NCBI GenBank assembly: GCA_964565925.1
Contig: CAZMGV010000001.1
Coordinates: forward strand, 430,618-494,617
DNA length: 64,000 nt
Source of the DNA: an uncultured bacterium
Lineage (GTDB): Bacteria > JAGRBM01 > JAHCIT01
Direction: 5' to 3'
Shown: in pieces, positions 1-64,000 of the stretch
How the letters are laid out: each line of letters starts with the position of its first letter
Numbering within the stretch: the first letter of the stretch is position 1
Made by a program: the position numbers and the translations under genes
The notes under the pieces: model-generated
Database searches by the model: none
What the model saw: only the letters and a program-made list of their open reading frames with translations
What the model was told of the DNA's origin: nothing

Positions 1-152
1 GCATACCGGCCCCTCTCGGTTTAAATTACAGGCTATCACCCGCCCGAAATATCTACCAGCCCAAACCTGTATCTGCGAAGCATCGCCTGCCTCCCAAAGC
101 TCGTTTGATTTCCTCACTTGGGAACAACCCCAAAACTGGCTAGAATAGCCCC

Positions 153-410
153 ATGAGTAACCGCACCACTCAGCTGAAGAATACAAGCACAAAGGGCACT
201 CCCGTTGCCTACGTGCGTGACTCGAAGGGCAAACCGGTGGCGGCGATTGTCGATCTACGCATCTACCGCCAGTTCCAGAAATTCCAGAGACAGTTCGGCT
301 CGCAACTGGATCAACTGGCCAAAACTTACCGAGACGTCCCCGCTGAGACAGCGATCCGCGAGATTGACGCTGCTGTCCGCCACGCACAAAAAACGACGCG
401 CGCCCGGTAG
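153..410 (+). CDS. putative type II antitoxin of a VapBC-like pair (85 aa)
   Basis: Small basic ORF immediately upstream (11-nt gap) of a PIN-domain gene. Size and operon position are typical of a Phd/VapB-type antitoxin. I recognise no named domain with certainty. Confidence 0.5.
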   Translation: MSNRTTQLKNTSTKGTPVAYVRDSKGKPVAAIVDLRIYRQFQKFQRQFGSQLDQLAKTYRDVPAETAIREIDAAVRHAQKTTRAR

Positions 411-421
411 CCTGATCCCTC

Positions 422-835
422 TTGAAAGCCGTACTGGATACCAACGTGTTCATGTCGGGCCTCATGCTGCCCGATAGTATTCCCGGCAAAATTATCAGCG
501 GGTGGCGTAGCCAGCTCTTTCATCTCGCCACGAGCGGACCGCAGCTCGCAGAAATAGAGCGAGTATTGTCCTACCCCCGAATCCGTAAACGGCTGCACTG
601 GGGTCATGAACAGGTAAGCAGTTTCATCGAAGGTCTTCATGTTTTTGCCGAATTGGTCGAACCGGATACTGTAAACGTGACCCAACTCGATGATGCCGAC
701 CGCGCAATCCTCGGAACTTTCACAGCCTCCAAAGCCCGCTGGCTGGTCACCGGCGACAACGATCTGCTCGTGCTTTCAGGCCGGTATTCCGTCATCACCC
801 CGGCCCGGTTCCTGCCGAAACTTTCGCGCCGCTAA
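422..835 (+). CDS. vapC: PIN-domain ribonuclease toxin (VapC-like)
   Basis: TTG start. N-terminal LKAVLDTNVF motif (conserved Asp of PIN), acidic residues further on, about 137 aa. Tightly follows the small upstream ORF. Confidence 0.7.
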   Translation: MKAVLDTNVFMSGLMLPDSIPGKIISGWRSQLFHLATSGPQLAEIERVLSYPRIRKRLHWGHEQVSSFIEGLHVFAELVEPDTVNVTQLDDADRAILGTFTASKARWLVTGDNDLLVLSGRYSVITPARFLPKLSRR

Positions 836-940
836 AGCCCTCTTGACTCCCCCTCCTCCATCAGCCACAACTTGCGCCTTCCGGGGGTAGCCCGGCGGGG
901 TTCGCTTAGGCGGTTTCCCCAAGGATTACGGAGAGTTATC

Positions 941-1255
941 ATGCACGCGGTCATCGAGACAAACGGCAAGCAGTTCCGGGTCGCCCAGGGCGACAAGCTG
1001 GTGTTGGACCGGCTGGCGGCCAAAGTCGGCTCGGAAGTCGTCATCGACAAGGTCCTTTTCATCGAGAAGGACGGCGGCGAGACCGTCGTGGGCAAGCCCT
1101 ACGTGAGCGGCGCGAAGGTCACCTTCAAGGTGGTCGAAGAGATGCGCGGCCCCAAGCTCCTCATCTGGAAGCACCGCCGGCGCAAGAACTCGCGCAAGCG
1201 CCAGGGCCACCGTGCGGACCAGTCCCGCGTGGAAATCACCGGGATCTCGGCCTGA
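941..1255 (+). CDS. rplU: 50S ribosomal protein L21
   Basis: MHAVIETNGKQFRV...KFKVVEE...IWKHRRRKNSRKRQGHR is the L21 signature. Conserved L21-L27-Obg order. ATG at 941 lies within the longer ORF 872-1255. Confidence 0.9.
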   Translation: MHAVIETNGKQFRVAQGDKLVLDRLAAKVGSEVVIDKVLFIEKDGGETVVGKPYVSGAKVTFKVVEEMRGPKLLIWKHRRRKNSRKRQGHRADQSRVEITGISA

Positions 1256-1302
1256 CCGCCGACGCCTGTAGTCGAAGCCTGTAAAGGAAGGATTCAAGAG
1301 TC

Positions 1303-1563
1303 ATGGCAGACAGACCAAATGGACGCGATTCCCACGGCCAGCGGCGCGAGGTCAAGCGCGCGGACGGCCAGAAGGTGATCGCCGGAAACATCATCGTCCG
1401 CCAGGTGGGCACGCGCGTGCACCCCGGCAAGAACGTGGCGATGGGCCGCGACTACACGATCTTCGCGACCGCCGAAGGCACCGTGAAGTTTACCCGCTGG
1501 GGCAAGGACCGCAAGCGCGTCCATGTGATCCCGGCCGAGGAGAAGGCGGCCGCGAAGAACTGA
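1303..1563 (+). CDS. rpmA: 50S ribosomal protein L27
   Basis: [44 protein letters not shown] is the L27 signature. Confidence 0.9.
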
Positions 1564-1584
1564 CGCAGTCAGATCAGCCTCTGT

Positions 1585-1625
1585 AAGATTCGCGCCCCCT
1601 TGACGGTCACCCCGGCAAGGGGGCG
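1585..1625 (+). terminator. GC-rich hairpin after rpmA (GCGCCCCCTT-N15-AAGGGGGCGC)
   Basis: Perfect 10-bp stem between rpmA and obg, with no U-tract. May act as an attenuator or processing site. Confidence 0.35.
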
Positions 1626-1644
1626 CAGTTCATAGGACCCATTT

Positions 1645-2709
1645 ATGAAGTTCGTCGACGAGGTCGTAATCCACGTCTCTTCCGGCCACGGCGGGAAGGG
1701 TGCGGTCGCGTTTCTGCGCGAGAAGTTCCGGCCCCGCGGCGGCCCCGCCGGCGGCAACGGCGGCGACGGCGGCAGCGTCATCCTGCGGGCCACGACCCGC
1801 AAGCAGACGCTGCTCGACTTCCGGTACTCGCCCAACGCCTTCGCCAAGGACGGCCAGGGCGGACTCGGCAATGAAATGTACGGCAAAGCTTCGCCCGATC
1901 TCGTGCTCGAGGTCCCCGTCGGCACCCGCGCCTACAAGCTGCCCGACAACTCGATTCTGTGCGACCTCACGAAAGACGGCGAGGAAGTGGTGATCGCCAA
2001 GGGCGGGCGCGGCGGCATGGGCAACATGCACTTCGCCACCTCGCGCAACCAGGCGCCCCGCTACGCGCAACCCGGCCTGCCGGGCGAGGCGTTCGACATG
2101 CGGCTGGAACTGCAACTGCTGGCGGATGTGGGCCTTGTGGGCCTGCCCAACGCCGGCAAGTCGACGCTCATCAGCCGCATCTCGGCCGCCAAGCCCAAGA
2201 TCGCCGACTATCCGTTCACGACGCTGGTGCCGAACCTGGGCGTCGTGCAGTGGGGCGACTTCAAGACCTACGTCGTCGCCGATCTGCCCGGCATCATCGA
2301 GGGCGCCCACGAGGGCGCGGGCCTGGGCATCCGGTTTTTGAAGCACGCCCGCCGCTCGCGCGTGCTGTTATTCGTAATCGACATGGCGGCGCCCGAAGAT
2401 CCCGCGAAGACCTACGACCTGCTGCTCAGGGAGATCAAGGCATTCGACAAGTCGATGCTGGACAAGCCCCGTCTCGTGGCGCTGAACAAGATGGACACGC
2501 GGCCCGACGAGAAGCTCCTGAAGACGACGCTCCAGAAGCTCAAGCGCAAGAAGGTCGAAGTCATGACGATCTCCGGCGTGTCGGGCGAGAACATCCCCCA
2601 GCTCAAGATCCGGCTCGGCCAGATACTCCTCGAACTGGGCATGCGCCGCCCCGAAGAAACTCCGGCCGGAGACAGCGGCGCGGAGGCGGGCGAGGGAGAC
2701 GACTGGTGA
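1645..2709 (+). CDS. obg: GTPase Obg/CgtA
   Basis: MKFVDEVVIHVSSGHGGKGAVAFLREKF...GGNGGDGGSV is the Obg fold. G-domain motifs GLPNAGKST, DLPGIIEGA and NKMD. Confidence 0.9.
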   Translation: MKFVDEVVIHVSSGHGGKGAVAFLREKFRPRGGPAGGNGGDGGSVILRATTRKQTLLDFRYSPNAFAKDGQGGLGNEMYGKASPDLVLEVPVGTRAYKLPDNSILCDLTKDGEEVVIAKGGRGGMGNMHFATSRNQAPRYAQPGLPGEAFDMRLELQLLADVGLVGLPNAGKSTLISRISAAKPKIADYPFTTLVPNLGVVQWGDFKTYVVADLPGIIEGAHEGAGLGIRFLKHARRSRVLLFVIDMAAPEDPAKTYDLLLREIKAFDKSMLDKPRLVALNKMDTRPDEKLLKTTLQKLKRKKVEVMTISGVSGENIPQLKIRLGQILLELGMRRPEETPAGDSGAEAGEGDDW

Positions 2710-3830
2710 GCCGCGACCTCATCAAGAACGTGAAGCGGGCGGTGATCAAGCTCGGCTCGCGCGTGCTCGTGAGCGGCGACCGGATCGACGCCGAACGGCT
2801 CGCGCGCATCGTCGACGAGATCGCCGCGCTCAAAAAGCGCGGGGTGCAGGTGGCCATTGTGACCTCCGGCGCCGTCGCCTCGGGACGCTCGCGGCTCGGT
2901 CTCAAGGAAAAGCCCCGCACCATTCCGCTCAAGCAGGCGGTCGCTGCTGTGGGCCAGAGCCTGCTCATGCACACCTACGCCACCGAGTTCGACCGCCACA
3001 GCGTCGCCGTGGGCCAGGTGCTGCTCACGCAGCAGGTGGTCAACAACCGCCAGCTTTTCCTGAACGCCCGCAACACGCTCGAGACCCTGTTCGAGCTGGG
3101 CGTCATTCCGATCATCAACGAGAACGACACGGTGGCCGTGGAAGAGATCAAGCTGGGCGACAACGACCGGCTCTCCTCCATCGTGGCAGGGCTGTTGAAA
3201 GCCGACCTGCTCGTGATCCTCACCGATGTGGACGGGCTCTACGACAAGAACCCCAACGACCACAAGGACGCCCGGCGCATCGGGTTTGTCCCGCAGATTA
3301 CGTCCGAACTCAGAGCCGCCGCCGGCGGCACCGGCTCGGACGTGGGCCTGGGCGGCATGCGGACCAAACTCGATGCCGCCGAGACGGCCACCCGCGCCGG
3401 CACGGCGACGGTGGTGGCGGCCGGAGTGAAACCAGGCTCGATCACCCGGATCCTCGAAGGAGCCGACGAGGGGACGTTTTTCGCGCCGGACCCCAAGGGG
3501 GTATCATCGCGCCAGCAGTGGATCGGCTATTCGCTGCAGGTAAAGGGCGAACTGGTCTTGGACGCAGGGGCGATGCAGGCCTTGAAGGGCGGCAAGAAGT
3601 CGCTGCTTCCGGCCGGAGTGAAAGAAGTGCGCGGCGAATTCGAGGCCGGGGACTGCGTCAAATGCTCGGGCCCCGACGGTACCGAATTCGCCCGCGGGCT
3701 CGTCACCTACAGTTCGCGGGACATCCAGAAACTGGCGGGGCATCGCACCGACGACATCGAAAAGCTGCTCGGATACCGCAGTGTGGACGAGATCATCCAA
3801 CGGGATGACCTCGTGATCCTGAACGGTTAG
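2706..3830 (+). CDS. proB: glutamate 5-kinase (with C-terminal PUA domain)
   Basis: GTG start overlapping the obg stop (GTGA). VIKLGSRVL...VAIVTSGAV...IINENDTVAVEEIKLGDNDRLS is the ProB core. PUA-like C-terminus. Followed by proA. Confidence 0.85.
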   Translation: MSRDLIKNVKRAVIKLGSRVLVSGDRIDAERLARIVDEIAALKKRGVQVAIVTSGAVASGRSRLGLKEKPRTIPLKQAVAAVGQSLLMHTYATEFDRHSVAVGQVLLTQQVVNNRQLFLNARNTLETLFELGVIPIINENDTVAVEEIKLGDNDRLSSIVAGLLKADLLVILTDVDGLYDKNPNDHKDARRIGFVPQITSELRAAAGGTGSDVGLGGMRTKLDAAETATRAGTATVVAAGVKPGSITRILEGADEGTFFAPDPKGVSSRQQWIGYSLQVKGELVLDAGAMQALKGGKKSLLPAGVKEVRGEFEAGDCVKCSGPDGTEFARGLVTYSSRDIQKLAGHRTDDIEKLLGYRSVDEIIQRDDLVILNG

Positions 3831-3864
3831 ATTCAGAAGGACCTGCTCTCCAAGGGAGTTCATC

Positions 3865-5145
<1,281 letters not shown>

Positions 5146-5187
5146 TCCACAGACTGATTACCGAACCGATCGCACATAAAGGACAGC

Positions 5188-5844
5188 ATGGCGAAGACGA
5201 CGAAAAAGACGACGAAGAAAGCCCCGGCAAAATCCGCGAAAGCGGCCGCGAAGAAGCCCGCCCCAAAGCCGGTGAAGAAACCGGCCGCGCCCGCAAAGGG
5301 CTCGAAGAAACCCATCAGGACAGCCTCGAAAGCGGCGTCGAAGGCACCGGTGAAGCGTCCGGCCCCGAAGCCGGCGGCTAAACCGGTGGCAAAGGCGGCC
5401 CTCAAAACGGCGCCTGCGGCCACCGGAAAACCCGCCCCCAAAGCGCCGCCCAAGCCTGATCCCTCCCGCGAACAGCTCCACCGGCTCGTCAAAGCGCTGC
5501 TGGACAAGAAGGGCCAGGCGGTGACGAGTATCGAGGTGGGCGACATTGTCGGTTACACCGAATTCTATCTCATCGCGACCGGGACCTCGACCAAGCATAA
5601 CCAGACCCTCTGCGACGCCATTGTCGAGTCGGAAACGAAGACCGGCCACCAGAAACCGCGCCGCGAGGGGTACAACTTCGGCAACTGGATCGTCGTCGAC
5701 GCCGGGGACGTGATCGTCCACCTGTTCGACGACGCCTCCCGCCACCATTACGACCTGGAGCGCCTGTTCCTGGAATCCGAACGCAAGCTCTACGGCGAGG
5801 ACGGCAAGATCGTCGACCTGCCACGGATGAACCGGGGGGCCTGA
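5188..5844 (+). CDS. rsfS: ribosome silencing factor RsfS (Iojap) with an N-terminal lysine/alanine/proline-rich histone-H1-like extension of about 95 aa
   Basis: The C-terminal about 115 aa match RsfS (GDIVGYTEFYLIATGTSTKHNQTLCDAIVE...NWIVVDAGDVIVHLF...YDLERLF). The N-terminus is AKKPAPKPVKKPAAPAKG-type repeats. It is one continuous ORF. Confidence 0.8.
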   Translation: MAKTTKKTTKKAPAKSAKAAAKKPAPKPVKKPAAPAKGSKKPIRTASKAASKAPVKRPAPKPAAKPVAKAALKTAPAATGKPAPKAPPKPDPSREQLHRLVKALLDKKGQAVTSIEVGDIVGYTEFYLIATGTSTKHNQTLCDAIVESETKTGHQKPRREGYNFGNWIVVDAGDVIVHLFDDASRHHYDLERLFLESERKLYGEDGKIVDLPRMNRGA

Positions 5845-5862
5845 GGCCGCCACAGGCAATCT

Positions 5863-6336
5863 GTGAAACTGATCCTCGCCGCTGTCGGGAAGATGAAATC
5901 CGCCCCGCTCAAGGAACTGGCGCAGGATTATGCCGGACGGGTCGGGCGCTTCGCCTCCCTGGATATCCGGGAGGCCGCCGAGACGAAAATCGAGGCCCGC
6001 TCGCCATCGGATAACGACCGGAAACGGGCCGTCCAGGAAGAAGGTGCAAGACTTCTGGCAAAAAGCGACGGGGCCGTCTATGCACTGTCTCCCGACGGGA
6101 AGCCCCTGTCGACGGAAGAGTGGAAAAATCTGCTCGACCGGATCGAACAGGAGGCCCGGCCCGCCACTTTCGTGATCGGAGGGGCGTTCGGGCTCTCGGA
6201 GGAAGTCAAAAAAAAGGCTTCCAGGATCGTTTCCCTGTCCCCGGCCACCTTTACCCATGAACTTGCCCGCGTGCTCGTTCTCGAACAACTCTACAGGGCC
6301 TGGACGCTGAAAAAGGGCGTCCCGTACCACTACTAG
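5863..6336 (+). CDS. rlmH: 23S rRNA (pseudouridine1915-N3)-methyltransferase RlmH
   Basis: SPOUT-fold RlmH pattern (KLILAAVGK...FVIGGAFGLSEEV...SLSPATFTHELARVLVLEQLYRAW). Conserved rsfS-rlmH adjacency. GTG start. Confidence 0.85.
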   Translation: MKLILAAVGKMKSAPLKELAQDYAGRVGRFASLDIREAAETKIEARSPSDNDRKRAVQEEGARLLAKSDGAVYALSPDGKPLSTEEWKNLLDRIEQEARPATFVIGGAFGLSEEVKKKASRIVSLSPATFTHELARVLVLEQLYRAWTLKKGVPYHY

Positions 6337-6350
6337 GAAAGCCGACCAAC

Positions 6351-6758
6351 ATGCTCACGCCCGACCAGACCCGCCAGTGCAAGGCCAAACTGAACGAAAT
6401 CCGTGAAGGCCTGCTCGCCGAAGTGGCCAGCATCCGCGAATCGGCCGAAGCCCTCGACGAAGGCCAGGGCGCGGCCGACCTCGCCGACGCCTCTACGTCG
6501 CAGTACGACCGGGCGTTCCTGGGCCGGATGTCAGAAGCCGACCAGAAGCTGCTGGAGCGGGTCGACAATGCGCTCCAGCGCATTAACGGCAAGGATTACG
6601 GGATCTGCGAGGACTGCAGCGAAGAGATTCCGTTCAAGCGTCTCCTGACGGTCCCCTACGGCGAACGCTGCATCGCGTGCCAGGAAATCCTGGAGCGCGA
6701 CGAGAAGAACCGCAGCTCCGGCCGGGCGAGCGAGACCGGAACCGGATTCGAAGAGTAA
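6351..6758 (+). CDS. DksA/TraR-family C4 zinc-finger protein
   Basis: Coiled-coil N-terminal part and a C-terminal CEDCSEEIPFKRLLTVPYGERCIACQ four-Cys zinc finger typical of the DksA/TraR family. Confidence 0.7.
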   Translation: MLTPDQTRQCKAKLNEIREGLLAEVASIRESAEALDEGQGAADLADASTSQYDRAFLGRMSEADQKLLERVDNALQRINGKDYGICEDCSEEIPFKRLLTVPYGERCIACQEILERDEKNRSSGRASETGTGFEE

Positions 6759-6794
6759 CGGCCATCCACGGGCGGATGTGACGAGGTATCTGCG

Positions 6795-8354
6795 ATGGGG
6801 ACGAAAAACCCTGTACTGCTTATCATCATGGACGGCTGGGGGCTGGGCAAAGACGAGCCCACCAATGCCGTGAAGGCCGCCAATACCCCGGTCGTGAACG
6901 CCCTTTTCGCCAACAATCCGTGGGTGCCGGTGAAAACCTCCGGCGAGGACGTGGGCCTTCCCAAGGGCCAGATGGGCAACTCCGAAGTCGGTCATCTGAA
7001 CATCGGTGCCGGCCGGATCGTTTACCAGAGCCTCTCGCTCATCTACCGCGACATTGAAAACGGCAGCTTCTTCGAGAACAGGGAACTGGTTGCGGTCTGC
7101 GACAAGGTGAAGGCCGAAAAGGGAGCCCTGCATCTCATGGGGCTCGTCTCCGACGGCGGCGTACACAGCCACGTCGATCACCTGGTCGCCCTGATGAAGC
7201 TCGCCAGGCAGCAGCATATCGAGCGGGTGTATATCCATGCATTCCTGGACGGGCGCGATACGGCCCCCAAGAGCGCTCTGGAGTTCATCCAGACGGTTGA
7301 AACGGCCATCAAGGCGTTGGAAATCGGACGCATCGTCACCGTATCGGGCCGGTTCTACGCCATGGACCGTGACAAGCGCTGGGACCGCCTGAAGCTGGCC
7401 TATGACGCCATGGTGAGCGGCCGCTCCGACTTTGTTGCCGGCTCGGCGCAGGAGGCGGTCGTCGCCGCCTACGCTCGCGGCGAAACCGACGAGTTCGTCA
7501 AACCCACGATCATCTGCAACGAAAAAAAGAACTTCATCGGCCAGATCAACGACCGCGACGGCGTGATATTTTTCAACTTCCGTGCAGACCGTGCGCGCCA
7601 GATCTCCCGCGCGCTGACGGACCCGAAGTTCCAGGAGTTCGACCGGGGCCGGGTACCGAAGCTGAGCGGGTTCGTCTGCTTCACCGAATACGACGCGACG
7701 CTGAAGCTCCCCTATGCGTTCACCAACGAGGAGCCGAAGAATACTCTCGGTGAAATACTGTCGAGATCGAAGCTGCTGCAGTTGCGGGCCGCCGAAACGG
7801 AAAAGTACGCCCACGTGACCTACTTCTTCAACGGCGGACAGGAAAAGGTGTTCGAGGGCGAGGACCGGATCATGGTGCCCTCCCCCAAGGACGTGAAGAC
7901 GTACGACCAGAAGCCGGAGATGAGCTGCGCCGAACTGACCGACAAGGTGATCGAGGCGATCCAGAAGAAGGATTATTCCTTCATCGCGCTCAACTACGCC
8001 AACTCCGACCAGGTGGGGCATACCGGCGTGCTGCCGGCGGCGATCCAGGCGAACGAGGCGATGGACAAGTGTCTCGCCCGCCTCGTCCCTGCCGCCAAGG
8101 CCAAGGGCTACAACGTCATCATCACCGCCGATCACGGCAACTCCGAGCAGATGCTCGACACCGCGACGGGCCGCCCCTACACGCAGCATACGACCAATCC
8201 GGTCGCTTTCATTCTGGACTCCGCGGGCGGCCAGAAGCTGGAGCTGCGCGAAGGCGGACGCCTGAGCGACATCGCACCGACGGTGCTGGATCTTCTCGGC
8301 ATCAAGCCGCCGCCCGAGATGAGCGGCAAGACCCTGATCGTTCATGGCGGTTGA
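6795..8354 (+). CDS. gpmI: 2,3-bisphosphoglycerate-independent phosphoglycerate mutase
   Basis: LLIIMDGWG...GNSEVGHLNIGAGR...ITADHGN are iPGM metal-site motifs. 519 aa. Confidence 0.9.
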   Translation: MGTKNPVLLIIMDGWGLGKDEPTNAVKAANTPVVNALFANNPWVPVKTSGEDVGLPKGQMGNSEVGHLNIGAGRIVYQSLSLIYRDIENGSFFENRELVAVCDKVKAEKGALHLMGLVSDGGVHSHVDHLVALMKLARQQHIERVYIHAFLDGRDTAPKSALEFIQTVETAIKALEIGRIVTVSGRFYAMDRDKRWDRLKLAYDAMVSGRSDFVAGSAQEAVVAAYARGETDEFVKPTIICNEKKNFIGQINDRDGVIFFNFRADRARQISRALTDPKFQEFDRGRVPKLSGFVCFTEYDATLKLPYAFTNEEPKNTLGEILSRSKLLQLRAAETEKYAHVTYFFNGGQEKVFEGEDRIMVPSPKDVKTYDQKPEMSCAELTDKVIEAIQKKDYSFIALNYANSDQVGHTGVLPAAIQANEAMDKCLARLVPAAKAKGYNVIITADHGNSEQMLDTATGRPYTQHTTNPVAFILDSAGGQKLELREGGRLSDIAPTVLDLLGIKPPPEMSGKTLIVHGG

Positions 8355-8418
8355 CCGGGCTTCCGGCCGGGCCAGCCAGTCCGGTACGTCCGGCTGGAAC
8401 CGGATTTTCCATCCGGCC

Positions 8419-9033
8419 ATGTCCTACTTCCGGAGACGGCGCCTTGCCCGTTTTCTCGCCGCATACCCCGGCCTGCCCGAAATGCAGGTACTCGACATCG
8501 GCGGCACGCCGCAGATCTGGGAAATCCTGAAAGCCGAGTTCGGCACATTCCCGAAACGGGTAGTGCTTCTCAATCTGGAGCCGCTGGCCGACGTCCCGCC
8601 GGGCTACGAGTCGGTCACCGCGTCGGCGCTCGACATCCCGTTTCCCGACAGGGCGTTCGATCTCTCCTTCTCGAACTCGGTAATCGAGCACGTCGGCACT
8701 CCGGCCGATATGGCGAAGTTCGCCAGCGAATGCCGCCGGGTCGGCCGTTCGATTTACCTGCAGACGCCCAACCGGTGGTTCCCGGTCGAACCCCATATCC
8801 TGACCGTCTTTCTGCACTGGCTCCCGCAGAAGCTCTACCGGAACCTGTCGTTCCTGTCGCTGCGGCGGCTTTTCTACCTGGGGGACCCGGACGGGTTTTA
8901 CCGGATTCTCGATACCACGCGGCTGCTCTCGGCGGCCGATGTCGCCCGGTTGTTTCCCGATCTGGCAGGAAACCTGGCACGGGAAAAACTGCTCGGACTC
9001 ACCAAGTCTTTCGTGATCACCGACCGGAAGTAG
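8419..9033 (+). CDS. class I SAM-dependent methyltransferase (Methyltransf_11-like)
   Basis: VLDIGGTPQ (motif I), FDLSFSNSVIEH and SIYLQTPN motifs. Start placed at the internal ATG (MSYFRR) to avoid overlap with gpmI. The longer ORF begins at 8344. Confidence 0.6.
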   Translation: MSYFRRRRLARFLAAYPGLPEMQVLDIGGTPQIWEILKAEFGTFPKRVVLLNLEPLADVPPGYESVTASALDIPFPDRAFDLSFSNSVIEHVGTPADMAKFASECRRVGRSIYLQTPNRWFPVEPHILTVFLHWLPQKLYRNLSFLSLRRLFYLGDPDGFYRILDTTRLLSAADVARLFPDLAGNLAREKLLGLTKSFVITDRK

Positions 9034-10257
9034 TTACGCGGCGGCAGTCCGCGTGAGGCGGCCGAACCAGACCGCACTGATGACGAGCGGTATGCAAATC
9101 GTTGCCGCCAGCCAGATCTGCTGTTCCATTGCGCCGAACCAGAAGGCGGCGGCTCCGATCAGGACCCCGTGACGCACCCATTCGAGCGGCGCCGCCCAGG
9201 ATTTCCCTTCAAACAGCCCTCCCCAGACCACGGTTGTCAGGATAATCATTACCCCGATCGCCGCCTGAACCCAGAGCGGCAGCCCGTCCTTGAACAGCTG
9301 GAGCGAGGTAATACCCGCGCCAATAACCACGAAATGCGAATCCACATATTTCTTGTAGGCCTTGGGAAACTCGGTGTCCCACTTGGTGAACTTGCCGGCG
9401 TCGACGGGCGGTGCCTTCTTCGGACCGCCCAGATCGGCCGGGTTCCACTCGGGATTAGCGAACCAGACCCATAATTTATCGGTGAACTTTTTCGTCTGCA
9501 CCGACCGGTCCCACATCTCTTTCCAGTAGTCGAAGTTCGCCCACGCGGGGTTCCAGCTCGCGTACGGCTTCACTGTCCCGAAGACCGGTGCGGCGCCTTC
9601 AGGTTCAAACGTCCCGAACATCCGGTCCCAGATGATCAGGATACCCGCGTGATTGCGGTCGATGTATTCCGGGTTGATCCCGTGATGGACCCGGTGATGG
9701 GACGGCGTATTCATCACCGACTCGTACCAGCCGGGAAGCCTGTCCACCGTCTGTGTGTGAATCCAGAACTGGTAGAGAAGGCTGATGGCGATATTCCCCG
9801 CGAAGACGAGCGGCGGGACGCCCAGCAGCGCCAGCGGGAAATAGATCGGCGTCGCGGCGAACCCCTGGAACCATGACTGCCGCAGCGCCACCGCCAGATT
9901 GTAGTCCTGACTCTGGTGGTGGACGACATGAAGCGCCCACAGAACGTTGATCTCGTGGCTCAGACGGTGGAACCAGTAGTAGAGAAAATCGACGCCGAAA
10001 AACCCGAGTATCCAGGCCGCCGCCGGATATGGCTCCAGATCGATCAGCCGGTACTGGCTGTATACCCAGGCATACGCCATGAGCGACAGCAGGCCCAGGA
10101 ACACCCGGATGACTTCGGACCCGATACCGCAGCTCAGGCAGGCGATGGAATCGGCGTAGCGGTAGAGGCGCTTGCCCTGCTTGCGCATGACGAGCACTTC
10201 CACGCCGATAAGTCCGAAAAAAGCGGGCACCGCCAGCGCAATGGGGTCGAGTTTCAC
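9034..10257 (-). CDS. fatty acid hydroxylase superfamily / sterol desaturase-family membrane protein
   Basis: Histidine boxes HRLSHE, HVVHH and HHRVHHG within a hydrophobic region, plus a large C-terminal extension. Start assigned to the GTG (VKLDP...) 32 nt after the upstream gene's stop. The unbroken ORF runs to 10329. Confidence 0.65.
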   Translation of the reverse strand: MKLDPIALAVPAFFGLIGVEVLVMRKQGKRLYRYADSIACLSCGIGSEVIRVFLGLLSLMAYAWVYSQYRLIDLEPYPAAAWILGFFGVDFLYYWFHRLSHEINVLWALHVVHHQSQDYNLAVALRQSWFQGFAATPIYFPLALLGVPPLVFAGNIAISLLYQFWIHTQTVDRLPGWYESVMNTPSHHRVHHGINPEYIDRNHAGILIIWDRMFGTFEPEGAAPVFGTVKPYASWNPAWANFDYWKEMWDRSVQTKKFTDKLWVWFANPEWNPADLGGPKKAPPVDAGKFTKWDTEFPKAYKKYVDSHFVVIGAGITSLQLFKDGLPLWVQAAIGVMIILTTVVWGGLFEGKSWAAPLEWVRHGVLIGAAAFWFGAMEQQIWLAATICIPLVISAVWFGRLTRTAAA

Positions 10258-10288
10258 GCGAATGACTCCGTCAGGTCTTGATACCGGA

Positions 10289-11770
10289 TCATAGCCGCCA
10301 GCGGAACCAGAGAACCAGCACCACGACACCGATAATGTCCATGACGAGCCCCGTCCGGAACATCCGTTTCAGGGGGACTTCACCGGTCGCATAGACCATC
10401 GCATTCAGCGGGGTCGATACCGGCAGCAGGAACCCCAGTGTACAGGCGGCCGTGGCGGCGAGCATGAGAGTCCCCGTGGGAACCGAAAACGCACCCGCAG
10501 CCGCCGCGATAATCGGCGCGATGATGTTGGCGGATGCCGTGTTGGAGGCGAACTCGCTCATCACGACTGCGAGCACCACCGCCGCCGCCAGAATCAGAAC
10601 GGTCGAATCCAGCGGGAGCCGGGAGAACGCCGCGCTGATCACGCCCGACAGGCCGCTCTTCTCGATCAGCACGCCGATACAGAGTCCGCCGCCGTATAGA
10701 AAAACCGTATTCCAGTCGAGCACGGCGAAATCGTCCGCGGTGAGTGCCGGTTCACCTTTCTTCTGGCCGCCGATCATGAACAACGGGAAGGCGAAAAATA
10801 CCGGCACAAACGGTTCGGCAAACAGCCGGTCCAGCATCGACGAAGCGCCCTCTCCCACGAGCTCAAGCGCCTGGATCGCCGGAGGGACAATCCAGCCCAG
10901 AATCGTGAGGGCGAGCATGGCGAGTGTCCACTTTTCATTCCGCCCCATGGGACCCAGCGCGTCCAGCTGCTCACGGGCAAACGACGGATCGAGCTTCAGG
11001 GTCCGGCATTCCTTCGCAATCTGCCGGTCGAGCCAGGCGCAACCGAGCAGCCAGATAACGATCGCCGGCGGCGATACCGCCGCGAACCAGTCGAAAAAGG
11101 TCACCTTCGCGCCGGTGATCCGTTCGAGCTGTCCGATCCCGATGAGGTTCGGGGGCGTGCCGACCGGTGTCATCAGGCCGCCGATGCTCGCCGAAAAAGC
11201 ACAGGTGAACGCCAGCGCAAACCCGAAGTCGCGGGTGGCGTCCTTCCCGGCGCCCGCACGCACCCGCGCGATGATGCTCATGGCGATGGGCAGCATCATG
11301 GCGCAGGTGGCCGTGTTAGACACCCACGCCGAGATGCCGAAGTTCACCGCCGACACGGCCCAGAAAACGAGCCGTGGCGAGTTCCCGATGGCCGGCAGCG
11401 ACAGTACGCTGTAGGCGATCCGGCGCGAGAGGCCATGTTTCTCGATCGCGTGCGCGATCAGGAAACTGCCGATGAACAGGATAATGATCTTGTCGGCCAG
11501 CGGGTTGAAGGCTTCCTTCATCGGGACGATACCGGCGGTGACAGCGACTGCCGTCCCGACAATCCCGGGGATAGCCAGCGGGACGGCCTCGGTCAGCCAG
11601 AGCATGATGACGGCGGCAAGGATCCCCAGCATCCGGGCGGCGCGGGGTTCCAGCGCGGACTGCGCCACAAGCCAGACCGCTATCCCTGAAAAAATCGAAA
11701 TGAGCACCCACAGGGGAGCCGCCGATCGGGGCGGATCCTCAGCATCAAGAATGAGTTTTACCTCGCTCAA
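10289..11770 (-). CDS. DASS (SLC13) family anion:Na+ symporter
   Basis: 493 aa polytopic protein with the duplicated SNTATCAMMLPI / SNTASANIIAPI motifs characteristic of divalent-anion sodium symporters. Confidence 0.7.
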   Translation of the reverse strand: MSEVKLILDAEDPPRSAAPLWVLISIFSGIAVWLVAQSALEPRAARMLGILAAVIMLWLTEAVPLAIPGIVGTAVAVTAGIVPMKEAFNPLADKIIILFIGSFLIAHAIEKHGLSRRIAYSVLSLPAIGNSPRLVFWAVSAVNFGISAWVSNTATCAMMLPIAMSIIARVRAGAGKDATRDFGFALAFTCAFSASIGGLMTPVGTPPNLIGIGQLERITGAKVTFFDWFAAVSPPAIVIWLLGCAWLDRQIAKECRTLKLDPSFAREQLDALGPMGRNEKWTLAMLALTILGWIVPPAIQALELVGEGASSMLDRLFAEPFVPVFFAFPLFMIGGQKKGEPALTADDFAVLDWNTVFLYGGGLCIGVLIEKSGLSGVISAAFSRLPLDSTVLILAAAVVLAVVMSEFASNTASANIIAPIIAAAAGAFSVPTGTLMLAATAACTLGFLLPVSTPLNAMVYATGEVPLKRMFRTGLVMDIIGVVVLVLWFRWRL

Positions 11771-11782
11771 TCGTTCGTCCGT

Positions 11783-13180
11783 TCAGGACCCGGATAATCC
11801 GGCCGCAGGCCCGCCCAGCCGCGTGACCGGTGCCGACGGTGCTGTCGGAGGAACCGGCGCCGGAACCGGCTGCGGAGGCGGCGTCTTCCGCAGACTGTCC
11901 TGATCGTCCTGGATGATCTGGAGCATCCATTCCCAGAGATTATTGGGCTCCGACGAACCGGCGCCTGGCGGAATCGGCGGGGCTTCGCCCTGCTGCCACT
12001 TGCGCATCGTCTCCGTAATCAGCGGTTCCTTGTCGATGTCGTCGTACGAGAAGATCACGACTCCGTCGGGGTCAGCCTTCCCGGCCGTATCCAGTTCCCG
12101 GTGGAGCGCCGCCCGGTCGGCGCCGATGTCCCACGCACCGAGACCGACCCACACCCGGGGACTGCCGCGTGACCGCTCCGGACGGGCGGCTACGGCGCTC
12201 TTGACGAGATAGCGGTAGAACCGCTCGTCACGCGAATAGCTCATGGAAACAACGAAGTTCACGGTGCCGTCTTCGAGCCAGCGCCGCCAGTCCTGAAACG
12301 ACGACAGGTACGCCCGGTCCGCCCAGGCGACCACGGCCGCCGACAGCTGCATCTTCTCCGGCAGCGTATCGCGGGTTTTCTTCACGAGCCCGTTCACCTG
12401 TTCCCGCCGCCAGACTGCGAAATCGCGGGCCACATCACCCGTGGTACCCTTGAACGGTACGTCCTTTTCTTTTTCCGCCTTGAACCGCTCGATGGCTGTC
12501 TCGCCGAATCCGAACTCAATTCCACGGGCGAGGTTAGGAGCCGGCTTCGTCGGAATCGCATACGGGTAGCGGACGAAATCCAGATGTACCCCGGCGAGCG
12601 ACGGATATCTGGTGGCCAGTTCACGGACCGCCTTCAGAACAAAGTCATTCGCCTCCGGCGACGAGGGGTCGAGCCACACGCCCGGCGTATCGAGTTCGGC
12701 CTCCAGCGCGTCCTTACCCTCGCCCAGATATGTCACGATGTTGCGGCCTTCGTTATCGCGTGTGATTGCCGTATCGGGCAGCATCGCCATCGCCCTGGCG
12801 GACGGCTTCGTGCCGAGGTTGTAGACATTCACCCACGCATGAACCCGGATACCTGCCGCGCCGGCCCGGGCGAGCAGTTCGCCCAGCGGATCCCGGGCCC
12901 CCGGAATCGCATGCTCAAATATGTCCGACGCCCACCATGCCCGGCCGCCGCGGAACACCTGAACGAACAGGTCTTTGGCCCCGGCCGCCCTGGCGCGGTC
13001 GAGCAGTGTGTCCAGTTTTTCGTCCGACTGCAGCGGCCGGCTGTCGCCCTCCGCCGGGACCCAGATTCCCAGCTTCGGCCTGGCCGATCCCAGCGCGCAG
13101 CCTCCGGTGACGGACAATGCGACGGCCAGCGACACGGCGGCCGCGAGTTGGCGTGTTTTCAAAGTAATCTTCCCCGGCAT
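11783..13180 (-). CDS. lipoprotein, glycoside-hydrolase-like family 10 (GHL10/DUF187-type)
   Basis: Signal peptide with lipobox (LSVTGGCA). Central (beta/alpha)8-like region resembling GHL10 proteins. Pro-rich C-terminal tail. Confidence 0.5.
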   Translation of the reverse strand: MPGKITLKTRQLAAAVSLAVALSVTGGCALGSARPKLGIWVPAEGDSRPLQSDEKLDTLLDRARAAGAKDLFVQVFRGGRAWWASDIFEHAIPGARDPLGELLARAGAAGIRVHAWVNVYNLGTKPSARAMAMLPDTAITRDNEGRNIVTYLGEGKDALEAELDTPGVWLDPSSPEANDFVLKAVRELATRYPSLAGVHLDFVRYPYAIPTKPAPNLARGIEFGFGETAIERFKAEKEKDVPFKGTTGDVARDFAVWRREQVNGLVKKTRDTLPEKMQLSAAVVAWADRAYLSSFQDWRRWLEDGTVNFVVSMSYSRDERFYRYLVKSAVAARPERSRGSPRVWVGLGAWDIGADRAALHRELDTAGKADPDGVVIFSYDDIDKEPLITETMRKWQQGEAPPIPPGAGSSEPNNLWEWMLQIIQDDQDSLRKTPPPQPVPAPVPPTAPSAPVTRLGGPAAGLSGS

Positions 13181-13188
13181 GTTGGTTC

Positions 13189-13806
13189 TCAGCTTGTGGG
13201 CTCGGTTTTGGACGGAGCGTTCAGCCAGTTGAGCAGCCTTGAAAACCGTCCCGAAAACCGCGGACCGGCGAAATCCTGCAGGGCGCCCATCGCCCCCTGG
13301 ATGGTCTCCAGCAGGTCGTTATCGCCCGCCCAGTGTTCCTTCAGGATCCCGTGGTCGATCCGGTTCACGATCCGGTCCACGACGAACAGGACGATCAGGA
13401 TGTCGTCGATGTAGCCGATCGGCCCGAGCAGCATCTCGGCCGCCAGATCGATCGGCAGGGCGAAGTAGGCGATGGCGCCGCCGATCAGCACCTTTTCCCG
13501 GAGCGCCACCCGCGAATCCATCATCAGCTTCACCAGCAGGTGCACGAAATCGGGCAATAGCAGGATCAGATCGGCGAGTTTGGGCGTGACGTTCTTGGCC
13601 CGGACCCAGTCGCGCAGCTGGGTACGCCAGCGGACATAGTAGTCCGCATCGGCGGTCGGGAAACGGGGCTTCTTTTCGTGATGCGGACCGGGCGGGGCGC
13701 CGTCGGCGCCTGCGTCCGCGCCATTACCCGTCACTTCACGGGCGGTAGTCGGGACGACCTTGTGGGTTCGCTTACGGGTGGACCCCGGTGATTTCTTTTC
13801 CGTCAC
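13189..13806 (-). CDS. DUF1232 (YkvA-like) membrane protein
   Basis: Low-complexity N-terminus, then a hydrophobic segment and the PIDLAAEMLLGPIGYIDDILIV-type motif seen in DUF1232 proteins. The 5' end may be shorter than the ORF. Confidence 0.45.
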   Translation of the reverse strand: MTEKKSPGSTRKRTHKVVPTTAREVTGNGADAGADGAPPGPHHEKKPRFPTADADYYVRWRTQLRDWVRAKNVTPKLADLILLLPDFVHLLVKLMMDSRVALREKVLIGGAIAYFALPIDLAAEMLLGPIGYIDDILIVLFVVDRIVNRIDHGILKEHWAGDNDLLETIQGAMGALQDFAGPRFSGRFSRLLNWLNAPSKTEPTS

Positions 13807-15025
13807 AATGAGCAGAGGCTATCCGGGCGGAGGGCTCCGGGTAAAGCGCCGCTTCACGTTCGAAACGGACGGCGGCGTCCTTCTGGCCCAGCTTCTTCAG
13901 GGTCCGGTAGTGGGACCTGACTGCGTCGGCAAACGTGGGGAATTCGGTGTAGGTCACGCCGAACTCTTCAGCGGTCTTTTTCACGATCGGCGCCAGGTTG
14001 CGGTAGTGGATGTGGCAGATGCGCGGAAACAGGTGATGCTCGATCTGGCAGTTCAGGCCGCCGGTGATCCACTGGGCCAGGAAACCGTCCACGGAGAAGT
14101 TCGCCGACGTGCGGCACTGGTGCGCGGCAAACGATTCGGCGATCCGGCCATCGGTAAGCGACGGATAGACGGTGCCCTCCACGAGGTGACCGAGCTGGAA
14201 GATGAACGCCAGCATGAACCCCGCCACGAGGTGCATCGCCACGAATCCGATGGCGACTTTCCAGAACGGGAGCCCGAGAAGGGCCATCGGCAGGCCGAAG
14301 ATCATCAGGTAGTAACCGATCTTGCCGCCGAACAGGATGGCGATCTCGGAGGCCGCGGGTTTCGGCTTCTCGTAGATCACCAGCTTGTCCTGGAACATGT
14401 GACGGAAATCCTTCTTCGTGACCCAGACGAGCGACGTCAGCGTATACAGGAACCAGGCGTAGACGTGCTGGTGCTGGTGGACGTCCCGGTGGGGAGCGTT
14501 CGGCCGGAACCGCATCAGGTCGGCCGGGTAGAGATCGCCGTCGGCCTCGGGGATATTCGTATACGTGTGGTGGACGACGTTATGCGAGATGCCCCAGTTG
14601 TAGGCGTTGGCGCCGATCAGTGTGAATGAATGCGCAAACAGGCGGTTCACCCAGGGAGTGCCCGACAGGCCGCCGTGGCTCGCATCGTGGCTGACATTGA
14701 ACCCGATTCCCGAGACGAAAAAACCCATGCAGATTGCCATGAGCAGCATGACCGGCTCACTGAACCATCCGGTGAGGATGAGCGCGAACAGGCCCAGATA
14801 GCCGCCCAGATAGAAAGCGACTTTCGCCATCATGAACGGGGTCCAGAACTTCGTCAGATGATTTTCCGCGAAATAGGCATCAACCCGCTGTTTTACAGCG
14901 GTCGCGAAATCACAGTCACTGGAACTGCCGAAACCAACCTTGACGGCCAAAAGAGGACTCGTTTCTGTTCCGCATCCAGGGGACTTGCTGGCGGGGGCAG
15001 CCTTCGTATTAACGAGGCGGGCCAA
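13772..15025 (-). CDS. membrane fatty-acid (acyl-lipid/acyl-CoA) desaturase
   Basis: Three His boxes (HDASH, HNVVHH and QIEHHLFP) with four hydrophobic spans. Non-ATG (TTG) start, so the precise 5' end is uncertain. Confidence 0.75.
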   Translation of the reverse strand: MARLVNTKAAPASKSPGCGTETSPLLAVKVGFGSSSDCDFATAVKQRVDAYFAENHLTKFWTPFMMAKVAFYLGGYLGLFALILTGWFSEPVMLLMAICMGFFVSGIGFNVSHDASHGGLSGTPWVNRLFAHSFTLIGANAYNWGISHNVVHHTYTNIPEADGDLYPADLMRFRPNAPHRDVHQHQHVYAWFLYTLTSLVWVTKKDFRHMFQDKLVIYEKPKPAASEIAILFGGKIGYYLMIFGLPMALLGLPFWKVAIGFVAMHLVAGFMLAFIFQLGHLVEGTVYPSLTDGRIAESFAAHQCRTSANFSVDGFLAQWITGGLNCQIEHHLFPRICHIHYRNLAPIVKKTAEEFGVTYTEFPTFADAVRSHYRTLKKLGQKDAAVRFEREAALYPEPSARIASAHCDGKEITGVHP

Positions 15026-15159
15026 TGCCGAACGGCCATGGTTTTAATGAGTTCAGAGGCCCGCCGCAAGCATTTAGAAGGCCTTCTACCGTCTTTTCAC
15101 AATGTGACCTGGGTCATTTAAATAGCTGAAATCAGGCGCTATTTCCGGCGAAAACCCGC

Positions 15160-16050
15160 CTAGACACCCTTGCCCCGGCGGACCAGCTCTTCCTGGAGCA
15201 TCCCCTCAAGCCGTTCTTTAATACTTGCCTGCACTTCCGCCAGCGCGTCCTCATCGTCCGCCTTCCAGGGCGGGAGGCGCACTTCGATAGGCTCGCCGAT
15301 CACGAACCGGAGTTTTACCGGCAGCGGCAGGGGGCCCAGCCCCAGGTAGAGCGGCATCTTGTATTTATCGCTACCAATCAGTTTCTGCAGATAGACGTTG
15401 TTGTCGAGCAGACTCACGTAGGCGTTATCGCCTCCGATGCTCGCCACCGGAACGATCGGTACGCCGGCGGCGATCGCGCACCGGATAAACCCGTACGACT
15501 TGTCCCAGTAGAGGGCATACCGGTCGCGGGTGGGCTTGAGCGCCTCGCGGGCGCCGCCCGGATACGACAGCACGAGATTGCCCTGCTTCAGGAGTTCGAT
15601 GGCGTTCTCCCGCTTGCCGTAGATCGCCCCGACCCGCTGCAGCCACTGGCGGTAGTACGGCATCCGGATCGCGTTCTTGTCCACGGTGGGCCGGATAAAA
15701 CGGCCGGTGACGTGGTAGACGCGCTCGAACAGGAACAGCGAGTCGAGCGCGAGTATCGCGTGGTTGGAGACCAGCACCGCGCCCTGCCCCTCGCCCGGCA
15801 GGTTTTCGGCGCCGGAGAGTTCCGGACGGAACCAGATCTTTGCGAACGGTTCGATCCGGTCGTACTGCTCGCGCGCGAACTCAGGGTCGAAGAGATCGAG
15901 CCGGTCGTCGTCGGCCTCGTTGAGCGGAGCGCCGACCATTTCGCTGAACTCGCGGATCTTGTCGTCCACGGACACGTCGGGAGACAGCAGCCGCTCGCCC
16001 GCCTTTTTCAGCTCCCGCCAGATGTCCCGTATGGGGTTGTCGTCGCTCAT
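15160..16050 (-). CDS. PlsC-like glycerolipid acyltransferase (lysophospholipid acyltransferase family)
   Basis: VLVSNHAILALD contains the H(X4)D acyltransferase motif. Downstream PGGARE-like motif. About 296 aa. Confidence 0.65.
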   Translation of the reverse strand: MSDDNPIRDIWRELKKAGERLLSPDVSVDDKIREFSEMVGAPLNEADDDRLDLFDPEFAREQYDRIEPFAKIWFRPELSGAENLPGEGQGAVLVSNHAILALDSLFLFERVYHVTGRFIRPTVDKNAIRMPYYRQWLQRVGAIYGKRENAIELLKQGNLVLSYPGGAREALKPTRDRYALYWDKSYGFIRCAIAAGVPIVPVASIGGDNAYVSLLDNNVYLQKLIGSDKYKMPLYLGLGPLPLPVKLRFVIGEPIEVRLPPWKADDEDALAEVQASIKERLEGMLQEELVRRGKGV

Positions 16051-16084
16051 GCTGCCTCAAGCTAGCACGCCTGCCGGGCCCGCC

Positions 16085-17233
16085 CTAGACGCCCCGTTCG
16101 GGCGGCGGTTCCGTTTCCACCGATTCGAAAAACACCTTGATGCCGAAGATGAGCGCGATCACGACGCAGGTACCGGCGCCAGCCAGCAGGAGGTCGCCGC
16201 CCGTCCAGCCGGCCGCGCGGACGATAAACCCGGTTACGAGCAGCGCCGCCCCGCCCGTGAGCGCGCGGATCGAGAGCACCGCCGCGGCCCCCGGAGACCC
16301 GGCTGCGCCGAACGCGTGGCCGAGCAGCAGCGGCAGCACGAAGCCCAGAATGATCCCGTGGTGAGCGGCGCGGCGGATGTCGTCGCCGCCTGTCTGCTGG
16401 TAGCGGTACAGGAGCACGGTCGAGGTCAGGAACAGGATGCCGATGGCCCAGGCGGTGAACTGCTCGGAGGACCTCCTGGGCAGAAGCGTGGCCAGATGCA
16501 GGAGGCTCAGGACGCCGAGCATCAGGGTCGGGACCGCGAGGTGGTCGGCCTGCCCGTAGAGGGAGAGCACGGCGCTCGAGACCGACGCCAGTACGGCCAG
16601 GATCAGTTCGAGAGCCGGCTGCCAGCCGAGTATGTGCCCCGGCTCGCCCGGCGACGGGAAGTGATCGACCGACAGGGCCGCCAGCAGCAGCCCGCCGAAC
16701 ACGCCGAGCATCGTGTGGGCGGATTTGTATTCGAACCGGAATCCGCCGTTCCACATGACGAGCGCCATCCAGGCAGCCCCCCCGAGGAGCAGCAGCGCAG
16801 CGGTGCCATGCATAAGCGCCCCGCTGTGGGGTCTCGGGCGGCCGGAGTCGGGCTTGAACCCGCCCGTGTGCATGAACGCCCGCCAGCAGAGCGCCCCGTA
16901 GAAGAGCAGCGCCAGCAGCAGGCACACAGGGCCGGCGGCGAGCAGTTCGTAGCGCCACAGAAGCCCCGCCGAGAACGCGGCCAGCGTGCCGTGCGTGAGG
17001 CCGAGCAGCGTAAACCCCGCCGCCCGCACCGGAAATACGCCGCCCATGCGTTCGGAAAACAGGCCCATCCAGAGATGCAGGATACCGCCGAGAATTGCCG
17101 CGTGGATGTGGAACTTTAGCGCGAAGTGAGGGACACCGTCCGCGCCCACGATGGCGATCGTGAAGCCGAGCATGGCCGCGGCGAGCAGCCAGAACAGTCC
17201 GACAGTGACAAACAGCCGTTCGGTCCGGGTCAT
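16085..17233 (-). CDS. polytopic integral membrane protein, function unknown
   Basis: About 12 predicted hydrophobic spans with many conserved His. Positioned within the lipid-enzyme gene string. No confident family assignment. Confidence 0.45.
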   Translation of the reverse strand: MTRTERLFVTVGLFWLLAAAMLGFTIAIVGADGVPHFALKFHIHAAILGGILHLWMGLFSERMGGVFPVRAAGFTLLGLTHGTLAAFSAGLLWRYELLAAGPVCLLLALLFYGALCWRAFMHTGGFKPDSGRPRPHSGALMHGTAALLLLGGAAWMALVMWNGGFRFEYKSAHTMLGVFGGLLLAALSVDHFPSPGEPGHILGWQPALELILAVLASVSSAVLSLYGQADHLAVPTLMLGVLSLLHLATLLPRRSSEQFTAWAIGILFLTSTVLLYRYQQTGGDDIRRAAHHGIILGFVLPLLLGHAFGAAGSPGAAAVLSIRALTGGAALLVTGFIVRAAGWTGGDLLLAGAGTCVVIALIFGIKVFFESVETEPPPERGV

Positions 17234-17239
17234 GGATGC

Positions 17240-17884
17240 TCAGGCCTTCCTCATGCCCACGGTGACGGAGGCCAGTTCCTGTTTCCAGAGCAGGTCGACG
17301 TTGGAGAGCGAGACCGCCTCCAGGCATTTGCGGATGTGCTCGGCCGCCATCCGGGGATTTCTCCCCTTCTGCCGGTCGGGGACTGACGGAGCCGGACTCA
17401 AAGATACCGACTGGCGGTATTCGCCCAGGCGCCGCACGTAGTCGGCTTCCAGCTCCTTCGACGACGCCGCCAGTTCCGTTCCCCAGAACAGCATCCCCCC
17501 CTCGCGCAGTTTCGCGGAGAGGCGGCCGATCAGCAGCAGCGGCATGTCGGCCGTGGCGCTGTCGGCGACAAACGGCGCCCAGATCACGTGGAACCCGCCC
17601 GGAAGTTTCGTCTCCCAGGCGCCGGAGAACCACTCGGCCCGGATGAACCGCACGCGCCCGGCGATGGCGGCCGTGGCGGCGCGAGCCGCCTGCTCCGACG
17701 GTTCGTCGCGGCAGAACACAATGAACCGGGCGTTCGGGCGAAGCCGCGCGAACTCGGGCGCCCAGAGGGGCCCCAGACCGTTCTCGAACAGTTCCAGCAC
17801 AAGCACCGGCTCATCCCCCGAATAGGGAAAGTGCGAGACGATCAGTTCGGGGGTGAGACCCGGATACGGGGATTTGAAGTCCAA
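17240..17884 (-). CDS. hypothetical protein (weak Rossmann/methyltransferase-like pattern)
   Basis: 6-nt gap to the downstream membrane gene. VLVLELFENGLG and RFIVFCRD faintly resemble MTase motifs I/II. Assignment is weak. Confidence 0.4.
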   Translation of the reverse strand: MDFKSPYPGLTPELIVSHFPYSGDEPVLVLELFENGLGPLWAPEFARLRPNARFIVFCRDEPSEQAARAATAAIAGRVRFIRAEWFSGAWETKLPGGFHVIWAPFVADSATADMPLLLIGRLSAKLREGGMLFWGTELAASSKELEADYVRRLGEYRQSVSLSPAPSVPDRQKGRNPRMAAEHIRKCLEAVSLSNVDLLWKQELASVTVGMRKA

Positions 17885-17917
17885 CAGGGAGCCGCCTGTG
17901 CGTTCGTTCAGCGCCGG

Positions 17918-18199
17918 TTAGTGATAAGTGAAGCCGGGGCGCATCTTCGGTTTCGAGTCGCCCAGCAGCGCGTCCAGCAGAATGACCGCCGCCGCGCCGA
18001 AAATCGCCGCCGCGAGCAGCCCCAGGACCGCGATTCCCGCCGTCGCAAAGAGCAGCGGCGCGGCCACCGCGATCTGCGCCGGCTCCATCCGCCGGAGCCG
18101 TTCCCACAGGTCCGCCAGCGTCCGCCCCTCGGTCTCGCCGCCGGGGTTCTGGTCGGGGTCCGGCATCATGCCATTCAGGATCTCGTCGAAACGGGACAT
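17918..18199 (-). CDS. small membrane protein (93 aa)
   Basis: One long hydrophobic helix (IAVAAPLLFATAGIAVLGLLAAAIFGAAAVILL). First gene after the long ORF-free region. Confidence 0.35.
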   Translation of the reverse strand: MSRFDEILNGMMPDPDQNPGGETEGRTLADLWERLRRMEPAQIAVAAPLLFATAGIAVLGLLAAAIFGAAAVILLDALLGDSKPKMRPGFTYH

Positions 18200-19508
18200 A
18201 GCGAATCGCCTCCGGTGACCGGACCATATGATTTATGGGGAGCCGGGGGCAAGGGCGGGCGTACCTGACGAAAATCGCAGGTTTAATACTCACCACACCC
18301 CCGGCCGCTTTCGCGGCCTTCCCCCTCTCCGTGACTACGGAGAGGGGGCTGGGGGAGTGGTGCGGTACCCTAAACCCCTGTTGCCGGCAGCGGGTTTAGG
18401 GCTATTCAGTTTTCAAACACCTATCGCGGCATGCGTGGTTTCAGGCCACCGAGCCGCCTTTTCGGTTCCACCACTCGCTTTCCACCGGTCTGCGGGCGCC
18501 TGGTCTGTGCGCACCCCGGCTCGTGGAGCGAGAAGGGGGGTGCGACAGCCGTAGCGGCGCTAAACCGGAAGATCCATCGAATGGCGGGAACCTGCCCTCT
18601 CCGGGGAGACCCGCCCCTGCTCACGTGGTGGACCCACGCGACAGCGGCGCGACCGGGAAGGACTTCACTGGATCCAGGGCCCGCTCATCACGGTCGCCCG
18701 GACCTGAGCTCACTTCCGGCTTCTGAAACGGAACCCTTTCGGGTTCCGTCGTTTACCTCCGGGCCCCTTATCAGGACCATCGGGTTCGTCCGCCGGACGG
18801 AGACTTACCTTCACCCACTATTAATAGCGGCTATAAAAACGCGATCCAGAGCGTGGACCTAAATGGCCCTAAATGAGCCTAAATGAACCCATTTGACCCA
18901 AGTTTTTCAGCGTATTTTGCGAATCTACTGACGCTAGTTAAGACGTTAAATCTGACAACGGAACTCGCGGATCGAACTGAAGAATCTCTGAATCGGGACC
19001 ACCGGGACGGACCCGCAAAAACCGCCAAAATTATTTTCCCATTAACGCGACTTTTAATCTTCAGATTCCGGAATCCCGAGCGGCTCCAGCGGGTTAGCGT
19101 TTTCAGGGCCTTTCACAGCTTGGTCCATTTAGGGCCAAAACGGCGGTTTTATGCGGAAGGAGGGGTTAATATAAATGGCAAGTCGAACTCGCCCCTGCCC
19201 GGACGGAATCCGAAAACCGCTCGTCCTGAGGAGGCTTGCTGTGCAAGCCGTCTCGAAGGACGCGGTTCGAGCCGTTCGACCCTTCGAGACGCTTCGCTCC
19301 TCAGGGCGAACGGCTGTGCGCCCCGGAGCGGCGGGTGAGTCCTGAAACCCCTCCTCCACCTCTCCGTTTGACTTGTCCCGTCAAAAGGCCAATCCTTGCA
19401 GGTGTCCGGTTGCTTATTATCTAGGCTGCACAACCTTTAAGCAATCCGGTTAAATGCCGATGTAACCACGATATTGCCGCGATAAACAGGCAATGAGTCC
19501 GCCCGGAA

Positions 19509-20612
19509 ATGACTACAGAAACGGCAAAAATAACGCAAAACACCCCCTTCCGGATCGGAAAGGTGGAGGTGGCGGGCAATCTCGTGCTCGCCCCCATGTG
19601 CGGCGTGACCGATCTGGCGACGCGGCGGGTGTCCCGCAAGGAGGGCGCGTCGGTCTGCTTTACCGAGATGGTGAGCAGCGTGGCGCTCATGCACGACTCG
19701 AAAAAGACGTTCGACATTCTCCGCACGGCGGCCGACGATTCGCCGCTCGCGGTGCAGGTGTTCGGCGGCGATCCGGAGACTCTCGCCAAAGCGTGCCGGA
19801 TTCTGGAAGGCCTGGGCACGAAGTGGATCGACCTCAACATGGGGTGCCCGGTGCCCAAAGTCGCCAACCACGAGGCGGGCTCCGGCCTGCTGAAAGACCT
19901 GGCGCTCATCGGCCGGATTTTCGGCTCGATGCGGAAAGCGGTGAGCGGCACGTTTACGTGCAAGATCCGCGCGGGCTGGGACGCCAACTCGCTCGTCTTC
20001 ACCGAAGTGGTCCGCATCGCCAATGAAGAAGGGCTCGACGCGCTGGCGTTCCACCCGCGCACCCGCGCCCAGCAGTATACGGGCAAGGCGAACTGGGACT
20101 ATCTGAGGGACGCGCGCAGTATCTCGAAGATTCCGGTCTTCGGCAGCGGTGACCTGTTCTCCCCAACCGACGTGCTCGCCATGAAGAAGCACACGGACGT
20201 GAACGGCTGCTACCTCGCGCGCGGCGCGCAGGGCAATCCGTGGATCTTCCGCCGGGCGGCGGCGCTGCTCAGGGGCGAGCCGGACCCCGGCAGGCCCAAG
20301 GTCGGCGAGATCCGCCAGACAGTGATGGAACATCTGGACGGAAGCTGCTCGCTCTACGGCGAGGACCGGGGCGTGCGGATGTTCAGGAAGCATATCGGCT
20401 GGTACACGAAGGGGCTGCGCAACTCGGCGCAGCTCAGGGCGAAGGCGTTCAATTTCACCCGCCAGACGGACGTGCAGCAGACGCTGACCGAATATTTCGA
20501 TTCGCTCGAAGCGTCGGTTGAGAATCCGTGGTCCGGAACGGCTCGCCAGACAGACGACACTCCGCCAGTAGAAACCCCCGAGGACTGCCTTGCCTATGTC
20601 CAGGAGAGCTAA
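19509..20612 (+). CDS. dusB: tRNA-dihydrouridine synthase B (NifR3 family)
   Basis: VLAPMCGVTD...VCFTEMVSS...DLNMGCP...RAGW are Dus family motifs. Upstream of ntrBC, as in the nifR3-ntrB-ntrC arrangement. Confidence 0.85.
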   Translation: MTTETAKITQNTPFRIGKVEVAGNLVLAPMCGVTDLATRRVSRKEGASVCFTEMVSSVALMHDSKKTFDILRTAADDSPLAVQVFGGDPETLAKACRILEGLGTKWIDLNMGCPVPKVANHEAGSGLLKDLALIGRIFGSMRKAVSGTFTCKIRAGWDANSLVFTEVVRIANEEGLDALAFHPRTRAQQYTGKANWDYLRDARSISKIPVFGSGDLFSPTDVLAMKKHTDVNGCYLARGAQGNPWIFRRAAALLRGEPDPGRPKVGEIRQTVMEHLDGSCSLYGEDRGVRMFRKHIGWYTKGLRNSAQLRAKAFNFTRQTDVQQTLTEYFDSLEASVENPWSGTARQTDDTPPVETPEDCLAYVQES

Positions 20613-21795
20613 GAACGAGACCGCCGGGCGGTTCACCGGCCCCCAGTCCGGGCTCGACTGGCGCGTCGTGCTGGACAGTTTCGAGGACGGCGTGCTGGTG
20701 CTCGACGAAAAAGGCGACGTCGAATACATGAACGACGCCGCCGAGAAGCTGCTGGCCACCTCCCGCCACGCGGCCATCGGGCGCAGCTTCCGGGACGCGA
20801 CCGGCCAGCAGGCGATCAACGCGATGATCGCCACCTCCCGGGATCAGGGGATGAGTCTCGCCGACCAGAGCGCGATGCTGGAGTTCCCGCCCGACCGTCC
20901 CGGGGTCCGTAACCGGATCCCGGTCACCGTGAAGGTGACACCGCTCAACGACGACGAGGGCAGGCGCCGGGGCACCACCGTCACGGTGATCGACCGCACC
21001 CGCACCGTGGAACTGGAACGGGATCTGGTCCGCAGCGACCGCCTGGCGTCGATGGGCACCATCGCCGCGGGCCTCGCCCACGAGATCAAGAACCCGCTGG
21101 GCGGAATCGGCGGCGCCGGGCAGCTGCTGCTGCGCGAGCCGACGCTCTCCGAGACGGGCCGCGAAGCGGCGCAGATCATCCGCCGCGAGGTGGAACGGGT
21201 GAACGGCCTGATCGAGCGGCTGCTGCGCTTTGCCAAGCACCAGCCGCTCGAAACCGAAGAACTCAACATCCACCAGCTGATCGACGAGACCATCGCTCTG
21301 GTGAAGATGGCGAGACCGGGGCAGGAGTTCGTCCGCGAATACGACCCGAGCCTTCCCCCGGTCGCCGGAAACCCCGGCCAGCTCAAGCAGGTGTTTCTCA
21401 ACCTGATACAGAACGCCGTGCAGGCCTCCCCCGACGGCCGGAATGTGATCGTCGGCACACGGCTGGTGAACAAGTTCCGGATGCGGGAGCCGCAGCAGCC
21501 GGCCCGCCACTACCGTCGGCTGATCGAGGTGTCCGTCACCGACCGGGGGGCCGGTATCCCGCCCGAGAACTTCGGCCGCCTGTTTACGCCGTTCTTCACG
21601 ACCAAACCCGAAGGGACTGGTCTAGGACTTGCAACAGCCCATCAGATCGTCCGGGAGCACGACGGTTTCCTCACCGTAACCTCGCAACCCGGCGACGGGA
21701 CGACGTTTTTCGTTCATTTGCCTGAAGCAGGCGCAGCCAGCGGAGCCGGCACAAACAATGGGCAGACCGGCCCGGTAAAGCAGAAAGGCCCCTGA
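20590..21795 (+). CDS. ntrB: nitrogen regulation sensor histidine kinase NtrB (NRII)
   Basis: N-terminal PAS domain. H-box LAHEIKNPLGGIGGAGQLL matches NtrB. HATPase_c motifs (NLIQNAVQA, DRGAGIP, GTGLGLA). Confidence 0.8.
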   Translation: MPMSRRAKNETAGRFTGPQSGLDWRVVLDSFEDGVLVLDEKGDVEYMNDAAEKLLATSRHAAIGRSFRDATGQQAINAMIATSRDQGMSLADQSAMLEFPPDRPGVRNRIPVTVKVTPLNDDEGRRRGTTVTVIDRTRTVELERDLVRSDRLASMGTIAAGLAHEIKNPLGGIGGAGQLLLREPTLSETGREAAQIIRREVERVNGLIERLLRFAKHQPLETEELNIHQLIDETIALVKMARPGQEFVREYDPSLPPVAGNPGQLKQVFLNLIQNAVQASPDGRNVIVGTRLVNKFRMREPQQPARHYRRLIEVSVTDRGAGIPPENFGRLFTPFFTTKPEGTGLGLATAHQIVREHDGFLTVTSQPGDGTTFFVHLPEAGAASGAGTNNGQTGPVKQKGP

Positions 21796-21799
21796 ATCT

Positions 21800-23245
<1,446 letters not shown>

Positions 23246-23246
23246 G

Positions 23247-23846
23247 TCAGACCAGCGGGCTGACCGGCTCGCCGCGGCGAATATTCATGATCAATTCGTG
23301 AACCTTGGCGGCGTCGGGGATCGCATAGAAGCCGATAAACCCGCTTGCTGCGCCGTTCGAGAAGAACTCCAAGCCGGAATCTGCGTACGCCCCCATTCCG
23401 ATTGGTACTGACGAAAAATGGATGGTGCCGGAGCCATCGCGACCGGTTGAACAGTTCAGCGTGGGCAACGCGTTAATAAATGCCGCTTGTACATTATGGC
23501 CCCGGAAGTCGGAAATGCTCATGACTCTTTGGTCAGTTACGACGTATATGGTCTTTTCTCGACGTAGTTTCTTTACAATGAATCGCCCGAAGATGAAGTA
23601 AAGACCCATTCCGACGAACGGAATACCGAACAGCACCATAGGGAATGGGGCCTTGGAACTGAATACGGACGTTTCCCAAAAGATCGCAAACCCGCCCCAC
23701 ACCAGACTGAAGGGGACTAGAAATGCGTCGCCTGGCGAAAACAATCTGGTAGGGTCAGGGCGACCAATCCAGAGAATTTGTTCGCCCTTAACCAGTTCAC
23801 TCTGAAGGTTCTGCTTAAGCTGATGCAGGTCGGTAAATGGGTGCAT
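23247..23846 (-). CDS. membrane protein with bacterial PH-like (DUF304-type) domain
   Basis: Two hydrophobic helices followed by a small beta-rich domain. Locally lower GC (about 52%). Confidence 0.4.
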   Translation of the reverse strand: MHPFTDLHQLKQNLQSELVKGEQILWIGRPDPTRLFSPGDAFLVPFSLVWGGFAIFWETSVFSSKAPFPMVLFGIPFVGMGLYFIFGRFIVKKLRREKTIYVVTDQRVMSISDFRGHNVQAAFINALPTLNCSTGRDGSGTIHFSSVPIGMGAYADSGLEFFSNGAASGFIGFYAIPDAAKVHELIMNIRRGEPVSPLV

Positions 23847-23874
23847 TTAGAAAATTATTCTAAACGTACACCAA

Positions 23875-24357
23875 TCACTCCGCCACAATGATCTCCGGCA
23901 CGTTCTCAATGGGGAAGTTCACGGAGTTGGCGATTATGCAGTGGTGATGGGCCTTCTCGTGAAGCGCCTTCGCCCGGTCCGGGTCCGTGCCGGGTGCGAT
24001 TGTCACCTTCGGGTGCAGGACAATCCGGGTGAACCGGAAGATCCCGCCGGTGCTTTCGATCCAGCCCTCGGGCTCGTCTTCATAGGCGAGCACCTCCAGG
24101 CGGGATTTCGCGCAGACGGCGATGTAGGTCAGGAAGTGGCACGACGTGACCGCCGACATCAGGAAATCTTCCGGATTGTGGAGCTTCGGATCGCCGATAA
24201 ACGACGGCGCCGAGCTGGCTGTCACCGGCACCTTGCCGTCGATGTCGATCCGGTGTTCCCGCGAGTAGGTCTCATAGGTGAACGGCTGGCCGCTCGTGGC
24301 GCCGGTCCAGACCAGCCTGCATCTAAATCCGTGCTTCAGGACAGGTGCGTCAGCCAT
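23875..24357 (-). CDS. OsmC/Ohr-family peroxiredoxin
   Basis: About 160 aa with the two conserved Cys (SAVTSCHF and HHHCIIANS), the OsmC pattern. Confidence 0.75.
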   Translation of the reverse strand: MADAPVLKHGFRCRLVWTGATSGQPFTYETYSREHRIDIDGKVPVTASSAPSFIGDPKLHNPEDFLMSAVTSCHFLTYIAVCAKSRLEVLAYEDEPEGWIESTGGIFRFTRIVLHPKVTIAPGTDPDRAKALHEKAHHHCIIANSVNFPIENVPEIIVAE

Positions 24358-24368
24358 TGTAATCTCCT

Positions 24369-24917
24369 TCAGGCCGCTTCGCCCTCGGCGTCCGCCTCTT
24401 TGAGCCGGCGGCGCATCTCGGTCGAAGGGCCCGCTCCGCGGGCTACTGCTACCTTACCCGTCCGGACGATTTCACGCACGCCGAAAGGGCGCAACAGATT
24501 AATGACCGCGTCGATCTTCTCTTCGACGCCGGTGAACTCGAACGTGTAGGACGTGGGCGACACGTCCACGACCTTGCCGCGGAAGATATCCCCGATCCGC
24601 AGCACTTCGGCCCGGCCTTCGCCCTCCGCATGGACCTTGATGAGCGCCATCTCGCGCTCCACATGGTCCAGTTCCGTAAGGTCCACCACCTTGATCACGC
24701 TGATCAGCTTGTTGAGCTGCTTGGTGATCTGCTCGATGATCTTTTCTTCGCCCCGCGTGACGATGGTCATGCGGGAGACCTTGGGGTCCAGCGTCTCGGC
24801 GACGGTGAGGCTCTCGATGTTGTAGCCGCGGGCCGAGAACAGCCCCGCCACGCGCGAGAGGACGCCGAATTCGTTCTGCACCAGCACGGCAAGCGTGTGT
24901 TTCATCTGGGTAGTCAT
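24369..24917 (-). CDS. ilvN: acetolactate synthase small (regulatory) subunit
   Basis: ACT domain [29 protein letters not shown]. Immediately downstream of the large subunit. Confidence 0.85.
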
Positions 24918-24949
24918 GTCTGTCTTTCCTTCTACTGCTCAGGCCTGAT

Positions 24950-26718
24950 TCAGGACAGCGACGCCGAGTTGGGGTCGTCGGTCACCTTGGTCTTCTTGTA
25001 GACCTCGTCGGCCACGATCGGGTTGGCGATGCTCCCGCCGGCGGGGATCATCGGGAAGACGCTTTCCTTGGGGTCCACGCGGATATCCACCAGCGCGGGC
25101 TTGGAGGACGACAGCGCCTCGTCGATCACGCCGGGCAGCTTCGACTTCTCCGACACGCGGAATCCGGCCGACGACATCGAATCGGCGAGCTTCACCCAGT
25201 CGGGCTGGAGCGGGATGTGCACGGCCGTATAGCGGTCGTCGTAGAACATCTCCTGCCACTGGCGGACCATGCCCAGGTACACGTTATTGATGATGAACAC
25301 CTTGACCGGCAGCTTGTGCTCGGCGGCGACGATCAGTTCCTGGATGCACATCTGCACCGAGGCGTCGCCCACGATGGCGACCACGAGGTCCTTGGGATTT
25401 CCGAACTGCGCGCCGATGGCGGCCGGCAGGCCGAAGCCCATCGTGCCGAGGCCGCCCGAGGTGACCCACTTGAAGGGCTTGTCGAACGGGAAATACTGCG
25501 CGGCCCACATCTGGTGCTGGCCCACGTCGGTCGTGACGATCGGCGACCGGGCGCGGGTTTTCCGGTAAATCTCCTGGATCGCCCACTGCGGCTTGATCAC
25601 TTCGCCCGGGCTGCCGGGTTCCCAGCCGTTGTAGTAGAGCGGGTGCTGGCGCTCCCAGTCGGCGATCTGCGCGTGCCAGGGCGCCATCGAGCGGCGGAAC
25701 TTCGCCAGTTCCGCCTCGGGCGGGAGGCATTCCAGCATCTTGCGGGCGACTTTCCTGGCGTCACCCACGATCGGGATATCCACTTCGATGTTTTTCGAGA
25801 TCGACGAGGGGTCGATGTCCACATGAATCTTCTTCGCCCCGCGGCAGAACTCGTCCAGCTTGCCGGTCACGCGGTCGTCGAACCGCGCGCCGATGGCGAT
25901 CAGCACGTCCGAGTTGGTCATGGCGAGATTCGCCCGGTACGTGCCGTGCATGCCGAGCATGTCGAGCGACAGCGGGTCGCTCATGGGGAACGCACCCAGT
26001 CCCATCAGCGTCTGCGTCACCGGGATGCCGAGCCTGCGGGCCAGCTCCGTCACTTCGTCGTGCGCGTGCGACCAGATGCAGCCGCCGCCCAGGTACAGCA
26101 CCGGACGCTTGGCGGTCATGATCAGGTCGACCGCCTTCTTGATCTGCTTCATGTGCCCTTCGGTGGACGGCCGGTACGACGGGATGTCGATCTTCTCGGG
26201 CCACACGAACTTGCACTTCTGCGCGGTCACGTCCTTGGGGATGTCCACCAGCACGGGGCCGGGCCGCCCGCTTGTGGCGATGTAGTGGGCCTCGGCCATC
26301 ACGCGTGCCAGGTCCCGCACGTCCTTCACGAGGAAGTTGTGCTTGGTGCACGGGCGGGTGATTCCGACCACGTCGGCTTCCTGGAAAGCGTCGTTGCCGA
26401 TCAGGTGCGTGGGCACCTGCCCGGTGATGACGACCATGGGGATCGAATCCATATACGCCGTCGCGATGCCGGTGACGCCGTTCGTGGCGCCCGGGCCGGA
26501 AGTGAGCAGCGCGAATCCGCACTTGCCGGTCGACCGGGCGAAACCGTCCGCCATGTGGACGGCACCCTGCTCGTGCCGCACGAGGATGTGCTTGATCGAC
26601 CCGTCCTTCTCGGCGAAGTGGAGCGCGTCGTAGATATGAAGAACCGCACCGCCCGGATAACCGAACAGGGCCTCCACCTTCAGCTTTTTGAGGGATTCAA
26701 CGAAGATCTGTGCGCCTG
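24950..26718 (-). CDS. ilvB: acetolactate synthase large (catalytic) subunit
   Basis: ThDP and FAD motifs (GYPGGAVLHIYDAL, GPGATN, GDASVQM). GTG start at 26718 preceded by GGAGGTG. The upstream in-frame extension to 26836 is judged non-coding. Confidence 0.85.
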
Positions 26719-26987
26719 TGAGTTCCACAGCAGCACCTCCATGAGTGCACACGCGCCGGGGTCCGCCGGTCACGGGCTTCAAGGTGTAACGAACCGGGTT
26801 TAAATCCCGGCCGGCTGTTCCGTCCGCTCCCCTCATTGTTCCGGCCGCCTGTAGGTAGGCACCGGGACCTTCGGGTAGTTGTCGGCGGACGGCCGCCGAA
26901 TCGCCTGCGTGACGGACGGGGATGTGGCCCGCACTTCACGCGACAAAGGCAATTATGGGGAGGGCTGTGGATAAGTCAAATTCGGAC

Positions 26988-27347
26988 TTATTGAAGCGCG
27001 TTCTCGAGATCGAGGACGTAACGGAGGCCGTTGTCGACTTCGTTCATAATATCGGCATGCAGCGTTCCGACCAGATCCCTGAACTGGGAGTTATCCATCG
27101 CCAATATCTGCGTCACATTGGCGACCGAATCCTTCGGAAGACCGCTGTCTTTCTTGCGGACAAGCACGTTCCCGGGAATTTCCGCCAGACTGAGATTGGT
27201 GGTCAGAATGATCCCGATAGTGGTTCGCAATCCCATCCGGTTCAGCTCATCCGCCTGTACGACCAGAACCGGACGGGTGTACCCGGGCTCGGAGCCGATC
27301 GGCGGAGGCAGGTCGGCCCACCATACCTGGCCACGAACGATCACCAC
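26988..27347 (-). CDS. mazF: MazF/PemK-family mRNA interferase toxin
   Basis: IVRGQVWWADL...RPVLVVQAD is the PemK/MazF fold signature. Overlaps upstream antitoxin by 7 nt. Confidence 0.75.
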   Translation of the reverse strand: MVIVRGQVWWADLPPPIGSEPGYTRPVLVVQADELNRMGLRTTIGIILTTNLSLAEIPGNVLVRKKDSGLPKDSVANVTQILAMDNSQFRDLVGTLHADIMNEVDNGLRYVLDLENALQ

Positions 27348-27586
27348 TCATTCCTCTTGAAAGTTTCGCGGGTCGCCGCAGCGACGAATGGATCGAGGCC
27401 CTTATCCGCCTCGTCCATCTTCGCGTAAACCTCTTTGAGCTTCCTCGCCATCTCCGCATGCTTGAGGTCGCGCAGATACTTCTCGACAGCTTTCGAGACG
27501 AACGCGCTGCGGTTCAGGCCCTCCTTGCGGGCCTGTTTCTCCATCTTGCCAAAGGTTTCGCCGGGTATAGAGACAGCTACTTTCAT
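27341..27586 (-). CDS. mazE: MazE-like antitoxin (ribbon-helix-helix/CopG type)
   Basis: 81 aa. RHH-like N-terminus (MKVAVSIPGETFGKMEKQARKEGLNRSAFVSKAVEKYL). Directly upstream of and overlapping mazF. Confidence 0.65.
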   Translation of the reverse strand: MKVAVSIPGETFGKMEKQARKEGLNRSAFVSKAVEKYLRDLKHAEMARKLKEVYAKMDEADKGLDPFVAAATRETFKRNEW

Positions 27587-27660
27587 ACCGGGAGTATGAC
27601 CCGGGTATGACCATCGGTCAACCGGTAGTCATACCCGGGTACTACCGGAGTATGACCGAG
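27587..27660 (-). promoter_or_regulatory. putative mazEF operator/promoter with GTATGAC repeats and a palindrome
   Basis: Immediately 5' of mazE. Three direct GTATGAC copies plus one inverted copy. Includes the palindrome GGGTATGACC-N15-GGTCATACCC. Confidence 0.45.
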
Positions 27661-27888
27661 GCGGGCTAACTGACGACCCGCAGAAACCGCGCCCGGAAAG
27701 GCTCCCCGTCGCGGGTCATGGCGAGCAGAAAGCCGATAACCGACTCGCACGCCAGCCGGTCGGCGGCGAGTCGGGCCCACTTGAGCTTCTGGGCCTTCTT
27801 CTGTTCGTCCATCGGGAACATGGGGGCAGTTTACCCCGGACCGATCGGGACCCAAAGCGGATTAACGTGACAGATCGGGGATAGCGGG

Positions 27889-28206
27889 TCAGACGAGTTT
27901 AACGGGCTGACCGAGCTTTTTAGACAGCAGGGCTTCCAGGTCGCTCACGAGGTCGCTCCCGCGCTTGTCGCAGAGCCAGCGGCCGTTCTTCTCGCTGTAG
28001 TGCCAGCCGCCGTTGGGTTCGGCGAGCCAGATCTGCGAGACCGCCCGCTGGCGGGAGAGAATGAACTTGGTGCCGTCTTCCATTTCGAGGGCGAGTTTGC
28101 CGTCGCCGGCGTTGAGGTCGATATCCTCGCGGCCAAGACGGTCGACCCGGTCTTCCATCTTGTGGAAGAAGTCGTCGCAGGCGATCAGGAATTCGGACTC
28201 GTTCAT
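27889..28206 (-). CDS. cyaY: iron-sulfur cluster assembly protein CyaY (bacterial frataxin)
   Basis: MNESEFLIACDDFFHKMEDRVD...GGWHYSEKNGRWLCDKRGSDLVSDLEALL aligns along its length with E. coli CyaY. The longer antisense-frame ORF 27889-28908 is rejected. Confidence 0.8.
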   Translation of the reverse strand: MNESEFLIACDDFFHKMEDRVDRLGREDIDLNAGDGKLALEMEDGTKFILSRQRAVSQIWLAEPNGGWHYSEKNGRWLCDKRGSDLVSDLEALLSKKLGQPVKLV

Positions 28207-29462
28207 CAGGTGCTGCGGATTTCTTTCTCGGCGTTCGTGATCCGGCTGATGAGGTCCGGGTTGTGGGCGTTCTTGCGGGCCTGCTTGAGCGCCCTGAGCG
28301 CGCGGCGCTTGTGGCCGAGCGCCTTCTGGACCAGCGCGCGGTAGTAGAACAGCTCGGCGGTCACCGGTGCGAGCGGCGACATCTTGTTCACCGGCAGGAG
28401 GTTCCGCAGCCCTTCCTCGATATTGCGGTCCGCTTCGTCGATGCGGCCTTCCCTGAAGAAGACGGCGCCCAGATAGCCCCGCAGCAGGCCCATGCTGCGG
28501 CTGGAACCGGCGCGCCCGAGCGCTTCCTTGAGCAGTTCCTCGGCGCGGTCGAAATCGCGGCCGGCCTCCAGATACAGGAGCGCCAGTTCCGCACGGAGCA
28601 TCGACGAGGTGGGGTCGATCTCCAGCGCCTTTTTGTAGTTCAGTTCGGCGTCGGCGTACTCTTTCAGCGCACGCAGCACGGTCGCCCGGCGGTACGACAG
28701 AAACGGCTCCGGAAGCCGCGTCGCCTCGGCGCGGCTGATCTCTTCCATAGCACGGGAGCGGTCGCCGTCCATCGCATAAAGAATCGCGAGTTCGCCGTGG
28801 TAGTAGCCCTCCGGCAGCACACGCTTGAGAAACACCGAGCGGGCCCGGGTTTTCTCCAGCATCTCGGCCGCCTTGCGGTACTGGGCCAGGTGGCGAAGCC
28901 GCTGCCACTCGGCGAGCGGGGCCAGGGGGCCCTTGCGGGCGGACCGTACCAGCGCGAACTGGACGATCATCAGCATGATGGCGATGGAAAAGAGCGTCAT
29001 CTGGTCCGGCGGCTTGAGATCGATGAACTCAAGGCCGGCCGCCAGCAGCACGATGATAATTCCGAAGATCGCCGCACGGACCGCCAGGAACCAGAAGGCG
29101 TTGCGGCGCAGCCCCTCCATGACCGCGCGGATCTCGGTGCTTTCGGAGGCCGTGCCGTTGAACCCGCCTTCGAGGTCGAGCCCCGGCGCCGGATTGTCGG
29201 GCCCTTCGACCCGGTCGACTTCGCCGCGGGCGGGACGCGTGGGTTCGCCGCGGGCGAGTTCGCCGCGCGCGAGGTTCGCCGCCTCCACCGGAACCGGCAC
29301 GAACTTCACCGGTTCCTTCTCGGGTTTCACTTCGGCGACCGTGATGGAGGTAAAACCGCGCGCTTCGAGCGTGCGGCGCACTTCCTCCGCGCTGTCGGCG
29401 ACCATGCGGCCATCGTAGGGATGGTCACGGGTGTCTTTTGCTTTGAAATCGTATTGAGGCAT
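28206..29462 (-). CDS. TPR-repeat membrane protein
   Basis: N-terminal soluble part, two TM helices, then multiple TPR-like repeats. Its stop overlaps the cyaY start in TGATG, which suggests translational coupling. Confidence 0.5.
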   Translation of the reverse strand: MPQYDFKAKDTRDHPYDGRMVADSAEEVRRTLEARGFTSITVAEVKPEKEPVKFVPVPVEAANLARGELARGEPTRPARGEVDRVEGPDNPAPGLDLEGGFNGTASESTEIRAVMEGLRRNAFWFLAVRAAIFGIIIVLLAAGLEFIDLKPPDQMTLFSIAIMLMIVQFALVRSARKGPLAPLAEWQRLRHLAQYRKAAEMLEKTRARSVFLKRVLPEGYYHGELAILYAMDGDRSRAMEEISRAEATRLPEPFLSYRRATVLRALKEYADAELNYKKALEIDPTSSMLRAELALLYLEAGRDFDRAEELLKEALGRAGSSRSMGLLRGYLGAVFFREGRIDEADRNIEEGLRNLLPVNKMSPLAPVTAELFYYRALVQKALGHKRRALRALKQARKNAHNPDLISRITNAEKEIRST

Positions 29463-29630
29463 CTTCAGGTTCAGTTTCCCGCGAAAACCTTCAGGTCAGG
29501 ATGACCCAGGTCACGCGGACAGCACTGTAATGTCGCCACTTTTTAACGTTCTGACAAGGGGCAGCCAGATGATGCCCGCAGGCCATAAAGCAGACAGGAG
29601 AACAGGCCAGAGAACGCGATAATGCCGCGT

Positions 29631-30449
29631 TCAGGGCATGAAACGCTTGTAATTCTTAGCCAGCAGTTCGCTGGTGAGCACCGGGAACGCGCGCTTGAGA
29701 TAGTCCGTAATGTAGGTCTCCCGGGCGACCAGCACCCGGGCCTCGTTCTTTTCGATCCCCCGGATGATCGCCTGGGCGACGGACGATGGCGGCAGCGTCT
29801 TCTTTTCGAAGAACTTCACCGCCTTGGCCTTCTGCTTGTCGCCGGTCGCGTGGGTGAACCGGGCGCTTTTCACGATATTGGTGTTGATCCCGCCTGGATG
29901 CACCGACGTCACGCCGATATTGAAGTCCGACAGCTCGGCGCGGATCGACTCGCTGAAGCCGCGCACGGCGAACTTGGTGGCGCAATAAGACGCCTGGGTC
30001 GGCAGGCCGATCAACCCGAACATGCTCGAGATGTTGACGATGTGGCCCTCGCCCGCCTGCTTTAAGTACGGCAGGAAGAACTTGCTCCCGTAGACGACGC
30101 CCCAGAAGTTAATGCCGACGATCCACTCGAAATCCTCGATGGAGTGCTCGTCCAGCGGCGCCGTCACCGACACGCCCGCGTTGTTCACGACGATGTTCAC
30201 CTTGCCGTGGGACTTCGCCACTTCGTCGGCGAACGCCAGCATGAGGTCCTTCTTCGAGACGTCCACGACATGACGGGTCACCTTGACGCCGAACGCGGCC
30301 GCCTGCTTGCCGGTTTCGGCAAGGCCCGCCTCGTTCACGTCCGCGATGGCCAGATGCGCGCCGCGCTTGGCGAGCTCCAGCGAGGTCGCCCGCCCGATAC
30401 CGCTGCCCGCGCCCGTCACTACCGCCACACGTCCCCGGAAATCCTTCAT
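29631..30449 (-). CDS. SDR-family short-chain dehydrogenase/reductase
   Basis: TGAGSGIGR cofactor motif and the catalytic tetrad region NNAG...S...YCATK. Start set to MKDFRGR. The ORF extends to 30509. Confidence 0.75.
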   Translation of the reverse strand: MKDFRGRVAVVTGAGSGIGRATSLELAKRGAHLAIADVNEAGLAETGKQAAAFGVKVTRHVVDVSKKDLMLAFADEVAKSHGKVNIVVNNAGVSVTAPLDEHSIEDFEWIVGINFWGVVYGSKFFLPYLKQAGEGHIVNISSMFGLIGLPTQASYCATKFAVRGFSESIRAELSDFNIGVTSVHPGGINTNIVKSARFTHATGDKQKAKAVKFFEKKTLPPSSVAQAIIRGIEKNEARVLVARETYITDYLKRAFPVLTSELLAKNYKRFMP

Positions 30450-30677
30450 CGTCAGTCCCTTTCGCATTCCCGGTGGCGGCACTCCGCACCGGAAGGCGGA
30501 GTATTCCACGTCTTAAGGAAAGAGCAAAAACAGGGGGTTCACATAGGGTGACCATGCGAGCCTGGCGGTAGGGGCGCTGCTTGCTGCGCCTCTACCGCAA
30601 AGCGGGCCCCTGTCGGGTGAGGACATCGCTGAGCGAAGAAGCGTGCCACGGCGCGTCCGTGTGTTACCCTTTTCTCC

Positions 30678-31613
30678 ATGCCGCAGACGTCCCCTACGCC
30701 AGCCGACCTCGACTCCATCTACCGGGAACACCGCCAGTTCCTGTGGGGGCTCACCTACCGGCTCACCGGCAGCACGGCGGACGCCGACGATATCGTGCAG
30801 GAGACGTTCGTGAAGGCCATCGAGAACCCGCCTCCCGACACGGCCAGACCGTGGCGGCCGTGGCTTGTGCGGGTGGCGACGAACCTCGGCATCGACCGGC
30901 TGCGCCGCCGCAAGGAGTCGCCCTACCCGGGTCCCTGGCTCCCGGCGGTGATCGAGACCGCGCCGGGCGACTTCGATCTGGCCGACACGGCCCCGACCCC
31001 CGACGGCCGGTACACCGAACTGGAAAGCGTCACGCTGGCGTTCCTGCTGGCGCTCGAAGCGTTGAACCCCAAGCAGCGGGCGGTGCTGATCCTGCGCGAC
31101 GTGTTCGACTACTCCGTGGCCGAAACGGCGCAGGCGCTCGAGATATCCGAATCCGACGTCAAAACCACCCATCACCGCGCGCGCGGGCTGATGGAAACCT
31201 ACGACCACGCCCGGGTGATCCCGACCAGGGCGCTCCAGCAGAAGGTGCAGGTGGCGCTCGGTAATTTCCTGTCGTGCCTGATGAACCGCGACGCGGCGGG
31301 TATCGAGAAGCTGCTCGCGGCGGACGTGCGGGTGCTCTCCGACGGCGGCGGCGAGTACAGCGCCGCGCGGGTGCCGATTGTCGGCGCCGCCAAGGTGGCG
31401 AAGTTCTACGTCAGCATCAGCGAGCAGAAGGCCGAGGGGATGAACCTGCAGCTGACGTATCTGAACGGCCTGCCCGCCATCGTCATCCGTACCGAGAACC
31501 CGGAGGACGGCACCGCGCCGGTACTGGTCTGGCAGTGCGTGATAGATCAGTCAGGGAAGATCAAAGAGTTTCACAGCGTCATGGCGACGGAGAAGGTGCT
31601 GAGTTTAAAGTAA
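30678..31613 (+). CDS. ECF sigma factor with C-terminal SnoaL-like extension (ECF41/SigJ-type)
   Basis: Sigma2 (DADDIVQETFVKA) and sigma4 (VLILRDVFDYSVAETAQALEISESDVKTTHHRAR) regions. YPGPWLP motif resembling the ECF41 YVGPWLPEP linker. About 110-aa C-terminal extension. No adjacent anti-sigma gene. Confidence 0.7.
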   Translation: MPQTSPTPADLDSIYREHRQFLWGLTYRLTGSTADADDIVQETFVKAIENPPPDTARPWRPWLVRVATNLGIDRLRRRKESPYPGPWLPAVIETAPGDFDLADTAPTPDGRYTELESVTLAFLLALEALNPKQRAVLILRDVFDYSVAETAQALEISESDVKTTHHRARGLMETYDHARVIPTRALQQKVQVALGNFLSCLMNRDAAGIEKLLAADVRVLSDGGGEYSAARVPIVGAAKVAKFYVSISEQKAEGMNLQLTYLNGLPAIVIRTENPEDGTAPVLVWQCVIDQSGKIKEFHSVMATEKVLSLK

Positions 31614-31638
31614 CTCAACCGCTGCTTCGCGGTATATT

Positions 31639-32727
31639 TCATGTGCCCGCCAACTGCCTCTCATCAAAAAGCTGTTCTGGCTTCCGCCATCCGTTTGGGT
31701 ATTCAACTACAGGAGGGAATCCATTGGTTTCGTCCGAAACGCAATTGACGAATGTTTCCTTAGAGATACCTTGCACGTTGCTGAAACCTTGGTATCTAAA
31801 TTGACACATATAAAATCTTGCATTTGTTAAGTTGGCACCGGCGATCGATGTTGAATCCATAGTCACGCCGCTCATTGTGCAATCAGTAAGGTTCGAGCCG
31901 TTGAAATCGACTCCGTACATTACCGCACCAATGAAACTAGCCCCAGTAAAATCGCAATTAGTTAATTTCGCTAACGCCATAATGCATTGTGAAAATTGCA
32001 CATTACGGAAACATAAGCCGTCGAGACGGCCATTCACGATCAGGACTTCTTTTAATTCTGGGCGATATCCGATCGGGTCATTCGCAATATTTCGTCTACC
32101 AATCACAGTTAAGGCGAACTTGATCGCTTCCGGCATTTCGGTTTCAAAAATACTATCTGAATAAACGTCGACGTAATTCAATTCAGTGAGTACTGCACCA
32201 GAGGGTCGCTTGAAAACCTCATGATGGATGTCATCCCATATTCTCCGGTTCCACGACGACTTCCGTCGCACGAATGACGAGAGCACTTCCATGGATGGGA
32301 CATGAAAATCCGTAGCCGATTTTGCGATATGTTCAATTACAAAAATTGCTCCGATTACTTCATCGATTTTATCGCTCGTCAGCATCCGAACGGCTGACTG
32401 AAATTGCTCCGATAATAGTCGACGCTCAGATAACCGATTGTTTTCGACGGCAACGGCAGCCTGGCTAAGTGCGGCAGCAGCCTGCTGCTCCGCAGCTTTT
32501 ATCCGTCTCCAAGCAAACACGAAACCGATTAGTGCAGCTATTACTCCAAGGACTTTCAAGTAGAAATCCATGAAGTCTTTCAGCGTGATTTTTTCGGAAT
32601 CGACCGGCCCGATTATGGACTGCAAAACGAACCAAAGAAGAAGAACGACGCAGATCAAGAAAAACCCGACCAACAAGGTCTGGGATAAATCGATTTTGAC
32701 GTTATTTTGATCTCTTTGCTCTACCAT
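31639..32727 (-). CDS. membrane-anchored pentapeptide-repeat protein (low-GC island)
   Basis: N-terminal TM helices, a central domain of unknown type, then C-terminal A(D/N)LXX pentapeptide repeats (CDFTGASFIGAVMYGVDFNGSNLTDCTMSGVTM...). Local GC about 47% against about 64% in flanks. Confidence 0.5.
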   Translation of the reverse strand: MVEQRDQNNVKIDLSQTLLVGFFLICVVLLLWFVLQSIIGPVDSEKITLKDFMDFYLKVLGVIAALIGFVFAWRRIKAAEQQAAAALSQAAVAVENNRLSERRLLSEQFQSAVRMLTSDKIDEVIGAIFVIEHIAKSATDFHVPSMEVLSSFVRRKSSWNRRIWDDIHHEVFKRPSGAVLTELNYVDVYSDSIFETEMPEAIKFALTVIGRRNIANDPIGYRPELKEVLIVNGRLDGLCFRNVQFSQCIMALAKLTNCDFTGASFIGAVMYGVDFNGSNLTDCTMSGVTMDSTSIAGANLTNARFYMCQFRYQGFSNVQGISKETFVNCVSDETNGFPPVVEYPNGWRKPEQLFDERQLAGT

Positions 32728-32852
32728 TGCCCATCACTCACGTATCCAAGCTGCTTACGAGGCTGAAACGATATCGCGATCGGTGACTCCGTAATGAAAC
32801 GCAAATAGGTGCGTAAGCAATGCCTAACTAATTCCCAGGTAAAATAGGCATT

Positions 32853-33221
32853 TCAGGAAGGGCTACGTTGCATAAAGCCGAAATCCATAATCCACCGATC
32901 TGGGTCGAAATGGCCTACGAGGTCTCGATTCGCAAGATTAAATACAAAGTCCTGAAGCAACCCTTCATAGCCCGCTTCAAACCCAATATCTTCGCGATTT
33001 TCTACAACCTCGGCCCAGTCGCGTAGATAATCCTCAGTAATGTCACGATCCGTCAATCGCATGAGAAGATTTCTCGCGTCCTTACGAGTGAATAGAACTA
33101 AATCAGCCCTCGAATCCCAACCAAACGATGCCAACTCCTCTTCAATTTCCGAAGGCGGCCTTCGTAAATTGATCAACTCCTCAAGAAGGAGCGTGCGCCT
33201 TGCTAAATCGATGCCATTCAT
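32853..33221 (-). CDS. hypothetical acidic protein (122 aa) in low-GC island
   Basis: Start overlaps the stop of the upstream 82-aa ORF (ATGA). No recognisable domain. Confidence 0.35.
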   Translation of the reverse strand: MNGIDLARRTLLLEELINLRRPPSEIEEELASFGWDSRADLVLFTRKDARNLLMRLTDRDITEDYLRDWAEVVENREDIGFEAGYEGLLQDFVFNLANRDLVGHFDPDRWIMDFGFMQRSPS

Positions 33222-33466
33222 GGGTACTTCTGCTTAACGTGAACGACATTCCCACTAGGGTCATACGTCGTTTTTATATATTTTAGCGTAATACCTGCTC
33301 CATCTACAGTTTTTTCGTAAATTGCCTTAGAGCCGGGGACGATTCCATTTACAGTCGCCTCAAAAACGACACTTCCGTTTGGCAGAGCGTAATTACGGAC
33401 GGATGCGACTGCGTTCGGCAGTTTCGAAACGAAGCGCTTATAATTATTGGTTTGCTGGCTGTTCAA
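33218..33466 (-). CDS. hypothetical small protein (82 aa) in low-GC island
   Basis: TTG start with the palindrome AATTGGC-A-GCCAATT overlapping the start/RBS. No recognisable domain. The coding call is tentative. Confidence 0.3.
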   Translation of the reverse strand: MNSQQTNNYKRFVSKLPNAVASVRNYALPNGSVVFEATVNGIVPGSKAIYEKTVDGAGITLKYIKTTYDPSGNVVHVKQKYP

Positions 33467-33613
33467 TTGGCTGCCAATTCATTCCCGCAATTATTTCGCT
33501 TATATCATATCTGTATATTGTGCGCTAATAAATTCAAGAAGCGCTCAATCCCCTCTCTGTGCGATCCGGCGAGGATAATCCGGTTCCAGCTCGTTCCTTG
33601 GCCGGTTGAGTGC

Positions 33614-34396
33614 CTATCCCGCCGTCAGCAGATCCACGCTCTCTCCGTCGGCGGGAATCTGCACCCGGGAGGCAAGGCCTGCGCTCTCGATACGCGCACT
33701 GAGTTCCGCCCGCGTCACGGGGCAGTGGTTGAGCGCCTCCAGATGGGTCGCGACGACGGCTCCGGGTGAGAGCCGGATAAATTCAAGTATCTCATCAATC
33801 GTCATCAGGATCGGGCGGCCCACATCGAGCTGCGCGCCGCCCGCATGAACAACCGCCACGTCGGGGCGTTCCTGACGGAGCGTCTCTTTCACGCTGCCGG
33901 TCAGAACCGTGTCGCCGCTCAGGTAAAGACTGGGCTCGCCGGGCAGCCGGATCACGTAACCGACACCCGCGCCCATCACGCTGCCGATCCAGCCGTGGCC
34001 GTGGGTGGCCGGTACCGGCAGGATCGTTCCGCCCAGAAACGGGCTGGGGCGGCCAGGCGGCAGTCCAGTGACACGCAGGCCTTTGCCCTTCAGATAGTTC
34101 GCGTCATGGGCGCTGCAGAAGACGGGGATATGGTTGTTAACCAGAAACGATATTCCGTCACCGTCCAGATGATCCTTGTGCCCGCGCTGGCAGTGGGTGA
34201 TGAGGCCGGTCGTCACCATGGGCAGCAGTTTTTCGGCCTGCGGAGGCAGCGGCACGGTCGGATTCCATTTGGGGCTGTGGCGCAGGAACGAGAACGGCGG
34301 AATCCCTCCGGCGTCCGAGAGCATCGGATCGACGAGGATCCGCACACCGGCGGCTTCGACGATGATCGTGGCGTTCCTGAGGTGATGGATTTTCAT
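33614..34396 (-). CDS. MBL-fold metallo-hydrolase
   Basis: HxHxDH-type motif region (THCQRGHKDHLDG) and downstream His/Asp ligands (ATHGHGW, HAGG). About 260 aa. Confidence 0.7.
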   Translation of the reverse strand: MKIHHLRNATIIVEAAGVRILVDPMLSDAGGIPPFSFLRHSPKWNPTVPLPPQAEKLLPMVTTGLITHCQRGHKDHLDGDGISFLVNNHIPVFCSAHDANYLKGKGLRVTGLPPGRPSPFLGGTILPVPATHGHGWIGSVMGAGVGYVIRLPGEPSLYLSGDTVLTGSVKETLRQERPDVAVVHAGGAQLDVGRPILMTIDEILEFIRLSPGAVVATHLEALNHCPVTRAELSARIESAGLASRVQIPADGESVDLLTAG

Positions 34397-34419
34397 TCCG
34401 GCTCCGTATCTGGCTGAAG

Positions 34420-35658
34420 CTAGATCCCCTCGCCCTGCGATCCGGCGAGGATGATCCGGTTGCGGCCCGCTGCCTTCGCCTTGTAGAGCGCCTCGTCGGC
34501 GAGGCGGATCAGGTCGTCGACGCGTTCAACCGGCGCGGCATCACTGGAGGCACCGGCGACCGGAAAACGCACGAGGCCCAGGCTCACCGTCACATGGAAC
34601 GACGTGTGGCCGCCCACGACGATCTGGGTGGTCTCGACACTCTGGCGGCACCGCTCGGCGACCGCCTCGGCCGCCTCCAGACCGGTTTCAGGGAGCAGCA
34701 GGACGAACTCCTCGCCGCCGTAGCGGGCGATCACATCCGTCGTGCGGACCGCGCTGTTCAGCACCGAGGCGATGGTCATCAGCACCCGGTCGCCGATCAG
34801 GTGGCCGTACTGGTCGTTGATCCGCTTGAAATAGTCCACGTCCAGCACGGCGAAACTGAGCGGCCGGCCGTAGCGCCGCGCGCGCTCGAACTCCGCCTCG
34901 AACAGCTCCAGGAAGTGCCTGCGGTTGAACAGGCCGGTCAGGCCGTCCTTCGTGGCGAGGTCACGGAACTCGCCCTCGCGCTCGTACCACCGGCGGTACA
35001 TGACGGCCGAAAATATCCAGCAGGGGGCCATGAACCCGATGGCGATTCCCACGAACGCATACCGCCACGCGGGCGCGGCGTGGCCCGAGGCGTCCACCGG
35101 GAACGTATGGAACAGCGGGGCGTAGGGGATGAGCCCCGCTTCCATCGCAAAACCGGCGGCGATCAGCCCCGCGAACGACAGGAATATGGCGGAAGCGACA
35201 AGCCGCTGGTCGTGCAGCGCCAGCGCCGCCGTCCCGGCCGCCGCGAGAAACATCCAGTACGGGGACGAATAGAGCCCGGACCAGTAGAGCAGGAACGCAT
35301 AGGTGAAGGCCCAGGCGTGGGTGAATACGATCTGGAGCGCCCAGGCGCTGCGGGTGCCCTCCGTCACGCGGCGGGCGGCCACGGCGAGCAGCGCCCACAG
35401 GGCGATGACCGCGACCGACAGGATATAGACGACGTTGAGACCCTGCTGCGAAAAGTGCGCGCCGCCGTCAAGCCTCGCCAGCCACAGGATCAGCAGCAGC
35501 GAACTCAGATGCCCGCCGACCGAGATGTCGCACATGATCGCGCAGCGGCGGGCCGGGGTTTCCTCCAGCAGCCCCTCGACGTACTTCCGTATCCGCGACC
35601 AGAGCCCGCTGGCTGGCTCCGGTCCGGATTCGATGGGCACTTCGTGAACCGGTGTCAC
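34420..35658 (-). CDS. diguanylate cyclase (GGDEF) with N-terminal integral-membrane sensor domain
   Basis: Six or more TM helices then the GGDEF domain (RYGGEEFVLLL active site; DGLTGLFNRRHF, LDVDYFKRINDQYGH). Confidence 0.8.
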   Translation of the reverse strand: MTPVHEVPIESGPEPASGLWSRIRKYVEGLLEETPARRCAIMCDISVGGHLSSLLLILWLARLDGGAHFSQQGLNVVYILSVAVIALWALLAVAARRVTEGTRSAWALQIVFTHAWAFTYAFLLYWSGLYSSPYWMFLAAAGTAALALHDQRLVASAIFLSFAGLIAAGFAMEAGLIPYAPLFHTFPVDASGHAAPAWRYAFVGIAIGFMAPCWIFSAVMYRRWYEREGEFRDLATKDGLTGLFNRRHFLELFEAEFERARRYGRPLSFAVLDVDYFKRINDQYGHLIGDRVLMTIASVLNSAVRTTDVIARYGGEEFVLLLPETGLEAAEAVAERCRQSVETTQIVVGGHTSFHVTVSLGLVRFPVAGASSDAAPVERVDDLIRLADEALYKAKAAGRNRIILAGSQGEGI

Positions 35659-35659
35659 G

Positions 35660-36142
35660 TCACTTCCCCTGCCGCTTCCACTCGCCGCTGCGGCCCCCGC
35701 TCTTTTCCATTAAATAGATGTCTTCGATGACAATACCACGTTCGACCGCTTTCAGCATGTCGTAGACCGTGAGAGCGGCCGCCGATACGGCGGTCAGCGC
35801 CTCCATCTCGACCCCTGTCTCGCCGGTGGTCCGGACGGTCGCCTCGATGGTGACGATCCCTTTTTTATCGATGCTCGCGTCCACCTCGACCCCGGTAATG
35901 GGGATCGGATGGCAGAGCGGGATCAGGTCGGAGGTTCTTTTCGTCGCCTGGATGCCGGCCAGTATCGCCACCTGCAGGACGTCGCCCTTTTTCGCCTTCC
36001 GGGTACGGACAAGATCAGCGGTGGTTTTGGACAGCCGCACATGGGCGACGGCCCGGGCGATCCGCCGGGTTTTCTGCTTCTCCGAGACGTCCACCATCCG
36101 GGGTTTGCCGCGCGAGTCCATATGGGTGAGCTTTTTTGCCAT
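35660..36142 (-). CDS. moaC: cyclic pyranopterin monophosphate synthase
   Basis: MoaC signature ([16 protein letters not shown]...IPLCHPIP...[27 protein letters not shown]). Confidence 0.85.
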
Positions 36143-36207
36143 GCCGGTTCGTACCCCTGCCCCCAGCCTCGCGGCAAGCGGTGGAAATCAGGGCGCTTTG
36201 GCGTTAT

Positions 36208-39200
36208 ATGGCAGGGCCCCGGGTCGGAGCCCGGTCCGGAGTATCCGCCCTGAAGAACGTGGTTAAAAACTCGCCCTTCCTCGACGCCCTGAACTCCCGC
36301 GTGCTCGTGTTCGACGGCGCCATGGGCACGATGATCCAGACCTATCATCTCACGAAGGACGACTTCGGCGGCAAGCAGGGGGCGAACGACTACCTTGTCC
36401 TGACGAAACCCGCCGTCATCCAGGAGATCCACTCCAAATACCTGGAAGCCGGCGCCGACGTGGTCGAGACCTGCACGTTCCAGTCGACCCGCCCGCGACT
36501 CGAAGAGTGGGGCCTGGGCGACAAGGTGGCCGAGATCAACATCAAGGCGGCGCGGCTCGCCCGCGAAGCGGCCGACAAGTTCTCCACCCCGGACAAGCGC
36601 CGGTTCGTGGCGGGCTCCATGGGACCGACCGGGTTCCTGCCCAGTTCGTCCGACCCGACGCTGTCGAACATCACCTTCGACCAGCTCGAGGAGATTTTCC
36701 GCGAACAGGCGGCGGCACTGGCGGAGGGCGGCGTGCACGCGTTCCTGATCGAGACGTCGCAGGACATCCTCGAAGTGAAGGCGGCCGTCGCCGGCTGCGA
36801 GCGGTTCCGCAGGGAGTCGGGCCGCTACGACATTCCGGTCATGGCCCAGATCACGCTGGACCAGTCCGGGCGTATGCTGCTCGGCACGGACGTGGCGACG
36901 GCGCTCGCGATCCTCGAAGAGCTGCCGATCTCCGTCATCGGCATGAACTGCTCGACCGGCCCGCAGGAGATGCGGGAATCTGTGCGGTACCTGGGCGAGT
37001 TCTCCACCGTACCTATATCCGTCATTCCGAACGCCGGTATGCCGGAGAACGTGGACGGCGAGGCCCACTACAACCTGAAGCCGGACGCGCTGGCGTCCGA
37101 GCTGCACGATTTCGTTACGAAGCACGGCATTGCCATCGTGGGCGGCTGCTGCGGCACGACGCCGGAACATATCCGCAAGCTCAGCCAGTCGGTGGCGGGG
37201 CTCAAGCCCGGCAAGCGGCCCAGCTTCCAGCTCCATGTGGTGGCCTCCCCGATCAAGCCGCTGAAACTGGATATCGACAACCCGCCGGTGGTGGTGGGCG
37301 AGCGGCTGAACGCGCAGGGATCGCGCAAGGCCAAGGACGTCATGCTCACCCGGGACTACGACGCGCTCGTGGCGCTGGGCAAGGAACAGGTGGACGACGG
37401 CGCGCACATGCTCGACATCTGCACCGCCATGACCGAAGCGCCGCTTGAGAAAGAACTGATGCTCACGCTGGTCAGGCGGCTGTCGCAGGAAACCGACGCG
37501 CCGCTCATGGTGGACTCCACCGAAGTGGACGTGATCGAGGCGGCGCTGAAGGTGATCCCCGGCCGGGCGATCGTGAACTCGATCAACCTGGAGGGCGACG
37601 GCTCGCGCCTGCACAAGATCTCGCCGCTGATCGCCAAATACGGGGCGGTCACGGTCGCCATGACCATCGACGACTCGGACCCCGAGATCAAAGGCATGGC
37701 GAAGACGGCGGCGCACAAGCTGCGGGTCGCGCAGAAGATCACGAAACTGTGCTCCGAGCAGTACGGCCTCGAACGCGACCAGCTCGTCTTCGACGTGCTG
37801 ACGTTCACGCTCGCCACGGGCGAGCCGGAGTTCCGCCGCTCCGCCATGGAGACCATCGAGGGCATCCGGGCGATCAAGAAGGAGCTGCCGGGCGTCTTTA
37901 CGGTGCTCGGCGTCTCGAACGTATCGTTCGGACTCACGCCGCCGGCCCGCCGGGTGCTGAACTCGACCTTCCTCTACCACTGCGTGCAGGCGGGGTTAGA
38001 CCTCGCCATCGTGAACGCCAAGGAGATCATCCCCTATACGGAGATCCCGAAAGAGGCGCGCGACATCGCCGAGGAGATGATTTTCGACAAGGCGGAAGAC
38101 GCGCTCCCCCGCTACATCAAGCATTTCGAAGGCGCCGCCGGGGCACCGGCCACCGACCCCCGCAAGGCGAAGATCGACCCGTCGCTGCCCGTCGAGCAGC
38201 GGATTCACGAGCATATTCTGAAGCGCGTGAAAGAAGGGGTGATTGAGGCGCTCGAAGAAGCCCGCACGAAGAAGGGCCTCGCCCCGGTCGAGATCATCAA
38301 TACGATCCTGCTGCCCGCCATGAAGGACGTGGGCGACCGCATGGCGACGGGCGAAATCATCCTGCCGTTCGTGCTCCAGTCGGCGGAGGTGATGAAGCGC
38401 GCGGTCACGCACCTGGAACAGTATCTGGACAAGGACCAGTCGGTGTCGAAGGGCAATGTGGTGATCGCCACCGTCTACGGCGACGTACACGACATCGGCA
38501 AGAATCTCGTAAAGACCATCTGGTCGAACAACGGCTACACGGTACATGACCTCGGCAAACAGGTGCCGCTCAACACGATCCTCGCCAAGGCGCAGGAGGT
38601 GGGCGCGGTCGCCATCGGCCTCTCGGCGCTGCTCGTCACCACCTCCAAGCAGATGCGGTTCTGCATCGAGGAACTGGACAAGCAGAAGCTCCCCTACGTG
38701 CTGATCGTGGGCGGGGCCGCCATCAACCGGGAATACGTCTCGCGGATCTCGATCACCGACGGAGAAAGCCCCTACCGGAACGGCGTCTTCTATTCGAAGG
38801 ATGCCTTCGAAGGGCTCCATCACCTGAACGCGGTCGCCGACAAGAAGACCAAGGCCGCCTATGTCGCCGACAACCTCCGCGACAACCAGGAACGCTACTT
38901 CGCGTCGCTGAAGAAACAGGAGAAGCAGAAGGCGGCGCTGGCGAGCGCCCCCGCCGGAAAGAGCGCCGTCCGCCGCGACGCGCCGGTGCCGAAGCCGCCG
39001 TTCTGGGGGCCGAAGGTGCTGGCCGACGTGGACCTGAAAGAGGTGTTCCCGCTCATCGACAGGAAGGCGCTGTTCGGCCACTCGTGGGGGGTGCTCAAGC
39101 GCAAGCGGTCGCAGGAAGAGTACGAGAAGGATCTGAAAGAAACTTTCGAGCCGCTGCTCGCAGACCTTCAGGCGCAGGTGATCAGGGACAAAACCCTCCA

Positions 39201-39750
39201 GCCCCGCTCGGTGTACGGATATTTCCCCGCCTGGGCGGACGGCAATTCGGTCGTCGTGTTCGATCCGAAGAACCCCGACAGGGAGCTGGGCCGGTTCAGC
39301 TTCCCCCGGCAGCCGGACCGTGAATACCTCTGCCTGTCCGATTTCCTCTCACCGAAAGAGCGCGGCGTGAAAGACGTGCTGGCGCTGGACGTGGTCACCG
39401 TCGGCGACCGGGTGAGCGAAGTGTGCAAGGCGCTGGACGCCAGGGGCGACTACACGGGCAGCCTGTACCTCCACGGCCTCGGCGTGCAGACGGCCGAAGC
39501 GATGGCGGAATACATCCACCAGAAAATCCGGAAGGACCTCGGGATCGCGGGCGGCCAGCGCTACTCGTTCGGCTACCCCGCCTGTCCGGATCTCTCGCAG
39601 CAGAAATTCCTGTTCGACCTGCTCGGCGCCGAGAAGGCCATCGGTACCGTACTGACAGAGGGCTTCCAGATCATCCCCGAGGCCTCCACGGCGGCGTTCG
39701 TGTGCCATCACCCGGAAGCCCGCTATTTCAGCGTGACGAATACCGACTGA
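36208..39750 (+). CDS. metH: cobalamin-dependent methionine synthase (four-module MetH)
   Basis: Hcy-binding (LVFDGAMGTMIQ), pterin-binding, B12-binding (GDVHDIGKN, DxHxxG) and C-terminal AdoMet reactivation modules are all present. Start set at MAGPRVG. The ORF opens at 36136. Confidence 0.85.
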   Translation: MAGPRVGARSGVSALKNVVKNSPFLDALNSRVLVFDGAMGTMIQTYHLTKDDFGGKQGANDYLVLTKPAVIQEIHSKYLEAGADVVETCTFQSTRPRLEEWGLGDKVAEINIKAARLAREAADKFSTPDKRRFVAGSMGPTGFLPSSSDPTLSNITFDQLEEIFREQAAALAEGGVHAFLIETSQDILEVKAAVAGCERFRRESGRYDIPVMAQITLDQSGRMLLGTDVATALAILEELPISVIGMNCSTGPQEMRESVRYLGEFSTVPISVIPNAGMPENVDGEAHYNLKPDALASELHDFVTKHGIAIVGGCCGTTPEHIRKLSQSVAGLKPGKRPSFQLHVVASPIKPLKLDIDNPPVVVGERLNAQGSRKAKDVMLTRDYDALVALGKEQVDDGAHMLDICTAMTEAPLEKELMLTLVRRLSQETDAPLMVDSTEVDVIEAALKVIPGRAIVNSINLEGDGSRLHKISPLIAKYGAVTVAMTIDDSDPEIKGMAKTAAHKLRVAQKITKLCSEQYGLERDQLVFDVLTFTLATGEPEFRRSAMETIEGIRAIKKELPGVFTVLGVSNVSFGLTPPARRVLNSTFLYHCVQAGLDLAIVNAKEIIPYTEIPKEARDIAEEMIFDKAEDALPRYIKHFEGAAGAPATDPRKAKIDPSLPVEQRIHEHILKRVKEGVIEALEEARTKKGLAPVEIINTILLPAMKDVGDRMATGEIILPFVLQSAEVMKRAVTHLEQYLDKDQSVSKGNVVIATVYGDVHDIGKNLVKTIWSNNGYTVHDLGKQVPLNTILAKAQEVGAVAIGLSALLVTTSKQMRFCIEELDKQKLPYVLIVGGAAINREYVSRISITDGESPYRNGVFYSKDAFEGLHHLNAVADKKTKAAYVADNLRDNQERYFASLKKQEKQKAALASAPAGKSAVRRDAPVPKPPFWGPKVLADVDLKEVFPLIDRKALFGHSWGVLKRKRSQEEYEKDLKETFEPLLADLQAQVIRDKTLQPRSVYGYFPAWADGNSVVVFDPKNPDRELGRFSFPRQPDREYLCLSDFLSPKERGVKDVLALDVVTVGDRVSEVCKALDARGDYTGSLYLHGLGVQTAEAMAEYIHQKIRKDLGIAGGQRYSFGYPACPDLSQQKFLFDLLGAEKAIGTVLTEGFQIIPEASTAAFVCHHPEARYFSVTNTD

Positions 39751-39756
39751 ACGACG

Positions 39757-40617
39757 ATGCCGAACCCCGACAAACATACGGACTGGCGCTCCGAGCTGGT
39801 GAAGATCGGGTTCCCCAAATCTCCGCTCAACGACCTGTATGCCTATCTGTTCCGCACACCGTTCCGGGTGCTGCTCACCGTGTTCGTCGCCGTTTATCTC
39901 GCGCTCAACCTGCTGTTCACCGGCGCGTATCTCGCCTGCGGCGACTGCATCCGCAATGCCGGCAGCGGCTCGTTCGCCGACGCCTTCTTCTTCAGCATCG
40001 AGACCTTCTCGACCATCGGCTTTGGCGACATGTATCCCGCCACCACCGCCGGACGGACGATTGTCGCCATTGAAACCATCACCGGACTCATCACGATCGC
40101 CGTGTTAACCGGCATCCTCTTTTCCAAGTTCTCCCGCCCCACGTCGCGGGTGCTGTTCAGCCGGTGCGTGGTCATCACGACGCACGACGGGGTGCCGAGC
40201 CTGATCTTCCGGATCATGAACATCCGCGGCAACGACATCGTCGAGGCCGGCGTGAGCGTCGTCATCTCGAAACTCGACACGCTCGCCGAGGGCGGAACCT
40301 TCCGCCATATGCACGACCTGAAACTCAGGCGCAGTTCGTCGCCGCTGTTCCAGCTCGGCTGGACGATCATTCACACCATCGACGAGACGAGCCCCCTCTG
40401 GGGCGAAACGGCCGAGACGCTGAAGGCGAAAGACGCCAGCATGAACGTGAGCCTGACGGGAATCGACGAAACCTTCTCCCAGACGATCCATGCCTTCCAC
40501 GAGTATTCCGACGACGAATTCCTCTGGGGCCGGAGCTTTGCGGACATCATCACGACGCTGCCCGACGGCCGCACCCAGCTCGATATCACGAAGTTTCACG
40601 AGACGGTGGAAGGGTGA
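39757..40617 (+). CDS. inward-rectifier-type K+ channel (KirBac family)
   Basis: Two TM helices flanking a pore helix with the selectivity filter TIGFGD. C-terminal cytoplasmic Ig-like domain of Kir channels (VISKLDT...HDLKL). Confidence 0.7.
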   Translation: MPNPDKHTDWRSELVKIGFPKSPLNDLYAYLFRTPFRVLLTVFVAVYLALNLLFTGAYLACGDCIRNAGSGSFADAFFFSIETFSTIGFGDMYPATTAGRTIVAIETITGLITIAVLTGILFSKFSRPTSRVLFSRCVVITTHDGVPSLIFRIMNIRGNDIVEAGVSVVISKLDTLAEGGTFRHMHDLKLRRSSSPLFQLGWTIIHTIDETSPLWGETAETLKAKDASMNVSLTGIDETFSQTIHAFHEYSDDEFLWGRSFADIITTLPDGRTQLDITKFHETVEG

Positions 40618-40653
40618 TTTCGCATCGGGCCGAACTCTGATATACTGGGAACC

Positions 40654-40893
40654 GTGAAAACCCTGACCTTCAAGATCGTCATCGAGAAAGAGCCCGAAGA
40701 CGAAGGCTACTACGCCTACGTGCCCGCACTGCCCGGCTGCTTCAGCAACGGGAAAACGGTGGAAGAGGCAAGGACACACATTGGCACAGCGATTAAGCTC
40801 CATTTGGAAGCGCTGACGGCTCGCGGGGAACAGATTCCAGCGACTCAGCCGAGCATCCAAATAGAAGATATTTCAGTAATATCACCTATTTGA
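40654..40893 (+). CDS. hicB: HicB-family antitoxin (short, UPF0150 type)
   Basis: MKTLTFKIVIEKEPEDEGYYAYVPALPGCFSNGKTVEEA is the HicB N-terminal RNase-H-like fold. Confidence 0.6.
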   Translation: MKTLTFKIVIEKEPEDEGYYAYVPALPGCFSNGKTVEEARTHIGTAIKLHLEALTARGEQIPATQPSIQIEDISVISPI

Positions 40894-41033
40894 GTATCTC
40901 CCCACGCCTATCACTCCATTTTAATGATTTCACAGAAATAACTTCTTCTGGACAGGTTATCCCCATCCTATCTGCAACCCGCAAAGCCCGCTTCCGTCAG
41001 AATGGTTATAGGGGCTGATTAGGAGACTCCACT

Positions 41034-41261
41034 GTGAGTCGAATGCCGCAGATAACCGCGAAAGAACTTCTACGGTTTCTAAAATCCCAGGGATTTCGCG
41101 AGGACCGTCAGGCGGGAAGCCATCTCGTGTTGATTCATCCAGATAGTGGAATTCAGCTGACAATTCCCATGCACTTCGGAACTGACCTCGGCCGGGGCCT
41201 CGCTGTCCGTATCCTCAAAGATGCTGGATTCAGCGTCGACGACTACCTGCGGCTCCGCTAG
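41034..41261 (+). CDS. hicA: HicA-family mRNA interferase toxin
   Basis: LLRFLKSQGFREDRQAGSHLVL is the YcfA/HicA motif with the catalytic His. Confidence 0.65.
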   Translation: MSRMPQITAKELLRFLKSQGFREDRQAGSHLVLIHPDSGIQLTIPMHFGTDLGRGLAVRILKDAGFSVDDYLRLR

Positions 41262-41337
41262 GGCACCCGTCCCGCCTCTTGCTCCGGCTCTATGCGGGAG
41301 CCATCTTTCCGGTCGATCAACTCAACTGGAGCCAGCC

Positions 41338-43053
41338 ATGTCAGCCGATCTCGTCATCCGTAACGGAACCCTTTTCGACGGCACCGGAGCACCGGGCCGG
41401 GTGGCGGATATCGCCTTCAAGGCCGGCCGGGTGGCCGAGACCGGCCAAAAGCTCGCCATCAAGGGGACGACCGAGATCGACGCGTCGGGCTGCTGGGTGA
41501 CGCCGGGTTTTATCGACGTCCACACGCACTATGACGCTGAAGTGGAAGCCCTGCCGGGACTCGAAGAGTCGGTGCGCCACGGCGTCACGACGATGATCTT
41601 CGGCAACTGCTCGCTGTCGGCGGCGCTGGGCTCGGAGGCGGAAATCCTGGACCTCTTCTGCCGCGTCGAGAGCCTGCCCCGTGACCTCATGTCGAAATGG
41701 ATGACCGGCCGGGTCACCTGGAAATCGGTCGGCGAGTATTACGACCACCTGGACAAGCTGCCGCTCGGGCCCAACGTGGCGACGTTCCTTGGACATTCGA
41801 ACGTCAGGATCGCCGCCATGGGGCTCGACCGGAGCCTGAAAGTGCCCAAGGCGAGCCGCGACGAAATCACCCGCATGAAGAAGATCGTCGCTGAAGCGAT
41901 GGAGGCCGGATACCTGGGCCTCTCGGTGGACATGCTCCCGTGGCACCGCATGGACGGCGACGCCTACCGGGGGATTTCGGTTCCGTCGCAGCAGGCGGAC
42001 GTGAGCGAATACCGCGCGCTGGCCGAAGTGGTCCGCAAGGCCGGGCGCATCCTCCAGGCGACTCCCAACGCGCTCATGAAGAAGACCGTCGTCGATATTA
42101 TCCGGATGTCGATAGGGATCGGCCGCCGGCCGCTCAAGGCGACGATGATCGCCGCCATGGACGTCAAAACCAACCGCAACATCTGGAAGCTGGCCACCAC
42201 GATGGCCCGCACCGCGAACACACTGCTGAACGCCGACTTCAAGTGGCAGGCGCTCGCGGACCCGTTCACCAACTACTGCGACGGCGTGAACACGCCGCTG
42301 TTCGAGGAGTTCCCGGCCGGGGTGGAACTGATCAGCGCGTCCCCTGAGGGCCGCCGGGCGCTGCTCCACAGCCACCAGTTCCGCCAGCAGTTCACCCATG
42401 AGTGGAACGACAGCAGACAGAAGGTGTTTCACCGCAACTTCGCCGAGATGTACGTGGTGTCGTCGCCCGATCCGAAACACAAAGGGAAGTCGGTCGCTGA
42501 CATTGCAAAAGACCGCCGCCAGGGCGCGCTCGAATGTTTCCTCGACCTCATCGCCGAGCACGACAGCGCGTTCCGCTGGAAGACGGTGGTCTCGAACGAC
42601 CGGGACGAGATCCGCGCGAAGCTGCTCGCCCACCCGGACACGATCCCGGGCTTCAACGATTCGGGCGCCCACAACCGGAACATGGCGTTCCAGGACGGCG
42701 CGCTCCGCACGCTTCAGCAGGCGCTGGAGCTGCCGGAAATCCTGCCGGTCGAGACCGCCGTCCGCAAACTCACCAAAGAGACCGCCGACTGGATGGGCAT
42801 AGATACCGGTTCGCTCGTGACGGGCTCGGCCGCCGACGCGGTGGTGATCGATCCGGCAAAGCTGAAGTCATGGAAATCCGAGGCGGTCGAGTTCAACGAC
42901 CCCAAACTGGGCGGCGCCATGCGGATGGTGAAACGGTCCGAAGGCGTTGTCAGGAATGTAGTGATCGGCGGCAAGATCGCGTTCGAACGCGGCCAGTTCG
43001 TCAAAACCTACGGCGAACAGAAGTTCGGCCGTCTGCTCAGGGCTTTGAAGTAG
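41338..43053 (+). CDS. amidohydrolase, N-acyl-D-amino-acid deacylase (D-aminoacylase) family
   Basis: N-terminal VIRNGTLFDG...GFIDVHTHYD metal-binding start of the amidohydrolase superfamily. About 570 aa with the D-aminoacylase-like C-terminal beta domain. Start at MSADLV. Confidence 0.65.
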   Translation: MSADLVIRNGTLFDGTGAPGRVADIAFKAGRVAETGQKLAIKGTTEIDASGCWVTPGFIDVHTHYDAEVEALPGLEESVRHGVTTMIFGNCSLSAALGSEAEILDLFCRVESLPRDLMSKWMTGRVTWKSVGEYYDHLDKLPLGPNVATFLGHSNVRIAAMGLDRSLKVPKASRDEITRMKKIVAEAMEAGYLGLSVDMLPWHRMDGDAYRGISVPSQQADVSEYRALAEVVRKAGRILQATPNALMKKTVVDIIRMSIGIGRRPLKATMIAAMDVKTNRNIWKLATTMARTANTLLNADFKWQALADPFTNYCDGVNTPLFEEFPAGVELISASPEGRRALLHSHQFRQQFTHEWNDSRQKVFHRNFAEMYVVSSPDPKHKGKSVADIAKDRRQGALECFLDLIAEHDSAFRWKTVVSNDRDEIRAKLLAHPDTIPGFNDSGAHNRNMAFQDGALRTLQQALELPEILPVETAVRKLTKETADWMGIDTGSLVTGSAADAVVIDPAKLKSWKSEAVEFNDPKLGGAMRMVKRSEGVVRNVVIGGKIAFERGQFVKTYGEQKFGRLLRALK

Positions 43054-43077
43054 AATCACCCCGCTCCGGCGGAGCGA

Positions 43078-43158
43078 CCCTCTCTACCATGTAGAGAGGG
43101 TGGGCCTTAAGTAATCTGCAATAGCTGCAAGTTCCCCTCTCTGCGTGACAGAGAGGGG
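43078..43158. terminator. pair of convergent GC-rich hairpins (CCCTCTCTAC-N3-GTAGAGAGGG and CCCCTCTCTG-N5-CAGAGAGGGG)
   Basis: Located between the stop of the + strand amidohydrolase gene and the stop of the - strand aldolase gene. Perfect 10-bp stems. Confidence 0.5.
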
Positions 43159-43183
43159 TGGCGCGTCAGCGCCGGGGCGAGTG

Positions 43184-43828
43184 TCACTTCGGGGTTTTCT
43201 TGGCGTCTTCCAGGAACTGCTTGAGGCCCGCATCGGTGAGCGGGTGCTTGATGAGCTGCTTGATCACCTTCAGCGGGCAGGTGGCGACGTCCGCCCCGGC
43301 CATGGCCGACTGCACCACATGAATGGGGTGACGGATCGACGCGGCCAGGATCTGCGTCTCGAACCCGTAGTTGTCGTAGATCGCCCGGATCTGGCCGATC
43401 AGCTCCATGCCGTCCTGCGACACGTCGTCCAGACGGCCGATGAACGGGCTGATATAGGTCGCGCCGACTTTCGCGGCGAGCAGCGCCTGCGTCGGCGAGA
43501 AGCAGAGCGTGACGTTGGTCTTGATGCCCTCGGCGGTGAAGATTTTCGTCGTCTTGATGCCGTCCTCGATCAGCGGGACCTTCACGACGATGTTCTTGTG
43601 GATCTTCGCCAGTTCGCGGCCTTCCTTGAGAATCCCGTCCTTGTCCACCGCGGTGACTTCCGCCGAGATCGGGCCGTCCACGATCTTCACGATGTCGTGG
43701 ATCACGTCCAGGAACTTGCGGCCCGTCTTGGCGATCAGCGACGGGTTCGTCGTCACTCCGTCCAGCACGCCGAAGTCGTTGGCGTCCTTGATCTCGGCGA
43801 TGTCGGCGGTGTCCACGAAAAATTTCAC
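43184..43828 (-). CDS. fructose-6-phosphate aldolase / transaldolase-family protein (TalC/Fsa type)
   Basis: [14 protein letters not shown]...GVTTNPSL...SAEV...KVP Schiff-base Lys region. About 214 aa, typical of the short Fsa/TalC subfamily. Confidence 0.8.
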
Positions 43829-43906
43829 GTCAGGCTCTCCCCTTCGAAAACGGAATCAGGTGCAGGGATGCTACGAAGCGGCCGGTAGCGCCGCAAGCGG
43901 TCAGGG

Positions 43907-44949
43907 CTATTTTTTTGGAGATTCGGGAGGCGGGTTATCCACAGACGCAGGGTCTGCGGCGGATGAACCGGCGACCGGTGCGCCGTCCACCGTGATCTGG
44001 GCCGGCCGGTACTGGAACGACGCGCTCAGGCCCATCAGCACCGACATCGCGAAGTCGTTGGCCCCGTCCTTCGCCAGCAGGCCGGTCCCCGGCTGGAACA
44101 TGCGGGCCAGATCCGTGTCCAGCTGCTTCAGCACATCCTGCCGCTGGCATCTAGCGGCACCAACCAGCGCGTTGGCCACACGGAGATGCAGTTCCGAATC
44201 GGTGACGACGGAGATCACACACGGATGCAGGCTGCCTCCCGAACGCGCCAGCTTGCGAAGCTCTGAAAACAGCGGAGCCAGGGAATCCAGTGTTTCATAG
44301 CCTTCACTGCTGCGGCCCGCATACGACGTGGCCATCCGCCCCAGCCGGTGGAACAGCCTCGACCCGATCGGCGAACTCCAGGCGGAGCGTTCCAGAGGGG
44401 CCGGCGCCGGGCCGAGATCGTCGTCCCGGATCACCAGCACCCAGTCGAAGGGTTTTCCGGTCCTGAGCTGCGCGAGCACCCGCTCCAGAGACAGCCGCAG
44501 GTTGTATCCGGGCACTCCGGCATTATGGACCCGGTACGGTTCCTTGTAGCGGTTGCGGTAGACCCGCTCGAACTCCACCTCGAACGTCTCGTCCGCTTCA
44601 AGCCCCTCACCGGTCACGAACTCGTCGCCGAACACATACATCTCGTAGGGCGACGCCGTATCCACGTCGCTCGGGCTGACGCGGAAGCCGCGGGAATCGG
44701 TCAGGAGGCGCACCGGTCTGGCCGGTGCCGAGTAGCCCGAGAACACCGTGTCCAGTCCGGGCCTGAGCCGGTAGAGATATTTCTCGCCCGGTGCGGGTTC
44801 GAGGATCGGCTGTCCGGGCAGCGGAGCGATTCCGATTCCGGCGAGAAGTTCGAAGGCAGCCAGCGCGGCCACGGCGGCAGCGGCAATCAGCGCCGGGCGG
44901 CGGATTCGTTTCCGGCCGGACGCATCTGCGGACCCATCCGCCGGCGCGT
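43907..44949 (-). CDS. hypothetical exported protein; 5' end unresolved (no canonical start after mnmG stop)
   Basis: A signal-peptide-like RKRIRRPALIAAAAVAALAAF begins right after the mnmG stop, but with no in-frame ATG/GTG/TTG before it. The formal ORF runs into mnmG. Confidence 0.4.
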
Positions 44950-46839
44950 TCAGCGGAGCGCCCCCTGCTGGTGCAGGTGAACCATGAGCACGCTGATCGC
45001 CGCCGGGGTGACGCCCGAGATGCGGCTTGCCTGGCCGAGCGAACGCGGGCGGATCTTTTCCAGTTTCTGGCGGACTTCCGTCGAAAGCCCGCGGACGGCG
45101 CCGTAGTCGACGGTCGCCGGGATCTCGGAATCCTCGTAGCGGCGGGACTTCTCGATCTGCTCTTCCTGCAGTTTCAGGTAGCCGCAGTAGGTGGCTTCCA
45201 CTTCCAGCTCGATCTCCACCCAGCGGCGGTCCCTCTCCGACAGCGTGCCCAGCGCGTCCTCGAAATCCTCCACGAGCGAGGTCGCCCGCCGGTAGTTGAA
45301 CTCGTCGCGCCGCAGGATGTCCCACAGGGACTGAGGCTTGCGGATTTCGGCCGCCCCCAGCTCAAGGAACTTCTGCCGGATCTTCTCGCTCGGCGTGACC
45401 GTCGTGGAACGCAGCCGCTCCGCTTCGCGCTCCATCGCGCCGCGCTTGCGCAGAAACCGGTTGTACTGCGAGTCATGCACCGTGCCCACGCTGCGGCCTG
45501 TTTCGGTGAGGCGCAGCTCGGCGTTGTCTTCGCGCAGCAGCAGCCGGTATTCGGCCCGCGACGTGAACATCCGGTAGGGCTCGTCGACGCCCTTGGTGAC
45601 AAGGTCGTCCGCCATGACGCCCAGATACGCCTCGTCGCGGCGGAGCACCAGCGGCGGTTCGCCTTTGACGTACAGCCCGGCGTTGATACCGGCCATGATC
45701 CCCTGCCCGCCCGCTTCCTCATAACCCGACGTGCCGTTGATCTGCCCGGCGTGGAACAGGCCCGGGACCTTCTTCACCTCGTAGGTGGATTTCAGTTCCG
45801 TGGGCGGCACGTAGTCGTATTCGACCGCGTAGCCCCACCGGACGACCTCGACCTTTTCGAGGCCCGGGATCGTCCGCAGGAACTTCAGCTGCGTCTCGGC
45901 GGGCAGCGACGTGGAGAGGCCGTTGGGATAAATCTCGATCGTGTCCAGACCGTCCGGCTCCAGGAAGATCTGGTGGCGGTCCTTGTCCCTGAACCGCACC
46001 ACCTTGTCCTCGATCGACGGGCAGTAGCGGGGCCCCACGCCCTTGATCACGCCGGTAAAGAGCGGCGATTCGTCGAGACCTGCGAGGATGGAGTCGTGCG
46101 TCTCCCTGTTCGTGTAGGTCACGTAACAGGGGAGCTGTTCGCGGTCGATCCGTTCCGTTTCGTACGAGAACGGCATCGGCGGCGTGTCGCCGTCCTGGCG
46201 TTCCAGAACCGAGTAGTCGATGGTGCGGGTATCGAGTCTGGGGCAGGTGCCGGTCTTGAGGCGCCCGACCGGGAGGCCCAGGTCGCGCAGCGAATCGGAC
46301 AGCGTCCGGCAGGCCGTGTCGCCCACGCGGCCGCCGTCGGTCTGGTGGCGCCCGGTATGCATGAGACCGTTCAGAAAAGTCCCGGTCGTGATGATCACGG
46401 CCCGCGAACTGAACCGATCGCCCGCTTCAGTTTCGATTCCGCCCGCCCGCCCGCCGTCGGTAAGGATCCGCCGGACCATCCCTTCGTGAACCGTGACGCC
46501 CGGTTCGGTAGTGAGCCGCCTGGTCATCTCGGCGTTGTACAGCTTGCGGCAGCACTGGGTGCGGGAACCCCAGACCGCCGGGCCCTTCGAGAGGTTCAGG
46601 GTGCGGAACTGGATACCGGCAGCGTCGGTGGCCTTCGCCATTTCGCCGCCCAGCGCGTCGATCTCCTTGACAAGATTTCCCTTGCCGAGACCTCCGATCG
46701 CCGGGTTGCAGCTCATGAGACCGATCCGGTCGGCACGCGACGTCACGACGAGAACGCGCAACCCCATCCGGGCCGGAGCCAGAGCCGCTTCGATACCGGC
46801 ATGCCCGGCTCCCACTACAATGACGTCGTAACTGCTCAT
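44950..46839 (-). CDS. mnmG: tRNA uridine-5-carboxymethylaminomethyl synthesis enzyme MnmG (GidA)
   Basis: YDVIVVGAGHAGIEAA FAD motif. Full-length 629 aa with MnmG-specific regions (GPRYCPSIEDK). Confidence 0.9.
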   Translation of the reverse strand: MSSYDVIVVGAGHAGIEAALAPARMGLRVLVVTSRADRIGLMSCNPAIGGLGKGNLVKEIDALGGEMAKATDAAGIQFRTLNLSKGPAVWGSRTQCCRKLYNAEMTRRLTTEPGVTVHEGMVRRILTDGGRAGGIETEAGDRFSSRAVIITTGTFLNGLMHTGRHQTDGGRVGDTACRTLSDSLRDLGLPVGRLKTGTCPRLDTRTIDYSVLERQDGDTPPMPFSYETERIDREQLPCYVTYTNRETHDSILAGLDESPLFTGVIKGVGPRYCPSIEDKVVRFRDKDRHQIFLEPDGLDTIEIYPNGLSTSLPAETQLKFLRTIPGLEKVEVVRWGYAVEYDYVPPTELKSTYEVKKVPGLFHAGQINGTSGYEEAGGQGIMAGINAGLYVKGEPPLVLRRDEAYLGVMADDLVTKGVDEPYRMFTSRAEYRLLLREDNAELRLTETGRSVGTVHDSQYNRFLRKRGAMEREAERLRSTTVTPSEKIRQKFLELGAAEIRKPQSLWDILRRDEFNYRRATSLVEDFEDALGTLSERDRRWVEIELEVEATYCGYLKLQEEQIEKSRRYEDSEIPATVDYGAVRGLSTEVRQKLEKIRPRSLGQASRISGVTPAAISVLMVHLHQQGALR

Positions 46840-47137
46840 TAAAATTCAGGTTTCCCGTTTCAGGGACGGTTCCTATGCGCTGCCGGGACCCGTTGCAAAG
46901 GGGCACCGGGGAACCTCCAGTAGTTCACCGGTCGGCCCTTCCGGGTCAAGTCCGAAACCGGCCTTGACAGGAGGGGGGCGGAACCCTTAAGGAACCCCCG
47001 CAAACCGGGGTATTTTCTAAAGAATCCCACCCCCGGCGGCCACCCCGGACCCGTTCCGGCAGGCCACGAGCGAGGCAGCCATTTCTACGGAACTGATAAA
47101 GAATCTTCTCAACCTGGCCCGCTTCGACGACGAGATC

Positions 47138-47875
47138 GTGGGCCTGGAGAAAACCCTCAAGGAAAGCCCCAGGAAACTCGATGAGTTCGAGACCCAGATC
47201 CGCACCCACGGCCAGGGCGCCGACACGCTGCGCCGCCGCAAGGATTCCCTCCAGAAGAACCGCGAGCAGAAGATACAGTTTCTCCATGCCGAACGCGACA
47301 ACCTGAAGCGCATCGAGGCCAAGCAGCTTGCCATCAAGACCGAGCGCGAGCAGCAGGCCGTGATGAAGGAACTCGACAACTCCAAGCGGATGATCGACAC
47401 CGTCAGCGACGAGATCAAGAAGCTCGAAGTCGATATCGGCATCCAGACTTCCGACCTCGAGAAGCTCGAAGCGGCCATGAACACGGCCCGCGAACAGCTG
47501 ACCCCGCAGATCGAGGCGATCAACAAGGCCGCCGAAGAAGCGAAGAAACAGCTCGACTCCATGTTCGCGGCCCGCAACGAACTGATCAAGAAGGTCGACG
47601 ACCGCTGGTACCGCATCTACGAACGCGTCCGCACTGTGAAGGGCCGCGGTATCGTTCCGGTCGAATACGCCCCGGGCGCCAAGAAGTCCGCCCGCTGCAC
47701 CGGCTGCAACATGACCGTGCAGATGCAGCGCGTGAACCAGGTGCTGAAGAAGCAGGAACTGCAGACCTGCGACTACTGCGGCCGCATCCTCTACTGGGCC
47801 GCGCCGCCCGATGAAGTCGAGGAGACCGAGGCCGAGGCGAAGCCCAAATCGAAGGCCAAGGCCAAGGGCGCCTGA
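47138..47875 (+). CDS. coiled-coil protein with C-terminal C4 zinc ribbon (COG1579-like)
   Basis: Long coiled coil followed by CTGCN...CDYCGR. The coiled coil appears to extend upstream (ISTELIKNLLNLARFDDEI) of the first canonical start, so the true start is uncertain. Confidence 0.55.
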   Translation: MGLEKTLKESPRKLDEFETQIRTHGQGADTLRRRKDSLQKNREQKIQFLHAERDNLKRIEAKQLAIKTEREQQAVMKELDNSKRMIDTVSDEIKKLEVDIGIQTSDLEKLEAAMNTAREQLTPQIEAINKAAEEAKKQLDSMFAARNELIKKVDDRWYRIYERVRTVKGRGIVPVEYAPGAKKSARCTGCNMTVQMQRVNQVLKKQELQTCDYCGRILYWAAPPDEVEETEAEAKPKSKAKAKGA

Positions 47876-47911
47876 TTCTCCGGTCCCGCCGGAAAGAACC
47901 CCACAAACGAC

Positions 47912-48892
47912 GTGCCCGCAGACAAGCCCAGAGCCGGCCTGCTGATCAACCCCAACGCCCGCGGCAACCGCAAGCGTCCGGGGCTGGAACGCCGCGCGCG
48001 CAAGATTCTCGGCGACGACCTCTGCATCATCCGCACCACCCGCGACGTCAGCGAAATCGACAACGTCATCCGCGAATTCATCGACGAGGGCGTGACCGAA
48101 CTGGCCGTCTCGGGCGGGGACGGAGCCATCCACTACCTGTTCGGCCGGTGGCTGGAACTGCACGGCCGTGACAAGCGGATTCCGCCGCTGCTTGTGCTGG
48201 GCGACGGCGGCATGAACATGCTCTACAACGACGTGGAGATGACCGGCTCGCCGGAAGATATACTCGCCCGGTGGGGAAAGGCGCTCCGGAAGAACCGGCC
48301 AATGAAACGCGCCACGCGCAGCCTCATCAAGGTCGAATTCGAGGCCCGTGCGCCGCTCTACTGCTTCACCTTCACCGACGGGTTCATCGCCAAATTCGTG
48401 AAGAAGTATCTTGAGACCGACGGCGGCCCGGTCGAAACCGTCTCGATGATCCTCAAGTTCGTCCAGGAAGCGGTCAGCAACCCCGACGAATCCTACCGGA
48501 ACTGGTACTGGCCGCTCGATGCCGTCTATAAAATCGGCGGCGTCGAACAGCCCGTCACCGGCCAGACCTTCTGCGTCGCCTCGACCATCCAGCGGCTCAT
48601 CCTGGGCTTCCAGCTGTTCGAGCACGCCCCGGTCACCGCCAGCCACATGGGATTCATGACCTACTGGACGAAGAACCTGAACAAGACGGCGGCCTCGCTG
48701 CCGCTCGTGTTCTGGGGCAAGGGGCGGCTGCGCGGCTGGAACGACGAGGTGAAGCTCCAGCAGTTCGGGCCGACCGAAGTCACCATCGAGAAGTGCGGAT
48801 TCACCGTGATCGACGGTGAACCGTACGAACAGGCGGCACCGCTTAACTGCAGGTTGTCGCTGGGCCCCGTGGTGGAAGTCACGGTGGTGTGA
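47912..48892 (+). CDS. lipid kinase, diacylglycerol-kinase catalytic-domain family (YegS/DAGK_cat-like)
   Basis: GTG start. LAVSGGDGAIHYL matches the GGDG motif of the DAGK/NAD-kinase fold. About 326 aa. Confidence 0.55.
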   Translation: MPADKPRAGLLINPNARGNRKRPGLERRARKILGDDLCIIRTTRDVSEIDNVIREFIDEGVTELAVSGGDGAIHYLFGRWLELHGRDKRIPPLLVLGDGGMNMLYNDVEMTGSPEDILARWGKALRKNRPMKRATRSLIKVEFEARAPLYCFTFTDGFIAKFVKKYLETDGGPVETVSMILKFVQEAVSNPDESYRNWYWPLDAVYKIGGVEQPVTGQTFCVASTIQRLILGFQLFEHAPVTASHMGFMTYWTKNLNKTAASLPLVFWGKGRLRGWNDEVKLQQFGPTEVTIEKCGFTVIDGEPYEQAAPLNCRLSLGPVVEVTVV

Positions 48893-48906
48893 GTTAATCT
48901 CCCGCG

Positions 48907-49884
48907 GTGCCCGCGAAATCCGACAAAGCCGTCCATGATACGCTCGCCCGCCGCAGGCTGCTGGCCGGGCGCACCGACGCGTTCCGCGTGTCGCACTACG
49001 AACTCCACCCGGAGATCACGCTCGACTGCTACGCGGGGCATCTGCTCGCGACGGTTTATCCCAAAACGGAGAAGAACCCCGAAGGCGCCGCCCGCTACTG
49101 GTGCGAACAGGCCGCCCAGGGGCTGAAGGCGGTCCTCGGGATCGAGGTCTCCAGCGCCGTCTGGAAGCTGCGCCCCGATAACCTGTCGCACCTCCCGCCT
49201 GACGAGGCAGACAAGGCGTCCGGCGCCAGGACATTATTCGGCGAGCCCCCGGCCGACCGGTTCCAGATTCACGAGAACGGCGTGCCGCTGCTGGTCTCGA
49301 TGCATGCCGGGTTTTCGACCGGGCTGTTTCTGGATATGCGGGACGGCCGGAAAGTGCTCGGCGCCCTCGTCCGCCGCCGGGCCGAATCCGGGAAAGCCCC
49401 GAAGGTCCTGAACCTCTTTTCGTATACCGGGGCGTTCTCGTCCGTCGCCGCCGCGGCGGGTGCCGAGAGCGTCACGGAAGTGGACACGGGCGGCCGCTGG
49501 CTGGACTGGTCGAAGGACAACGCCGCGCTGTCCGGCGCCCAGGACCTGCTCATCCAGAAACAGCGTGACGCCATCGATTACCTGGAATACGCCGCGAGGC
49601 GGAACGAACTGTTCGACGTGATCGTCGCCGATCCGCCGTCTTACTCCACGAACAAGTCGGACCGGTTCACCGTGCGGGACGGTTATCTCAAGATGGTCCC
49701 GCTGTTCCAGAAGGTGCTTGCCAAAGACGGGCAGCTCATCGCCGCCTCCAATCACGGCGGCTGGACCTGGGCCGCGTTCAGACAGGCGCTCACTTCGTTC
49801 CGGCTGGTCGAAAGAATACCGGCGCCGGAGGATTTCCCCGGCGCCGATTATCTGAAAGTCGGGCTGTTTGAGAAGATGCGTTAG
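48907..49884 (+). CDS. class I SAM-dependent RNA methyltransferase (RlmI/RlmK-like)
   Basis: VLNLFSYTGAFS (motif I), the DPPSY catalytic motif and an N-terminal PUA-like/EEHEE region. Confidence 0.6.
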   Translation: MPAKSDKAVHDTLARRRLLAGRTDAFRVSHYELHPEITLDCYAGHLLATVYPKTEKNPEGAARYWCEQAAQGLKAVLGIEVSSAVWKLRPDNLSHLPPDEADKASGARTLFGEPPADRFQIHENGVPLLVSMHAGFSTGLFLDMRDGRKVLGALVRRRAESGKAPKVLNLFSYTGAFSSVAAAAGAESVTEVDTGGRWLDWSKDNAALSGAQDLLIQKQRDAIDYLEYAARRNELFDVIVADPPSYSTNKSDRFTVRDGYLKMVPLFQKVLAKDGQLIAASNHGGWTWAAFRQALTSFRLVERIPAPEDFPGADYLKVGLFEKMR

Positions 49885-49901
49885 AACCCGACCGGGTCCC
49901 C

Positions 49902-51107
49902 CTAGAAACTGACCCAGTCCACCTTCGGCGGATTCTTGGCGAGCTTCTTGAAGTAGTTGCGCGCGATCACCATCCGGTGCACTTCCGACGGTCCGTCGTA
50001 GATCCTGAACGCACGGCCTTCGCGGAAAAACCGTTCCACCGGCGTGTCGCCCGAGTAGCCCAGCCCGCCCATCACCTGCACGGCACGGTCGAACACCCGG
50101 TTCACCGCTTCCGAGGCGTAGAGCTTCGCCATCGAGGTCTCCTCGCGGGCTTCGTCGCCCTGATCGAGCAGCCACGCGGCCTGAAGGGTCACGAGCTTGG
50201 CGGCGTGGAGGTCCAGCACCGAATCGGCCACCGACCACTGCGTGTGCTGGTGATCGGACAGTTTCACCTTGAACGCCTCGCGCTGCGTGGCCCGGAAGGC
50301 CATCAGCTCCAGCGCGCGTTCGGCGGCACCGATCCAGCGCATGCAGTGCGTGAGGCGCGCCGGCCCGAGGCGGATCTGCATCAGCTTGAACCCTTCGCCC
50401 TCTTTGCCGAGCATCGCCGACTGCGGCACCCGGACGTTCTGGATGACCATTTCGCAGTGGCCGCCCGGGCCGTGCGTGCCCAGCACCGGGACCATGCGCT
50501 TCACGGTGAAACCGGGCGTGTTCATCGGGACCAGAAAGAGCGAGACGCCTTCGTGCGCCTTCACGTTCGGATTGGTCACACCCGCGAATATACAGAACCC
50601 GGCGCCCATGGCGCCGGTCGTGAACCACTTGTGGCCGTTCAGCACCCAGTCGTCGCCGTTACGGACGGCGGTGGACTTCACCATGCTGGCGTCGGCGCCC
50701 ACGCCCTGGGCCGGCTCCGTCATGCCGAAGCAGGAGCGGAACTTTCCGTCCACCAGCGGCTTCAGGTACTGCGCCGTCTGCTCGGCGTTGGCCGCCTTGT
50801 GCAGCAGGTGCATGTTCCCTTCGTCCGGGGCGGCGCAGTTCAAGGCCACCGGGCCGATCAGCGAGCGGCCCGCTGCCATGAACACGAACGCCGTCTCGAC
50901 ATGCGAGAGCCCGTGCCCTCCCAGCTCTTTGGGCAGATGCGGCGTGTAAATGCCCGCCGCCTTCGCCTTGCCGCGCATCTCGGCGATCACGTCGTCGGGC
51001 AGATGGTCGGAATCCTCCCGCATTTCGTAGGGGATCACGACGTCGTCGACGAACTTCTTGACCTTGTCGGCGAGCTCGCGGGCGCGCTGGGGAACACTGA
51101 ACTCCAT
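49902..51107 (-). CDS. acyl-CoA dehydrogenase
   Basis: ACAD fold motifs (GMTEPAQGVGADASM, catalytic region YASEAVNRVFDRAVQVMGGLGY). 401 aa. Confidence 0.8.
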   Translation of the reverse strand: MEFSVPQRARELADKVKKFVDDVVIPYEMREDSDHLPDDVIAEMRGKAKAAGIYTPHLPKELGGHGLSHVETAFVFMAAGRSLIGPVALNCAAPDEGNMHLLHKAANAEQTAQYLKPLVDGKFRSCFGMTEPAQGVGADASMVKSTAVRNGDDWVLNGHKWFTTGAMGAGFCIFAGVTNPNVKAHEGVSLFLVPMNTPGFTVKRMVPVLGTHGPGGHCEMVIQNVRVPQSAMLGKEGEGFKLMQIRLGPARLTHCMRWIGAAERALELMAFRATQREAFKVKLSDHQHTQWSVADSVLDLHAAKLVTLQAAWLLDQGDEAREETSMAKLYASEAVNRVFDRAVQVMGGLGYSGDTPVERFFREGRAFRIYDGPSEVHRMVIARNYFKKLAKNPPKVDWVSF

Positions 51108-51190
51108 AAATCACTCCTGTAATAAAGATAGTCGGGGGAACCGGCCGTTATACGGCCGTCAGAATCGCCGGTGAACAGCGAAGCCCGATT

Positions 51191-51724
51191 TCAGTCGAGC
51201 TTCCAGTCCGTTTTCCGGTACCGTTCGAGAATAAAGAAGTTGCTCGGCACGCAGACCGGGCCGAACCGCAGATACGCCTTGCCAATGAACACGTCCGGGT
51301 TCGAGGCGTAGGGCTGGACCATGTAGTCGCGCAGCATCCACGGGTCGAACAGGCCGTTCCGGGCGTTGCTGCCGTAGTTCAGGATCGTGGCGTTCGGGTA
51401 GTAGTTGTCGCTCTCGGACGCCTTCACCGGATAGACGTCGTAGAAGCCGAACCGCTTGGGTTCCGCCCCCTTGTAGTCCCAGGGGCCCTTGAGGCCCACC
51501 TGCTTGACGGAGACGTTATACCCTTCGACCTCGCCCCTGGCGTTCCTGAACATTCCCTTGATGAACTGCTGGATGCCGAGGTATTTCGCGAAAAACGGCG
51601 TGTTGAACCCGCGGAACTCGTACCCGGCGAACAGTTCCGGCGCGGGCAGCTGCCCGGCCCGGAAGATCTTCTCCAGTTCCGCGTTCGACGAAGTCGCCAG
51701 CTCTTCGTATTTCAGGTCGCTCAT
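51191..51724 (-). CDS. hypothetical protein (177 aa), co-directional and likely co-transcribed with the acyl-CoA dehydrogenase
   Basis: Protein-like composition. 83-nt gap to ACAD. No recognised domain. Confidence 0.45.
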   Translation of the reverse strand: MSDLKYEELATSSNAELEKIFRAGQLPAPELFAGYEFRGFNTPFFAKYLGIQQFIKGMFRNARGEVEGYNVSVKQVGLKGPWDYKGAEPKRFGFYDVYPVKASESDNYYPNATILNYGSNARNGLFDPWMLRDYMVQPYASNPDVFIGKAYLRFGPVCVPSNFFILERYRKTDWKLD

Positions 51725-51899
51725 TTGTCATCCCTCCGGGCTGAACATGGTTCACCGCCAGCCACAATCTCCATCCGAATCAGCCGGGTAGTGACGGCCG
51801 CAGTGACAGGCAGGTCAGTTCTTACCGGATAACAATGAAAAGCGGCAAGTGCGTGACCGAAGGTTGGCCGCCACCCCCAACGGTGTTAAAACACCGGCA

Positions 51900-52796
51900 A
51901 TGGACGACTTCCGCCCCATCAAGCTCACGGCCAACGGACTCACCTTCTCGGCGCTGGAGGCGGGCAAGGGACCGCTGGTGCTGCTGCTCCACGGCTTTCC
52001 GGACCACAACCGGACCTGGCATCACCAGCTTCAGGCGCTTGCGGACGCCGGTTACCGGGCCGTAGCCCCGCTTATGCGGGGTTACGAGCCGTCGTCGCAG
52101 CCCGCCGACGGTGACTACCACGTCGTCCGGTTTGCCGAAGACGTGATCGGCTGGATGGATTGCCTGAAAGCCGACCGCTGCCACCTGGTCGGTCACGACT
52201 GGGGCGCGATCACCACCTATGCGGCCGGGACGCTGGCGCCAAGACGCTTCCATTCGCTCTCGACGCTGGCCGTTCCGCACCTGCGGCGGATGCCGCGCGG
52301 CATCCGCGAACTGCCCGGCCAGATGCGCAACTCCTGGTACATGATGTTCTTCCAGCTCCGGTTCGTCGCCGACGCCGTCGTCGAACGCGGCGACTGGGCG
52401 TTTATCGAGAAGCTGTGGCGCGACTGGTCGCCCGGCTGGAACTGGCCGCCCGAGGAGATGGCCGCGCTGAAGAAAACCTTCGCGCAACCGGGCGTCAAGA
52501 AGGCGGCGCTGGGCTACTACCGGGCGTTCTTCGATCCGATTTCGCAGGCCTCCAAAGACACCCGCAAGCTCACGAACTCCAAAGTCACCGTGCCGACGCT
52601 CGCGCTGACGGGTGCGACCGACGGCTGCATGGATACGCGGCTCTACGACATCGTCATGCAGCCTGAAGATTTCCCCAACGGCCTGCGGGTCGTACGTGTG
52701 CAGGGCGCCGGGCATTTCCTCCAGCAGGAGAAACCGGAAGACGTCAACCGGTACCTTCTCGAATGGATCCGGGAACACCACCCGACTGCAGGCTGA
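51900..52796 (+). CDS. alpha/beta hydrolase (epoxide-hydrolase-like)
   Basis: LLLHGFPD...HLVGHDWG nucleophile elbow (GHDWG). C-terminal GAGHF with the catalytic His. ATG at 51900 within the ORF from 51849. Confidence 0.7.
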   Translation: MDDFRPIKLTANGLTFSALEAGKGPLVLLLHGFPDHNRTWHHQLQALADAGYRAVAPLMRGYEPSSQPADGDYHVVRFAEDVIGWMDCLKADRCHLVGHDWGAITTYAAGTLAPRRFHSLSTLAVPHLRRMPRGIRELPGQMRNSWYMMFFQLRFVADAVVERGDWAFIEKLWRDWSPGWNWPPEEMAALKKTFAQPGVKKAALGYYRAFFDPISQASKDTRKLTNSKVTVPTLALTGATDGCMDTRLYDIVMQPEDFPNGLRVVRVQGAGHFLQQEKPEDVNRYLLEWIREHHPTAG

Positions 52797-52841
52797 CCGC
52801 CGGCTGACGGGAAGCGGTCGAGCGCGGATATATAGAAGACT

Positions 52842-54731
52842 ATGCCTTTCACCCCTGAACAACGCCGCCAGCTGCTCGCCCTCGGACAGGCGATTATTCC
52901 GGACGGACGGATCTTTCCGGGTGTGACGGAACGTTCCGCCGAACGGGTGGAGAACTATCTCTCCCACGGCGGGCTGGCGGCCGGTTTCGCGCGGCTGCTC
53001 CAGACGCTCGACCTCTTTACCCGCGCCCGCAAAGGCGTCGGGTTCGCCGACCTGTCCCGTGAAGAGCGCGAAGAGCTGCTCACCGGCTGGAGTTCCGCCG
53101 GTGTCGCCGGCCGGGCGTTGTTCATGGGCCTGACGTCCCCCTTCAAGGCGACCCACTTCGACGACCCCGAGGTCTACACCGCCATGGGGTGCGTCTATGA
53201 ATTTCACGGCAAGCCCGAGCCGCCCGAGCGGTGGCGCCAGCAGGTGATGGCGGGCGATTCGATCTCCGAAGGTGAAGAGATCGAGTGCGACATCGTCGTC
53301 GTCGGCACGGGCGCCGGCGGGGCCGTGTTCGGCAAGGAGCTGGCCGAGAAGGGTTATGCCGTCGCCTTCATCGAAGAAGGCGAATGGCGGGACCGCGACG
53401 CCTTCACCGGCCGTTCGCTCGAGATGCACCGCAAGCACCACCGGGGCGCCGGAGTCACCGGGACCGTTGGCAACGCGTTTATCGCCGTGCCCATGGGCCG
53501 TCTCGTGGGCGGCTCCACCGCGATCAACACCGGCACCTGCTTCCGGACGCCGGACTGGATTCTCGACAAATGGGTCCACGAGTTCGGCCTCAAGGGGTTC
53601 GAGCCCGAGACGATGCGCCCCTATTTCGAACGGGTGGAGCGGGAACTCCAGGTGGAGGACCCCGACCCCAAATACCTGGGCGGCATTCCGAGGGTCATCG
53701 CGCGCGGCTGCGACAAGCTCGGCTGGTCGCACAGGGTCATCAGGCGCAACGCCCCCGGTTGCGACGGTTCCGGCGTGTGCGACTTCGGCTGCCCGACCGA
53801 GGCGCGCCGCTCCACCAATATTTCGTATATTCCTCCGGCGCTTAAATGCGGCGCGGTCCTCTATACCGGCCTTGCCGCCAAACGGGTGCGGATCGAGAAC
53901 GGCAAGGCCGTGGGGATCGAGGCCGTCACCCGCGACGGCAGGGTGAAGAAGTTCCGCTCGCGCGTCACGGCGCTCGCCTGCGGGACGATGCTCACCCCGG
54001 TGCTGCTCGCCGATCAGGGGATCTGCAACAGTTCCGGCTGGCTCGGTCGCAATCTTTCGGTGCATCCGTCGGGCAACGCGTCGGCGCTCTTCGACGAGGA
54101 GATCCGCGCTTACTCGTCGATTCCGTCCGGCTACACCTGCGACCAGTGGCACAAGGACGGCATCCTGATGAACGGCGCCGGGGCGCCGCTCGACATGACC
54201 CCCATGATGTTCCCGTTCATCGGCCGCAAACTGATGGAAGTGATGGAGGCGGCCGACCGGGTCGCCGGGTTCGGCTATCTCATCACCGACAGCAGCAACG
54301 GGCGGCTCGTGAGACTGCCGGGCGGGCGGCGGATCTGGTACAAGAACCTTCTGGAAAAAGACCTGCGCGACCTCAAGACCGGCCTGATCCGGACGGTCGA
54401 GGTGTTCCAGGCGGCCGGCGCCAAAGAGATCTATCCGATGCTTCCCGGCCACGACATCATCAGGACCGACAAGGATTTCGACAAGCTGCGGAAAGCCGAC
54501 ATCAAGCCCTGGCAGTGGACCCCGGTGGGTTTCCACCCCCTGGGGACGACCCGCATGGGCCCGAGCCGCAAGGATTCGGTACTGGATCTGGACCACCAGA
54601 GCTGGGACGTGCCGAACCTCTATGTCGTGGACGGCGGCGCCGCGCCCTCCGCCATCAGCGTGAACTCCCAGGTCACGATCATGACCCTCGCCACACGGGC
54701 GGCATTGCGGCTGGCCGAGAAACTCGGCTGA
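52842..54731 (+). CDS. GMC-family FAD oxidoreductase fused to an N-terminal gluconate-2-dehydrogenase-subunit-3-like domain of about 140 aa
   Basis: DIVVVGTGAGGAVFGKELAEKG Rossmann motif begins only at about residue 147. C-terminal GMC_oxred_C region (HPLGTTRMG, PNLYVVDGG). Confidence 0.7.
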   Translation: MPFTPEQRRQLLALGQAIIPDGRIFPGVTERSAERVENYLSHGGLAAGFARLLQTLDLFTRARKGVGFADLSREEREELLTGWSSAGVAGRALFMGLTSPFKATHFDDPEVYTAMGCVYEFHGKPEPPERWRQQVMAGDSISEGEEIECDIVVVGTGAGGAVFGKELAEKGYAVAFIEEGEWRDRDAFTGRSLEMHRKHHRGAGVTGTVGNAFIAVPMGRLVGGSTAINTGTCFRTPDWILDKWVHEFGLKGFEPETMRPYFERVERELQVEDPDPKYLGGIPRVIARGCDKLGWSHRVIRRNAPGCDGSGVCDFGCPTEARRSTNISYIPPALKCGAVLYTGLAAKRVRIENGKAVGIEAVTRDGRVKKFRSRVTALACGTMLTPVLLADQGICNSSGWLGRNLSVHPSGNASALFDEEIRAYSSIPSGYTCDQWHKDGILMNGAGAPLDMTPMMFPFIGRKLMEVMEAADRVAGFGYLITDSSNGRLVRLPGGRRIWYKNLLEKDLRDLKTGLIRTVEVFQAAGAKEIYPMLPGHDIIRTDKDFDKLRKADIKPWQWTPVGFHPLGTTRMGPSRKDSVLDLDHQSWDVPNLYVVDGGAAPSAISVNSQVTIMTLATRAALRLAEKLG

Positions 54732-54770
54732 AGTTGCCCAAAACCCGGTAAATCCGGTATCCTTTGCACT

Positions 54771-55088
54771 GTGACTGGTTCGCCGAACATCGAAATTCCT
54801 AAAGAACGGATCGCTGATTTCTGCCACCGGTGGAAAGTGGCGGAGCTGTCGCTTTTCGGTTCGGTACTCCGCGACGATTTCAGCCCCGCAAGCGACGTGG
54901 ATGTACTCGTCCAGTTTATTCCGGGATCGACCGTAACCATCGGAACGATGGTTACCATGAAGGAAGAGCTGGAAAGCCTGTTCCGCCGGAAGGTGGACAT
55001 ACTCACCAAAAAGGCCGTTCAGGCGAGCAAAAATCCATTACGCAAGAAGGCGATTCTCGGTGGCGCTCAAATCGTCTATTCTTCGTGA
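54771..55088 (+). CDS. mntA: MntA-type nucleotidyltransferase antitoxin
   Basis: LFGSVLRDDFSPASDVDVLV is the minimal nucleotidyltransferase GS...D.D motif. 105 aa. Overlaps the downstream HEPN gene. Confidence 0.65.
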   Translation: MTGSPNIEIPKERIADFCHRWKVAELSLFGSVLRDDFSPASDVDVLVQFIPGSTVTIGTMVTMKEELESLFRRKVDILTKKAVQASKNPLRKKAILGGAQIVYSS

Positions 55089-55419
55089 TCTCGGATATCT
55101 TGAGGATATTCTCGAATCCGCCCGCAGTATCCGGAAGAATGTGACCAGCATGACAAGGGAGCAGTTCCACCTGGATGAAAATATCCGTGATGCCGTGGTC
55201 AGACGCTTCGAAGTCATCGTCGAAGCCTCCAAGCGGGTAAGCGATACGACAAAAGCGGAGATTCCCGCCAACTGGAAAGAACTGGCGGGATTTCGCGACT
55301 TCCTCGCTCACAATTACGATACCATCGATTACGATATTGTCTGGGATTCTGCGGTTATCGATTTGCCGGATGCCGTAAAGGTCATCGAATCCTATGTAGC
55401 GGCAAAGCAAGGCGATTAA
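55060..55419 (+). CDS. hepT: HepT-type HEPN (DUF86) toxin
   Basis: RDFLAHNY contains the Rx4HxY HEPN motif. 119 aa. Overlaps mntA. Confidence 0.65.
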   Translation: MALKSSILRDLGYLEDILESARSIRKNVTSMTREQFHLDENIRDAVVRRFEVIVEASKRVSDTTKAEIPANWKELAGFRDFLAHNYDTIDYDIVWDSAVIDLPDAVKVIESYVAAKQGD

Positions 55420-55425
55420 AGCAGA

Positions 55426-56430
55426 ATGTCTGAAAACAACGATAACCCCGGCCTCCTGGTCCGCCCGAGACGCCTGCGCCGGTCGCCTGTGCTGCGCGAT
55501 CTGGTGGCCGAAACATCGCTCACGATGAACGACCTGATCCAGGGCGTTTTCGCCGCCCCCGGCAAAGGGGTGAAGCAGGAAATTACGTCCATGCCCGGCG
55601 TCCACCGCATGAGCGTGGACGTGCTGGTGGACTACGCCCGCGAAATCGAAAAGGCGGGCGTCAGAGGGCTGATGGTGTTCGGCATCCCCGAATCGAAAGA
55701 CGAACTGGGCACAGGCGCCCACGCCCACGACGGCATCGTCCAGCGTGCGCTGGAAGCGCTCAAAAAATCCGGCACCAAACTGCTGCTCGTCGCCGACACC
55801 TGCTTCTGCGAATACACGTCGTCGGGCCACTGCGGCGTGATCTCCAAGGACAAGCTGTCGGTAGTCGACAACGACAGGACGCTGACGGAGCTGGAGAAAG
55901 TCGCCGTCTCGCAGGCCAACGCCGGGGCGGACGTCATCGCCCCGAGCGGTATGATGGACGGCACGGTGGCGTCGCTACGGGCCGCTCTGGACGGCGCCGG
56001 CCACAGCCACATCCCGCTCATGATGTATTCGGTGAAATACGCGTCGGCCTACTACGGGCCGTTCCGCGAGGCCGCCGACGGCGCGCCGCAGTTCGGCGAC
56101 CGCCGCAGCTACCAGATGGATTTGCGCAACGGCCGCGAGGCGCTGGTCGAGGCCTCGCTCGATCTCGACGAAGGCGCCGACATCATCATGGTGAAACCGG
56201 CGCTGGCCTATCTGGATATTATCCGGCGCGTGCGCGAGATCTCCGACCGGCCGGTAGCCGCTTACAATGTGTCGGGCGAATATTCGATGGTGAAAGCCGC
56301 CGCGAAAAATGGCTGGATCGACGAGAAGGCCGTCGTCATCGAGAACCTCACCGCCATGAAGCGCGCCGGGACCGACCTCATCATCACGTACCACGCACCG
56401 GACGTCGCCCGGTGGCTCCGGAATGGCTGA
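55426..56430 (+). CDS. hemB: porphobilinogen synthase (delta-aminolevulinate dehydratase)
   Basis: RPRRLRRSPVLRDLV N-terminus, Cys-rich metal site (CFCEYTSSGHCG) and the two Schiff-base Lys regions (MVKPA, YSVKYAS). Confidence 0.9.
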   Translation: MSENNDNPGLLVRPRRLRRSPVLRDLVAETSLTMNDLIQGVFAAPGKGVKQEITSMPGVHRMSVDVLVDYAREIEKAGVRGLMVFGIPESKDELGTGAHAHDGIVQRALEALKKSGTKLLLVADTCFCEYTSSGHCGVISKDKLSVVDNDRTLTELEKVAVSQANAGADVIAPSGMMDGTVASLRAALDGAGHSHIPLMMYSVKYASAYYGPFREAADGAPQFGDRRSYQMDLRNGREALVEASLDLDEGADIIMVKPALAYLDIIRRVREISDRPVAAYNVSGEYSMVKAAAKNGWIDEKAVVIENLTAMKRAGTDLIITYHAPDVARWLRNG

Positions 56431-56989
56431 AGACCTCGTCGTCATCATTTACGGCTGGCAGGCCTCCAATCCGGGCCACTGGCAATGGTGGATCCACGAG
56501 GAGCTGAAGAAGTGCGGCGTGAACGTGCAGTTTCCGCAGCTCTCCGATCCGTTTCACCCGAAAAAAGACGTCTGGATACGCGAACTGCGCAACCTCGTCG
56601 AACCCCATCCGGGGCCGGTCCACGTTCTCACCCATTCGCTGGGGGTGTGGGCCTCCGACTGGCTGGTAAACGAGACAGACCGGAAGTTCGAATCCGTCCT
56701 GCTGGCGGCGCCGCCGTCGCCGGAAATGTTCTTCGAAGACGTCGAGACGTTCTTCCCGCCGCCGCAGAAGGTGGAGCGGTGGAGGTCGCAGGTGAAGCAC
56801 CGCCAGATGGTCTGCGGCGACGACGACCTGTATATCGAACTGGGCGAACTGGAAAAGCTGGCTAAGAACGTCTTTGACTGCCCGATGAACGTGGTGCCCA
56901 ACGGCGGCCACATCAATATCGATTCGGGGTTCGGACCGTTCCCCTATGCGCTGGAATTTTTGAAGAAGGCGGGCGTGAAGGGGCTTTAG
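56423..56989 (+). CDS. RBBP9/YdeN-family serine hydrolase
   Basis: About 188 aa alpha/beta hydrolase with HSLG nucleophile and the YdeN-like layout. Overlaps the hemB stop. Confidence 0.55.
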   Translation: MAEDLVVIIYGWQASNPGHWQWWIHEELKKCGVNVQFPQLSDPFHPKKDVWIRELRNLVEPHPGPVHVLTHSLGVWASDWLVNETDRKFESVLLAAPPSPEMFFEDVETFFPPPQKVERWRSQVKHRQMVCGDDDLYIELGELEKLAKNVFDCPMNVVPNGGHINIDSGFGPFPYALEFLKKAGVKGL

Positions 56990-57021
56990 CGGCTTCCGCG
57001 GTGGTCTTTAGCCCCGCCCGT

Positions 57022-57438
57022 CTACCTGTCCCCTGCTCCCACGGTCTTCAGCCAGATTCCGGCCGCGAGCCCCCAGACCAGGTTGAAGAAGATCACGAAC
57101 ACCGGCGTGAGCGTCCCCAGTTCGAACCCCAGGAACCCTTTTCCCTGCTGAAACGGGAAGAAGTAGAGCAGCGTGGCGATGGTCGGCCCGAAGCTCATCA
57201 CCAGCCCTTTAACGATCACCGACCCTCCGCCCACCGGAAAGAGGAACAGCATTCCCCACATTCCGCCCCAGACGATCCGGGGGTAGAGCCAGCCGGCCGA
57301 CAGCGGCGGGGCCATGTGGACGCCCATCGAGGCGGTGATCCCCTTCCAGCCGAAGAACCAGACGACGAGGCTGTTAATAAGTGCGCCAACGGCGCCGGCC
57401 GTGAAACAGTGGGACAGTTCGGTGATAAATTTCTTCAT
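57022..57438 (-). CDS. small integral membrane protein (four predicted TM helices)
   Basis: Hydrophobic throughout. No recognised family. Confidence 0.4.
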   Translation of the reverse strand: MKKFITELSHCFTAGAVGALINSLVVWFFGWKGITASMGVHMAPPLSAGWLYPRIVWGGMWGMLFLFPVGGGSVIVKGLVMSFGPTIATLLYFFPFQQGKGFLGFELGTLTPVFVIFFNLVWGLAAGIWLKTVGAGDR

Positions 57439-57488
57439 GGATTAAATAAGGAGTCCTGGTAAGCGCCTGGCAGCGAACGTGGTTCCGG

Positions 57489-57851
57489 TCAGCCGATCCC
57501 GAGCAGTTGCGCGGCGCGGGTTTTGAGGTCCGCGGGGCTGTAGGGTTTTGCCAGATAGCCGTCGGCGCCCGCTTTCGTCGCCTCTTTCTCGTCGCCGGTG
57601 GCGGTGAGAATCAGGACCGGAATGTGTTTCGTTTCGGGATCATTCTTGATGGCCCGCGTGGCGTCATAGCCGTTGACCTTGGGCATACCTACATCCATTA
57701 TAATCAGATCGGGATTGGCCGAGCGGGCCATTGAGATAGCCTCGCTGCCATCGGTCGCTTCCAGGAAATCCACATCAAGCGACCTGAGCGAATTCCGGAT
57801 CAGCTTCGAAAGGGTCTCGAAATCTTCTGCTATGAGAATCCGTTTTTTCAC
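57489..57851 (-). CDS. single-domain response regulator (CheY-like receiver)
   Basis: ILIAEDFE...DLIIMDVGMP...LILTA...K receiver motifs. 120 aa with no output domain. Confidence 0.75.
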   Translation of the reverse strand: MKKRILIAEDFETLSKLIRNSLRSLDVDFLEATDGSEAISMARSANPDLIIMDVGMPKVNGYDATRAIKNDPETKHIPVLILTATGDEKEATKAGADGYLAKPYSPADLKTRAAQLLGIG

Positions 57852-57924
57852 GGTTACCCCGTCAAGCCCGTTTGCCCAAGGCTACCACGTAGGTTCGTGG
57901 CGGCAACCCGTCCTCGCCCTGTTC

Positions 57925-59019
57925 GTGCTGATTTCACTCTCGTTCGGCGCCGCCTGCGTGCCGAAGACGCAGCTTCAGCCGGCACTCGCCGATCCTGACG
58001 CTCTGGTCGCCGACGGCCGCCTCTACGACGCCATCGTTCTGCTTCAGAACCATCCGGAGCTCCAGGATTCCGCCGCCAAGACTCAGAAGATCGAAGGCAT
58101 GCTGTCCCGCGAAGTGAAAACCCGCGTCGCGACCGCCGACGGGCTCGCCCAGAAGGGCCGCCTGGCCGAAGCGATCCGGCTCTACCGCGAAGCGATGAAG
58201 TTCGACCCGCGCCGCCAGGATCTCGTGGAACCCGTCTCCAAGCTGAACGCCGAGCTCGATTCCCGCCGGACCAACCTCTTCTCGGTCCTCAACACCCAGA
58301 TGGCGGCCAAAAGCTACCCCGACTCGCACACGACGCTCCTCAAGCTCGAACGGCTCGACCCCTTCAGCGACGACATCGGCAACAAGCTGAACGACGTGGA
58401 ATCACGGCTGTCCGCGCAATACGCCAAGGATATGGAACAGGGCGTGGACCTGTACAAGAAGCGCGAATATTCAAAGGCGCTCGCTGTCTTCAACCGCGTG
58501 CTGAGCGTGTGGCCCGAGCACCCGCAGGCGATCAACTACCGCGACCGCATCAGGGAACTTTTCGCCGAATCGGCGAAAGTGAAGCCCTCGAAGGTGGCGA
58601 AAGCGGGCTCCGGAAAGACCGCCAAGGGCGGAGCCTCCACCTCGTCATCCGACGAACCGGTGCAGGTTTCCGTCGACCAGATCGCAACGGTCCGCATGAC
58701 CGAAGCGGCGATGTTCTTGAACAAGGGCGACCCGGCCAAGGCGCTCGAACGCTATAACAAGGTGCTGGACCTGCAGCCCAACAACCCCGAAGCCATCAAG
58801 GGCCGCCAGACCGCCATCGCCAAGATCGGCCGCAGCACGGAAGACCTTTTCCGCGAAGGCGTCGGCTTTTACCGCAACGAGCAGCTCGACAAGGCCATCG
58901 ACCGCTGGAACCTGGTGCTGCTCATCGATCCGACCCACGACCGCGCCCAGAAATACCTGGAGCGCGCCCAGCGGCTCCTCGAGAAGTTCAAGGAAGTCAC
59001 GACACCGGGCGCCGGCTGA
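57925..59019 (+). CDS. TPR-repeat protein, probably exported
   Basis: Multiple TPR-like repeats (AEAIRLYREAMKFDP, KALAVFNRVLSVWPEHPQA, KALERYNKVLDLQPNNPEA). GTG start chosen to avoid overlap with the divergent regulator. The ORF opens at 57673. Confidence 0.5.
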   Translation: MLISLSFGAACVPKTQLQPALADPDALVADGRLYDAIVLLQNHPELQDSAAKTQKIEGMLSREVKTRVATADGLAQKGRLAEAIRLYREAMKFDPRRQDLVEPVSKLNAELDSRRTNLFSVLNTQMAAKSYPDSHTTLLKLERLDPFSDDIGNKLNDVESRLSAQYAKDMEQGVDLYKKREYSKALAVFNRVLSVWPEHPQAINYRDRIRELFAESAKVKPSKVAKAGSGKTAKGGASTSSSDEPVQVSVDQIATVRMTEAAMFLNKGDPAKALERYNKVLDLQPNNPEAIKGRQTAIAKIGRSTEDLFREGVGFYRNEQLDKAIDRWNLVLLIDPTHDRAQKYLERAQRLLEKFKEVTTPGAG

Positions 59020-59229
59020 CCGGGAATCCCAAAAACCGGGGCCGTTTGGTCCGGCGGCTCCGCTCAGGCTGAGCGGCAGAGGCAGCCCCGGTTCCTTTGC
59101 AGTCCATCCCCTTCCCCCCGGCCCCTACCCCGTCTACGCTGACGCCCGTGTCAGTATATGTGTCCGCCTGCGGCGGGCGTATGCGGACCTGCAGCGAATG
59201 ACTTTCGATTGACCGAGGGGGAATTTTCC

Positions 59230-60201
59230 ATGGCACTGATCGTACCCGAGAGCTACCAGCCTGACGATGACCGGACCCACGAACCGGGGCCCGAGTCCAA
59301 CTACAACGAGTCGATGTATTTCAACTTCTACGACCGCAAGCAGCGGATCGGAGGCTGGTTCCGCCTGGGCAACCGGGTGAACGAAGGCTACGCGGAGATG
59401 ACCTGCACGGTGTATCTTCCGAACGGTCACGTCCTGTTCAAGTACGACCGCCCGGCCATCACGACGAACCGCGAATACAACGCGGGCGGCATGAAGTTCG
59501 AAACGCCGGTCCCGTGGAAGCACCAGACGATCACCTATTCCGGCAAGCTCCACCGGCTCCTGAAACCGCTCGACATGGTCGACCCGAAGAAGGCCTTGAG
59601 CGAATCGGAGCGGATCCCGGTCGAGCTGAAGCTGGATGTGAAGGGGTGGAGCCATATCCACCGCTCCGACCCGGCCGAAACCGCGGCCAGGAAAATGGAT
59701 TTCTACAAGGAACATTACGAGCAGCACTGCGCCGTGACGGGCACGATCACGTTCGACGGCAAGACGATCAGCCTCGACGGACTCGGGCTGCGCGACCACT
59801 CGTGGGGTCCCCGCTACTGGCAGGGCCCGCGCTGGTACCGCTGGTACACGATGGACTACGCCCCCGATTTCGGCGGCATGATCACCGTGCTCTGCTACCC
59901 GGACGGTTCGGTCCGCCGCTACGGCAAGATGTTCAAGGGCGACAAGGAATACACCGTCACGAACTTCACCGAAGAAGAGACCTGGGACAGAGACGGTCCC
60001 GAAAAGATCGTCACCGGATTCCGCCTGAAGGTGGAGAGCACCATGGGCCCCTTCACCGTGGACGGCAAGGTGATGCACATGCTTCCGCTCCGTAACCGCC
60101 GCGAAGGCAAGGTCACCCGGATCACCGAGGGCATGACCGAGTTCCGGATCGGCGATCAGGTGGGCTACGGGCTGGCGGAGTATCTGGACCAGATGGCCTG
60201 A
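59230..60201 (+). CDS. hypothetical protein, possibly CrtC/AttH-like lipocalin-fold hydratase family
   Basis: Trp/Tyr-rich beta protein (RDHSWGPRYWQGPRWYRWY). 19 nt upstream of a fatty-acid hydroxylase gene. Family assignment is tentative. Confidence 0.45.
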   Translation: MALIVPESYQPDDDRTHEPGPESNYNESMYFNFYDRKQRIGGWFRLGNRVNEGYAEMTCTVYLPNGHVLFKYDRPAITTNREYNAGGMKFETPVPWKHQTITYSGKLHRLLKPLDMVDPKKALSESERIPVELKLDVKGWSHIHRSDPAETAARKMDFYKEHYEQHCAVTGTITFDGKTISLDGLGLRDHSWGPRYWQGPRWYRWYTMDYAPDFGGMITVLCYPDGSVRRYGKMFKGDKEYTVTNFTEEETWDRDGPEKIVTGFRLKVESTMGPFTVDGKVMHMLPLRNRREGKVTRITEGMTEFRIGDQVGYGLAEYLDQMA

Positions 60202-60219
60202 GACGGTTCATCCTGTGGA

Positions 60220-61005
60220 ATGACCGCCGAAGTCACCGTCCGTCTGGTTTCGTTCCTTGCGATTTTCGCAACGGTCGTCGCCGCGGAACGGCTCTCCCCC
60301 CGTCGCAGTGCGCCGGTGAAGGACCGCTGGTTCACGAACCTGGGACTCACGGCGCTTAACGCGGCGATCCTGCGGGCCCTTCCTTCGTATACCGCCTACG
60401 CGGCGGCGCTCTCGGCGGAAGGCCTGCACGCGGGGCTGTTCCGCTGGCTGGAACTGCCCCCGTCCGTACAAGTGGTTCTATCGCTCGTCATTCTCGACCT
60501 CGCGATCTACTTCCAGCACCGCCTGTTCCACGCCGTGCCTGCGCTCTGGAATCTCCACAAGGTCCACCACGCCGACACGGCCATCGACGCGACCACGGGC
60601 CTCCGGTTTCACCCGGCGGAAATTATCCTGTCGATGGCGATCAAGGCCGGGATCGTCTGGATCATCGGTGCGTCGCCGATTGCTGTGGTTATTTTCGAAG
60701 TGATCCTGAACGGCTGCTCCGTCTTCAATCACGGTAACTTCCGCTGGCCTGACTGGCTCGAACGGCCGGTCCGCGCCCTGCTCGTAACGCCGGACATGCA
60801 CCGGATCCACCATTCAAAGGATCATCTGGAGATGAACTCCAATTTCGGGTTTTCCGTCCCGTGGTGGGACCGGCTGTGTGGCACCTACCGGAAAGAGCCA
60901 GGAAACGGTCAGATCGGCATGGAAATCGGCCTTTCCGGCTACCCCGCCCCGCTCTCGCTCCTGCAGGCGATCGAACTCCCCTTCCGGGCCGGATACCGCC
61001 GCTAA
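60220..61005 (+). CDS. fatty acid hydroxylase superfamily / sterol desaturase-family membrane enzyme
   Basis: His boxes HRLFH, HKVHH and HRIHH in a four-TM scaffold. Confidence 0.7.
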   Translation: MTAEVTVRLVSFLAIFATVVAAERLSPRRSAPVKDRWFTNLGLTALNAAILRALPSYTAYAAALSAEGLHAGLFRWLELPPSVQVVLSLVILDLAIYFQHRLFHAVPALWNLHKVHHADTAIDATTGLRFHPAEIILSMAIKAGIVWIIGASPIAVVIFEVILNGCSVFNHGNFRWPDWLERPVRALLVTPDMHRIHHSKDHLEMNSNFGFSVPWWDRLCGTYRKEPGNGQIGMEIGLSGYPAPLSLLQAIELPFRAGYRR

Positions 61006-61071
61006 TACCTTCGTCGCCGATACATTTGCCGGCGCCCTTGCCCGCCGCCGGATCGTCACCATTTTAAAGGC

Positions 61072-61686
61072 ATGATCGAGGAACAGATCATATCCCGCGG
61101 CGTGAAAGACCCCCGCGTGCTGGCGGCACTCGAAAAGGTGCCCCGCCATGAATTTGTGCCCGAGAAGCACCGCTCGGCCGCCTACTCGGACCATCCGCTC
61201 CCGATCGGCATGGACCAGACCATCAGCCAGCCCTATATCGTCGCGCTCATGTCGGAACTGGCGGAGGCGGCGCCGGGCCGGAAGATTCTCGAGATCGGCA
61301 CCGGCTCCGGATACCAGACCGCCGTGCTGGCCGAGATGGGTGCCGAGGTATATTCGATCGAGATCATCCCGGAACTCGCCCAGCGGGCCAGAATCATCCT
61401 CGACCGCATGGGCTATACAGCCGTTCACTCCCGGCAGGGCGACGGCTACGCGGGCTGGCCCGAGGCCGCTCCGTTCGATGCAATCATCATTACGGCCGCA
61501 CCGCCGAAGATCCCCGTGCCGCTCCTCGGACAGCTCAAGACCGGCGGCAAGCTGGTCACTCCCGAAGGGGACGAATGGCAGGAACTGGTGGTGGTCACCC
61601 GTACGGGTGAAACCAGTTACGAGCGCAGGCCGGTCATCCCGGTCCGGTTTGTGCCCATGACGGGCGAGGCTCAGCGGGCGCGGTAG
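61072..61686 (+). CDS. pcm: protein-L-isoaspartate O-methyltransferase
   Basis: [24 protein letters not shown] (motif I) and [12 protein letters not shown] are PCMT signatures. Confidence 0.85.
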
Positions 61687-62453
61687 CGGTCCTTCACCAG
61701 CGCCGCCCAGTCGTCAAAAACGGTCCGGCCGACCTTCTCCATCTCAGGCAGATATTTCCCGGCGATCCCTGAAATCGAGTCGGCGCCAATTTTCTCCGCT
61801 TTCAGCTCGCTGGCGAACACCTCCGCCATCATGCCGACCTGCTTGCGGTTCACTTCCAGATGGAACTGGAGCGCATAGGCGCTTTTGCCGTAACGGAACG
61901 CCTGGTTCGGAGTCAGCGCCGAATGGGCCAGCCTCACGGCGCCCTTGGGCAGCTCGAACCGGTCGCCGTGCCAGTGAAAGGCCATGAACTTTTTGGGGAC
62001 CTTGCTGAAAATCGGATCGGCCGTTCCGCCGGCATCGAGCTGTACCGGGTACCAGCCGATCTCCTTCTTCGGTCCGGGTTTCACGTCGCCTGCAAGCGCC
62101 CCCGCCATGAGCTGCGCCCCCAGGCACACGCCCAGCACCGGAATGTCCTGCGCCACGGCCGACTCGATCAGCTTCATCTCGTCTTTCAGATATTTGAACT
62201 TGTCCGATTCATAGACACCCATCGGCCCGCCCATGATCACGACACCGGCAATGCCGTCCGGCGGCGACTGCGGAACGGCGTCCTTCCAGGTCGCTACAAG
62301 TTTCGCCCCGATCCGGGCGCGCGAAAGCGCATCGCTGATCGTGCCTGGGTTTTCGCAGGAGATGTGCTGCAGGACGAGCACTTCGGGCTTGGGCTGCGCC
62401 GGCGCCTTCGCTGTCTTTGCGGGCCTGGCGGGCGGTTTTTGCTTCGAGGGCAT
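61671..62453 (-). CDS. class I glutamine amidotransferase-like protein
   Basis: GVCLGAQL catalytic Cys elbow and the HxE end (FHLE). Start at MPSKQ. The ORF extends to 62513. Confidence 0.6.
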
Positions 62454-62701
62454 CGGGCGGACCTCCGGAGCCGTGACTATAGCCGGTCCTGACCGGGTCT
62501 TCAGCGGACACAAACCGGGGAAATTCCAGGGTTGACTCGACCGTCAGAATTCATCTTATTCCATAATAATATCAGCATCTTATAAATTGATCATTGACTT
62601 ATATTACTTTGTAATACAAATTAATACCCATCGAGGCGCCGGAGGCCATTCAAGTTACCCCGGCAGCCCAAAATCCAAAGGGACCACAGAAGGGAACCCA
62701 C

Positions 62702-63955
62702 ATGCAAACCGAAACCATTAACACCCAGATCAAGGACAACCCCGCACCGATTTCAGCCGGCGCGGTGGGCTTGGCCTCAAACCCCCAGCCGGCCGCTTCC
62801 GCTGCCGCCACCAACCCTGCCGATAGCACCACCGCACCGCGCTGGGCCTCTGATGAAGAGCGCCTGCGCAAGTTCGGCGAAGCCATCGACGCGATCCGCA
62901 CGAAGATCGAGGCGAAGATCGGCGAAGAGGACGTCCACTACATCAAGCGGGTGGACGCTTTCTCCCGCACGATGGAAGTCGCCGGGCGGCTGTTGCTCCA
63001 CTTCAGCTTCGAACCGATCACCTGGAGCATGGGCGTCATCGCCCTGTGGCTGCACAAGCAGCTCCAGGCAACCGAGGTCGGCCACACGGCGCTTCACGGC
63101 GCCTTCGACGGACTGCCCAATGCAGAACGCTACCAGTCGGCGACCTTCAAATGGGATGTACCGATCGACGAAGAGGCCTGGCGCTACGGGCACAACATCC
63201 GCCACCACCAGTTCACCAACATCACCGGCAAGGACCCGGACATCCATTTCGGTCCGATCCGCCTGAACGACCAGACGCCGCACAGCGCAGTCAACTACTT
63301 CCAGATCCCGATCATGGCGGTCGTGGCGACCAACTTCGGCTTCGGAATGAACATGCACTTCACCGGCATGACGGACTACTGGGGCGGCACAGGCCGCGAA
63401 GGAAAGTTCGACTTCATCAAGGACCGCTCGTGGGAGACCGCCAAGGACGTCCACAAGAAGGCGTTCCGCAAGTGGATCCCCTACTACGCCAAGAACTACG
63501 TCCTGTTCCCGCTGCTCGCGGGGCCGGGATTCCTGAAAGTGCTGGCCGGGAACGCGCTGGCCGAAGTGATGCGGGACCTCTACTCCGCCGCGACGATCTA
63601 CTGCGGGCACATCGGCGAAGACGTGAAGGACTACCCGGAGGGCACCAAGGCCCGCAACCGCGGCGAGTGGTACGCCATGCAGGTGGACTCGGCCAACAAC
63701 TTCGACGTGCCGCTTCCGGTCTCCATGCTCTGCGGGGCGCTGGACCTGCAGGTGGAACACCACATGTTCCCCAAGTTCCCCACCAACCGGCTGCGCGAAG
63801 CCGCGCCGCAGGTAAAAAAAGTCTGCGAGGAATACGGCGTGAACTACAAGACCGACACCTGGCCCGGCACGCTCAAGAAGGTCATGAGCCGGCTCTGGCA
63901 GCTCAGCTTCCCGGACAAGAAGTCCGCCGAAGCGGAGCAGCGCCTCGCCGCCTGA
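62702..63955 (+). CDS. membrane fatty-acid desaturase (acyl-CoA/acyl-lipid, DesA3-like)
   Basis: His boxes HTALHGAF, HNIRHHQFTN and QVEHHMFP. Hydrophobic spans. About 50-aa low-complexity N-terminus. Confidence 0.75.
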   Translation: MQTETINTQIKDNPAPISAGAVGLASNPQPAASAAATNPADSTTAPRWASDEERLRKFGEAIDAIRTKIEAKIGEEDVHYIKRVDAFSRTMEVAGRLLLHFSFEPITWSMGVIALWLHKQLQATEVGHTALHGAFDGLPNAERYQSATFKWDVPIDEEAWRYGHNIRHHQFTNITGKDPDIHFGPIRLNDQTPHSAVNYFQIPIMAVVATNFGFGMNMHFTGMTDYWGGTGREGKFDFIKDRSWETAKDVHKKAFRKWIPYYAKNYVLFPLLAGPGFLKVLAGNALAEVMRDLYSAATIYCGHIGEDVKDYPEGTKARNRGEWYAMQVDSANNFDVPLPVSMLCGALDLQVEHHMFPKFPTNRLREAAPQVKKVCEEYGVNYKTDTWPGTLKKVMSRLWQLSFPDKKSAEAEQRLAA

Positions 63956-64000
63956 ATCCCGTTTGACGCTCGCCTGGATCAAGTAACCAGCAGGCAAAAA

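What the first reader, a model, noticed from the sequence alone, without database searches (positions are those of the whole stretch)
5188..5500. Histone-H1-like KPA-repeat extension fused to the ribosome silencing factor RsfS
The first 95 residues or so of the rsfS ORF are (A/K/P)-rich repeats (KKAPAKSAKAAAKKPAPKPVKKPAAPAKG...). They resemble H1/AlgP-type nucleic-acid-binding tails. A canonical RsfS domain follows in the same frame. RsfS is normally a compact protein of about 110 aa. A polycationic tail could tether it to rRNA or the nucleoid. The usual nadD between proA and rsfS is also absent here.
Basis: seen in the sequence. Interest (0 to 1): 0.5.

Follow-up and report, generated by a model that had tools for sequence, protein, structure and literature searches.

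The report
RsfS with a lysine-rich disordered tail
The gene is a genuine ribosome silencing factor (RsfS) carrying a real, about 95-residue, strongly positive, disordered N-terminal tail; many other bacteria have the same kind of tail on RsfS, so it is an unstudied but fairly ordinary variation and not a one-off.

Summary
ORF 5188-5844 (+) encodes 218 aa. Residues 1-96 are 73% Ala/Lys/Pro (net charge +26). Residues 99-194 are a full RsfS domain (Pfam 3e-24, TIGR00090 equivalog). An independent assembly is base-identical, so there is no frameshift. Four orthologues (63-79% identical overall) keep a 61-66 aa tail in the same ORF.

The tail has no homology to H1, HC2 or AlgP: there is no Pfam hit even at E<=10, and no regular repeat. 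The resemblance is in composition only. AlphaFold2 predicts coil for residues 1-88 and a confident RsfS fold after that.

The architecture is not rare. All 120 top full-length hits carry lysine-rich N-tails. In an unbiased search with the domain alone, 13 of 150 representatives do. They include Alphaproteobacteria and a Bacteroidetes MAG, in loci of 35-66% GC.

The nearest RsfS domains outside this clade have no tail, so the tail was probably gained independently. Charge density is held at +0.25 to +0.28 per residue while the tail sequence drifts. This argues for selection on charge.

Most likely the tail is a non-specific polyanion (rRNA) affinity arm that helps RsfS bind the 50S subunit. That mechanism is inferred, not shown. 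Interest is modest.

The parts
5188..5844 (+). rsfS ORF, 218 aa plus stop
   Evidence: ORF; PF02410 3e-24; TIGR00090 equivalog 84 bits; the same 218-aa protein is called on the NCBI contig; independent assembly is identical
5179..5183 (+). Shine-Dalgarno-like AAGGA, 4 nt before the ATG
   Evidence: sequence. The N-terminus MAK(T/P/K) is conserved in orthologues P0002-P0005.
5188..5475 (+). Polycationic low-complexity N-terminal tail, residues 1-96 (A26 K25 P19, net +26), predicted disordered
   Evidence: composition, uniqueness in the window, Lys/Arg ratio; AF2: no secondary structure, pLDDT 50-65 for residues 1-88; no homology
5194..5217 (+). 12-nt tandem micro-duplication (AAGACGACGAAA/G) encoding KTTK-KTTK. 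It shows how the tail can change length by slippage.
5482..5769 (+). RsfS/Iojap domain, residues 99-194. It includes Y188, the equivalent of S. aureus Y98.
   Evidence: ungapped alignment to 6sj5_A/6sj6_9; Y188 invariant in 60 sequences; pLDDT above 90; Foldseek TM 0.80-0.92 to RsfS structures
5770..5841 (+). C-terminal extension conserved in the clade, residues 195-218 (LESERKLYGEDGKIVDLPRM...). A beta-hairpin is predicted at 199-211.
   Evidence: conserved in 5 orthologues; other tailed RsfS end about 18 residues earlier; pLDDT about 90
3865..5145 (+). proA (gamma-glutamyl phosphate reductase), the upstream neighbour; 42-nt gap to rsfS
   Evidence: Same order in L001, L002 and L009.
5863..6336 (+). 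rlmH (SPOUT methyltransferase), the downstream neighbour; 18-nt gap after the rsfS stop
   Evidence: PF02590 1.3e-41; conserved synteny
1645..2709 (+). obg (50S-associated GTPase), in the same gene cluster; no basic tail here
   Evidence: GTP1_OBG, MMR_HSR1; no A/K/P segment

Best explanation
SHOWN: the gene encodes a bona fide RsfS, the factor that caps ribosomal protein uL14 on the 50S subunit and blocks 30S joining. This copy has acquired an N-terminal tail of about 95 residues that is lysine-rich and predicted to be disordered. The tail lies inside the ORF and is kept in all known relatives. Its charge density, not its sequence, is conserved.

INFERRED: the tail works as a non-specific polyanion-binding arm. 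Because the RsfS core docks at the subunit interface next to 23S rRNA helix 95 and bL19, a flexible +26 arm anchored at the core's N-terminus should contact nearby rRNA backbone. That would raise the on-rate and affinity for 50S or pre-50S particles by electrostatic steering. It would also enlarge the steric and electrostatic block against 30S association during starvation or late 50S assembly.
For: Identity of the protein:
- Pfam and TIGR hits above the curated cut-offs.
- AF2 plus Foldseek give TM 0.80-0.92 to RsfS in 50S complexes 6sj6_9, 9ss4 and 7bl2.
- The anti-association residue Y98 of S. aureus (PMC9503621) corresponds to Y188, which is invariant.
- The gene sits in the rplU-rpmA-obg-proB-proA-rsfS-rlmH cluster.

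The tail is real:
- An independent assembly is identical.
- Orthologues P0002-P0005 carry 61-66 aa tails in one ORF, with a conserved MAK start.

Selection on charge:
- Net charge per residue is 0.25-0.28 in all five orthologues. Tail identity is only 35-62%, against 67-86% for the domain.
- Lys/Arg is 8.3 in the tail against 0.76 in the genome background, despite 63% GC.
- The same lysine-rich (26-40% K), Arg-poor tails occur on RsfS in loci of 35%, 44%, 64% and 66% GC.
- Basic tails are found in at least 6 domain clusters at 50% identity. The nearest non-clade domains to this clade are tail-less, so the gains look convergent.

Pointers to the ribosome as the target:
- RsfS binds in a cavity formed by uL14, bL19 and H95, with additional basic-residue contacts to rRNA phosphates. 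N-terminally His-tagged RsfS still binds 50S (PMC7125091).
- In locus L008, Obg also carries an A/K/P tail. Obg is another factor that binds the 50S interface and is encoded in the same operon.
Against: No binding data exist. A polycation cannot distinguish rRNA from DNA or polyphosphate, so the target is inferred only from where the core domain docks. I could not examine coordinates to show where the N-terminus of the core points on the 50S subunit. Most RsfS proteins work without a tail (88 of 150), so the tail is dispensable for the basic mechanism. In this window Obg, RlmH, L21 and L27 have no such tails, so there is no general 'ribosome-factor tail' habit in this organism.
Confidence: 0.5

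Rival explanations
1. Nucleoid/DNA tether. The tail binds chromosomal DNA. This places RsfS, or the 50S subunits it has captured, on the nucleoid, or gives RsfS a second role as a nucleoid-associated protein.
For: The composition matches DNA-binding Lys/Ala/Pro tails. Examples are the PAKKA repeats of M. smegmatis Ku, which modulate DNA binding (PMC3553676), HBHA acting as a nucleoid-associated protein (PMC10665949), and the precomputed PF07382 (HC2) hits on some tailed RsfS homologues.
Against: The tail has no homology to H1, HC2 or AlgP. It is attached to a domain whose only known partner is uL14 on the 50S subunit. The operon context is ribosome assembly (obg, rlmH, rplU, rpmA), not chromatin.
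Confidence: 0.13
2. Polyphosphate coupling. The tail binds polyP, which accumulates in starvation. This recruits RsfS to polyP granules or makes its activity or stability respond to polyP.
For: The Lys/Pro/Ala-repeat protein AlgP associates with polyP granules in P. aeruginosa (PMC9239181). Both RsfS and polyP act in starvation.
Against: This rests on analogy only. No ppk or ppx gene was noticed among the genes I annotated next to rsfS. The AlgP repeats are regular and C-terminal, unlike this tail.
Confidence: 0.1
3. The tail has no specific ligand. It could be a tolerated low-complexity expansion produced by replication slippage, or a generic 'entropic bristle' that affects solubility or half-life and makes no contribution to ribosome binding.
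For: Tail length varies (96 against 61-66 aa). The window copy contains a 12-nt slippage duplication. Tail sequence conservation is poor. Most RsfS proteins lack a tail.
Against: The tail is retained in every member of the clade with near-constant charge density and almost no acidic residues. Lysine is favoured against the genome's GC bias. Similar tails recur independently across at least 6 domain clusters in loci spanning 35-66% GC. Neutral drift would not hold charge constant.
Confidence: 0.2
4. Annotation or assembly artefact. Either the true start is an internal GTG (residues 29, 55 or 67), or an indel has fused an upstream ORF to rsfS.
For: One gene caller started the protein at GTG-55 (P0001, 164 aa). 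In-frame GTGs exist.
Against: The DNA of that contig is identical to the window, so the difference is only the caller's choice of start. The MAK N-terminus is conserved across orthologues whose tails differ in length. An AAGGA motif lies just upstream. Even the latest GTG would leave a basic tail of about 30 aa. No orthologue splits the region into two genes.
Confidence: 0.04

Closest known systems
Canonical bacterial RsfS (E. coli YbeB/RsfS; S. aureus RsfS, PDB 6SJ5/6SJ6; M. tuberculosis 4WCW)
   Same: The domain is the same (PF02410/TIGR00090). The predicted fold matches (TM 0.80-0.92). The tyrosine needed for anti-association is conserved (Y98 corresponds to Y188). The operon neighbourhood with rlmH and obg is the same.
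   Different: The canonical proteins are 105-139 aa and have no long N-terminal extension. This one adds 96 disordered, strongly basic residues and a conserved C-terminal hairpin of about 20 residues. nadD is not adjacent.
Tailed RsfS already present in public databases (for example P0006 in chromosome OW818643.1, 'Alphaproteobacteria bacterium' and Rhizomicrobium MAG proteins, Bacteroidetes MAG L006), and PDB 28ye_G (152 aa)
   Same: These have the same architecture: a lysine-rich N-tail of 39-116 aa, poor in Arg and acidic residues, directly before the RsfS domain. 28ye_G has a shorter basic N-extension of about 35 aa.
   Different: Their domains are only 28-38% identical to this one, less than the tail-less RsfS at 40-43%. 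The tail here therefore looks like an independent gain. None of these tails is described in any paper I could search. The organism of 28ye_G, and whether its extension is resolved, are unknown to me.
MALSU1 (C7orf30) and plant Iojap, the organellar RsfS homologues
   Same: Each is an RsfS domain preceded by an N-terminal extension of about 80-90 residues, and each binds uL14 of the large subunit (5ool_u and related chains).
   Different: From general knowledge: their extensions are targeting or adaptor sequences, and MALSU1 recruits L0R8F8 and mt-ACP. They are not polylysine/alanine/proline tails.
Histone H1 C-terminal domain, chlamydial HC2 (PF07382) and Pseudomonas AlgP
   Same: All share a Lys/Ala/Pro-rich, disordered, polycationic composition that binds polyanions. 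AlgP associates with polyP granules (PMC9239181).
   Different: There is no detectable sequence homology. This protein has no H1 globular domain and no regular KPAA-type repeat unit. The tail is N-terminal and is attached to a ribosome-binding domain.
PAKKA-type tails of mycobacterial Ku
   Same: Both are low-complexity lysine-rich tails appended to a nucleic-acid-related globular domain. In Ku the tail tunes its affinity for DNA (PMC3553676).
   Different: The globular partner differs, and so, presumably, does the ligand (rRNA/50S instead of DNA). The position also differs: C-terminal in Ku, N-terminal here.

Membership tests
RsfS / Iojap (PF02410, TIGR00090) | Profile-HMM match above the curated cut-off over the whole domain | tested here: met
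   PF02410 scores 85.5 bits against a cut-off of 21.6, covering residues 99-194 and model positions 2-98 of 98. TIGR00090 (equivalog) scores 84.2 bits against 56.9.
RsfS / Iojap (PF02410, TIGR00090) | RsfS alpha/beta fold | tested here: met
   The AF2 model has pLDDT above 90 for residues 90-215. The top Foldseek PDB hits are all RsfS or MALSU1, with target TM 0.80-0.92 and rmsd 0.8-1.6 A.
RsfS / Iojap (PF02410, TIGR00090) | Conserved tyrosine required for anti-association (S. aureus Y98; PMC9503621) | tested here: met
   The ungapped phmmer alignment places S. aureus Y98 at Y188. Y188 is invariant in the 60-sequence alignment A3.
RsfS / Iojap (PF02410, TIGR00090) | Typical genomic neighbourhood (rlmH downstream; obg-proB-proA and usually nadD upstream) | tested here: met
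   The order is rplU-rpmA-obg-proB-proA-rsfS-rlmH. nadD is missing here and in clade relatives, but nadD adjacency is common and not a defining feature.
RsfS / Iojap (PF02410, TIGR00090) | Binds uL14 on the 50S subunit and prevents 70S formation | not testable with these tools
   This needs biochemistry. It is only inferred from homology.
Linker histone H1 | Globular winged-helix H1/H5 domain flanked by a basic tail | tested here: not met
   Pfam finds only RsfS in the 218-aa protein. The tail alone matches nothing, even at E<=10.
Chlamydial HC2 histone-like protein (PF07382) | Match to the PF07382 profile | tested here: not met
   The window's tail has no hit. Some tailed RsfS homologues carry precomputed PF07382 hits, which I take to be compositional matches.
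AlgP (AlgR3)-type KPAA-repeat proteins | Long array of regular tandem KPAA-like units in the C-terminal half | tested here: not met
   TRF finds only a 12-nt x 2.2 duplication. The other repeats are 71-81% degenerate with irregular spacing. The tail is N-terminal.
Polycationic intrinsically disordered tails (functional class, not a homology family) | Low complexity, high net positive charge, no predicted structure | tested here: met
   The tail is 73% A+K+P with a net charge of +0.27 per residue. AF2 predicts no secondary structure, with pLDDT 50-65 for residues 1-88.
Polycationic intrinsically disordered tails (functional class, not a homology family) | Demonstrated binding of RNA, DNA or polyP | not testable with these tools
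   This needs EMSA or filter binding with and without the tail.

The most novel reading that the evidence does not exclude
Lysine-rich tails were gained independently on RsfS in several bacterial phyla because they change what RsfS does. In this reading, tailed RsfS is not a simple one-to-one cap on uL14. It would bridge or condense 50S/pre-50S particles, possibly together with polyP or with tailed Obg, into a storage state during starvation. That would be an undescribed, charge-driven mode of ribosome hibernation.
Probability: 0.08. Interest if true: 0.6.

Novelty: new member of a known kind. Interest (0 to 1): 0.28.

Why it matters
RsfS is the main bacterial factor known to keep ribosomal subunits apart during starvation and late 50S assembly. 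A lysine-rich arm that recurs on RsfS and appears to be under selection suggests that some lineages tune how strongly, or where, RsfS engages the large subunit. This is cheap to test by comparing full-length and tail-less protein. The result would bear on the wider question of why Lys/Ala/Pro tails are attached to so many bacterial proteins that handle nucleic acids. It does not reveal a new system: the protein family, its operon and this architecture are all already present in public data.

Tried and rejected
- Tail-only homology search against 5.8 billion proteins. 8000 word-sharing candidates were found, but none scored E<=0.001. The resemblance to other tails is compositional, and I could not build a census of the domains that carry such tails.
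- Pfam on the tail at E<=10 gave nothing. PDB sequence search with the tail plus the domain start gave only chance hits with E above 0.5.
- Rfam on the whole window gave no RNA family, so the region does not hide an RNA element.
- Promoter and terminator scan of 800-9100 gave counts at the shuffle expectation and is uninformative.
- Taxon assignment failed. The genome-contig scan returned only 'uncultured bacterium' for the one close relative. Cluster look-ups carry no names. MnmG is at most 61% identical to anything outside the clade, and the named hits are spread over Chrysiogenetes, Thermodesulfobacteriota, Binatia and candidate divisions. The lineage therefore remains unplaced.
- Literature searches for RsfS extensions or tails found no description. 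I could not identify the organism or paper behind PDB 28ye_G.
- P0128 (2450 aa, reported with 15 RsfS stretches; my re-run lists 19) is rejected as a relative. Each stretch scores only -3 to 13 bits against a DUF11-like surface repeat, and the total is a repeat-summing artefact.
- A frameshift or split gene was considered and rejected.
- A link between nadD loss and tail gain was considered and rejected: L008 has both nadD and a tailed RsfS.

Full report
**What is there**

ORF 5188-5844 on the + strand encodes 218 aa.
- The nearest in-frame upstream stop is at 5155. An AAGGA motif lies 4 nt before the ATG.
- Residues 1-96 are 73% Ala+Lys+Pro (A26, K25, P19). They contain one Asp and one Glu, for a net charge of +26 and a pI of 11.5.
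- Residues 99-194 match the whole Pfam RsfS model (3e-24). They also match the NCBIfam equivalog TIGR00090 at 84 bits against a cut-off of 57.
- The tail alone matches no Pfam family, even at E<=10.
- It is the only Lys-rich A/K/P stretch in any frame of the 64 kb window.
- Its Lys/Arg ratio is 8.3, against 0.76 in 30 other genes of this 63% GC window. Base composition therefore does not explain it.
- 'Repeats' is too strong a word. TRF reports a single 12-nt x 2.2 duplication coding KTTKKTTKK. The other direct repeats are 71-81% degenerate.

**Is it an artefact?**

No.
- An independent Logan assembly from run SRR14271333 (L007) is identical base for base from the end of proA to rlmH. Its shorter 164-aa gene call (P0001) starts at in-frame GTG-55 and reflects only the gene caller's choice.
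- The NCBI gene call on the 621,984-bp parent contig is the same 218-aa protein.
- Four orthologues (P0002-P0005) are 63-79% identical overall and 72-86% identical in the domain. All come from different contigs. All carry a 61-66 aa basic tail in the same ORF and begin MAK(P/K).
- Relatives L001, L002 and L009 have the same gene order: proA-rsfS-rlmH-dksA-like-gpmI in all three, preceded by obg-proB in L001 and L002 (the start of L009 is unannotated). None has a separate gene in place of the tail.

**Structure**

I ran AlphaFold2 on a 60-sequence alignment.
- Residues 1-88 have no secondary structure and pLDDT 50-65.
- Residues 90-215 have pLDDT above 90. This includes a C-terminal beta-hairpin at 199-211 that is conserved in the clade.
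- Foldseek against the PDB returns only RsfS and MALSU1 chains at the top. These include RsfS bound to S. aureus 50S (6sj6_9) and to E. coli pre-50S particles (9ss4, 7bl2), with target TM 0.80-0.92.
- The ungapped alignment to S. aureus RsfS places its Y98 at Y188. Mutating Y98 abolishes anti-association (PMC9503621). Y188 is invariant across 60 homologues.

**How unusual is it?**

- With the full-length query, all 120 listed hits have an N-terminal extension of 39-116 residues, rich in A/K/P, with net charge +8 to +37. That search is biased by words from the tail.
- I therefore searched the domain alone against 1.84 billion representatives. Of the best 150, 88 have fewer than 20 residues before the domain. 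46 have 35 or more. 13 have a basic tail, defined as 30 or more residues with net charge of +10 or more.
- Named sources of tailed RsfS include Alphaproteobacteria and Rhizomicrobium MAGs. They also include a 3.43-Mb chromosome, OW818643.1, where the tailed gene follows nadD directly, a Bacteroidetes MAG (L006, 35% GC locus) and an unclassified MAG (L004, 44% GC locus).
- Across these loci (35-66% GC) the tails stay 26-40% Lys with almost no Arg, and net charge per residue is 0.27-0.38.
- A PDB entry (28ye_G, 152 aa) is an RsfS with a shorter basic N-extension.
- I found no paper that discusses these tails.

**Evolution**

- By domain identity, the closest proteins outside the window's own five-member clade are tail-less RsfS (40-43%). 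The tailed alphaproteobacterial-type proteins are at 28-38%.
- Basic tails occur in at least six clusters at 50% domain identity.
- Within the clade, tail identity is 35-62% and length varies from 61 to 96 aa. Net charge per residue stays at 0.25-0.28.
- This pattern, together with the use of Lys against the GC bias, indicates convergent gain and selection on charge density and not on sequence.
- The window's copy is the longest in its clade. The 12-nt duplication shows one way the tail can lengthen.

**Mechanism**

Shown:
- The protein is an RsfS.
- It has a real, conserved, disordered polycationic N-tail.

Established knowledge:
- RsfS docks its acidic beta-sheet on uL14, in a cavity completed by bL19 and 23S rRNA helix 95.
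- Basic residues make extra contacts to rRNA phosphates.
- Binding blocks bridge B8.
- N-terminally His-tagged RsfS still binds 50S (PMC7125091).

Inferred (confidence about 0.5): the tail is an rRNA-directed affinity arm that speeds and strengthens capture of 50S or pre-50S particles and enlarges the block to 30S joining. One supporting hint is that in L008, Obg also ends in an A/K/P tail. Obg is another factor that binds the 50S interface side and is encoded in the same cluster.

Rivals are a DNA/nucleoid tether, polyP coupling by analogy with AlgP (PMC9239181), a ligand-less low-complexity appendage, and a mis-called start. The first three cannot be separated computationally, because a polycation does not discriminate between polyanions. 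The last is very unlikely.

**Context and taxon**

- The gene lies in the classical rplU-rpmA-obg-proB-proA-rsfS-rlmH cluster.
- nadD is absent from that cluster and from the whole window. It is also absent from the same position in clade relatives. This is independent of the tail.
- The organism could not be placed. Its MnmG is 81-86% identical to four clade members and at most 61% to anything else, with named hits scattered over several phyla.

**Verdict**

This is a new member of a known protein family. Its sub-architecture is common in databases but unstudied. I rate interest at about 0.28: low to moderate.

Noticed in passing
P0160 (361 aa), P0185, P0176: Some lineages encode NadD-RsfS fusion proteins. 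The N-terminal part of P0160 carries the NadD GxFxPxHxGH motif, and an RsfS domain sits at residues 245-350. This fits the common nadD-rsfS adjacency that is missing in this window.
   Followed up: partly
P0226, P0141, P0269, P0237, P0180: Other RsfS representatives carry long, strongly acidic C-terminal tails (46-83 aa, net charge -13 to -29). This is the opposite charge solution to the basic N-tail seen here.
   Followed up: no
L008:1367-1525 (inside obg, 266-1606): In the alphaproteobacterial-type chromosome OW818643.1, the Obg GTPase (446 aa) has a C-terminal Lys/Ala/Pro-rich tail. RsfS in the same operon has a 91-aa N-tail. The window's Obg (354 aa) has no such tail.
   Followed up: partly
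window 5770-5841: There is a clade-specific C-terminal extension of RsfS (ERKLYGEDGKIVDLPRM) that is almost invariant in five orthologues. It is predicted as a confident beta-hairpin. Tailed RsfS from other lineages end about 18 residues earlier.
   Followed up: partly
window 6351-6758: A DksA/TraR-type C4 zinc-finger gene (135 aa) lies immediately after rlmH. It is conserved at that position in L001, L007 and L009, which suggests it belongs to the same operon in this clade.
   Followed up: no
window 153-835: A small ORF (153-410, 85 aa) is followed by a 137-aa ORF (422-835), just upstream of rplU. Relatives L001 and L002 have a 77-aa gene plus a PIN-domain gene at the same position, so this may be a toxin-antitoxin pair. 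I did not scan the window's own copy against Pfam.
   Followed up: no
window 1959-3830: The mechanical 'longest ORF' for proB (623 aa, GTG) overlaps obg and is over-extended. The AA_kinase domain begins about 12 residues after position 2700, so the real proB is roughly 2706-3830 (about 375 aa, as in L001).
   Followed up: partly
P0128 (2450 aa): This giant surface-repeat protein scores 81 bits against the RsfS domain only because 19 weak repeat matches (-3 to 13 bits each) add up. It is a false positive worth remembering when reading whole-sequence E-values.
   Followed up: yes
window 16085-18199 (- strand): Three consecutive ORFs with a good coding signal (382, 214 and 93 aa) have no Pfam match at E<=1e-4.
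   Followed up: no
PDB 28ye_G: This is a solved 'Ribosome silencing factor S' of 152 aa with an Arg/Lys/Ala/Pro-rich N-extension of about 35 residues and an alphaproteobacterial-looking core. I could not determine its organism, its paper, or whether the extension is ordered.
   Followed up: partly

Follow-up and report, generated by a model that had tools for sequence, protein, structure and literature searches.

The nine minus-strand genes at positions 9034-18199 of the window, the 64,000-nucleotide stretch of DNA analyzed here, probably form a patchwork of separately inherited blocks rather than one pathway (probability about 0.6). In this bacterium, known solely from metagenome assemblies, the run would be a lineage-specific mosaic of three units: a core module M1 (g1–g4), a desaturase gene (g5) and a second module M2 (g6–g9). 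The first-pass annotation had read the run as one membrane-lipid remodelling locus resembling ornithine-lipid-type pathways. Comparison with related lineages (L006, L003 and L077) instead resolved at least two separable modules and an inserted desaturase.

Gene content of the run

The nine co-directional ORFs were located as previously annotated, and their GC3 values of 0.77–0.87 were at the level of genuine genes in the window. Comparison of g1–g4 with their orthologues gave dN/dS ratios of 0.11–0.39, with dS saturated. Overlapping alternative ORFs, such as 16062-17633, had a GC3 of ∼0.5 and were rejected as spurious. Packing was tight, as the reported gaps of 6–134 nt implied, but the 134-nt gap between g4 and g5 was revised to 209 nt, since g5 starts at TTG 14950, a start supported by its orthologue. 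The longest-ORF starts produced two overlapping junctions, of 35 nt for g5/g6 and 41 nt for g8/g9. Pfam and NCBIfam profiles reproduced all earlier domain calls, and three products belonged to lipid-modifying families (acyltransferase, desaturase and the fatty-acid-hydroxylase superfamily). Three of the nine genes, encoding DUF1232 (g6), GHL10 (g7) and DASS (g8) proteins, had no evident lipid role, and we agree that the combination does not match any textbook operon.

Synteny across related lineages

Synteny was compared in five related uncultured lineages that were fairly close to one another (g3 59–70% identical). Genes g1–g4 were contiguous in all four lineages having g3 (A–D), while their flanks differed. 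Upstream lay Dus in the window, L006 and L009, and an AMP-binding gene in L003; 3′ of g4 lay g5 in the window and L015, g6 in L003, and convergent unrelated genes in L006, where g1–g4 stood on their own. L003 carried g1–g4 and g6–g8 without g5 and g9, and L077 carried g6–g9 without g1–g5, adjoining an iPGM-dksA-rsfS flank as in the window. The block g6–g8 was thus seen with or without g1–g4, g9 was joined to it in two lineages, and g5 stood between the modules only in the window and L015. Because the comparison was limited to five fairly close lineages, conservation of g1–g4 could partly stem from shared ancestry and not from selection. Among distant homologues, none of the 61 g4 loci and none of the ∼78 loci of the GHL10 gene g7 carried other genes of the cluster.

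The core module M1

M1 is led by g1 (17918-18199, minus strand), preceded by GGAGG 9 nt 5′ of its ATG and encoding a 93-aa protein with one transmembrane helix (hydrophobic segment at residues 56–74) and no Cys. Pfam and NCBIfam profiles gave no match to g1; its orthologues were likewise 93 aa long, were 57–63% identical (dN/dS 0.27–0.35) and preceded g2 in four of four lineages. The soluble 214-aa product of g2 (17240-17884, minus strand; dN/dS 0.26–0.39), earlier called weakly methyltransferase-like, also gave no Pfam or NCBIfam match, yet a profile of four orthologues matched SAM-methyltransferase structures of the CysG/BelI O-methyltransferase type (9FD3, 9FCD and others of that series) over its full length (E 1.4e-6, residues 25–200). 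It therefore has a class-I methyltransferase fold, but where O-methyltransferases show LDLGAGTG the family has VLELxxxx without any conserved Gly. This glycine-rich SAM motif I is degenerate, and g2 is therefore probably not an active methyltransferase.

The third gene, g3 (16085-17233, minus strand; 382 aa), had been described as a His-rich protein with 12 transmembrane segments, and it does have 12 helices; of its 16 His, 11 are invariant among orthologues. It had no match to Pfam COX1, even at E 10, and its hhalign alignment with Escherichia coli CyoB was not significant. AlphaFold2 nonetheless predicted the fold of heme-copper-oxidase (HCO) subunit I, in models of moderate confidence (pLDDT 65–71) built from 4–6 sequences. 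The closest structures were those of the catalytic subunits CcoN (C-family, 3MK7) and NorB (cNOR, 4XYD), and g3 is a sequence orphan with a predicted HCO fold. It is 60–90 residues shorter than CcoN and NorB and, unlike them, has a further, inner layer of invariant His. Helix 10 carries HH where HCOs have H-x-H, and helix 2 carries H-x-H-x4-GG, resembling the canonical helix 10. Helix 7 has no His, whereas canonical HCOs place there the His-His pair of CuB/FeB ligands. The three-His CuB/FeB site, which is kept in every known HCO family other than gNOR (PMC11214002), is incomplete in g3 because helix 7 lacks His. If the 12 helices align in register, as the His-to-helix assignment presumes, five invariant His at the outer third of helices 2, 6 and 10 would lie on the symmetry-related helices and at the depth of the HCO hemes and CuB. 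Helix 10 also carries H292-x13-H306, a spacing that we take to be typical of bis-heme helices (cytochrome b, ferric-reductase domains). Unlike in HCOs, the putative operon of g3 pairs it with a protein of methyltransferase fold (g2) and an acyltransferase (g4), and no gene for a cytochrome c or cupredoxin partner was found beside it in the run.

The module is closed by g4 (15160-16050, minus strand; 296 aa), which is assigned from its sequence to the TMEM68/DGAT2-like acyltransferases of the LPLAT superfamily. It shares with these enzymes the domains PF01553 (Acyltransferase, 1.7e-13, 51 bits) and PF03982 (DAGAT, 3e-11, 43 bits), both above cut-off, as well as the NH catalytic motif and the PGGAxE block, present as N96-H97 and P164-G-G-A-x-E169 and invariant in 22 homologues. 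A vertebrate MGAT/DGAT (TMEM68-like) protein matched g4 at 4e-15 and lay in the range of a reciprocal match. TMEM68/DIESL synthesizes triacylglycerol autonomously and has a fold resembling that of bacterial AGPAT (PMC10482677); g4 differs in being bacterial, in its 296-aa length, in its identity of only 28% with the animal protein and in having no TMX1-like regulator beside it. Its motif is NH-x5-D/E as opposed to the classical H-x4-D. Of the previous PlsC-like/OlsA-like label, the acyltransferase family stood and the PlsC type did not: the PlsC-type model TIGR00530 (AGP_acyltrn) scored 18 bits (cut-off 103), OlsF 19 (620) and GlsA 16 (260), and none of the three identities was supported. The gene gave a dN/dS of 0.11–0.15 and, despite rearrangement of the flanks on both sides, began 6–57 nt after g3 in each of the four lineages.

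The desaturase gene and its upstream spacer

The product of g5 (13772-14950, longest ORF to 15025, minus strand; 392 aa) matched FA_desaturase (1.9e-31) and has the His boxes HDASH, HNVVHH and QIEHH, in agreement with its annotation as a three-His-box fatty-acid desaturase. The Gln in place of the first His of box 3 and the lack of a fused cytochrome b5 domain are as in cyanobacterial front-end enzymes of the delta-6 DesD type, and classify g5 as a front-end-type (Q-x-x-HH) membrane desaturase, a classification that reportedly goes back to Meesapyodsuk and Qiu in 2012, as cited in PMC4728637. The best NCBIfam match, DesB delta-10, scored 29 bits, far under its cut-off of 500. Among the five related lineages, an orthologue at the same position was found in lineage B (L015) only, with 75% identity and the TTG start codon kept. 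The 209-nt AT-rich spacer between g4 and g5 (14951-15159, minus strand) includes TGACC-CA-GGTCA, an inverted repeat. In lineage B, AAATGACCCAG and TTTGTGAAA were kept while the remainder had diverged, and no terminator-like site was found in the spacer, which probably holds a promoter or operator belonging to g5.

The module M2

M2 begins with g6 (13189-13806, minus strand), encoding a DUF1232 membrane protein (PF06803, 8.8e-10) whose orthologues, 50–60% identical, precede the GHL10 gene in L003, L015 and L077. The same three loci carry orthologues of g7 (11783-13180, minus strand; 56–69% identity) and g8 (10289-11770, minus strand; 65–68%). The g7 product has a GHL10 (glycosyl-hydrolase-like 10) domain (PF02638, 8.3e-17), a signal at its N terminus and a sequence resembling a lipobox (…VTGGC), and in its domain and lipoprotein-type N-terminus it resembles the E. 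coli YddW/DigH family. DigH acts as a peptidoglycan glycosidase, and nothing ties the GHL10 protein to lipids. The g8 product is a DASS-family anion:sodium symporter (TIGR00785, 256.7 bits against a cut-off of 198.6; PF00939, 7e-56).

The last gene, g9 (9034-10257, longest ORF to 10329, minus strand; 407 aa), has its supported start at GTG 10257; an orthologue of 76% identity follows the DASS gene in L077. The earlier assignment to the hydroxylase/sterol-desaturase family held (FA_hydroxylase PF04116, 1.2e-28), whereas the OlsE-like one did not (48 bits against an equivalog cut-off of 475). The protein resembles alkylglycerol monooxygenase (AGMO) in its domain, its length and its extra C-terminal helices. 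With matched spacing, it keeps 14 of the 15 residues essential in AGMO (positions from PMC7911779), namely all nine His and five of six further residues (Q162, D233, N235, W243 and D244), with Y236 replaced by H. These signatures place g9 among AGMO/TMEM195-type di-iron membrane enzymes. At least 7970 homologues were found, many of them, including thousands from bacteria, JGI-named 'alkylglycerol monooxygenase', with 45–52% identity over 82–94% of the length; no characterized bacterial member was found in the literature searched.

Alternative readings and proposed function

That all nine genes form one co-transcribed ornithine-lipid- or aminolipid-like pathway (OlsA-like acylation, OlsE-like hydroxylation and desaturation), served by the transporter and the membrane proteins, is very unlikely. 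It would fit the short gaps between co-directional genes, the order of eight of the nine kept in lineage B, and the three products from lipid enzyme families. Moreover, M1 and M2 are neighbours in three of five lineages, and the L003 locus has a gene for a fatty-acyl-CoA-ligase-like protein upstream and one for an acyl-CoA dehydrogenase downstream; both observations hint at a functional connection between the modules. Against a single pathway, the modules are separate in L006 and L077, a spacer with conserved motifs splits g4 from g5, and three genes are without a known lipid role. The ornithine-lipid analogy itself failed: OlsA and the C-terminal part of OlsF share the LPLAT superfamily with g4, and OlsE shares the FA_hydroxylase superfamily with g9, but the two proteins missed the Ols equivalog models by an order of magnitude in score. 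Unlike ornithine-lipid systems, the run contained no OlsB-type N-acyltransferase detectable with Pfam profiles, and g9 bears the AGMO signature.

It is less improbable, though still doubtful, that M1 is unrelated to lipids and the lipid theme of the region coincidental. The g3 fold is nearest to CcoN and NorB, the presence of the desaturase and AGMO genes varies independently, and g4 orthologues of ∼50% identity sit downstream of alaS in a recX-alaS housekeeping context without g1–g3, with just one g4-type gene per related genome in the scan. The incomplete metal site of g3, the lack of a cytochrome c or cupredoxin subunit (g1 has no Cys and g2 a methyltransferase fold) and the constant position of g4 behind g3 speak against it. 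Similarly, g3 could be a degenerate HCO-fold scaffold without redox cofactors (a transporter, lipid-binding or structural protein, its His serving proton or metal-ion transport), which would suit its undetectable sequence similarity to any HCO, its small size (382 aa against 445–560 aa for catalytic subunits) and the missing helix-7 pair. We consider this improbable given the invariance of 11 His at 59–70% overall identity, the inferred heme/CuB depth of five of them, and the H292/H306 spacing.

In the preferred mosaic, M1 would be a clade-restricted operon combining the single-helix protein, the SAM-motif-less methyltransferase fold, the HCO-fold orphan and the lineage's TMEM68/DGAT2-like acyltransferase. 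The products of g1, g2 and g3 may assemble in the membrane as a complex, with the two layers of invariant His in g3 serving to bind heme and/or metal. Such a complex might be a redox or gas-handling (O2/NO) component; as the binuclear-center His-His pair of helix 7 is absent, it would not be a canonical reductase of O2 or NO. The g4 enzyme would move acyl groups onto a lyso- or diacyl-glycerolipid. Inserted behind M1 in two lineages, probably with its own promoter, the b5-less desaturase should place a carboxyl-proximal (delta-5/delta-6-type) double bond in membrane acyl chains. M2 would comprise the DUF1232 protein, GHL10 lipoprotein and DASS transporter, joined in two lineages by the AGMO-type monooxygenase, which should split 1-O-alkyl ether glycerolipids into a fatty aldehyde and a glycerol derivative. 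The genes may be co-transcribed and the modules may cooperate; O2-dependent remodelling of membrane glycerolipids is a plausible but unproven common theme. Elsewhere in the window, a second hydroxylase-family gene (60220-61005) and a second desaturase gene (62702-63955), both noted in the first-pass annotation, were confirmed.

Gene content and gene starts

Nine consecutive minus-strand ORFs, from 18199 down to 9034 (g1 to g9), had been drawn in the first-pass annotation, and all nine were recovered at exactly these positions. Their GC3 was 0.77–0.87, the mark of real genes, in a window with a GC content of 61–68%; overlapping alternative frames, such as one of 523 aa at 16062–17633, had a GC3 of ~0.5 and were rejected as genes. 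The earlier domain calls were all reproduced with Pfam and NCBIfam, with g4 matching Acyltransferase and DAGAT, g5 FA_desaturase, g6 DUF1232, g7 GHL10, g8 DASS (over the curated cut-off) and g9 FA_hydroxylase. The products of g1, g2 and g3 had no Pfam match yet were constrained, with dN/dS against three orthologues of 0.27–0.35, 0.26–0.39 and 0.16–0.24, respectively, and 0.11–0.15 for g4, all at saturated synonymous sites. Orthologue alignment placed the start of g9 at a GTG at 10257 (407 aa) and that of g5 at a TTG at 14950 (392 aa), a position kept in L015 from a related lineage, so that the g4–g5 spacer is 209 nt long. This AT-rich spacer was the only long one in the run, the other gaps being short, and it contained the inverted repeat TGACC-CA-GGTCA as well as two motifs kept in lineage B. 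Promoter and terminator consensus scans were uninformative in this GC-rich host, no conserved motif was found upstream of g1 in four lineages, and neither Rfam families nor tRNAs were found across the window.

The second hydroxylase (60220–61005) and the second desaturase (62702–63955) also proved to be real genes. Recent paralogy was rejected, as the two desaturases and the two hydroxylases had 27% and 28% identity. Both belong to a second set of lipid-type genes scattered in 59158–63955 amid unrelated genes, comprising a DUF7065/DUF7064 protein (59158–60201), the 261-aa FA_hydroxylase and the front-end-type desaturase, with genes for a PCMT and a class-I glutamine amidotransferase lying between them.

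Gene order in related lineages

The genomic surroundings of homologues were compared among five related, fairly close uncultured lineages (A–E), lineage A being this window with g1–g9. In lineage B (L009, L015), a Dus gene was followed by g1-g2-g3-g4-g5-g6-g7-g8 up to the contig end. Lineage C (L003) had an AMP-binding (acyl-CoA-ligase-like) gene, g1–g4, g6–g8 and an acyl-CoA dehydrogenase gene, without g5 and g9, while lineage D (L006, L016) had Dus and g1–g4, then unrelated convergent genes. Lineage E (L077, L079) lacked g1–g5, and carried a PAS-GAF-HD gene, g6-g7-g8-g9 and the same iPGM-dksA-rsfS flank as the window. Thus g1–g4 is a constant block, and g6–g8 form another, which g9 joins in two lineages and which exists without the first: g6–g8 occurred in three of the four lineages having g3, and also without g1–g5 in L077. 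The desaturase gene g5 lay between both blocks in only the two closest lineages, and g9 was found in the window and L077 and was absent from L003, the L015 contig ending after g8. None of 61 genome loci with distant g4 homologues, nor any of ~78 metagenome loci with distant g7 (GHL10) homologues, had another gene of the cluster.

The proposal of a single nine-gene locus therefore did not hold, since gene order was not kept across related genomes and g1–g4 alone was constant. Given separable blocks, and an association that is lost in distant homologues, the run is best described as a lineage-specific mosaic. A "lipid locus" read from co-directionality alone can thus be a patchwork, a lesson for annotation in general.

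In L003 (GCA_026129095.1), the AMP-binding gene and the acyl-CoA dehydrogenase gene bracketing g1–g4 and g6–g8 were at 7371–8903 and 15638–16792. Through these flanks, the block is tied to genes of fatty-acid metabolism for a second time, and independently.

The lipid enzymes g4, g5 and g9

The acyltransferase g4 matched both Acyltransferase PF01553 (51 bits) and DAGAT PF03982 (43 bits) over the cut-offs. Its motif was N-H-x5-D/E, compared to H-x4-D in PlsC, and the catalytic N-H (its His being H97) and P164-G-G-A-x-E169 were invariant in 22 homologues, among which, as among the relatives of g4 overall, was a vertebrate TMEM68-like MGAT/DGAT. Its domains, catalytic His and PGGAxE motif characterize g4, as judged from sequence, as a TMEM68/DGAT2-like LPLAT acyltransferase. 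TMEM68/DIESL synthesizes triacylglycerol autonomously, and its fold resembles that of bacterial AGPAT (PMC10482677). Assignment of g4 to PlsC (TIGR00530, 17.9 bits against a cut-off of 102.95) or GlsA (16 bits against 260) was rejected. The next tier of homologues included a Bdellovibrionota MAG.

The His boxes of g5 were HDASH, HNVVHH and QIEHH, and the third box of the second desaturase was QVEHH. Work by Meesapyodsuk and Qiu in 2012 reportedly showed that a Gln opening His box 3 marks front-end desaturases, and with a third box of the form Q-x-x-H-H g5 has the three-His-box signature predictive of this type. The sole domain found in g5 was PF00487, with no cytochrome b5 fusion; an N-terminal fusion of this kind is typical of eukaryotic front-end desaturases, and cyanobacterial ones are likewise not known to carry it. 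In membrane acyl chains, the enzyme would introduce a double bond close to the carboxyl end. No sequence relatives in the PDB were found for g4, g5 or g9.

An OlsE-like hydroxylase and an OlsA-like acyltransferase had been suggested, in analogy to ornithine-lipid pathways. Nevertheless, g9 reached only 48.3 bits against the OlsE equivalog NF052566 (cut-off 475), and the OlsF model gave 18.8 bits (cut-off 620). The nine products matched no other NCBIfam aminolipid model, and a domain search found an OlsB-type N-acyltransferase domain in none of them. As the OlsE and OlsF models fell below cut-off and the run has no OlsB-type gene, the ornithine-lipid analogy was rejected, as were the PlsC and GlsA assignments on their NCBIfam scores. 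What survives of the lipid-tailoring locus is that three of its nine genes encode lipid enzymes; the ornithine-lipid-like single locus does not.

Among 5.8 billion proteins searched, g9 had at least 7970 relatives, many labeled by JGI as "alkylglycerol monooxygenase" (AGMO), and the relatives so labeled had 45–52% identity across most of the length. The residues essential in human AGMO are His 132, 136, 145, 148, 149, 201, 221, 224 and 225, and Q162, D233, N235, Y236, W243 and D244 (PMC7911779, Fig. 2). When placed on g9 by spacing, with two single-residue indels allowed, 14 of the 15 were kept (each of the nine His, and five of the other six), Y236 being replaced by His. This pattern identifies g9, at the level of sequence, as an AGMO-type enzyme rather than OlsE; g9 would cleave 1-O-alkyl glycerolipids. 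AGMO has been described as the sole known enzyme to cleave alkyl ether lipids (PMC7911779), and no characterized bacterial AGMO-type protein was found in the literature searched. Located beside a transporter and a desaturase, g9 offers a convenient entry for testing bacterial ether-lipid turnover.

At another locus (L078, 922–4264), an AGMO-type gene with 67% identity came right after genes for a TetR regulator and a GMC oxidoreductase. A GMC oxidoreductase is also encoded in the window (52842–54731), and such enzymes could use as substrates the alcohols or aldehydes that ether-lipid cleavage yields. On the plus strand, a convergent gene for a 229-aa SAM methyltransferase (Methyltransf_11/23; 8344–9033) ended against the stop codon of g9; it was missing at the matching position in L077, in which iPGM directly followed g9.

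An orphan membrane protein with a predicted heme-copper oxidase fold

The lipid genes add new but ordinary members to large, known families. What stands out most in the region is the g1–g4 module with its orphan membrane protein, g3. Only three other clusters were found for g3 in the 5.8-billion-protein collection (70, 64, and 59% identity), and a profile of the four orthologues, searched against 1.84 billion representative proteins, recovered only itself. Up to an E-value of 10, nothing was matched in Pfam, including NnrS and COX1, or among PDB sequences. The predicted structure, by comparison, matched subunit I of heme-copper oxidases (HCO) with a Foldseek probability of 1.0 and TM-scores of 0.61–0.65, and in this model g3 has the twelve-helix HCO subunit-I fold. 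No HCO genes for use in a profile were found in the fetched loci. Whole-length hhalign comparison with E. coli CyoB was not significant (probability 0.1), and neither was any pairing when both proteins were split into four-helix units (3 × 3). The sole local pairing, also non-significant, was of g3 helix 2 (KFHIHAAILGG) with CyoB helix 10 (AHFHNVIIGG), the latter containing H419 and H421.

In HCOs, the symmetry-related helices 2, 6, and 10 carry the heme and CuB ligands, the heme ligands being a His on helix 2 and an H-x-H on helix 10. Eleven histidines were invariant in g3, and their placement follows the helix boundaries of the predicted model and the positive-inside rule. Five (H42, H44, H173, H291, and H292) would sit within helices 2, 6, and 10, at their outer third, five others (H53, H191, H246, H306, and the loop residue H136) near the cytoplasmic face, and H81 in helix 3. 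In the model, the depth of the invariant H42-x-H44 and H53 of helix 2, and of H291-H292 and H306 of helix 10, would fit that of HCO heme ligands. Of the three-His CuB/FeB site, consisting of a His in helix 6 and an HH in helix 7, g3 keeps H173 but no helix 7 His: assuming in-register helix numbering, helix 7 (residues 205–226) had zero His in all four orthologues. The active site of the HCO scaffold is considered almost invariant, and its His are conserved across HCO families except gNOR (PMC11214002). Compared with this conservation, the lack of a helix 7 His would place g3 outside every described HCO family. Furthermore, no electron-entry subunit of the HCO kind (cupredoxin subunit II or CcoO/NorC cytochrome c) was encoded near g3, and its neighbors g1 and g2 contained no CxxCH motif. 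If it binds a cofactor, g3, always co-located with an acyltransferase and without the helix-7 ligand pair, would extend the functional range of the HCO scaffold.

Since g3 helix 2 has the H-x-H-x4-GG of canonical helix 10, the scaffold, with its three-fold pseudo-symmetry, may have been re-registered cyclically, a lead and not a result.

Proposed function of the g1–g4 block

The g1 product was 93 aa long with one helix and no Cys. The profile of g2 orthologues matched structures of CysG/BelI-type O-methyltransferases over its whole length (E 1.4e-6); however, in place of the LDLGAGTG SAM loop of these enzymes there was a variable, glycine-poor stretch, and their acidic ribose ligand was not conserved in the g2 family. 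Judged on these positions, g2 is probably a non-catalytic subunit with a methyltransferase fold. Apart from the g3 fold, which is predicted, and the synteny, we infer every step of the mechanism. The products of g1–g3 would form a small membrane complex on an HCO scaffold, binding heme or metal and distinct from a canonical O2 or NO reductase, and would be co-expressed with the TMEM68/DGAT2-like g4. We give a chance of about one in five to the full reading, in which a minimal 12-helix g3, without the CuB/FeB His pair that it once had and with a second, newly acquired His layer on the cytoplasmic side, possibly as a trans-membrane di-heme or metal relay and maybe cyclically re-registered, works with the dead methyltransferase-fold and one-helix subunits, and is coupled to the TMEM68-like acyltransferase and not to respiration (e.g., through electron supply or removal, or sensing of O2 or NO), for glycerolipid remodeling.

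The main rival holds that g1–g3 are a gas-handling or respiratory novelty with no lipid link, and that g4 is the housekeeping acyltransferase of the lineage. The nearest outgroup orthologues of g4, at ~50% identity (L010, L012, and L013), were directly 3′ of alaS, with the order recX-alaS-acyltransferase kept on at least three contigs, a context that points to a housekeeping function of acyltransferases in this clade. In all four lineages with g3, on the other hand, g4 stayed in the block. Remodeling of glycerolipids with the use of oxygen is a plausible theme common to the modules, in line with the two di-iron oxygenases, the acyltransferase, and, on either side of the L003 block, the genes for an acyl-CoA ligase and a dehydrogenase. 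That the modules can occur apart speaks against one obligatory pathway, and g6–g8 have no demonstrable lipid role.

A spacer with predicted RNA structure and other features of the window

A spacer of 1.3 kb (18200–19508) separated g1 from the divergent Dus gene, and 18150–18900 was predicted to be strongly structured as RNA on the minus strand. The 571 nt of 18290–18860 folded on this strand at -301 kcal/mol, compared to -247 ± 7 for shuffled sequences (z -7.8; plus strand, z -5.3). For windows of 300 nt in the spacer, z was between -5 and -6, the background across the window being -0.8 ± 1.2, and several GC-rich hairpins with GAAA loops were found. The spacer had no match in Rfam or among tRNAs, plasmids, and phages. 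Relatives had just 180–345 nt at this position, without similarity, and a Logan contig from this organism is broken inside it. Candidate readings are a long leader of g1–g4, a structured RNA of a class not yet described, and a repeat. Beside the Dus start, at 19200–19500, predicted structure was again in excess over a smaller stretch (z -4.8 on the minus strand, -4.2 on the plus strand), and 19116–19278 (plus strand) had a sub-threshold match to the Rfam family LAGLIDADG-2 (21 bits, E 0.3).

Elsewhere in the window, a low-GC island at 31639–33221 (~50% GC against ~63% elsewhere; GC3 0.48) encoded a 362-aa pentapeptide-repeat protein and a 122-aa ORF without a Pfam match, and was probably acquired horizontally.

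Follow-up and report, generated by a model that had tools for sequence, protein, structure and literature searches.

A lineage-specific, non-coding insert with a conserved GC-rich core and palindromic ends lies between two divergent operons of an uncultured bacterium

Positions 18200 to 19508 of the 64-kb stretch of DNA analysed here (hereafter the window) are non-coding and separate two divergently oriented gene sets. On the minus strand, a string of lipid and membrane genes runs from 18199 down to 9034 and includes an acyltransferase, a fatty-acid desaturase, DUF1232 and GHL10 proteins, a member of the Na/sulfate symporter family and a fatty-acid hydroxylase. The plus-strand set comprises dusB and the genes for a PAS histidine kinase and a sigma-54 activator (dusB-ntrBC); the nearest named relative of DusB, 52% identical, comes from a Bdellovibrionota MAG. 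The original prediction had described these flanking genes, an ORF-free region between them and, within it, a GC-rich segment followed by an AT-richer one, and each of these descriptions was borne out. GC content is 0.64-0.70 over 18400-18800 and 0.45-0.52 over 18800-19200, and the longest stretch of the window without codon periodicity spans 18151-19575. Across 18200-19508 GC differs between codon positions by no more than 0.16, compared with 0.30-0.48 in the flanking genes, and the ORFs of this region gave no Pfam match, singly or as six-frame translations, although open frames of 143 and 151 aa occur. BLASTN searches of the region against plasmids and phages returned no match, and against the rest of the window no second copy. 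A chromosomal replication origin was considered and rejected, since the region holds no DnaA box, the window holds 4 against 4.0 expected, and there is no switch in GC skew.

Three related lineages share an identical gene order at this locus, yet their spacers between the 93-aa gene and dusB measure only 182-344 nt (L002: 214 nt; L023/L024: 182 nt; L003: 344 nt), the flanking genes being unchanged throughout. It follows that approximately 1.1 kb of the window (18260-19367, boundaries +/- 3 nt) is an insert, and this sequence is absent from the relatives at this locus. The insert is placed exactly between the two divergent core promoters. What is conserved with the relatives is restricted to about 60 nt beside the 93-aa gene and the last 140 nt or so before dusB. 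The former (18200-18259, minus strand) comprises a ribosome-binding site and a conserved motif, GGGGCAAGGGCGGG (18246-18259), whose counterpart GGGGCAAGCAGGGG in the L002/L023/L024 group is about as far from the start codon; in L003 a looser match, GCAAGGGATGGGGG, lies about 120 nt from the start codon. The latter (19368-19508, plus strand) is the dusB promoter and leader, with columns invariant in six loci: TTGACT (19368-19373), 17 nt, AATCCT (19391-19396), and then GGCTGCA..TTTAAGCA. Given that the three DusB lineages are about equidistant (80-82% identity) and that paralogues of the insert exist elsewhere, a gain is more parsimonious than repeated loss. The trinucleotide CGT is present at both insert junctions and may be a 3-bp duplication or chance. 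A 13-nt terminal repeat (TCCCCCTCTCCGT / TCCACCTCTCCGT) looked promising at first and was set aside because it proved no better than shuffles.

The insert is a three-part mosaic. Its middle, the GC-rich core (18400-18850, minus strand, about 450 nt), is a candidate structured RNA. A spurious 143-aa ORF lying over it matches P0123 with an E-value of 2e-33, and a profile search adds P0125, which is encoded outside the window on a contig of 621,984 nt, a length that matches the contig of the window's own DusB (P0001). Hence there are at least two homologues of the core elsewhere, one of them on the window's own 622-kb contig; P0123 sits on a 137,635-nt contig, from either the same genome as the window or another one. 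Conservation among relatives, which the original prediction had suggested as a check, is thus lacking at the locus itself and found at other loci. Aligning the paralogues takes five or six frameshifts of 1-2 nt per copy. At the sequence level, homologous copies related to the window through frameshifts do exist, which makes the core conserved non-coding sequence.

Four blocks of the core are kept in both P0125 and P0123 (18400-18438, 18441-18557, 18575-18724 and 18791-18849), as is a second conserved element at 19104-19166, which includes the 5' strand of the outer stem of the rod described below. Among the copies, blocks in which 48 to 49 of 50 residues are identical are interspersed with segments that have been replaced. 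Of the three, the window copy has diverged furthest and may be a duplicate in decay. Its variable region (18725-18797, minus strand) carries a 10-bp hairpin with a GAAA loop (18727-18750) and extra hairpins, where both paralogues share one shorter version. The adjoining AT-rich block (18810-18837, plus strand) is conserved: it contains the palindrome CCACTATTAATAGCGG (18815-18830), and the peptide read through it, TYLHPLLIAAIKTRS, is identical in P0123 and differs by one change in P0125. A terminator-like hairpin followed by GCGTTTTTAT (18843-18859, minus strand) is, to judge from the alignment, apparently not kept in the paralogues. Next to it, three tandem 10-nt units, CCTAAATGNN, occupy 18858-18887 (plus strand), with an inverted copy at 19126-19133; the window holds four copies of CCTAAATG, all of them here, compared with 0.54 expected. 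The segment bearing this array is specific to the window copy, measuring 262 nt against 132 nt in the paralogues. No relatives emerged from a search with the concatenated six-frame pseudo-protein or from a viral scan with P0125, and a viral scan with the 10-mer array retrieved only unrelated microsatellites.

Is the core an RNA? Folding distinguishes the two strands: the z-score of the core is -4.9 (minus) and -2.3 (plus), where 28 background windows have a mean of -0.45 (sd 1.2, minimum -3.9), and the minimum free energies, -209.8 and -181.6 kcal/mol, lie about 28 kcal/mol apart. In the predicted fold of the window copy a closing helix pairs 18834-18840 with 18409-18415, and the hairpin loops read GAAA on the minus strand. 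Of the substitutions at paired sites, 8 of 13 retain pairing when the minus strand is read and 1 of 8 when the plus strand is read, in a comparison for which the paralogue DNA was inferred from translated ORFs (third codon positions being unseen) and the structure was predicted from the window copy; a permutation test of the core substitutions falls short of significance (P ~0.09). One pair, 18659/18714, shows a compensatory change, from U-A in the window to C-G in P0123, with a G-U intermediate in P0125. The G-U counts (17 vs 11) fail to tell the strands apart, indels show only a slight excess at unpaired positions, and the long near-perfect helices (13-16 bp) look as much like DNA palindromes as like RNA domains. 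Consensus scans for promoters and terminators returned no convincing pair that would define a transcript. Sigma-54 and sigma-70 promoters read by eye were rejected on account of spacings that do not fit; the only plausible one, TTCACC-N16-TATAAA (18810-18837, plus strand), is absent from the calls of the promoter scan. The folding asymmetry, the GAAA-capped hairpins and the compensatory change weakly favour a minus-strand RNA from the core (P ~0.09). A large structured non-coding RNA, one of the options of the original prediction, is somewhat favoured in the form of a minus-strand candidate from this 450-nt core.

The two ends of the insert fold equally well on both strands. A sliding scan reaches z <= -4 only at 18200-18440 and 19160-19360, with the flanking coding DNA staying within about +/-2. 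At the left, a small hairpin marks the edge of the insert (18263-18282, found in the minimum-energy folds of both strands). It is followed by a three-way junction (18287-18367; z -7.3 on the plus and -7.9 on the minus strand for 18255-18415, the junction itself being of equal energy on both) with the outer stem CACCACACCCCC/GGGGGAGTGGTG, which encloses a GGCCGC-TTTC-GCGGCC hairpin (18304-18319) and a hairpin with a perfect 12-bp stem (18321-18348). Immediately adjacent is a hairpin with a perfect 10-bp outer stem, CCCTAAACCC..GGGTTTAGGG (18368-18401), which is shortened or different in P0125. The original prediction had pointed to two perfect back-to-back hairpins of 10 bp here; both are present, the first with a stem of 12 bp. 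Perfect hairpins of 10 bp or more number 7 in the window, compared with 0-5 (mean 1.25) in block shuffles, and two of the seven fall within 80 nt at this left end. Moreover, the 12-bp hairpin is a member of a local family: CCCTCTC-N4-20-GAGAGGG occurs three times in the window (18323, 43078 and 43135), against 0.01 expected. These CCCTCTC hairpins have no adjoining unpaired GTAG or CGTC tag, and viral scans with the two left hairpins gave isolated matches resembling chance or terminators. Two side observations concern this end. The Logan contig L001 ends at 18348, precisely where the perfect palindrome ends, which we take as an assembly break rather than a repeat boundary; and a GTGCG, positioned 3' of the hairpins (18360-18364) as in class C group II introns, has no counterpart in P0125.

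At the right, 19154-19358 forms a long composite hairpin, or rod, of equal energy on both strands; 19140-19370 folds as rod plus junction with z -5.0 (plus) and -5.5 (minus). This fold and that of 18255-18415 confirm the nested helices noticed originally. Within the rod lies a single copy of a palindromic repeat with a four-way junction (CCTGAGGAG / CGTCTCGAAGG / CCTTCGAGACG / CTCCTCAGG; 19215-19315), built as an inverted dimer of units some 45 nt long. A covariance model of the family (R1) scores 59.1 and 58.3 bits on the two strands (E ~1e-12), values that are inflated because the seed alignment (A2) includes the window copy; this is its sole match in the 64-kb window and in about 49 kb of the relatives' loci. 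The four invariant blocks can also be read directly from the window sequence, in order at 19224-19306, where they pair to form an outer stem and a central one. The family consensus reads CCTCAT-CCTGAGGAG-hairpin-CGTCTCGAAGGATGG-variable-CCATCCTTCGAGACG-hairpin-CTCCTCAGG-ATGAGG, in which the side arms are two hairpins of about 11-16 nt and the CGTC is base-paired with GACG. In the window copy arm 1 (GCTTGC-TGT-GCAAGC) is present and the third arm is reduced to CTTCG. The arms covary, 31-33 of 62 sequences changing on both sides at arm pairs. The repeat is found on more than 120 metagenome contigs and also in Methylobacterium, Roseibium and Microvirga replicons; Rfam has no entry for it, and literature searches with sequence strings and spurious-peptide motifs found no name for it. 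Across the family its gene context is convergent in 40 cases, tandem in 35 and divergent in 8. The single copy in the window, in a divergent spacer, is unlike the usual pattern of many copies at 3' ends.

Taking these observations together, we hold with moderate confidence that the insert is a diverged copy of a multi-copy, ORF-less repeat element whose core is probably a minus-strand RNA and whose ends are palindromes of REP kind. It would be an extra copy, with at least two others, one of them on the same 622-kb contig, and would sit at about 18260-19367 between the back-to-back core promoters, leaving both intact. The core (18400-18850) would most likely be transcribed from the minus strand, like the operon of the 93-aa gene, into a multi-hairpin RNA with GAAA-capped helices, closed by the 18834-18840 / 18409-18415 helix. 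Both ends would be palindromes at the DNA level, the left one as a three-way junction around the CCCTCTC..GAGAGGG hairpin and the right one as a rod enclosing the four-way-junction repeat. That the insert contains members of two palindrome families is a matter of observation; transcription, its strand, a function as RNA and the arrival of the copy are what we infer. A bolder version, which we consider possible but rather doubtful, is that the core (18400-18850, minus strand) and the 19104-19166 block jointly represent a new, multi-copy family of large GNRA-rich structured RNA from a sparsely sampled uncultivated lineage. The genes in better condition would then be those at the P0123 and P0125 loci, the copy in the window being a diverged duplicate that acquired REP-like palindromes.

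The most credible alternative, to which we give a substantial though minority share of belief, is a selfish or mosaic element that acts at the DNA level: a non-autonomous mobile element, or a palindrome cluster of the BIME, REPIN or PATE kind, copied by a recombinase in trans or by recombination. It would have no RNA function, and the similarity between copies would reflect recent copying instead of selection. Much of the above suits this reading, namely an insert that relatives lack, at least two copies on one contig, strand-symmetric palindromes at both ends, two embedded REP-like families, a core that is a row of long hairpins, RNA-specific statistics that are weak, and CGT at both junctions. 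Against it, the similarity between the two ends, inverted or direct, scores 21-22 where shuffles average 17.4 and reach 31, and six-frame Pfam searches of the region recovered no transposase or integrase remnant. About 1 kb would, moreover, be large for an ORF-less MITE. The core also folds about 28 kcal/mol better on one strand, and its substitutions are tolerated on that strand only. The decayed mobile element proposed originally therefore fares unevenly: its lineage specificity over 1.1 kb, homologues in the same genome and two palindromic repeat families speak for it, while terminal inverted repeats, a convincing target duplication and a transposase remnant were not found.

Alternatively, the stretch might be a long 5' leader or regulatory region for the minus-strand lipid and membrane operon, for dusB-ntrBC or for both, as also proposed originally. 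Its position between divergent operons and a candidate RNA co-directional with the 93-aa gene would agree with this. The relatives, however, have the same operons without the stretch, keep only the flanking 60 nt and 140 nt, and have spacers of only 182-344 nt, and homologous copies lie at other loci. By this comparison the leader reading appears largely refuted, and we regard it as improbable. It is highly improbable that the region is a decayed protein gene or a randomly drifting spacer: open frames of 143 and 151 aa exist and each of the three copies (window, P0123 and P0125) has a frame that stays open across the core, yet GC at position 3 of that frame is lower than at position 2, the reverse of real genes here, neither residual codon periodicity nor protein-family similarity was detected in any frame, the copies differ by frameshifts, and a core conserved elsewhere is not a drifting spacer. 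A divergent representative of one of the known RNA classes (RNase P RNA, tmRNA, SRP RNA, 6S RNA, a riboswitch, an ORF-less group II intron, OLE, GOLLD, ROOL or HEARO) is just as improbable, for despite the size, the GC-rich, hairpin-rich look and the GTGCG, which P0125 lacks, none of 4227 Rfam models reached its gathering score anywhere in the window, only hairpin-like noise appeared at E up to 10 in the 1.5 kb region and in the 471-nt core alone, and ARAGORN found nothing in the window; the misfit to RNase P RNA, tmRNA, SRP RNA and the cobalamin riboswitch seen by eye at the outset was thus upheld.

Food for thought is what each outcome would imply. If the core is an RNA gene, it would extend the catalogue of large non-coding RNAs by a new family, from a lineage known only through metagenome bins, and its multiple copies would offer a route to function. 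As mobile DNA alone, it would be an ORF-less repeat of unusual length that landed between divergent promoters without breaking them, informing how intergenic mosaics form. In either case, annotating the 1.3 kb as a conserved leader, whether of dusB-ntrBC or of the lipid operon, should be avoided. The four-way repeat, with its covarying side arms, is extremely abundant in soil metagenomes as well as in Methylobacterium, Roseibium and Microvirga, and deserves curation because spurious ORFs and broken assemblies result from it.

Several known systems invite comparison. Like OLE, GOLLD, ROOL and HEARO, the core is several hundred nt long, has many GNRA-capped hairpins and occurs in more than one copy; it has no model in Rfam 15, is dissimilar to the Rfam models of these RNAs, and shows covariation at one pair where they show dozens. 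With MITEs and palindrome elements derived from IS200/IS605 the insert shares being ORF-less, multi-copy and intergenic, leaving promoters unbroken and having hairpins at both termini. It differs from these elements in lacking terminal inverted repeats or a clear target duplication and in being several times longer than typical members, and we know of no parent element for it. REPs fall into GTAG and CGTC super-families, the latter predominating in alphaproteobacteria, and published members have an 8-9 bp stem, a 4-5 nt loop and an unpaired GTAG or CGTC end tag (Di Nocera et al., 2013, PMC3733652). The four-way repeat has full-length copies in replicons of this same class, where CGTC REPs predominate, and resembles head-to-head REP dimers; its CGTC is paired, however, leaving no unpaired tag, and the dimensions of its stems and loops depart from the published ones (PMC3733652). 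The family lies mostly between convergent or tandem genes and rarely between divergent ones, whereas here one copy in 64 kb occupies a divergent spacer, and REPs would leave the 450-nt core unexplained. Compound adjacent palindromes, Br-REP1 and Br-REP2, have been described from 3' UTRs in Bradyrhizobium, where they are transcribed as stem-loops; they are intergenic in Bradyrhizobium and Rhodopseudomonas, and their abundance varies greatly between relatives (Hahn et al., 2016, PMC5082802). Their consensus differs (Br-REP1 is CCGGAATCTCGAGATTCCGG), and we found no sequence relation to the window (PMC5082802). What the insert does share with REP, BIME and REPIN sequences is that both of its ends are short-to-medium palindromes of repeated families, and the hallmark of REPs and REPINs, a short palindrome repeated in the genome, is seen in the copies of CCCTCTC..GAGAGGG.

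The 1309 nt between the start of the minus-strand 93-aa gene (17918-18199) and plus-strand dusB (19509-20612) hold no credible gene. ORF translations of 18200-19508, singly or in six frames, had no match in Pfam, and the spread of GC between codon positions was at most 0.16, against 0.30-0.48 in the adjoining genes, bearing out the original prediction of a stretch without a protein-like ORF; it is the longest run without codon periodicity in the 64-kb window. Two perfect 10-bp hairpins had also been described, and both are present, but the first stem has 12 perfect pairs (18321-18348) and the second 10 perfect outer pairs (18368-18401). Perfect hairpins with stems of 10 bp or more number seven in the window versus 0-5 in shuffles, and two of the seven fall inside this stretch. 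The GC-rich segment followed by an AT-richer one was likewise recovered (GC 0.64-0.70 at 18400-18800 and 0.45-0.52 at 18800-19200), as were further nested helices, at 19160-19360 (z about -6); this segment and 18200-18440 (z down to -8) were the only folding outliers in a sliding 120-nt scan, in which the coding flanks stayed near zero. Elsewhere, 1-960, 23176-23925 and 62206-62910 also lack periodicity in codon-position GC; none has an Rfam match at gathering score, and the 199-aa ORF at 23247-23846 has no Pfam match. A low-GC islet at 31600-33500 (0.45-0.50 versus about 0.63), probably a horizontal acquisition, carries a minus-strand pentapeptide-repeat protein (31639-32727) and two small ORFs without a Pfam match, and adjoins a plus-strand ECF-type sigma factor (30678-31613).

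Very few close relatives of the DusB protein exist (82%, 81% and 74% identity, the next ones dropping to about 52%), and their loci share gene order on both sides of the spacer: Na/sulfate symporter, GHL10, DUF1232, desaturase, acyltransferase, three unnamed genes, Dus, PAS kinase and sigma-54 activator. From the 93-aa gene to dusB, the spacer measures 182 nt in relatives' loci L023 and L024, 214 nt in L002 and 344 nt in L003, compared with 1309 nt in the window. The last ~140 nt 5' of dusB (19368-19508) are conserved in the alignment of all six loci (window, L002, L003, L023, L024 and L025), the conservation setting in precisely at TTGACT (19368-19373), which a 17-nt gap separates from AATCCT. 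There follows GGCTGCA..TTTAAGCA, more loosely conserved across the six; in L003 this second motif resembles a sigma-54 site (GGGCTGCTCATTTGCT), whereas the window equivalent does not. At the other end of the spacer, the window and the L002 group have the motif GGGGCAAG..GGGG at a distance of about 50 nt from the 93-aa start codon, and in L003 a looser match is found at about 120 nt. This motif, GGGGCAAG(G/C)(G/A)GGG (window 18246-18259; L002 about 259-272; L003, looser, about 5766-5785), may be part of the 93-aa operon promoter; its minus-strand reading is CCC..CTTGCCCC, with (T/C)ATAAA ~9 nt further on. In L002 it stands 3 nt from TTTGACTT, versus about 1107 nt (18260-19367) between the two in the window, and the insert leaves the core promoter regions on both sides intact. 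At 80-82% identity, the three DusB lineages lie about equally far from one another; since copies of the inserted sequence exist at other loci, a gain is more parsimonious. L001, a contig of the same organism from a public short-read assembly (Logan SRR14271334), stops at window 18348, the end of a perfect 28-nt palindrome, and therefore the insert is missing from it.

The insert opens with a small hairpin (18263-18282) and a three-way junction (18287-18367), continues with hairpin 18368-18401, the GC-rich core (18400-18850) and, in the AT-richer segment, three tandem CCTAAATGNN units (18858-18887) and an inverted copy of the unit (19126-19133), and closes with a 205-nt rod with a branched tip (19154-19358). 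All four copies of CCTAAATG in the window fall within it (0.54 expected). Neither end structure folds better on one strand than on the other, which is the behaviour of DNA palindromes. Viral contig L044 (886-922) is 80% identical to window 18368-18407 over 40 nt (E 0.08) and carries CCCTAAACCC..GGGTTTAGGG followed by CTATTC, the latter shared with the window; no similarity was found beyond these segments and the likeness may be chance.

Copies of the core came to light through a spurious 143-aa ORF (18431-18859), used as the probe for exhaustively searching 1.84 billion representative proteins. It matched P0123 (191 aa, E 2e-33; on a 137,635-nt contig), and searching with a profile brought in P0125 (218 aa). 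The window does not encode the latter, whose 621,984-nt contig equals in length the one bearing the window's own DusB, so P0125 represents a second copy within that genome. Frameshift-tolerant protein-to-DNA alignment gave near-identical blocks at 18400-18438, 18441-18557, 18575-18724 (48 to 49 of 50 residues identical), 18791-18849 and 19104-19166, joined by five or six frame changes of 1-2 nt per copy. Homology spans at least 18345 to 19166, essentially the whole insert, on the evidence of three copies, two seen only via mistranslated ORFs. Between blocks, 18725-18797 is replaced by a shorter version common to both paralogues, and 18850-19103 by 132 nt versus 262 nt in the window, which leaves the tandem 10-mer array peculiar to the window copy. 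In the frame that they share, P0123 and P0125 agree at about 92% of residues, closer than either is to the window copy, which marks the latter as the divergent member. The open frame has a lower GC content at codon position 3 than at position 2, and together with the frameshifts between copies this shows conservation as non-coding DNA.

We read the insert, with about even confidence, as an additional, diverged copy of a repeat element without ORFs, which would have inserted between two divergent promoters, leaving both undamaged; the core is probably a structured RNA read from the minus strand, the ends are REP-type palindromes, and one of these is a member of a four-way repeat family. A decayed mobile element, among the options of the original prediction, holds in so far as this is a lineage-specific insert with copies elsewhere, but the ends bear no terminal inverted repeats, six-frame Pfam searches revealed no recombinase remnant, and the two junctions have only CGT in common.

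A purely DNA-level mobile or mosaic palindromic element without any RNA role is a possible but less likely alternative. The RNA reading is favoured by the folding of 18409-18841 (z -4.9 on the minus strand and -2.3 on the plus, against a mean of -0.45, sd 1.2 and minimum -3.9 in 28 same-length windows), better on the minus strand by 28 kcal/mol, by minus-strand hairpins capped by GAAA (e.g. 18727-18750) and by a 7-bp helix (18834-18840 / 18409-18415) that closes the core domain in the predicted fold. The paralogue peptide TPFGA would back-translate to a GAAA-loop hairpin with a different stem. Peptide-forced substitutions at paired sites also favour it, keeping pairing in 8 of 13 cases on the minus strand versus 1 of 8 on the plus, in a structure derived by folding the window copy itself, the paralogues' third codon positions being unseen; the pair 18659/18714 is U-A in the window, C-G in P0123 and G-U in P0125. 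Opposed to it are a permutation P of about 0.09 for the pairing-preserving substitutions, G-U counts (17 vs 11) that do not separate the strands, indels that are only mildly enriched in loops, the window-derived structure, the lack of a convincing promoter/terminator pair for a core transcript, and long, regular helices of the sort seen in DNA palindromes.

Long leaders, a pseudogene or drifting spacer, and a divergent known RNA are unlikely even jointly: the pseudogene is ruled out by the missing Pfam match and codon periodicity and the frameshifts between copies, and the poor fit to RNase P RNA, tmRNA, SRP RNA and the cobalamin riboswitch noted originally was confirmed, the whole window containing no match at gathering score to any family in Rfam 15, searches at E up to 10 yielding only hairpin-like noise in 18100-19600 and in the core alone, and ARAGORN finding no tRNA or tmRNA. 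A replication origin was ruled out, with neither a DnaA-box cluster nor a skew switch. BLASTN against plasmids and phages returned nothing.

The rod tip is a copy of a highly abundant palindromic repeat. The pattern CGTCTCGAAGG-N15-27-CCTTCGAGACG matched six viral contigs, which have a wider architecture in common with the window, and a three-block pattern matched at least 120 metagenome contigs, mostly from soil (examples: L055:239-334; L046:924-1017). The consensus of 62 aligned members is CCTCAT-CCTGAGGAG-[hairpin]-CGTCTCGAAGGATGG-[about 20 variable nt]-CCATCCTTCGAGACG-[hairpin]-CTCCTCAGG-ATGAGG. It folds as a four-way junction whose outer and central stem cores are invariant, these blocks being fixed by the search pattern, and whose side arms covary (both-side changes in 31-33 of 62 sequences at single arm pairs). 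In the window, a covariance model of this alignment has a single hit, at 19215-19315 (59 bits, E about 1e-12), and it has none in about 49 kb of relatives' loci. This copy departs from the family pattern: its third arm consists of CTTCG alone, and its outer stem, CCGCTCGT/GCGAACGG, is as in viral contig L045. Outside this copy, none of 170 loci compared with the insert resembled it. Replicons of Methylobacterium, Roseibium and Microvirga carry full-length copies, one M. bullatum record at 32 places, and the family is otherwise typical of Hyphomicrobiales. Among the matches listed, most members lie in convergent (40) or tandem (35) gene gaps and few in divergent ones (8), an enrichment between convergent genes. 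Translations of the repeat blocks (PHPEE, VSKDG, SFETR, LLRMR) are familiar spurious ORFs in Bradyrhizobium and relatives.

A second palindrome family, CCCTCTC-N4-20-GAGAGGG, has three copies in the window (0.01 expected). The stem of hairpin 18321-18348 belongs to the same family as two perfect back-to-back hairpins, 43078-43100 (CCCTCTCTAC..GTAGAGAGGG) and 43135-43157 (CCCCTCTCTG..CAGAGAGGGG), which look like a REP doublet and sit between convergent genes (41221-43053, plus; 43184-43828, minus). Metagenome contig L076, a carrier of the four-way repeat, has four such hairpins, then GGAGGGGTGAGGTG, which resembles the window's GGCTGGGGGAGTGGTG. The back-to-back hairpins noticed originally are therefore REP-kind palindromes.

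For the core, neither Rfam 15 nor Pfam provides a matching family or domain, and the phage, plasmid and viral collections searched gave no match either. Canonical members of the four-way-junction repeat matched no Rfam family, and we found no published name for it in the literature. The nearest described elements are the GTAG/CGTC REP super-families (PMC3733652) and Br-REP1/2 (PMC5082802), in both of which its sequence is absent. The palindromes are a known kind of element, the four-way family being an apparently uncurated one.

Follow-up and report, generated by a model that had tools for sequence, protein, structure and literature searches.

A group of nested helices with perfect or nearly perfect stems lies upstream of dusB in the genome of a deep-branching bacterium that is not an alphaproteobacterium. 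The helices overlap a small open reading frame (ORF) behind what looks like a consensus Shine-Dalgarno sequence, which raises the question of whether they regulate the dusB-ntrBC genes or have a different origin. The first-pass annotation of the window, that is, the whole stretch of 64,000 nucleotides analyzed here, had considered a leader-peptide attenuator, a dedicated small structured RNA and a MITE-like element. Our results indicate that the helices are very likely a lone and slightly degenerate copy of a non-coding repeat made of nested palindromes, which is dispersed in genomes and resembles REP, BIME and RIME elements, and that they are not a regulator of dusB.

All three stems noticed initially are present, and two of them (P2 and P3) are perfect. 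The remaining stem (P1) had been described as 10 perfect pairs, but its inner part, TCCTGAGGAG at 19224-19233 against CTCCTCAGGG at 19297-19306, forms nine Watson-Crick pairs and one T.G wobble. Over its full length, P1 covers 17 positions (19217-19233 and 19297-19313) with 88% complementarity. In window coordinates, the element is composed of the following parts, none of which is assigned to a strand:

19155-19216, unstranded: left outer arm, containing the ATG at 19175 and the Shine-Dalgarno-like run GGAAGGAGG (19155-19163); in both the MFE and the centroid fold its partner is 19314-19358.
19217-19313, unstranded: repeat core, one copy of the CCTGAGGAG / CGTCTCGAAGG nested-palindrome family, matching equally on both strands.
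19217-19233, unstranded: 5' arm of P1, CCGCTCGTCCTGAGGAG, which holds an exact copy of the conserved box A, CCTGAGGAG (19225-19233).
19234-19248, unstranded: P2 hairpin of 15 nt, with a perfect 6-bp stem between GCTTGC (19234-19239) and GCAAGC (19243-19248) and the loop TGT.
19249-19291, unstranded: P3, a perfect 11-bp inverted repeat of box B, CGTCTCGAAGG (19249-19259), and box B', CCTTCGAGACG (19281-19291).
19292-19296, unstranded: remnant of P4, consisting only of the loop-like pentamer CTTCG.
19297-19313, unstranded: 3' arm of P1, CTCCTCAGGGCGAACGG, which holds an exact copy of the conserved box A', CTCCTCAGG (19297-19305).
19314-19358, unstranded: right outer arm, which includes AACCCCTCCTCC, the partner of the Shine-Dalgarno-like run.

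The core (19217-19313) folds with a free energy of -59.4 kcal/mol, compared to -37.9 +/- 3.7 kcal/mol for dinucleotide shuffles (z = -5.9, 0 out of 500 shuffles). A chance origin of the stems is excluded, as the initial description had expected. The central loop of P3 is 21 nt long and contains a weak inner hairpin. Because P4 is reduced to a loop-like pentamer, the window copy is a three-way junction, whereas the family forms a four-way junction. The compact junction of approximately 100 nt that had been proposed is found in the core, but the structure is larger than that. The stems are nested in an imperfect hairpin of approximately 205 nt (19155-19358), in whose outermost stem the purine-rich 'Shine-Dalgarno' GGAAGGAGGGGTT pairs with AACCCCTCCTCC. 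When folded without the core, the outer arms give z = -3.1 (2 out of 500 shuffles). They lie outside the family consensus, and the match to alphaproteobacterial loci is limited to positions 19204-19313. The 291-nt region around the element is as stable on the reverse strand (z = -4.08; 51 GC, 18 AU and 8 GU pairs) as on the forward strand (z = -4.07; 49, 17 and 6 pairs, respectively). A hammerhead-like reading of CUGAGGAG...GAA was discarded, as these bases are paired and there is neither a GAAA core nor an Rfam ribozyme match.

The core belongs to a repeat family with a constant layout, composed of CCTGAGGAG, a variable hairpin, CGTCTCGAAGG, a loop, CCTTCGAGACG, a second variable hairpin and CTCCTCAGG. 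The unit of approximately 110 nt is strand-symmetric and corresponds to an inverted pair of half units of approximately 50 nt. Each half unit contains [CCTCAT]CCTGAGGAG, a small hairpin of variable sequence and CGTCTCGAAGG[ATG], and the second half is the reverse complement of the first after the loop. A four-way junction is the predicted fold of the whole unit, with two adjacent hairpins as the alternative. We searched one genome per GTDB species with a pattern derived from P3 only (CGTCTCGAAGG-N12-40-CCTTCGAGACG, 22 fixed bases). The pattern was found in at least 120 genome stretches, compared to about one expected by chance, and nearly all of them are from Alphaproteobacteria among the matches listed. 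It also occurs in 19 stretches of IMG/VR. The family was defined from 128 genomic instances, 110 of which carry CCTGAGGAG and CTCCTCAGG at the expected places although these boxes lie outside the search pattern (box A was counted within one mismatch). Replicons of Rhizobium, Sinorhizobium and Methylobacterium carry a box variant, GAGGTG / GCCTCGAAGG. A family member is also found in a 'Lambdaproteobacteria' MAG.

The window copy aligns with the family over its full length. The CM R1 scores the window core with 61.2 bits on the plus strand and 61.5 bits on the minus strand (E about 5e-15). An HMM built from 97 foreign copies, with the window row left out, recovers 19220-19309 over model positions 5-110 out of 113 (nhmmer, E = 5.2e-12, 44.8 bits). 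Boxes A and A' are exact, P3 is perfect with a 21-nt loop that falls within the 12-40 nt range, and P2 measures 15 nt compared to 9-22 nt in the family. P4, instead, is only 5 nt long, compared to 9-22 nt in nearly all family copies. Judging from its sequence, the window copy thus appears to be a slightly degenerate member that has lost the fourth hairpin.

Throughout the family, P2 and P4 conserve their fold but not their sequence. Both sides of the P2 stem are changed in 22-53 out of 98 sequences, and a stem of 4 bp or more forms in 93% of the 86 distinct P2 sequences, compared to 24% of shuffles; for P4, at least 4 bp are formed in 92% of the copies. The combination of invariant boxes with hypervariable, always palindromic hairpins is unusual and has no established mechanism. 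As an observation that runs against the repeat reading, the strong conservation of the boxes across distant hosts and the structure-preserving variation of P2 and P4 could reflect function as an RNA or as a protein-binding site.

Family copies are dispersed, with several distant copies per chromosome (for example, at 0.49, 1.71 and 5.70 Mb of one Reyranella chromosome) and 13 more copies and half-copies within 891 kb of flanks. Ordinary housekeeping genes lie between paired copies, and no RAYT or other transposase is found between or beside them (9 ORFs checked). The copies are intergenic and close to genes (median distance to ORF ends of 31-36 nt), and 87 of the 97 copies with gene context lie between convergent (33) or tandem (54) genes. 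The window copy has instead the divergent context, which is the rarest (10 out of 97). No strand preference relative to transcription is detectable in 40 tandem cases (p = 0.57). In the window organism, one copy is visible within 64 kb, and the other 63.9 kb returned no second copy with a 36-mer allowing three mismatches, blastn with word size 7, the CM or the HMM. No copy is present in about 75 kb of DNA from the relatives. Exact searches for the P1/P2 23-mer in GTDB genomes and for the right-arm 23-mer in JGI metagenomes gave zero matches.

To place the element in its locus, we considered its position relative to dusB (Pfam PF01207) and to a divergent gene of 93 amino acids, between which it lies. 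The distance to dusB had been estimated as about 200 nt; the gene starts at 19509, about 160-195 nt beyond the structure. The three nearest relatives encode DusB proteins with 74-82% identity and retain the same synteny (93-aa gene / dusB-ntrB-ntrC). All three lack the element and about 1.1 kb of neighboring non-coding DNA, so the conservation upstream of dusB that the first-pass annotation had suggested checking is not found. The spacer between the two genes measures 1309 nt in the window; in the relatives it is 182-345 nt long (L001, 345 nt; L003, 182 nt). It contains the following features:

18262-19367, unstranded: lineage-specific non-coding DNA of about 1.0-1.1 kb, whose left boundary lies between 18262 and 18349 and whose right end is the element.
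19175-19345, plus strand: 56-codon ORF, judged to be a spurious reading frame across the palindrome.
19368-19396, plus strand: promoter-like block common to the relatives (TTGACTT, 17-nt spacer, AATCCT), a putative promoter.

The lineage-specific DNA has no ORF with a coding signature and no Pfam or Rfam match. No insertion sequence was detected by a Pfam search of the ORFs in the spacer, and blastn of the 1.3 kb against plasmids and phages gave no match; no tRNA or tmRNA was found. Homology to L001 resumes at window position 19368 (blastn), with the promoter-like block as the first homologous stretch, and TTGACTT is invariant in all four aligned dusB upstream sequences. This block lies downstream of the element and, from its sequence, may act as the dusB promoter. 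Its location in lineage-specific DNA, before the conserved promoter-like block, places the element outside the dusB leader. A sigma-54 reading of the conserved GGCTGC...GCAA block was rejected on spacing.

These data bear directly on the proposed attenuator, in which the Shine-Dalgarno and ATG would drive translation of the Arg-rich ORF, and the position of the ribosome would set helix formation and hence control dusB-ntrBC. The ORF does start at the ATG at 19175, spans all stems and is co-oriented with dusB, although it encodes 56 amino acids plus a stop and ends at 19345, rather than having 57 codons and ending at 19348. Its AGGAGG ends 11 nt before the ATG, and not 9 nt as originally counted, and the downstream CCTCCTCC can sequester it. 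However, the ORF lacks the codon-position GC pattern of the genome (GC1/2/3 of 0.70/0.65/0.63, compared to a GC3 of 0.85-0.89 in the flanking genes) and thus any coding signature. It matches no Pfam family, and a search of 5.8 billion proteins (E <= 10) with all spacer ORFs, concatenated in several frames to 873 aa, returned no homolog. On the plus strand the helices are not followed by a U-tract terminator, the relatives retain dusB-ntrBC without the element, and the promoter-like block that they share is downstream of the ORF. Moreover, the same sequence occurs as a generic repeat beside unrelated genes in the GTDB stretches described above. The leader-peptide attenuator is therefore largely refuted and we regard it as highly improbable; we judge the ORF and its 'Shine-Dalgarno' to be spurious by-products of the palindrome.

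Two further explanations concern the nature of the element. It may work as a structured RNA: once transcribed, from whichever strand, the junction would separate the divergent operons as an insulator, a terminator or a barrier to 3'-exonucleases, or else the entire family would consist of functional four-way-junction RNAs. The very stable fold, far from chance expectation, and the hairpins P2 and P4 that vary in sequence while keeping their structure are consistent with this possibility, as is a terminator-like site on the minus strand (19193-19177). The proximity of the family to gene ends and its enrichment between convergent genes form a pattern described for REP-type RNA stabilizers and terminators, but the window copy lies between divergent genes, where the family is rarest. 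Stability and G-U pairs also show no strand bias relative to transcription, the window copy is flanked by neither a promoter-like site nor a U-tract, and the nearest relatives do without it. Neither the window nor 10 loci with canonical copies match any Rfam family (Rfam 15, gathering threshold), and at E <= 10 only chance-level matches appear (CC1840 at 21 bits and miRNA models). Template-switch correction can keep palindromes perfect in the absence of selection, which could also account for the perfect stems seen here. We thus consider a structured RNA unlikely, and the dedicated small RNA put forward at the outset finds no support in the Rfam searches, in the equal folding of the strands or in the flanking signals. 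Less unlikely, yet still doubtful, is that the whole spacer of approximately 1.1 kb is one unit, either a remnant of a mobile or integrated element or a non-coding RNA locus, with the repeat merely as its terminal hairpin. The spacer is absent from the relatives. Perfect stems of 10 bp or more are few in the 64-kb window, and four of them lie in this spacer, which also carries an iteron array with a 10-bp period and an inverted partner, flanking AT-richer DNA. Its region 18400-18860 folds better on the minus strand (z = -3.55) than on the plus strand (z = -1.52), and two independent Logan assemblies of the same organism both break exactly at 18348. Nevertheless, the spacer resembles no plasmid, phage, Rfam family or protein, has no second copy in the window and shows no definable terminal inverted repeats or target duplication; only the segment at 19204-19313 matches alphaproteobacterial loci.

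The preferred explanation is the dispersed palindromic repeat. Members of the family most likely spread as DNA, and their folded single strands would probably be recognized by a transposase supplied in trans, by analogy with REP elements and RAYTs. Such elements accumulate in short intergenic spacers, mainly at the 3' ends of genes. The window copy lies where the roughly 1.1 kb of lineage-specific non-coding DNA ends on the right, just upstream of the promoter-like block of dusB. If the copy affects dusB-ntrBC at all, it would do so incidentally, for instance by blocking read-through from upstream or through cruciform effects on the promoter. Since no target-site duplication, transposase or empty-site allele was found, and no direct duplication flanks the core or the outer arms, we infer mobility by analogy only; the lack of a dedicated function is likewise inferred. 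That a lineage outside the Alphaproteobacteria carries one copy, within DNA that its close relatives lack, hints at horizontal arrival.

This result removes a false lead, as the helices, the consensus-looking Shine-Dalgarno and the Arg-rich ORF are the footprint of a generic palindromic repeat. Neither models of nitrogen regulation nor small-protein annotation should rest on these features. The family is very common in Alphaproteobacteria, yet it has no Rfam model and does not appear in the searchable literature, where the sequence words of the element return unrelated primers only. Translated frames of its copies probably seed spurious 'hypothetical proteins'. It is rather unlikely that the family is an undescribed widespread class, either REPIN-like mobile DNA that crosses phyla with a trans-acting enzyme or a functional four-way-junction nucleic acid. 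Separately, and with the same low probability, the spacer could hide a new non-coding locus, because of the iteron array and the minus-strand structure at 18400-18860.

Among known RNAs, the best Rfam hit is the Caulobacter sRNA CC1840 (RF01521), which aligns over its full model length with 19233-19318 on the minus strand. The two have the short words CUCGAAG and CCUCAGG in common, but the score is 21.3 bits compared to a gathering score of 50 (E = 3.9), and canonical family copies do not match the model either. Like MITEs, the family is small and non-coding, has complementary ends and strong hairpin potential, and is dispersed in intergenic DNA. The MITE-like option of the first-pass annotation thus holds insofar as the family of the core is palindromic and dispersed; the number of copies, which that annotation had proposed as a test, stands at one within the 64 kb covered. 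Other defining traits of MITEs, however, are missing: neither a target-site duplication nor a parent insertion sequence with matching ends was detected, a pair of empty and filled sites was not found either, and the palindromes of the family are nested inside one another instead of forming two TIRs that enclose unrelated DNA.

RIME1 and RIME2, the Rhizobium-specific intergenic mosaic elements of Osteras et al. 1995, are reported to be 108-109 bp long and 'characterised by two large palindromes'. They are reportedly absent from Bradyrhizobium, whereas the present family is common there. The Br-REP1 and Br-REP2 repeats of Bradyrhizobium differ from the family in sequence. CIR repeats (Chen & Shapiro 2003) are tabulated with a length of approximately 110 nt. 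When compared by size and architecture only, RIMEs and CIRs resemble the family in size class and in being intergenic, alphaproteobacterial and built as mosaics or inverted repeats. CIRs are defined by an embedded CcrM site (GANTC), which is not contained in the conserved boxes of the family.

The CGTC-tagged REPs (Di Nocera et al. 2013, PMC3733652) are also mainly alphaproteobacterial with occurrences in distant phyla, their units are often inverted dimers and no dedicated transposase is known for them. As in these repeats, CGTC/GACG directly adjoins the small P2 and P4 hairpins of the family. By definition, a CGTC-REP has a CCA tail and a hairpin whose 8-9 bp stem nearly always opens with A/T pairs and whose loop measures 4-5 nt (PMC3733652). 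The small hairpins of the family are instead GC-rich, variable and 4-7 bp long, without a CCA tail, and CGTC is paired within P3. CGTC-REP families 1-4 were therefore rejected, as the hairpins of both the window copy and the family do not match this definition (PMC3733652), and none of the boxes of the element appears in that paper or its supplements.

REP, BIME and REPIN elements differ from the family in several respects. Family units are longer (approximately 50 nt, and approximately 110 nt per dimer), their conserved boxes flank hairpins of hypervariable sequence, and they lack a GTAG tag; the CGTC next to P2 is itself base-paired. REP-type elements are known from E. coli and Pseudomonas, where they are mobilized by RAYT transposases, whereas in our small sample of 9 ORFs no RAYT or other transposase lies beside the copies. 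The 64 kb of the window show one copy only. The similarities are nonetheless extensive. Like REP, BIME and REPIN elements, the family is non-coding, extragenic, palindromic and dispersed in many copies, its units form inverted pairs that fold into larger hairpins, and its copies lie near gene ends, are depleted between divergent genes and are often mistranslated as small ORFs.

The palindromic element upstream of dusB belongs to a known kind of palindromic repeat, found here in an unexpected host. The features on which the analysis relies are the following:

19224-19233 and 19297-19306: stem P1, TCCTGAGGAG with CTCCTCAGGG, nine Watson-Crick pairs and one T.G
19234-19239 and 19243-19248: stem P2, GCTTGC and GCAAGC around the loop TGT, perfect 6 bp
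19249-19259 and 19281-19291: stem P3, CGTCTCGAAGG with CCTTCGAGACG, perfect 11 bp
19175-19345, + strand: open reading frame (ORF) of 56 aa
19368-19470: conserved dusB upstream block (TTGACTT, 17 nt, AATCCT, then TGC, GGCTGC and GCAA), present also in the dusB loci of close relatives L001 (3859-3925), L003 and L005
19509 onwards, + strand: dusB (Pfam Dus), then a PAS/HisKA kinase and a sigma-54 activator

Within 19150-19365, P2 and P3 are as perfect as the first-pass annotation had claimed, while P1, described as a perfect 10-bp stem, contains the T.G pair and extends to 17 positions (19217-19233 / 19297-19313). The stems do exceed chance: the core at 19217-19313 folds at -59.4 kcal/mol, compared to -37.9 +/- 3.7 in dinucleotide shuffles (z = -5.9, 0/500). 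The real structure is bigger than the ~100 nt proposed, as the outer flanks (19155-19216 and 19314-19358) pair too and reach z = -3.1 alone (2/500 shuffles). In this outer helix, the purine run that had been read as a Shine-Dalgarno, GGAAGGAGGGGTT, is paired with AACCCCTCCTCC. Since the reverse strand folds equally well (z = -4.08 vs -4.07 for the forward strand, with similar G-U counts), the palindrome is a property of the DNA that carries no strand information. This equality, together with the lack of Rfam matches for the window element and for canonical family copies, leaves the proposed small structured RNA unsupported.

The P3 pattern CGTCTCGAAGG-N12-40-CCTTCGAGACG occurs in at least 120 stretches of GTDB (one genome per species), against a chance expectation of about one (22 fixed bases, 596 Gb). 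An exact scan of the same collection with the P1/P2 23-mer returned no match, and the source locus is absent from it too. Among the matches listed, almost all hosts are Alphaproteobacteria (Bradyrhizobium, Bosea, Reyranella, Microvirga, Methylocystis, Sphingopyxis/Sphingobium, Asaia, Parvibaculum and others); a 'Candidatus Lambdaproteobacteria' MAG is also a carrier. The search asked only for the P3 stem, and the copies have a common flanking architecture: a left half composed of [CCTCAT]CCTGAGGAG, the small hairpin P2 and CGTCTCGAAGG[ATG], a loop of 13-39 nt, and a right half composed of [CAT]CCTTCGAGACG, the small hairpin P4 and CTCCTCAGG[ATGAGG]. Both outer boxes are found in 110 of the 128 instances among the matches listed. 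In the same set, both small hairpins have hypervariable sequences, P2 with 86 distinct versions and P4 with 93, of which 93% and 92%, respectively, form at least 4 bp compared to 24-26% of shuffles. Each P2 pair has changed on both sides in 22-53 of the 98 sequences aligned from these matches (RNAalifold), and within a copy P2 and P4 are not reverse complements of each other. Reverse-complementing the consensus gives the same sequence again, which makes the element an inverted dimer whose half units measure ~50 nt. Half units are also found singly, so one such half, which forms a hairpin by itself, can stand alone; isolated ones (CCTCATCCTTCGAGACG, hairpin, CTCCTCAGGATGAGG) lie at L027:1154-1204, L035:5482-5535 and L021:4495-4614, three family loci. 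The box variant GAGGTG / GCCTCGAAGG is found on Methylobacterium, Rhizobium and Sinorhizobium replicons.

The window sequence aligns across the whole family consensus. The covariance model scores it at 61 bits on either strand, and an HMM built exclusively from the 97 foreign copies matches it with E = 5.2e-12. Its sole departure from the family is the reduction of P4 to CTTCG, and this explains why the junction had been described as three-way instead of four-way. Closest to the window copy are one from an alphaproteobacterial MAG (81% over 80 nt) and the two Lambdaproteobacteria copies, which have the same left flank, GAAAAC...CCG.GTCC.

The earlier suggestion of a MITE-like element was thus right in kind, as the family is dispersed and palindromic, but the other copies it would lead one to expect are missing from the 64-kb window: none was found in its other 63.9 kb, covariance model and HMM searches included, nor in ~75 kb of relatives' DNA. 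Elsewhere, one Reyranella chromosome carries copies at three distant positions, several MAGs have matches on two or three contigs each, and 891 kb of flanks contain 13 further copies, whole or half, or about one in every 70 kb. Copies lie in short spacers at a median distance of 31-36 nt from ORF ends. Among the matches listed, 33 contexts are convergent and 54 tandem, with 10 divergent ones, which means that spacers containing promoters only are under-represented. A comparison of the two strands in 40 tandem contexts shows no greater stability for the transcribed one (mean difference -0.28 +/- 4.1 kcal/mol, p = 0.57), with similar G-U counts (63 vs 55). Genes enclosed by two copies encode GMP synthase, a GMC oxidoreductase, a GntR regulator and ABC transport, and no transposase is among them. 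The P3 pattern is also present in 19 viral or proviral IMG/VR stretches (L132-L150), several with two or three copies; these could possibly be vehicles for spread, or host DNA in prophage calls. A Bradyrhizobium contig (L058:3495-4069) hosts three near-identical copies in tandem, with spacings of 293 and 231 nt that indicate a putative local segmental amplification of repeat plus flank.

The remaining proposal, a leader-peptide attenuator of dusB-ntrBC, relied on a 57-codon ORF at 19175-19348. An ORF does start at 19175, but it has 56 aa, ends at 19345 and lacks a coding signature: its GC content by codon position is 0.70 / 0.65 / 0.63, compared to about 0.60-0.71 / 0.40-0.49 / 0.85-0.89 in window genes. 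The remaining spacer ORFs are just as flat; no spacer ORF matches Pfam, and a search of 5.8 billion proteins with their concatenation yields no match at E <= 10. Judged by composition and homology, the 56-codon ORF is not a gene. Alphaproteobacterial 'hypothetical proteins' with the frames LILRS...RVSKDG and HPSRR...APQDEG, frequent there, are presumably translations of the family repeat, and we take the window ORF (...VLRR...AVSKDA...PFETLRSSG) to be the same artefact.

The locus itself points in the same direction. The nearest relatives (one NCBI MAG and several Logan assemblies, DusB 74-82% identical) retain the 93-aa gene (-) followed by dusB-ntrB-ntrC (+), with a spacer of 345 nt (L001) or 182 nt (L003) compared to 1309 nt in the window. 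The conservation sought upstream of dusB begins only at 19368 (blastn, MAFFT), downstream of the element. Given this and the short spacers of the relatives, the stretch of ~1.0-1.1 kb from about 18262/18349 to 19367 is lineage-specific non-coding DNA, and the element forms its right end, ~10 nt upstream of the conserved block. From the invariant TTGACTT in a block common to four genomes, we infer a dusB promoter region, probably a promoter plus operator for dusB-ntrBC; a sigma-54 promoter does not fit the spacing. The position of the element in lineage-specific DNA, upstream of a promoter-like block, argues against a dusB leader or attenuator.

None of the ORFs in the spacer at 18262-19367 bears a coding signature, the region matches nothing in Rfam, Pfam, plasmids or phages, and only 19204-19313 resembles anything in alphaproteobacterial loci. 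Perfect stems of 10 bp or more are few in the 64 kb, and four of them sit in this spacer, those of the element included; the others are hairpins at 18321-18348 (CCCCCTCTCCGT-GACT-ACGGAGAGGGGG, 12 bp) and 18368-18401 (CCCTAAACCC-N14-GGGTTTAGGG, 10 bp). The left arm of the former resembles 19355-19367 (TCCACCTCTCCGT). The same organism is represented by two independent assemblies with an identical 93-aa protein (L130, Logan SRR14271334; L131, SRR14271333). In both, the first 160 nt match the window and position 1 corresponds to 18348, so that the two contigs stop precisely where the 12-bp hairpin has its outer edge. The coincidence suggests an assembly-graph branch at this point, due to either a repeat or a polymorphic insertion boundary. 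At 18400-18860 the minus strand is the more stable (-217.5 vs -189.7 kcal/mol; z = -3.55 vs -1.52), and a structured RNA is possible from this folding, with no Rfam match. Three head-to-tail 10-bp repeats, CCTAAATGGC / CCTAAATGAG / CCTAAATGAA, then an inverted variant, occupy 18858-18897; 250 nt downstream lies a 12-bp perfect inverted partner, CATTTAGGGCCA (19122-19137). Between the two the spacer reaches its highest AT content (GC 0.45-0.52), and the arrangement looks like a putative array of protein-binding sites. Outside the spacer, the intergenic gap 27428-27889 contains a compound palindrome/direct repeat of GTATGACCCGGGTA units (27594-27659), with arms of 25 nt, 84% complementary and 2 nt apart.

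By MnmG and DusB the host is far from Alphaproteobacteria. Its best named relatives in this comparison are Chrysiogenetes, Thermodesulfobacteriota and 'Deltaproteobacteria', at 56-61%, and Bdellovibrionota and Geobacteraceae, at 44-52%. The simplest reading is that the element is a lone copy in decay, which either came in together with lineage-specific DNA or inserted into it.

Dispersal, gene-end position, strand neutrality and ordinary neighbours fit the profile of selfish palindromic repeats of the REP/BIME/REPIN type. The likeness is one of behaviour, as the family lacks their GTAG tag and has no identified RAYT; by analogy with REP-RAYT, its folded single-stranded DNA would be recognised by a transposase acting in trans. 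A literature search with the box sequences returned unrelated primers only, and Br-REP1 and Br-REP2 of Bradyrhizobium differ in sequence. CGTC-REPs have in common with the family the alphaproteobacterial range, the tendency to occur as dimers and the absence of a dedicated transposase. The element does not fit their definition, which requires a CCA tail, loops of 4-5 nt and stems of 8-9 bp that begin with A/T pairs (Di Nocera et al., PMC3733652). CIR repeats, ~110 nt long, are defined by GANTC, which the family boxes lack. RIME1/2 reportedly measure 108-109 bp with two large palindromes. Compared on size and plan alone, both RIME and CIR match the family, and they may be identical with the present repeat or form sister families of it.
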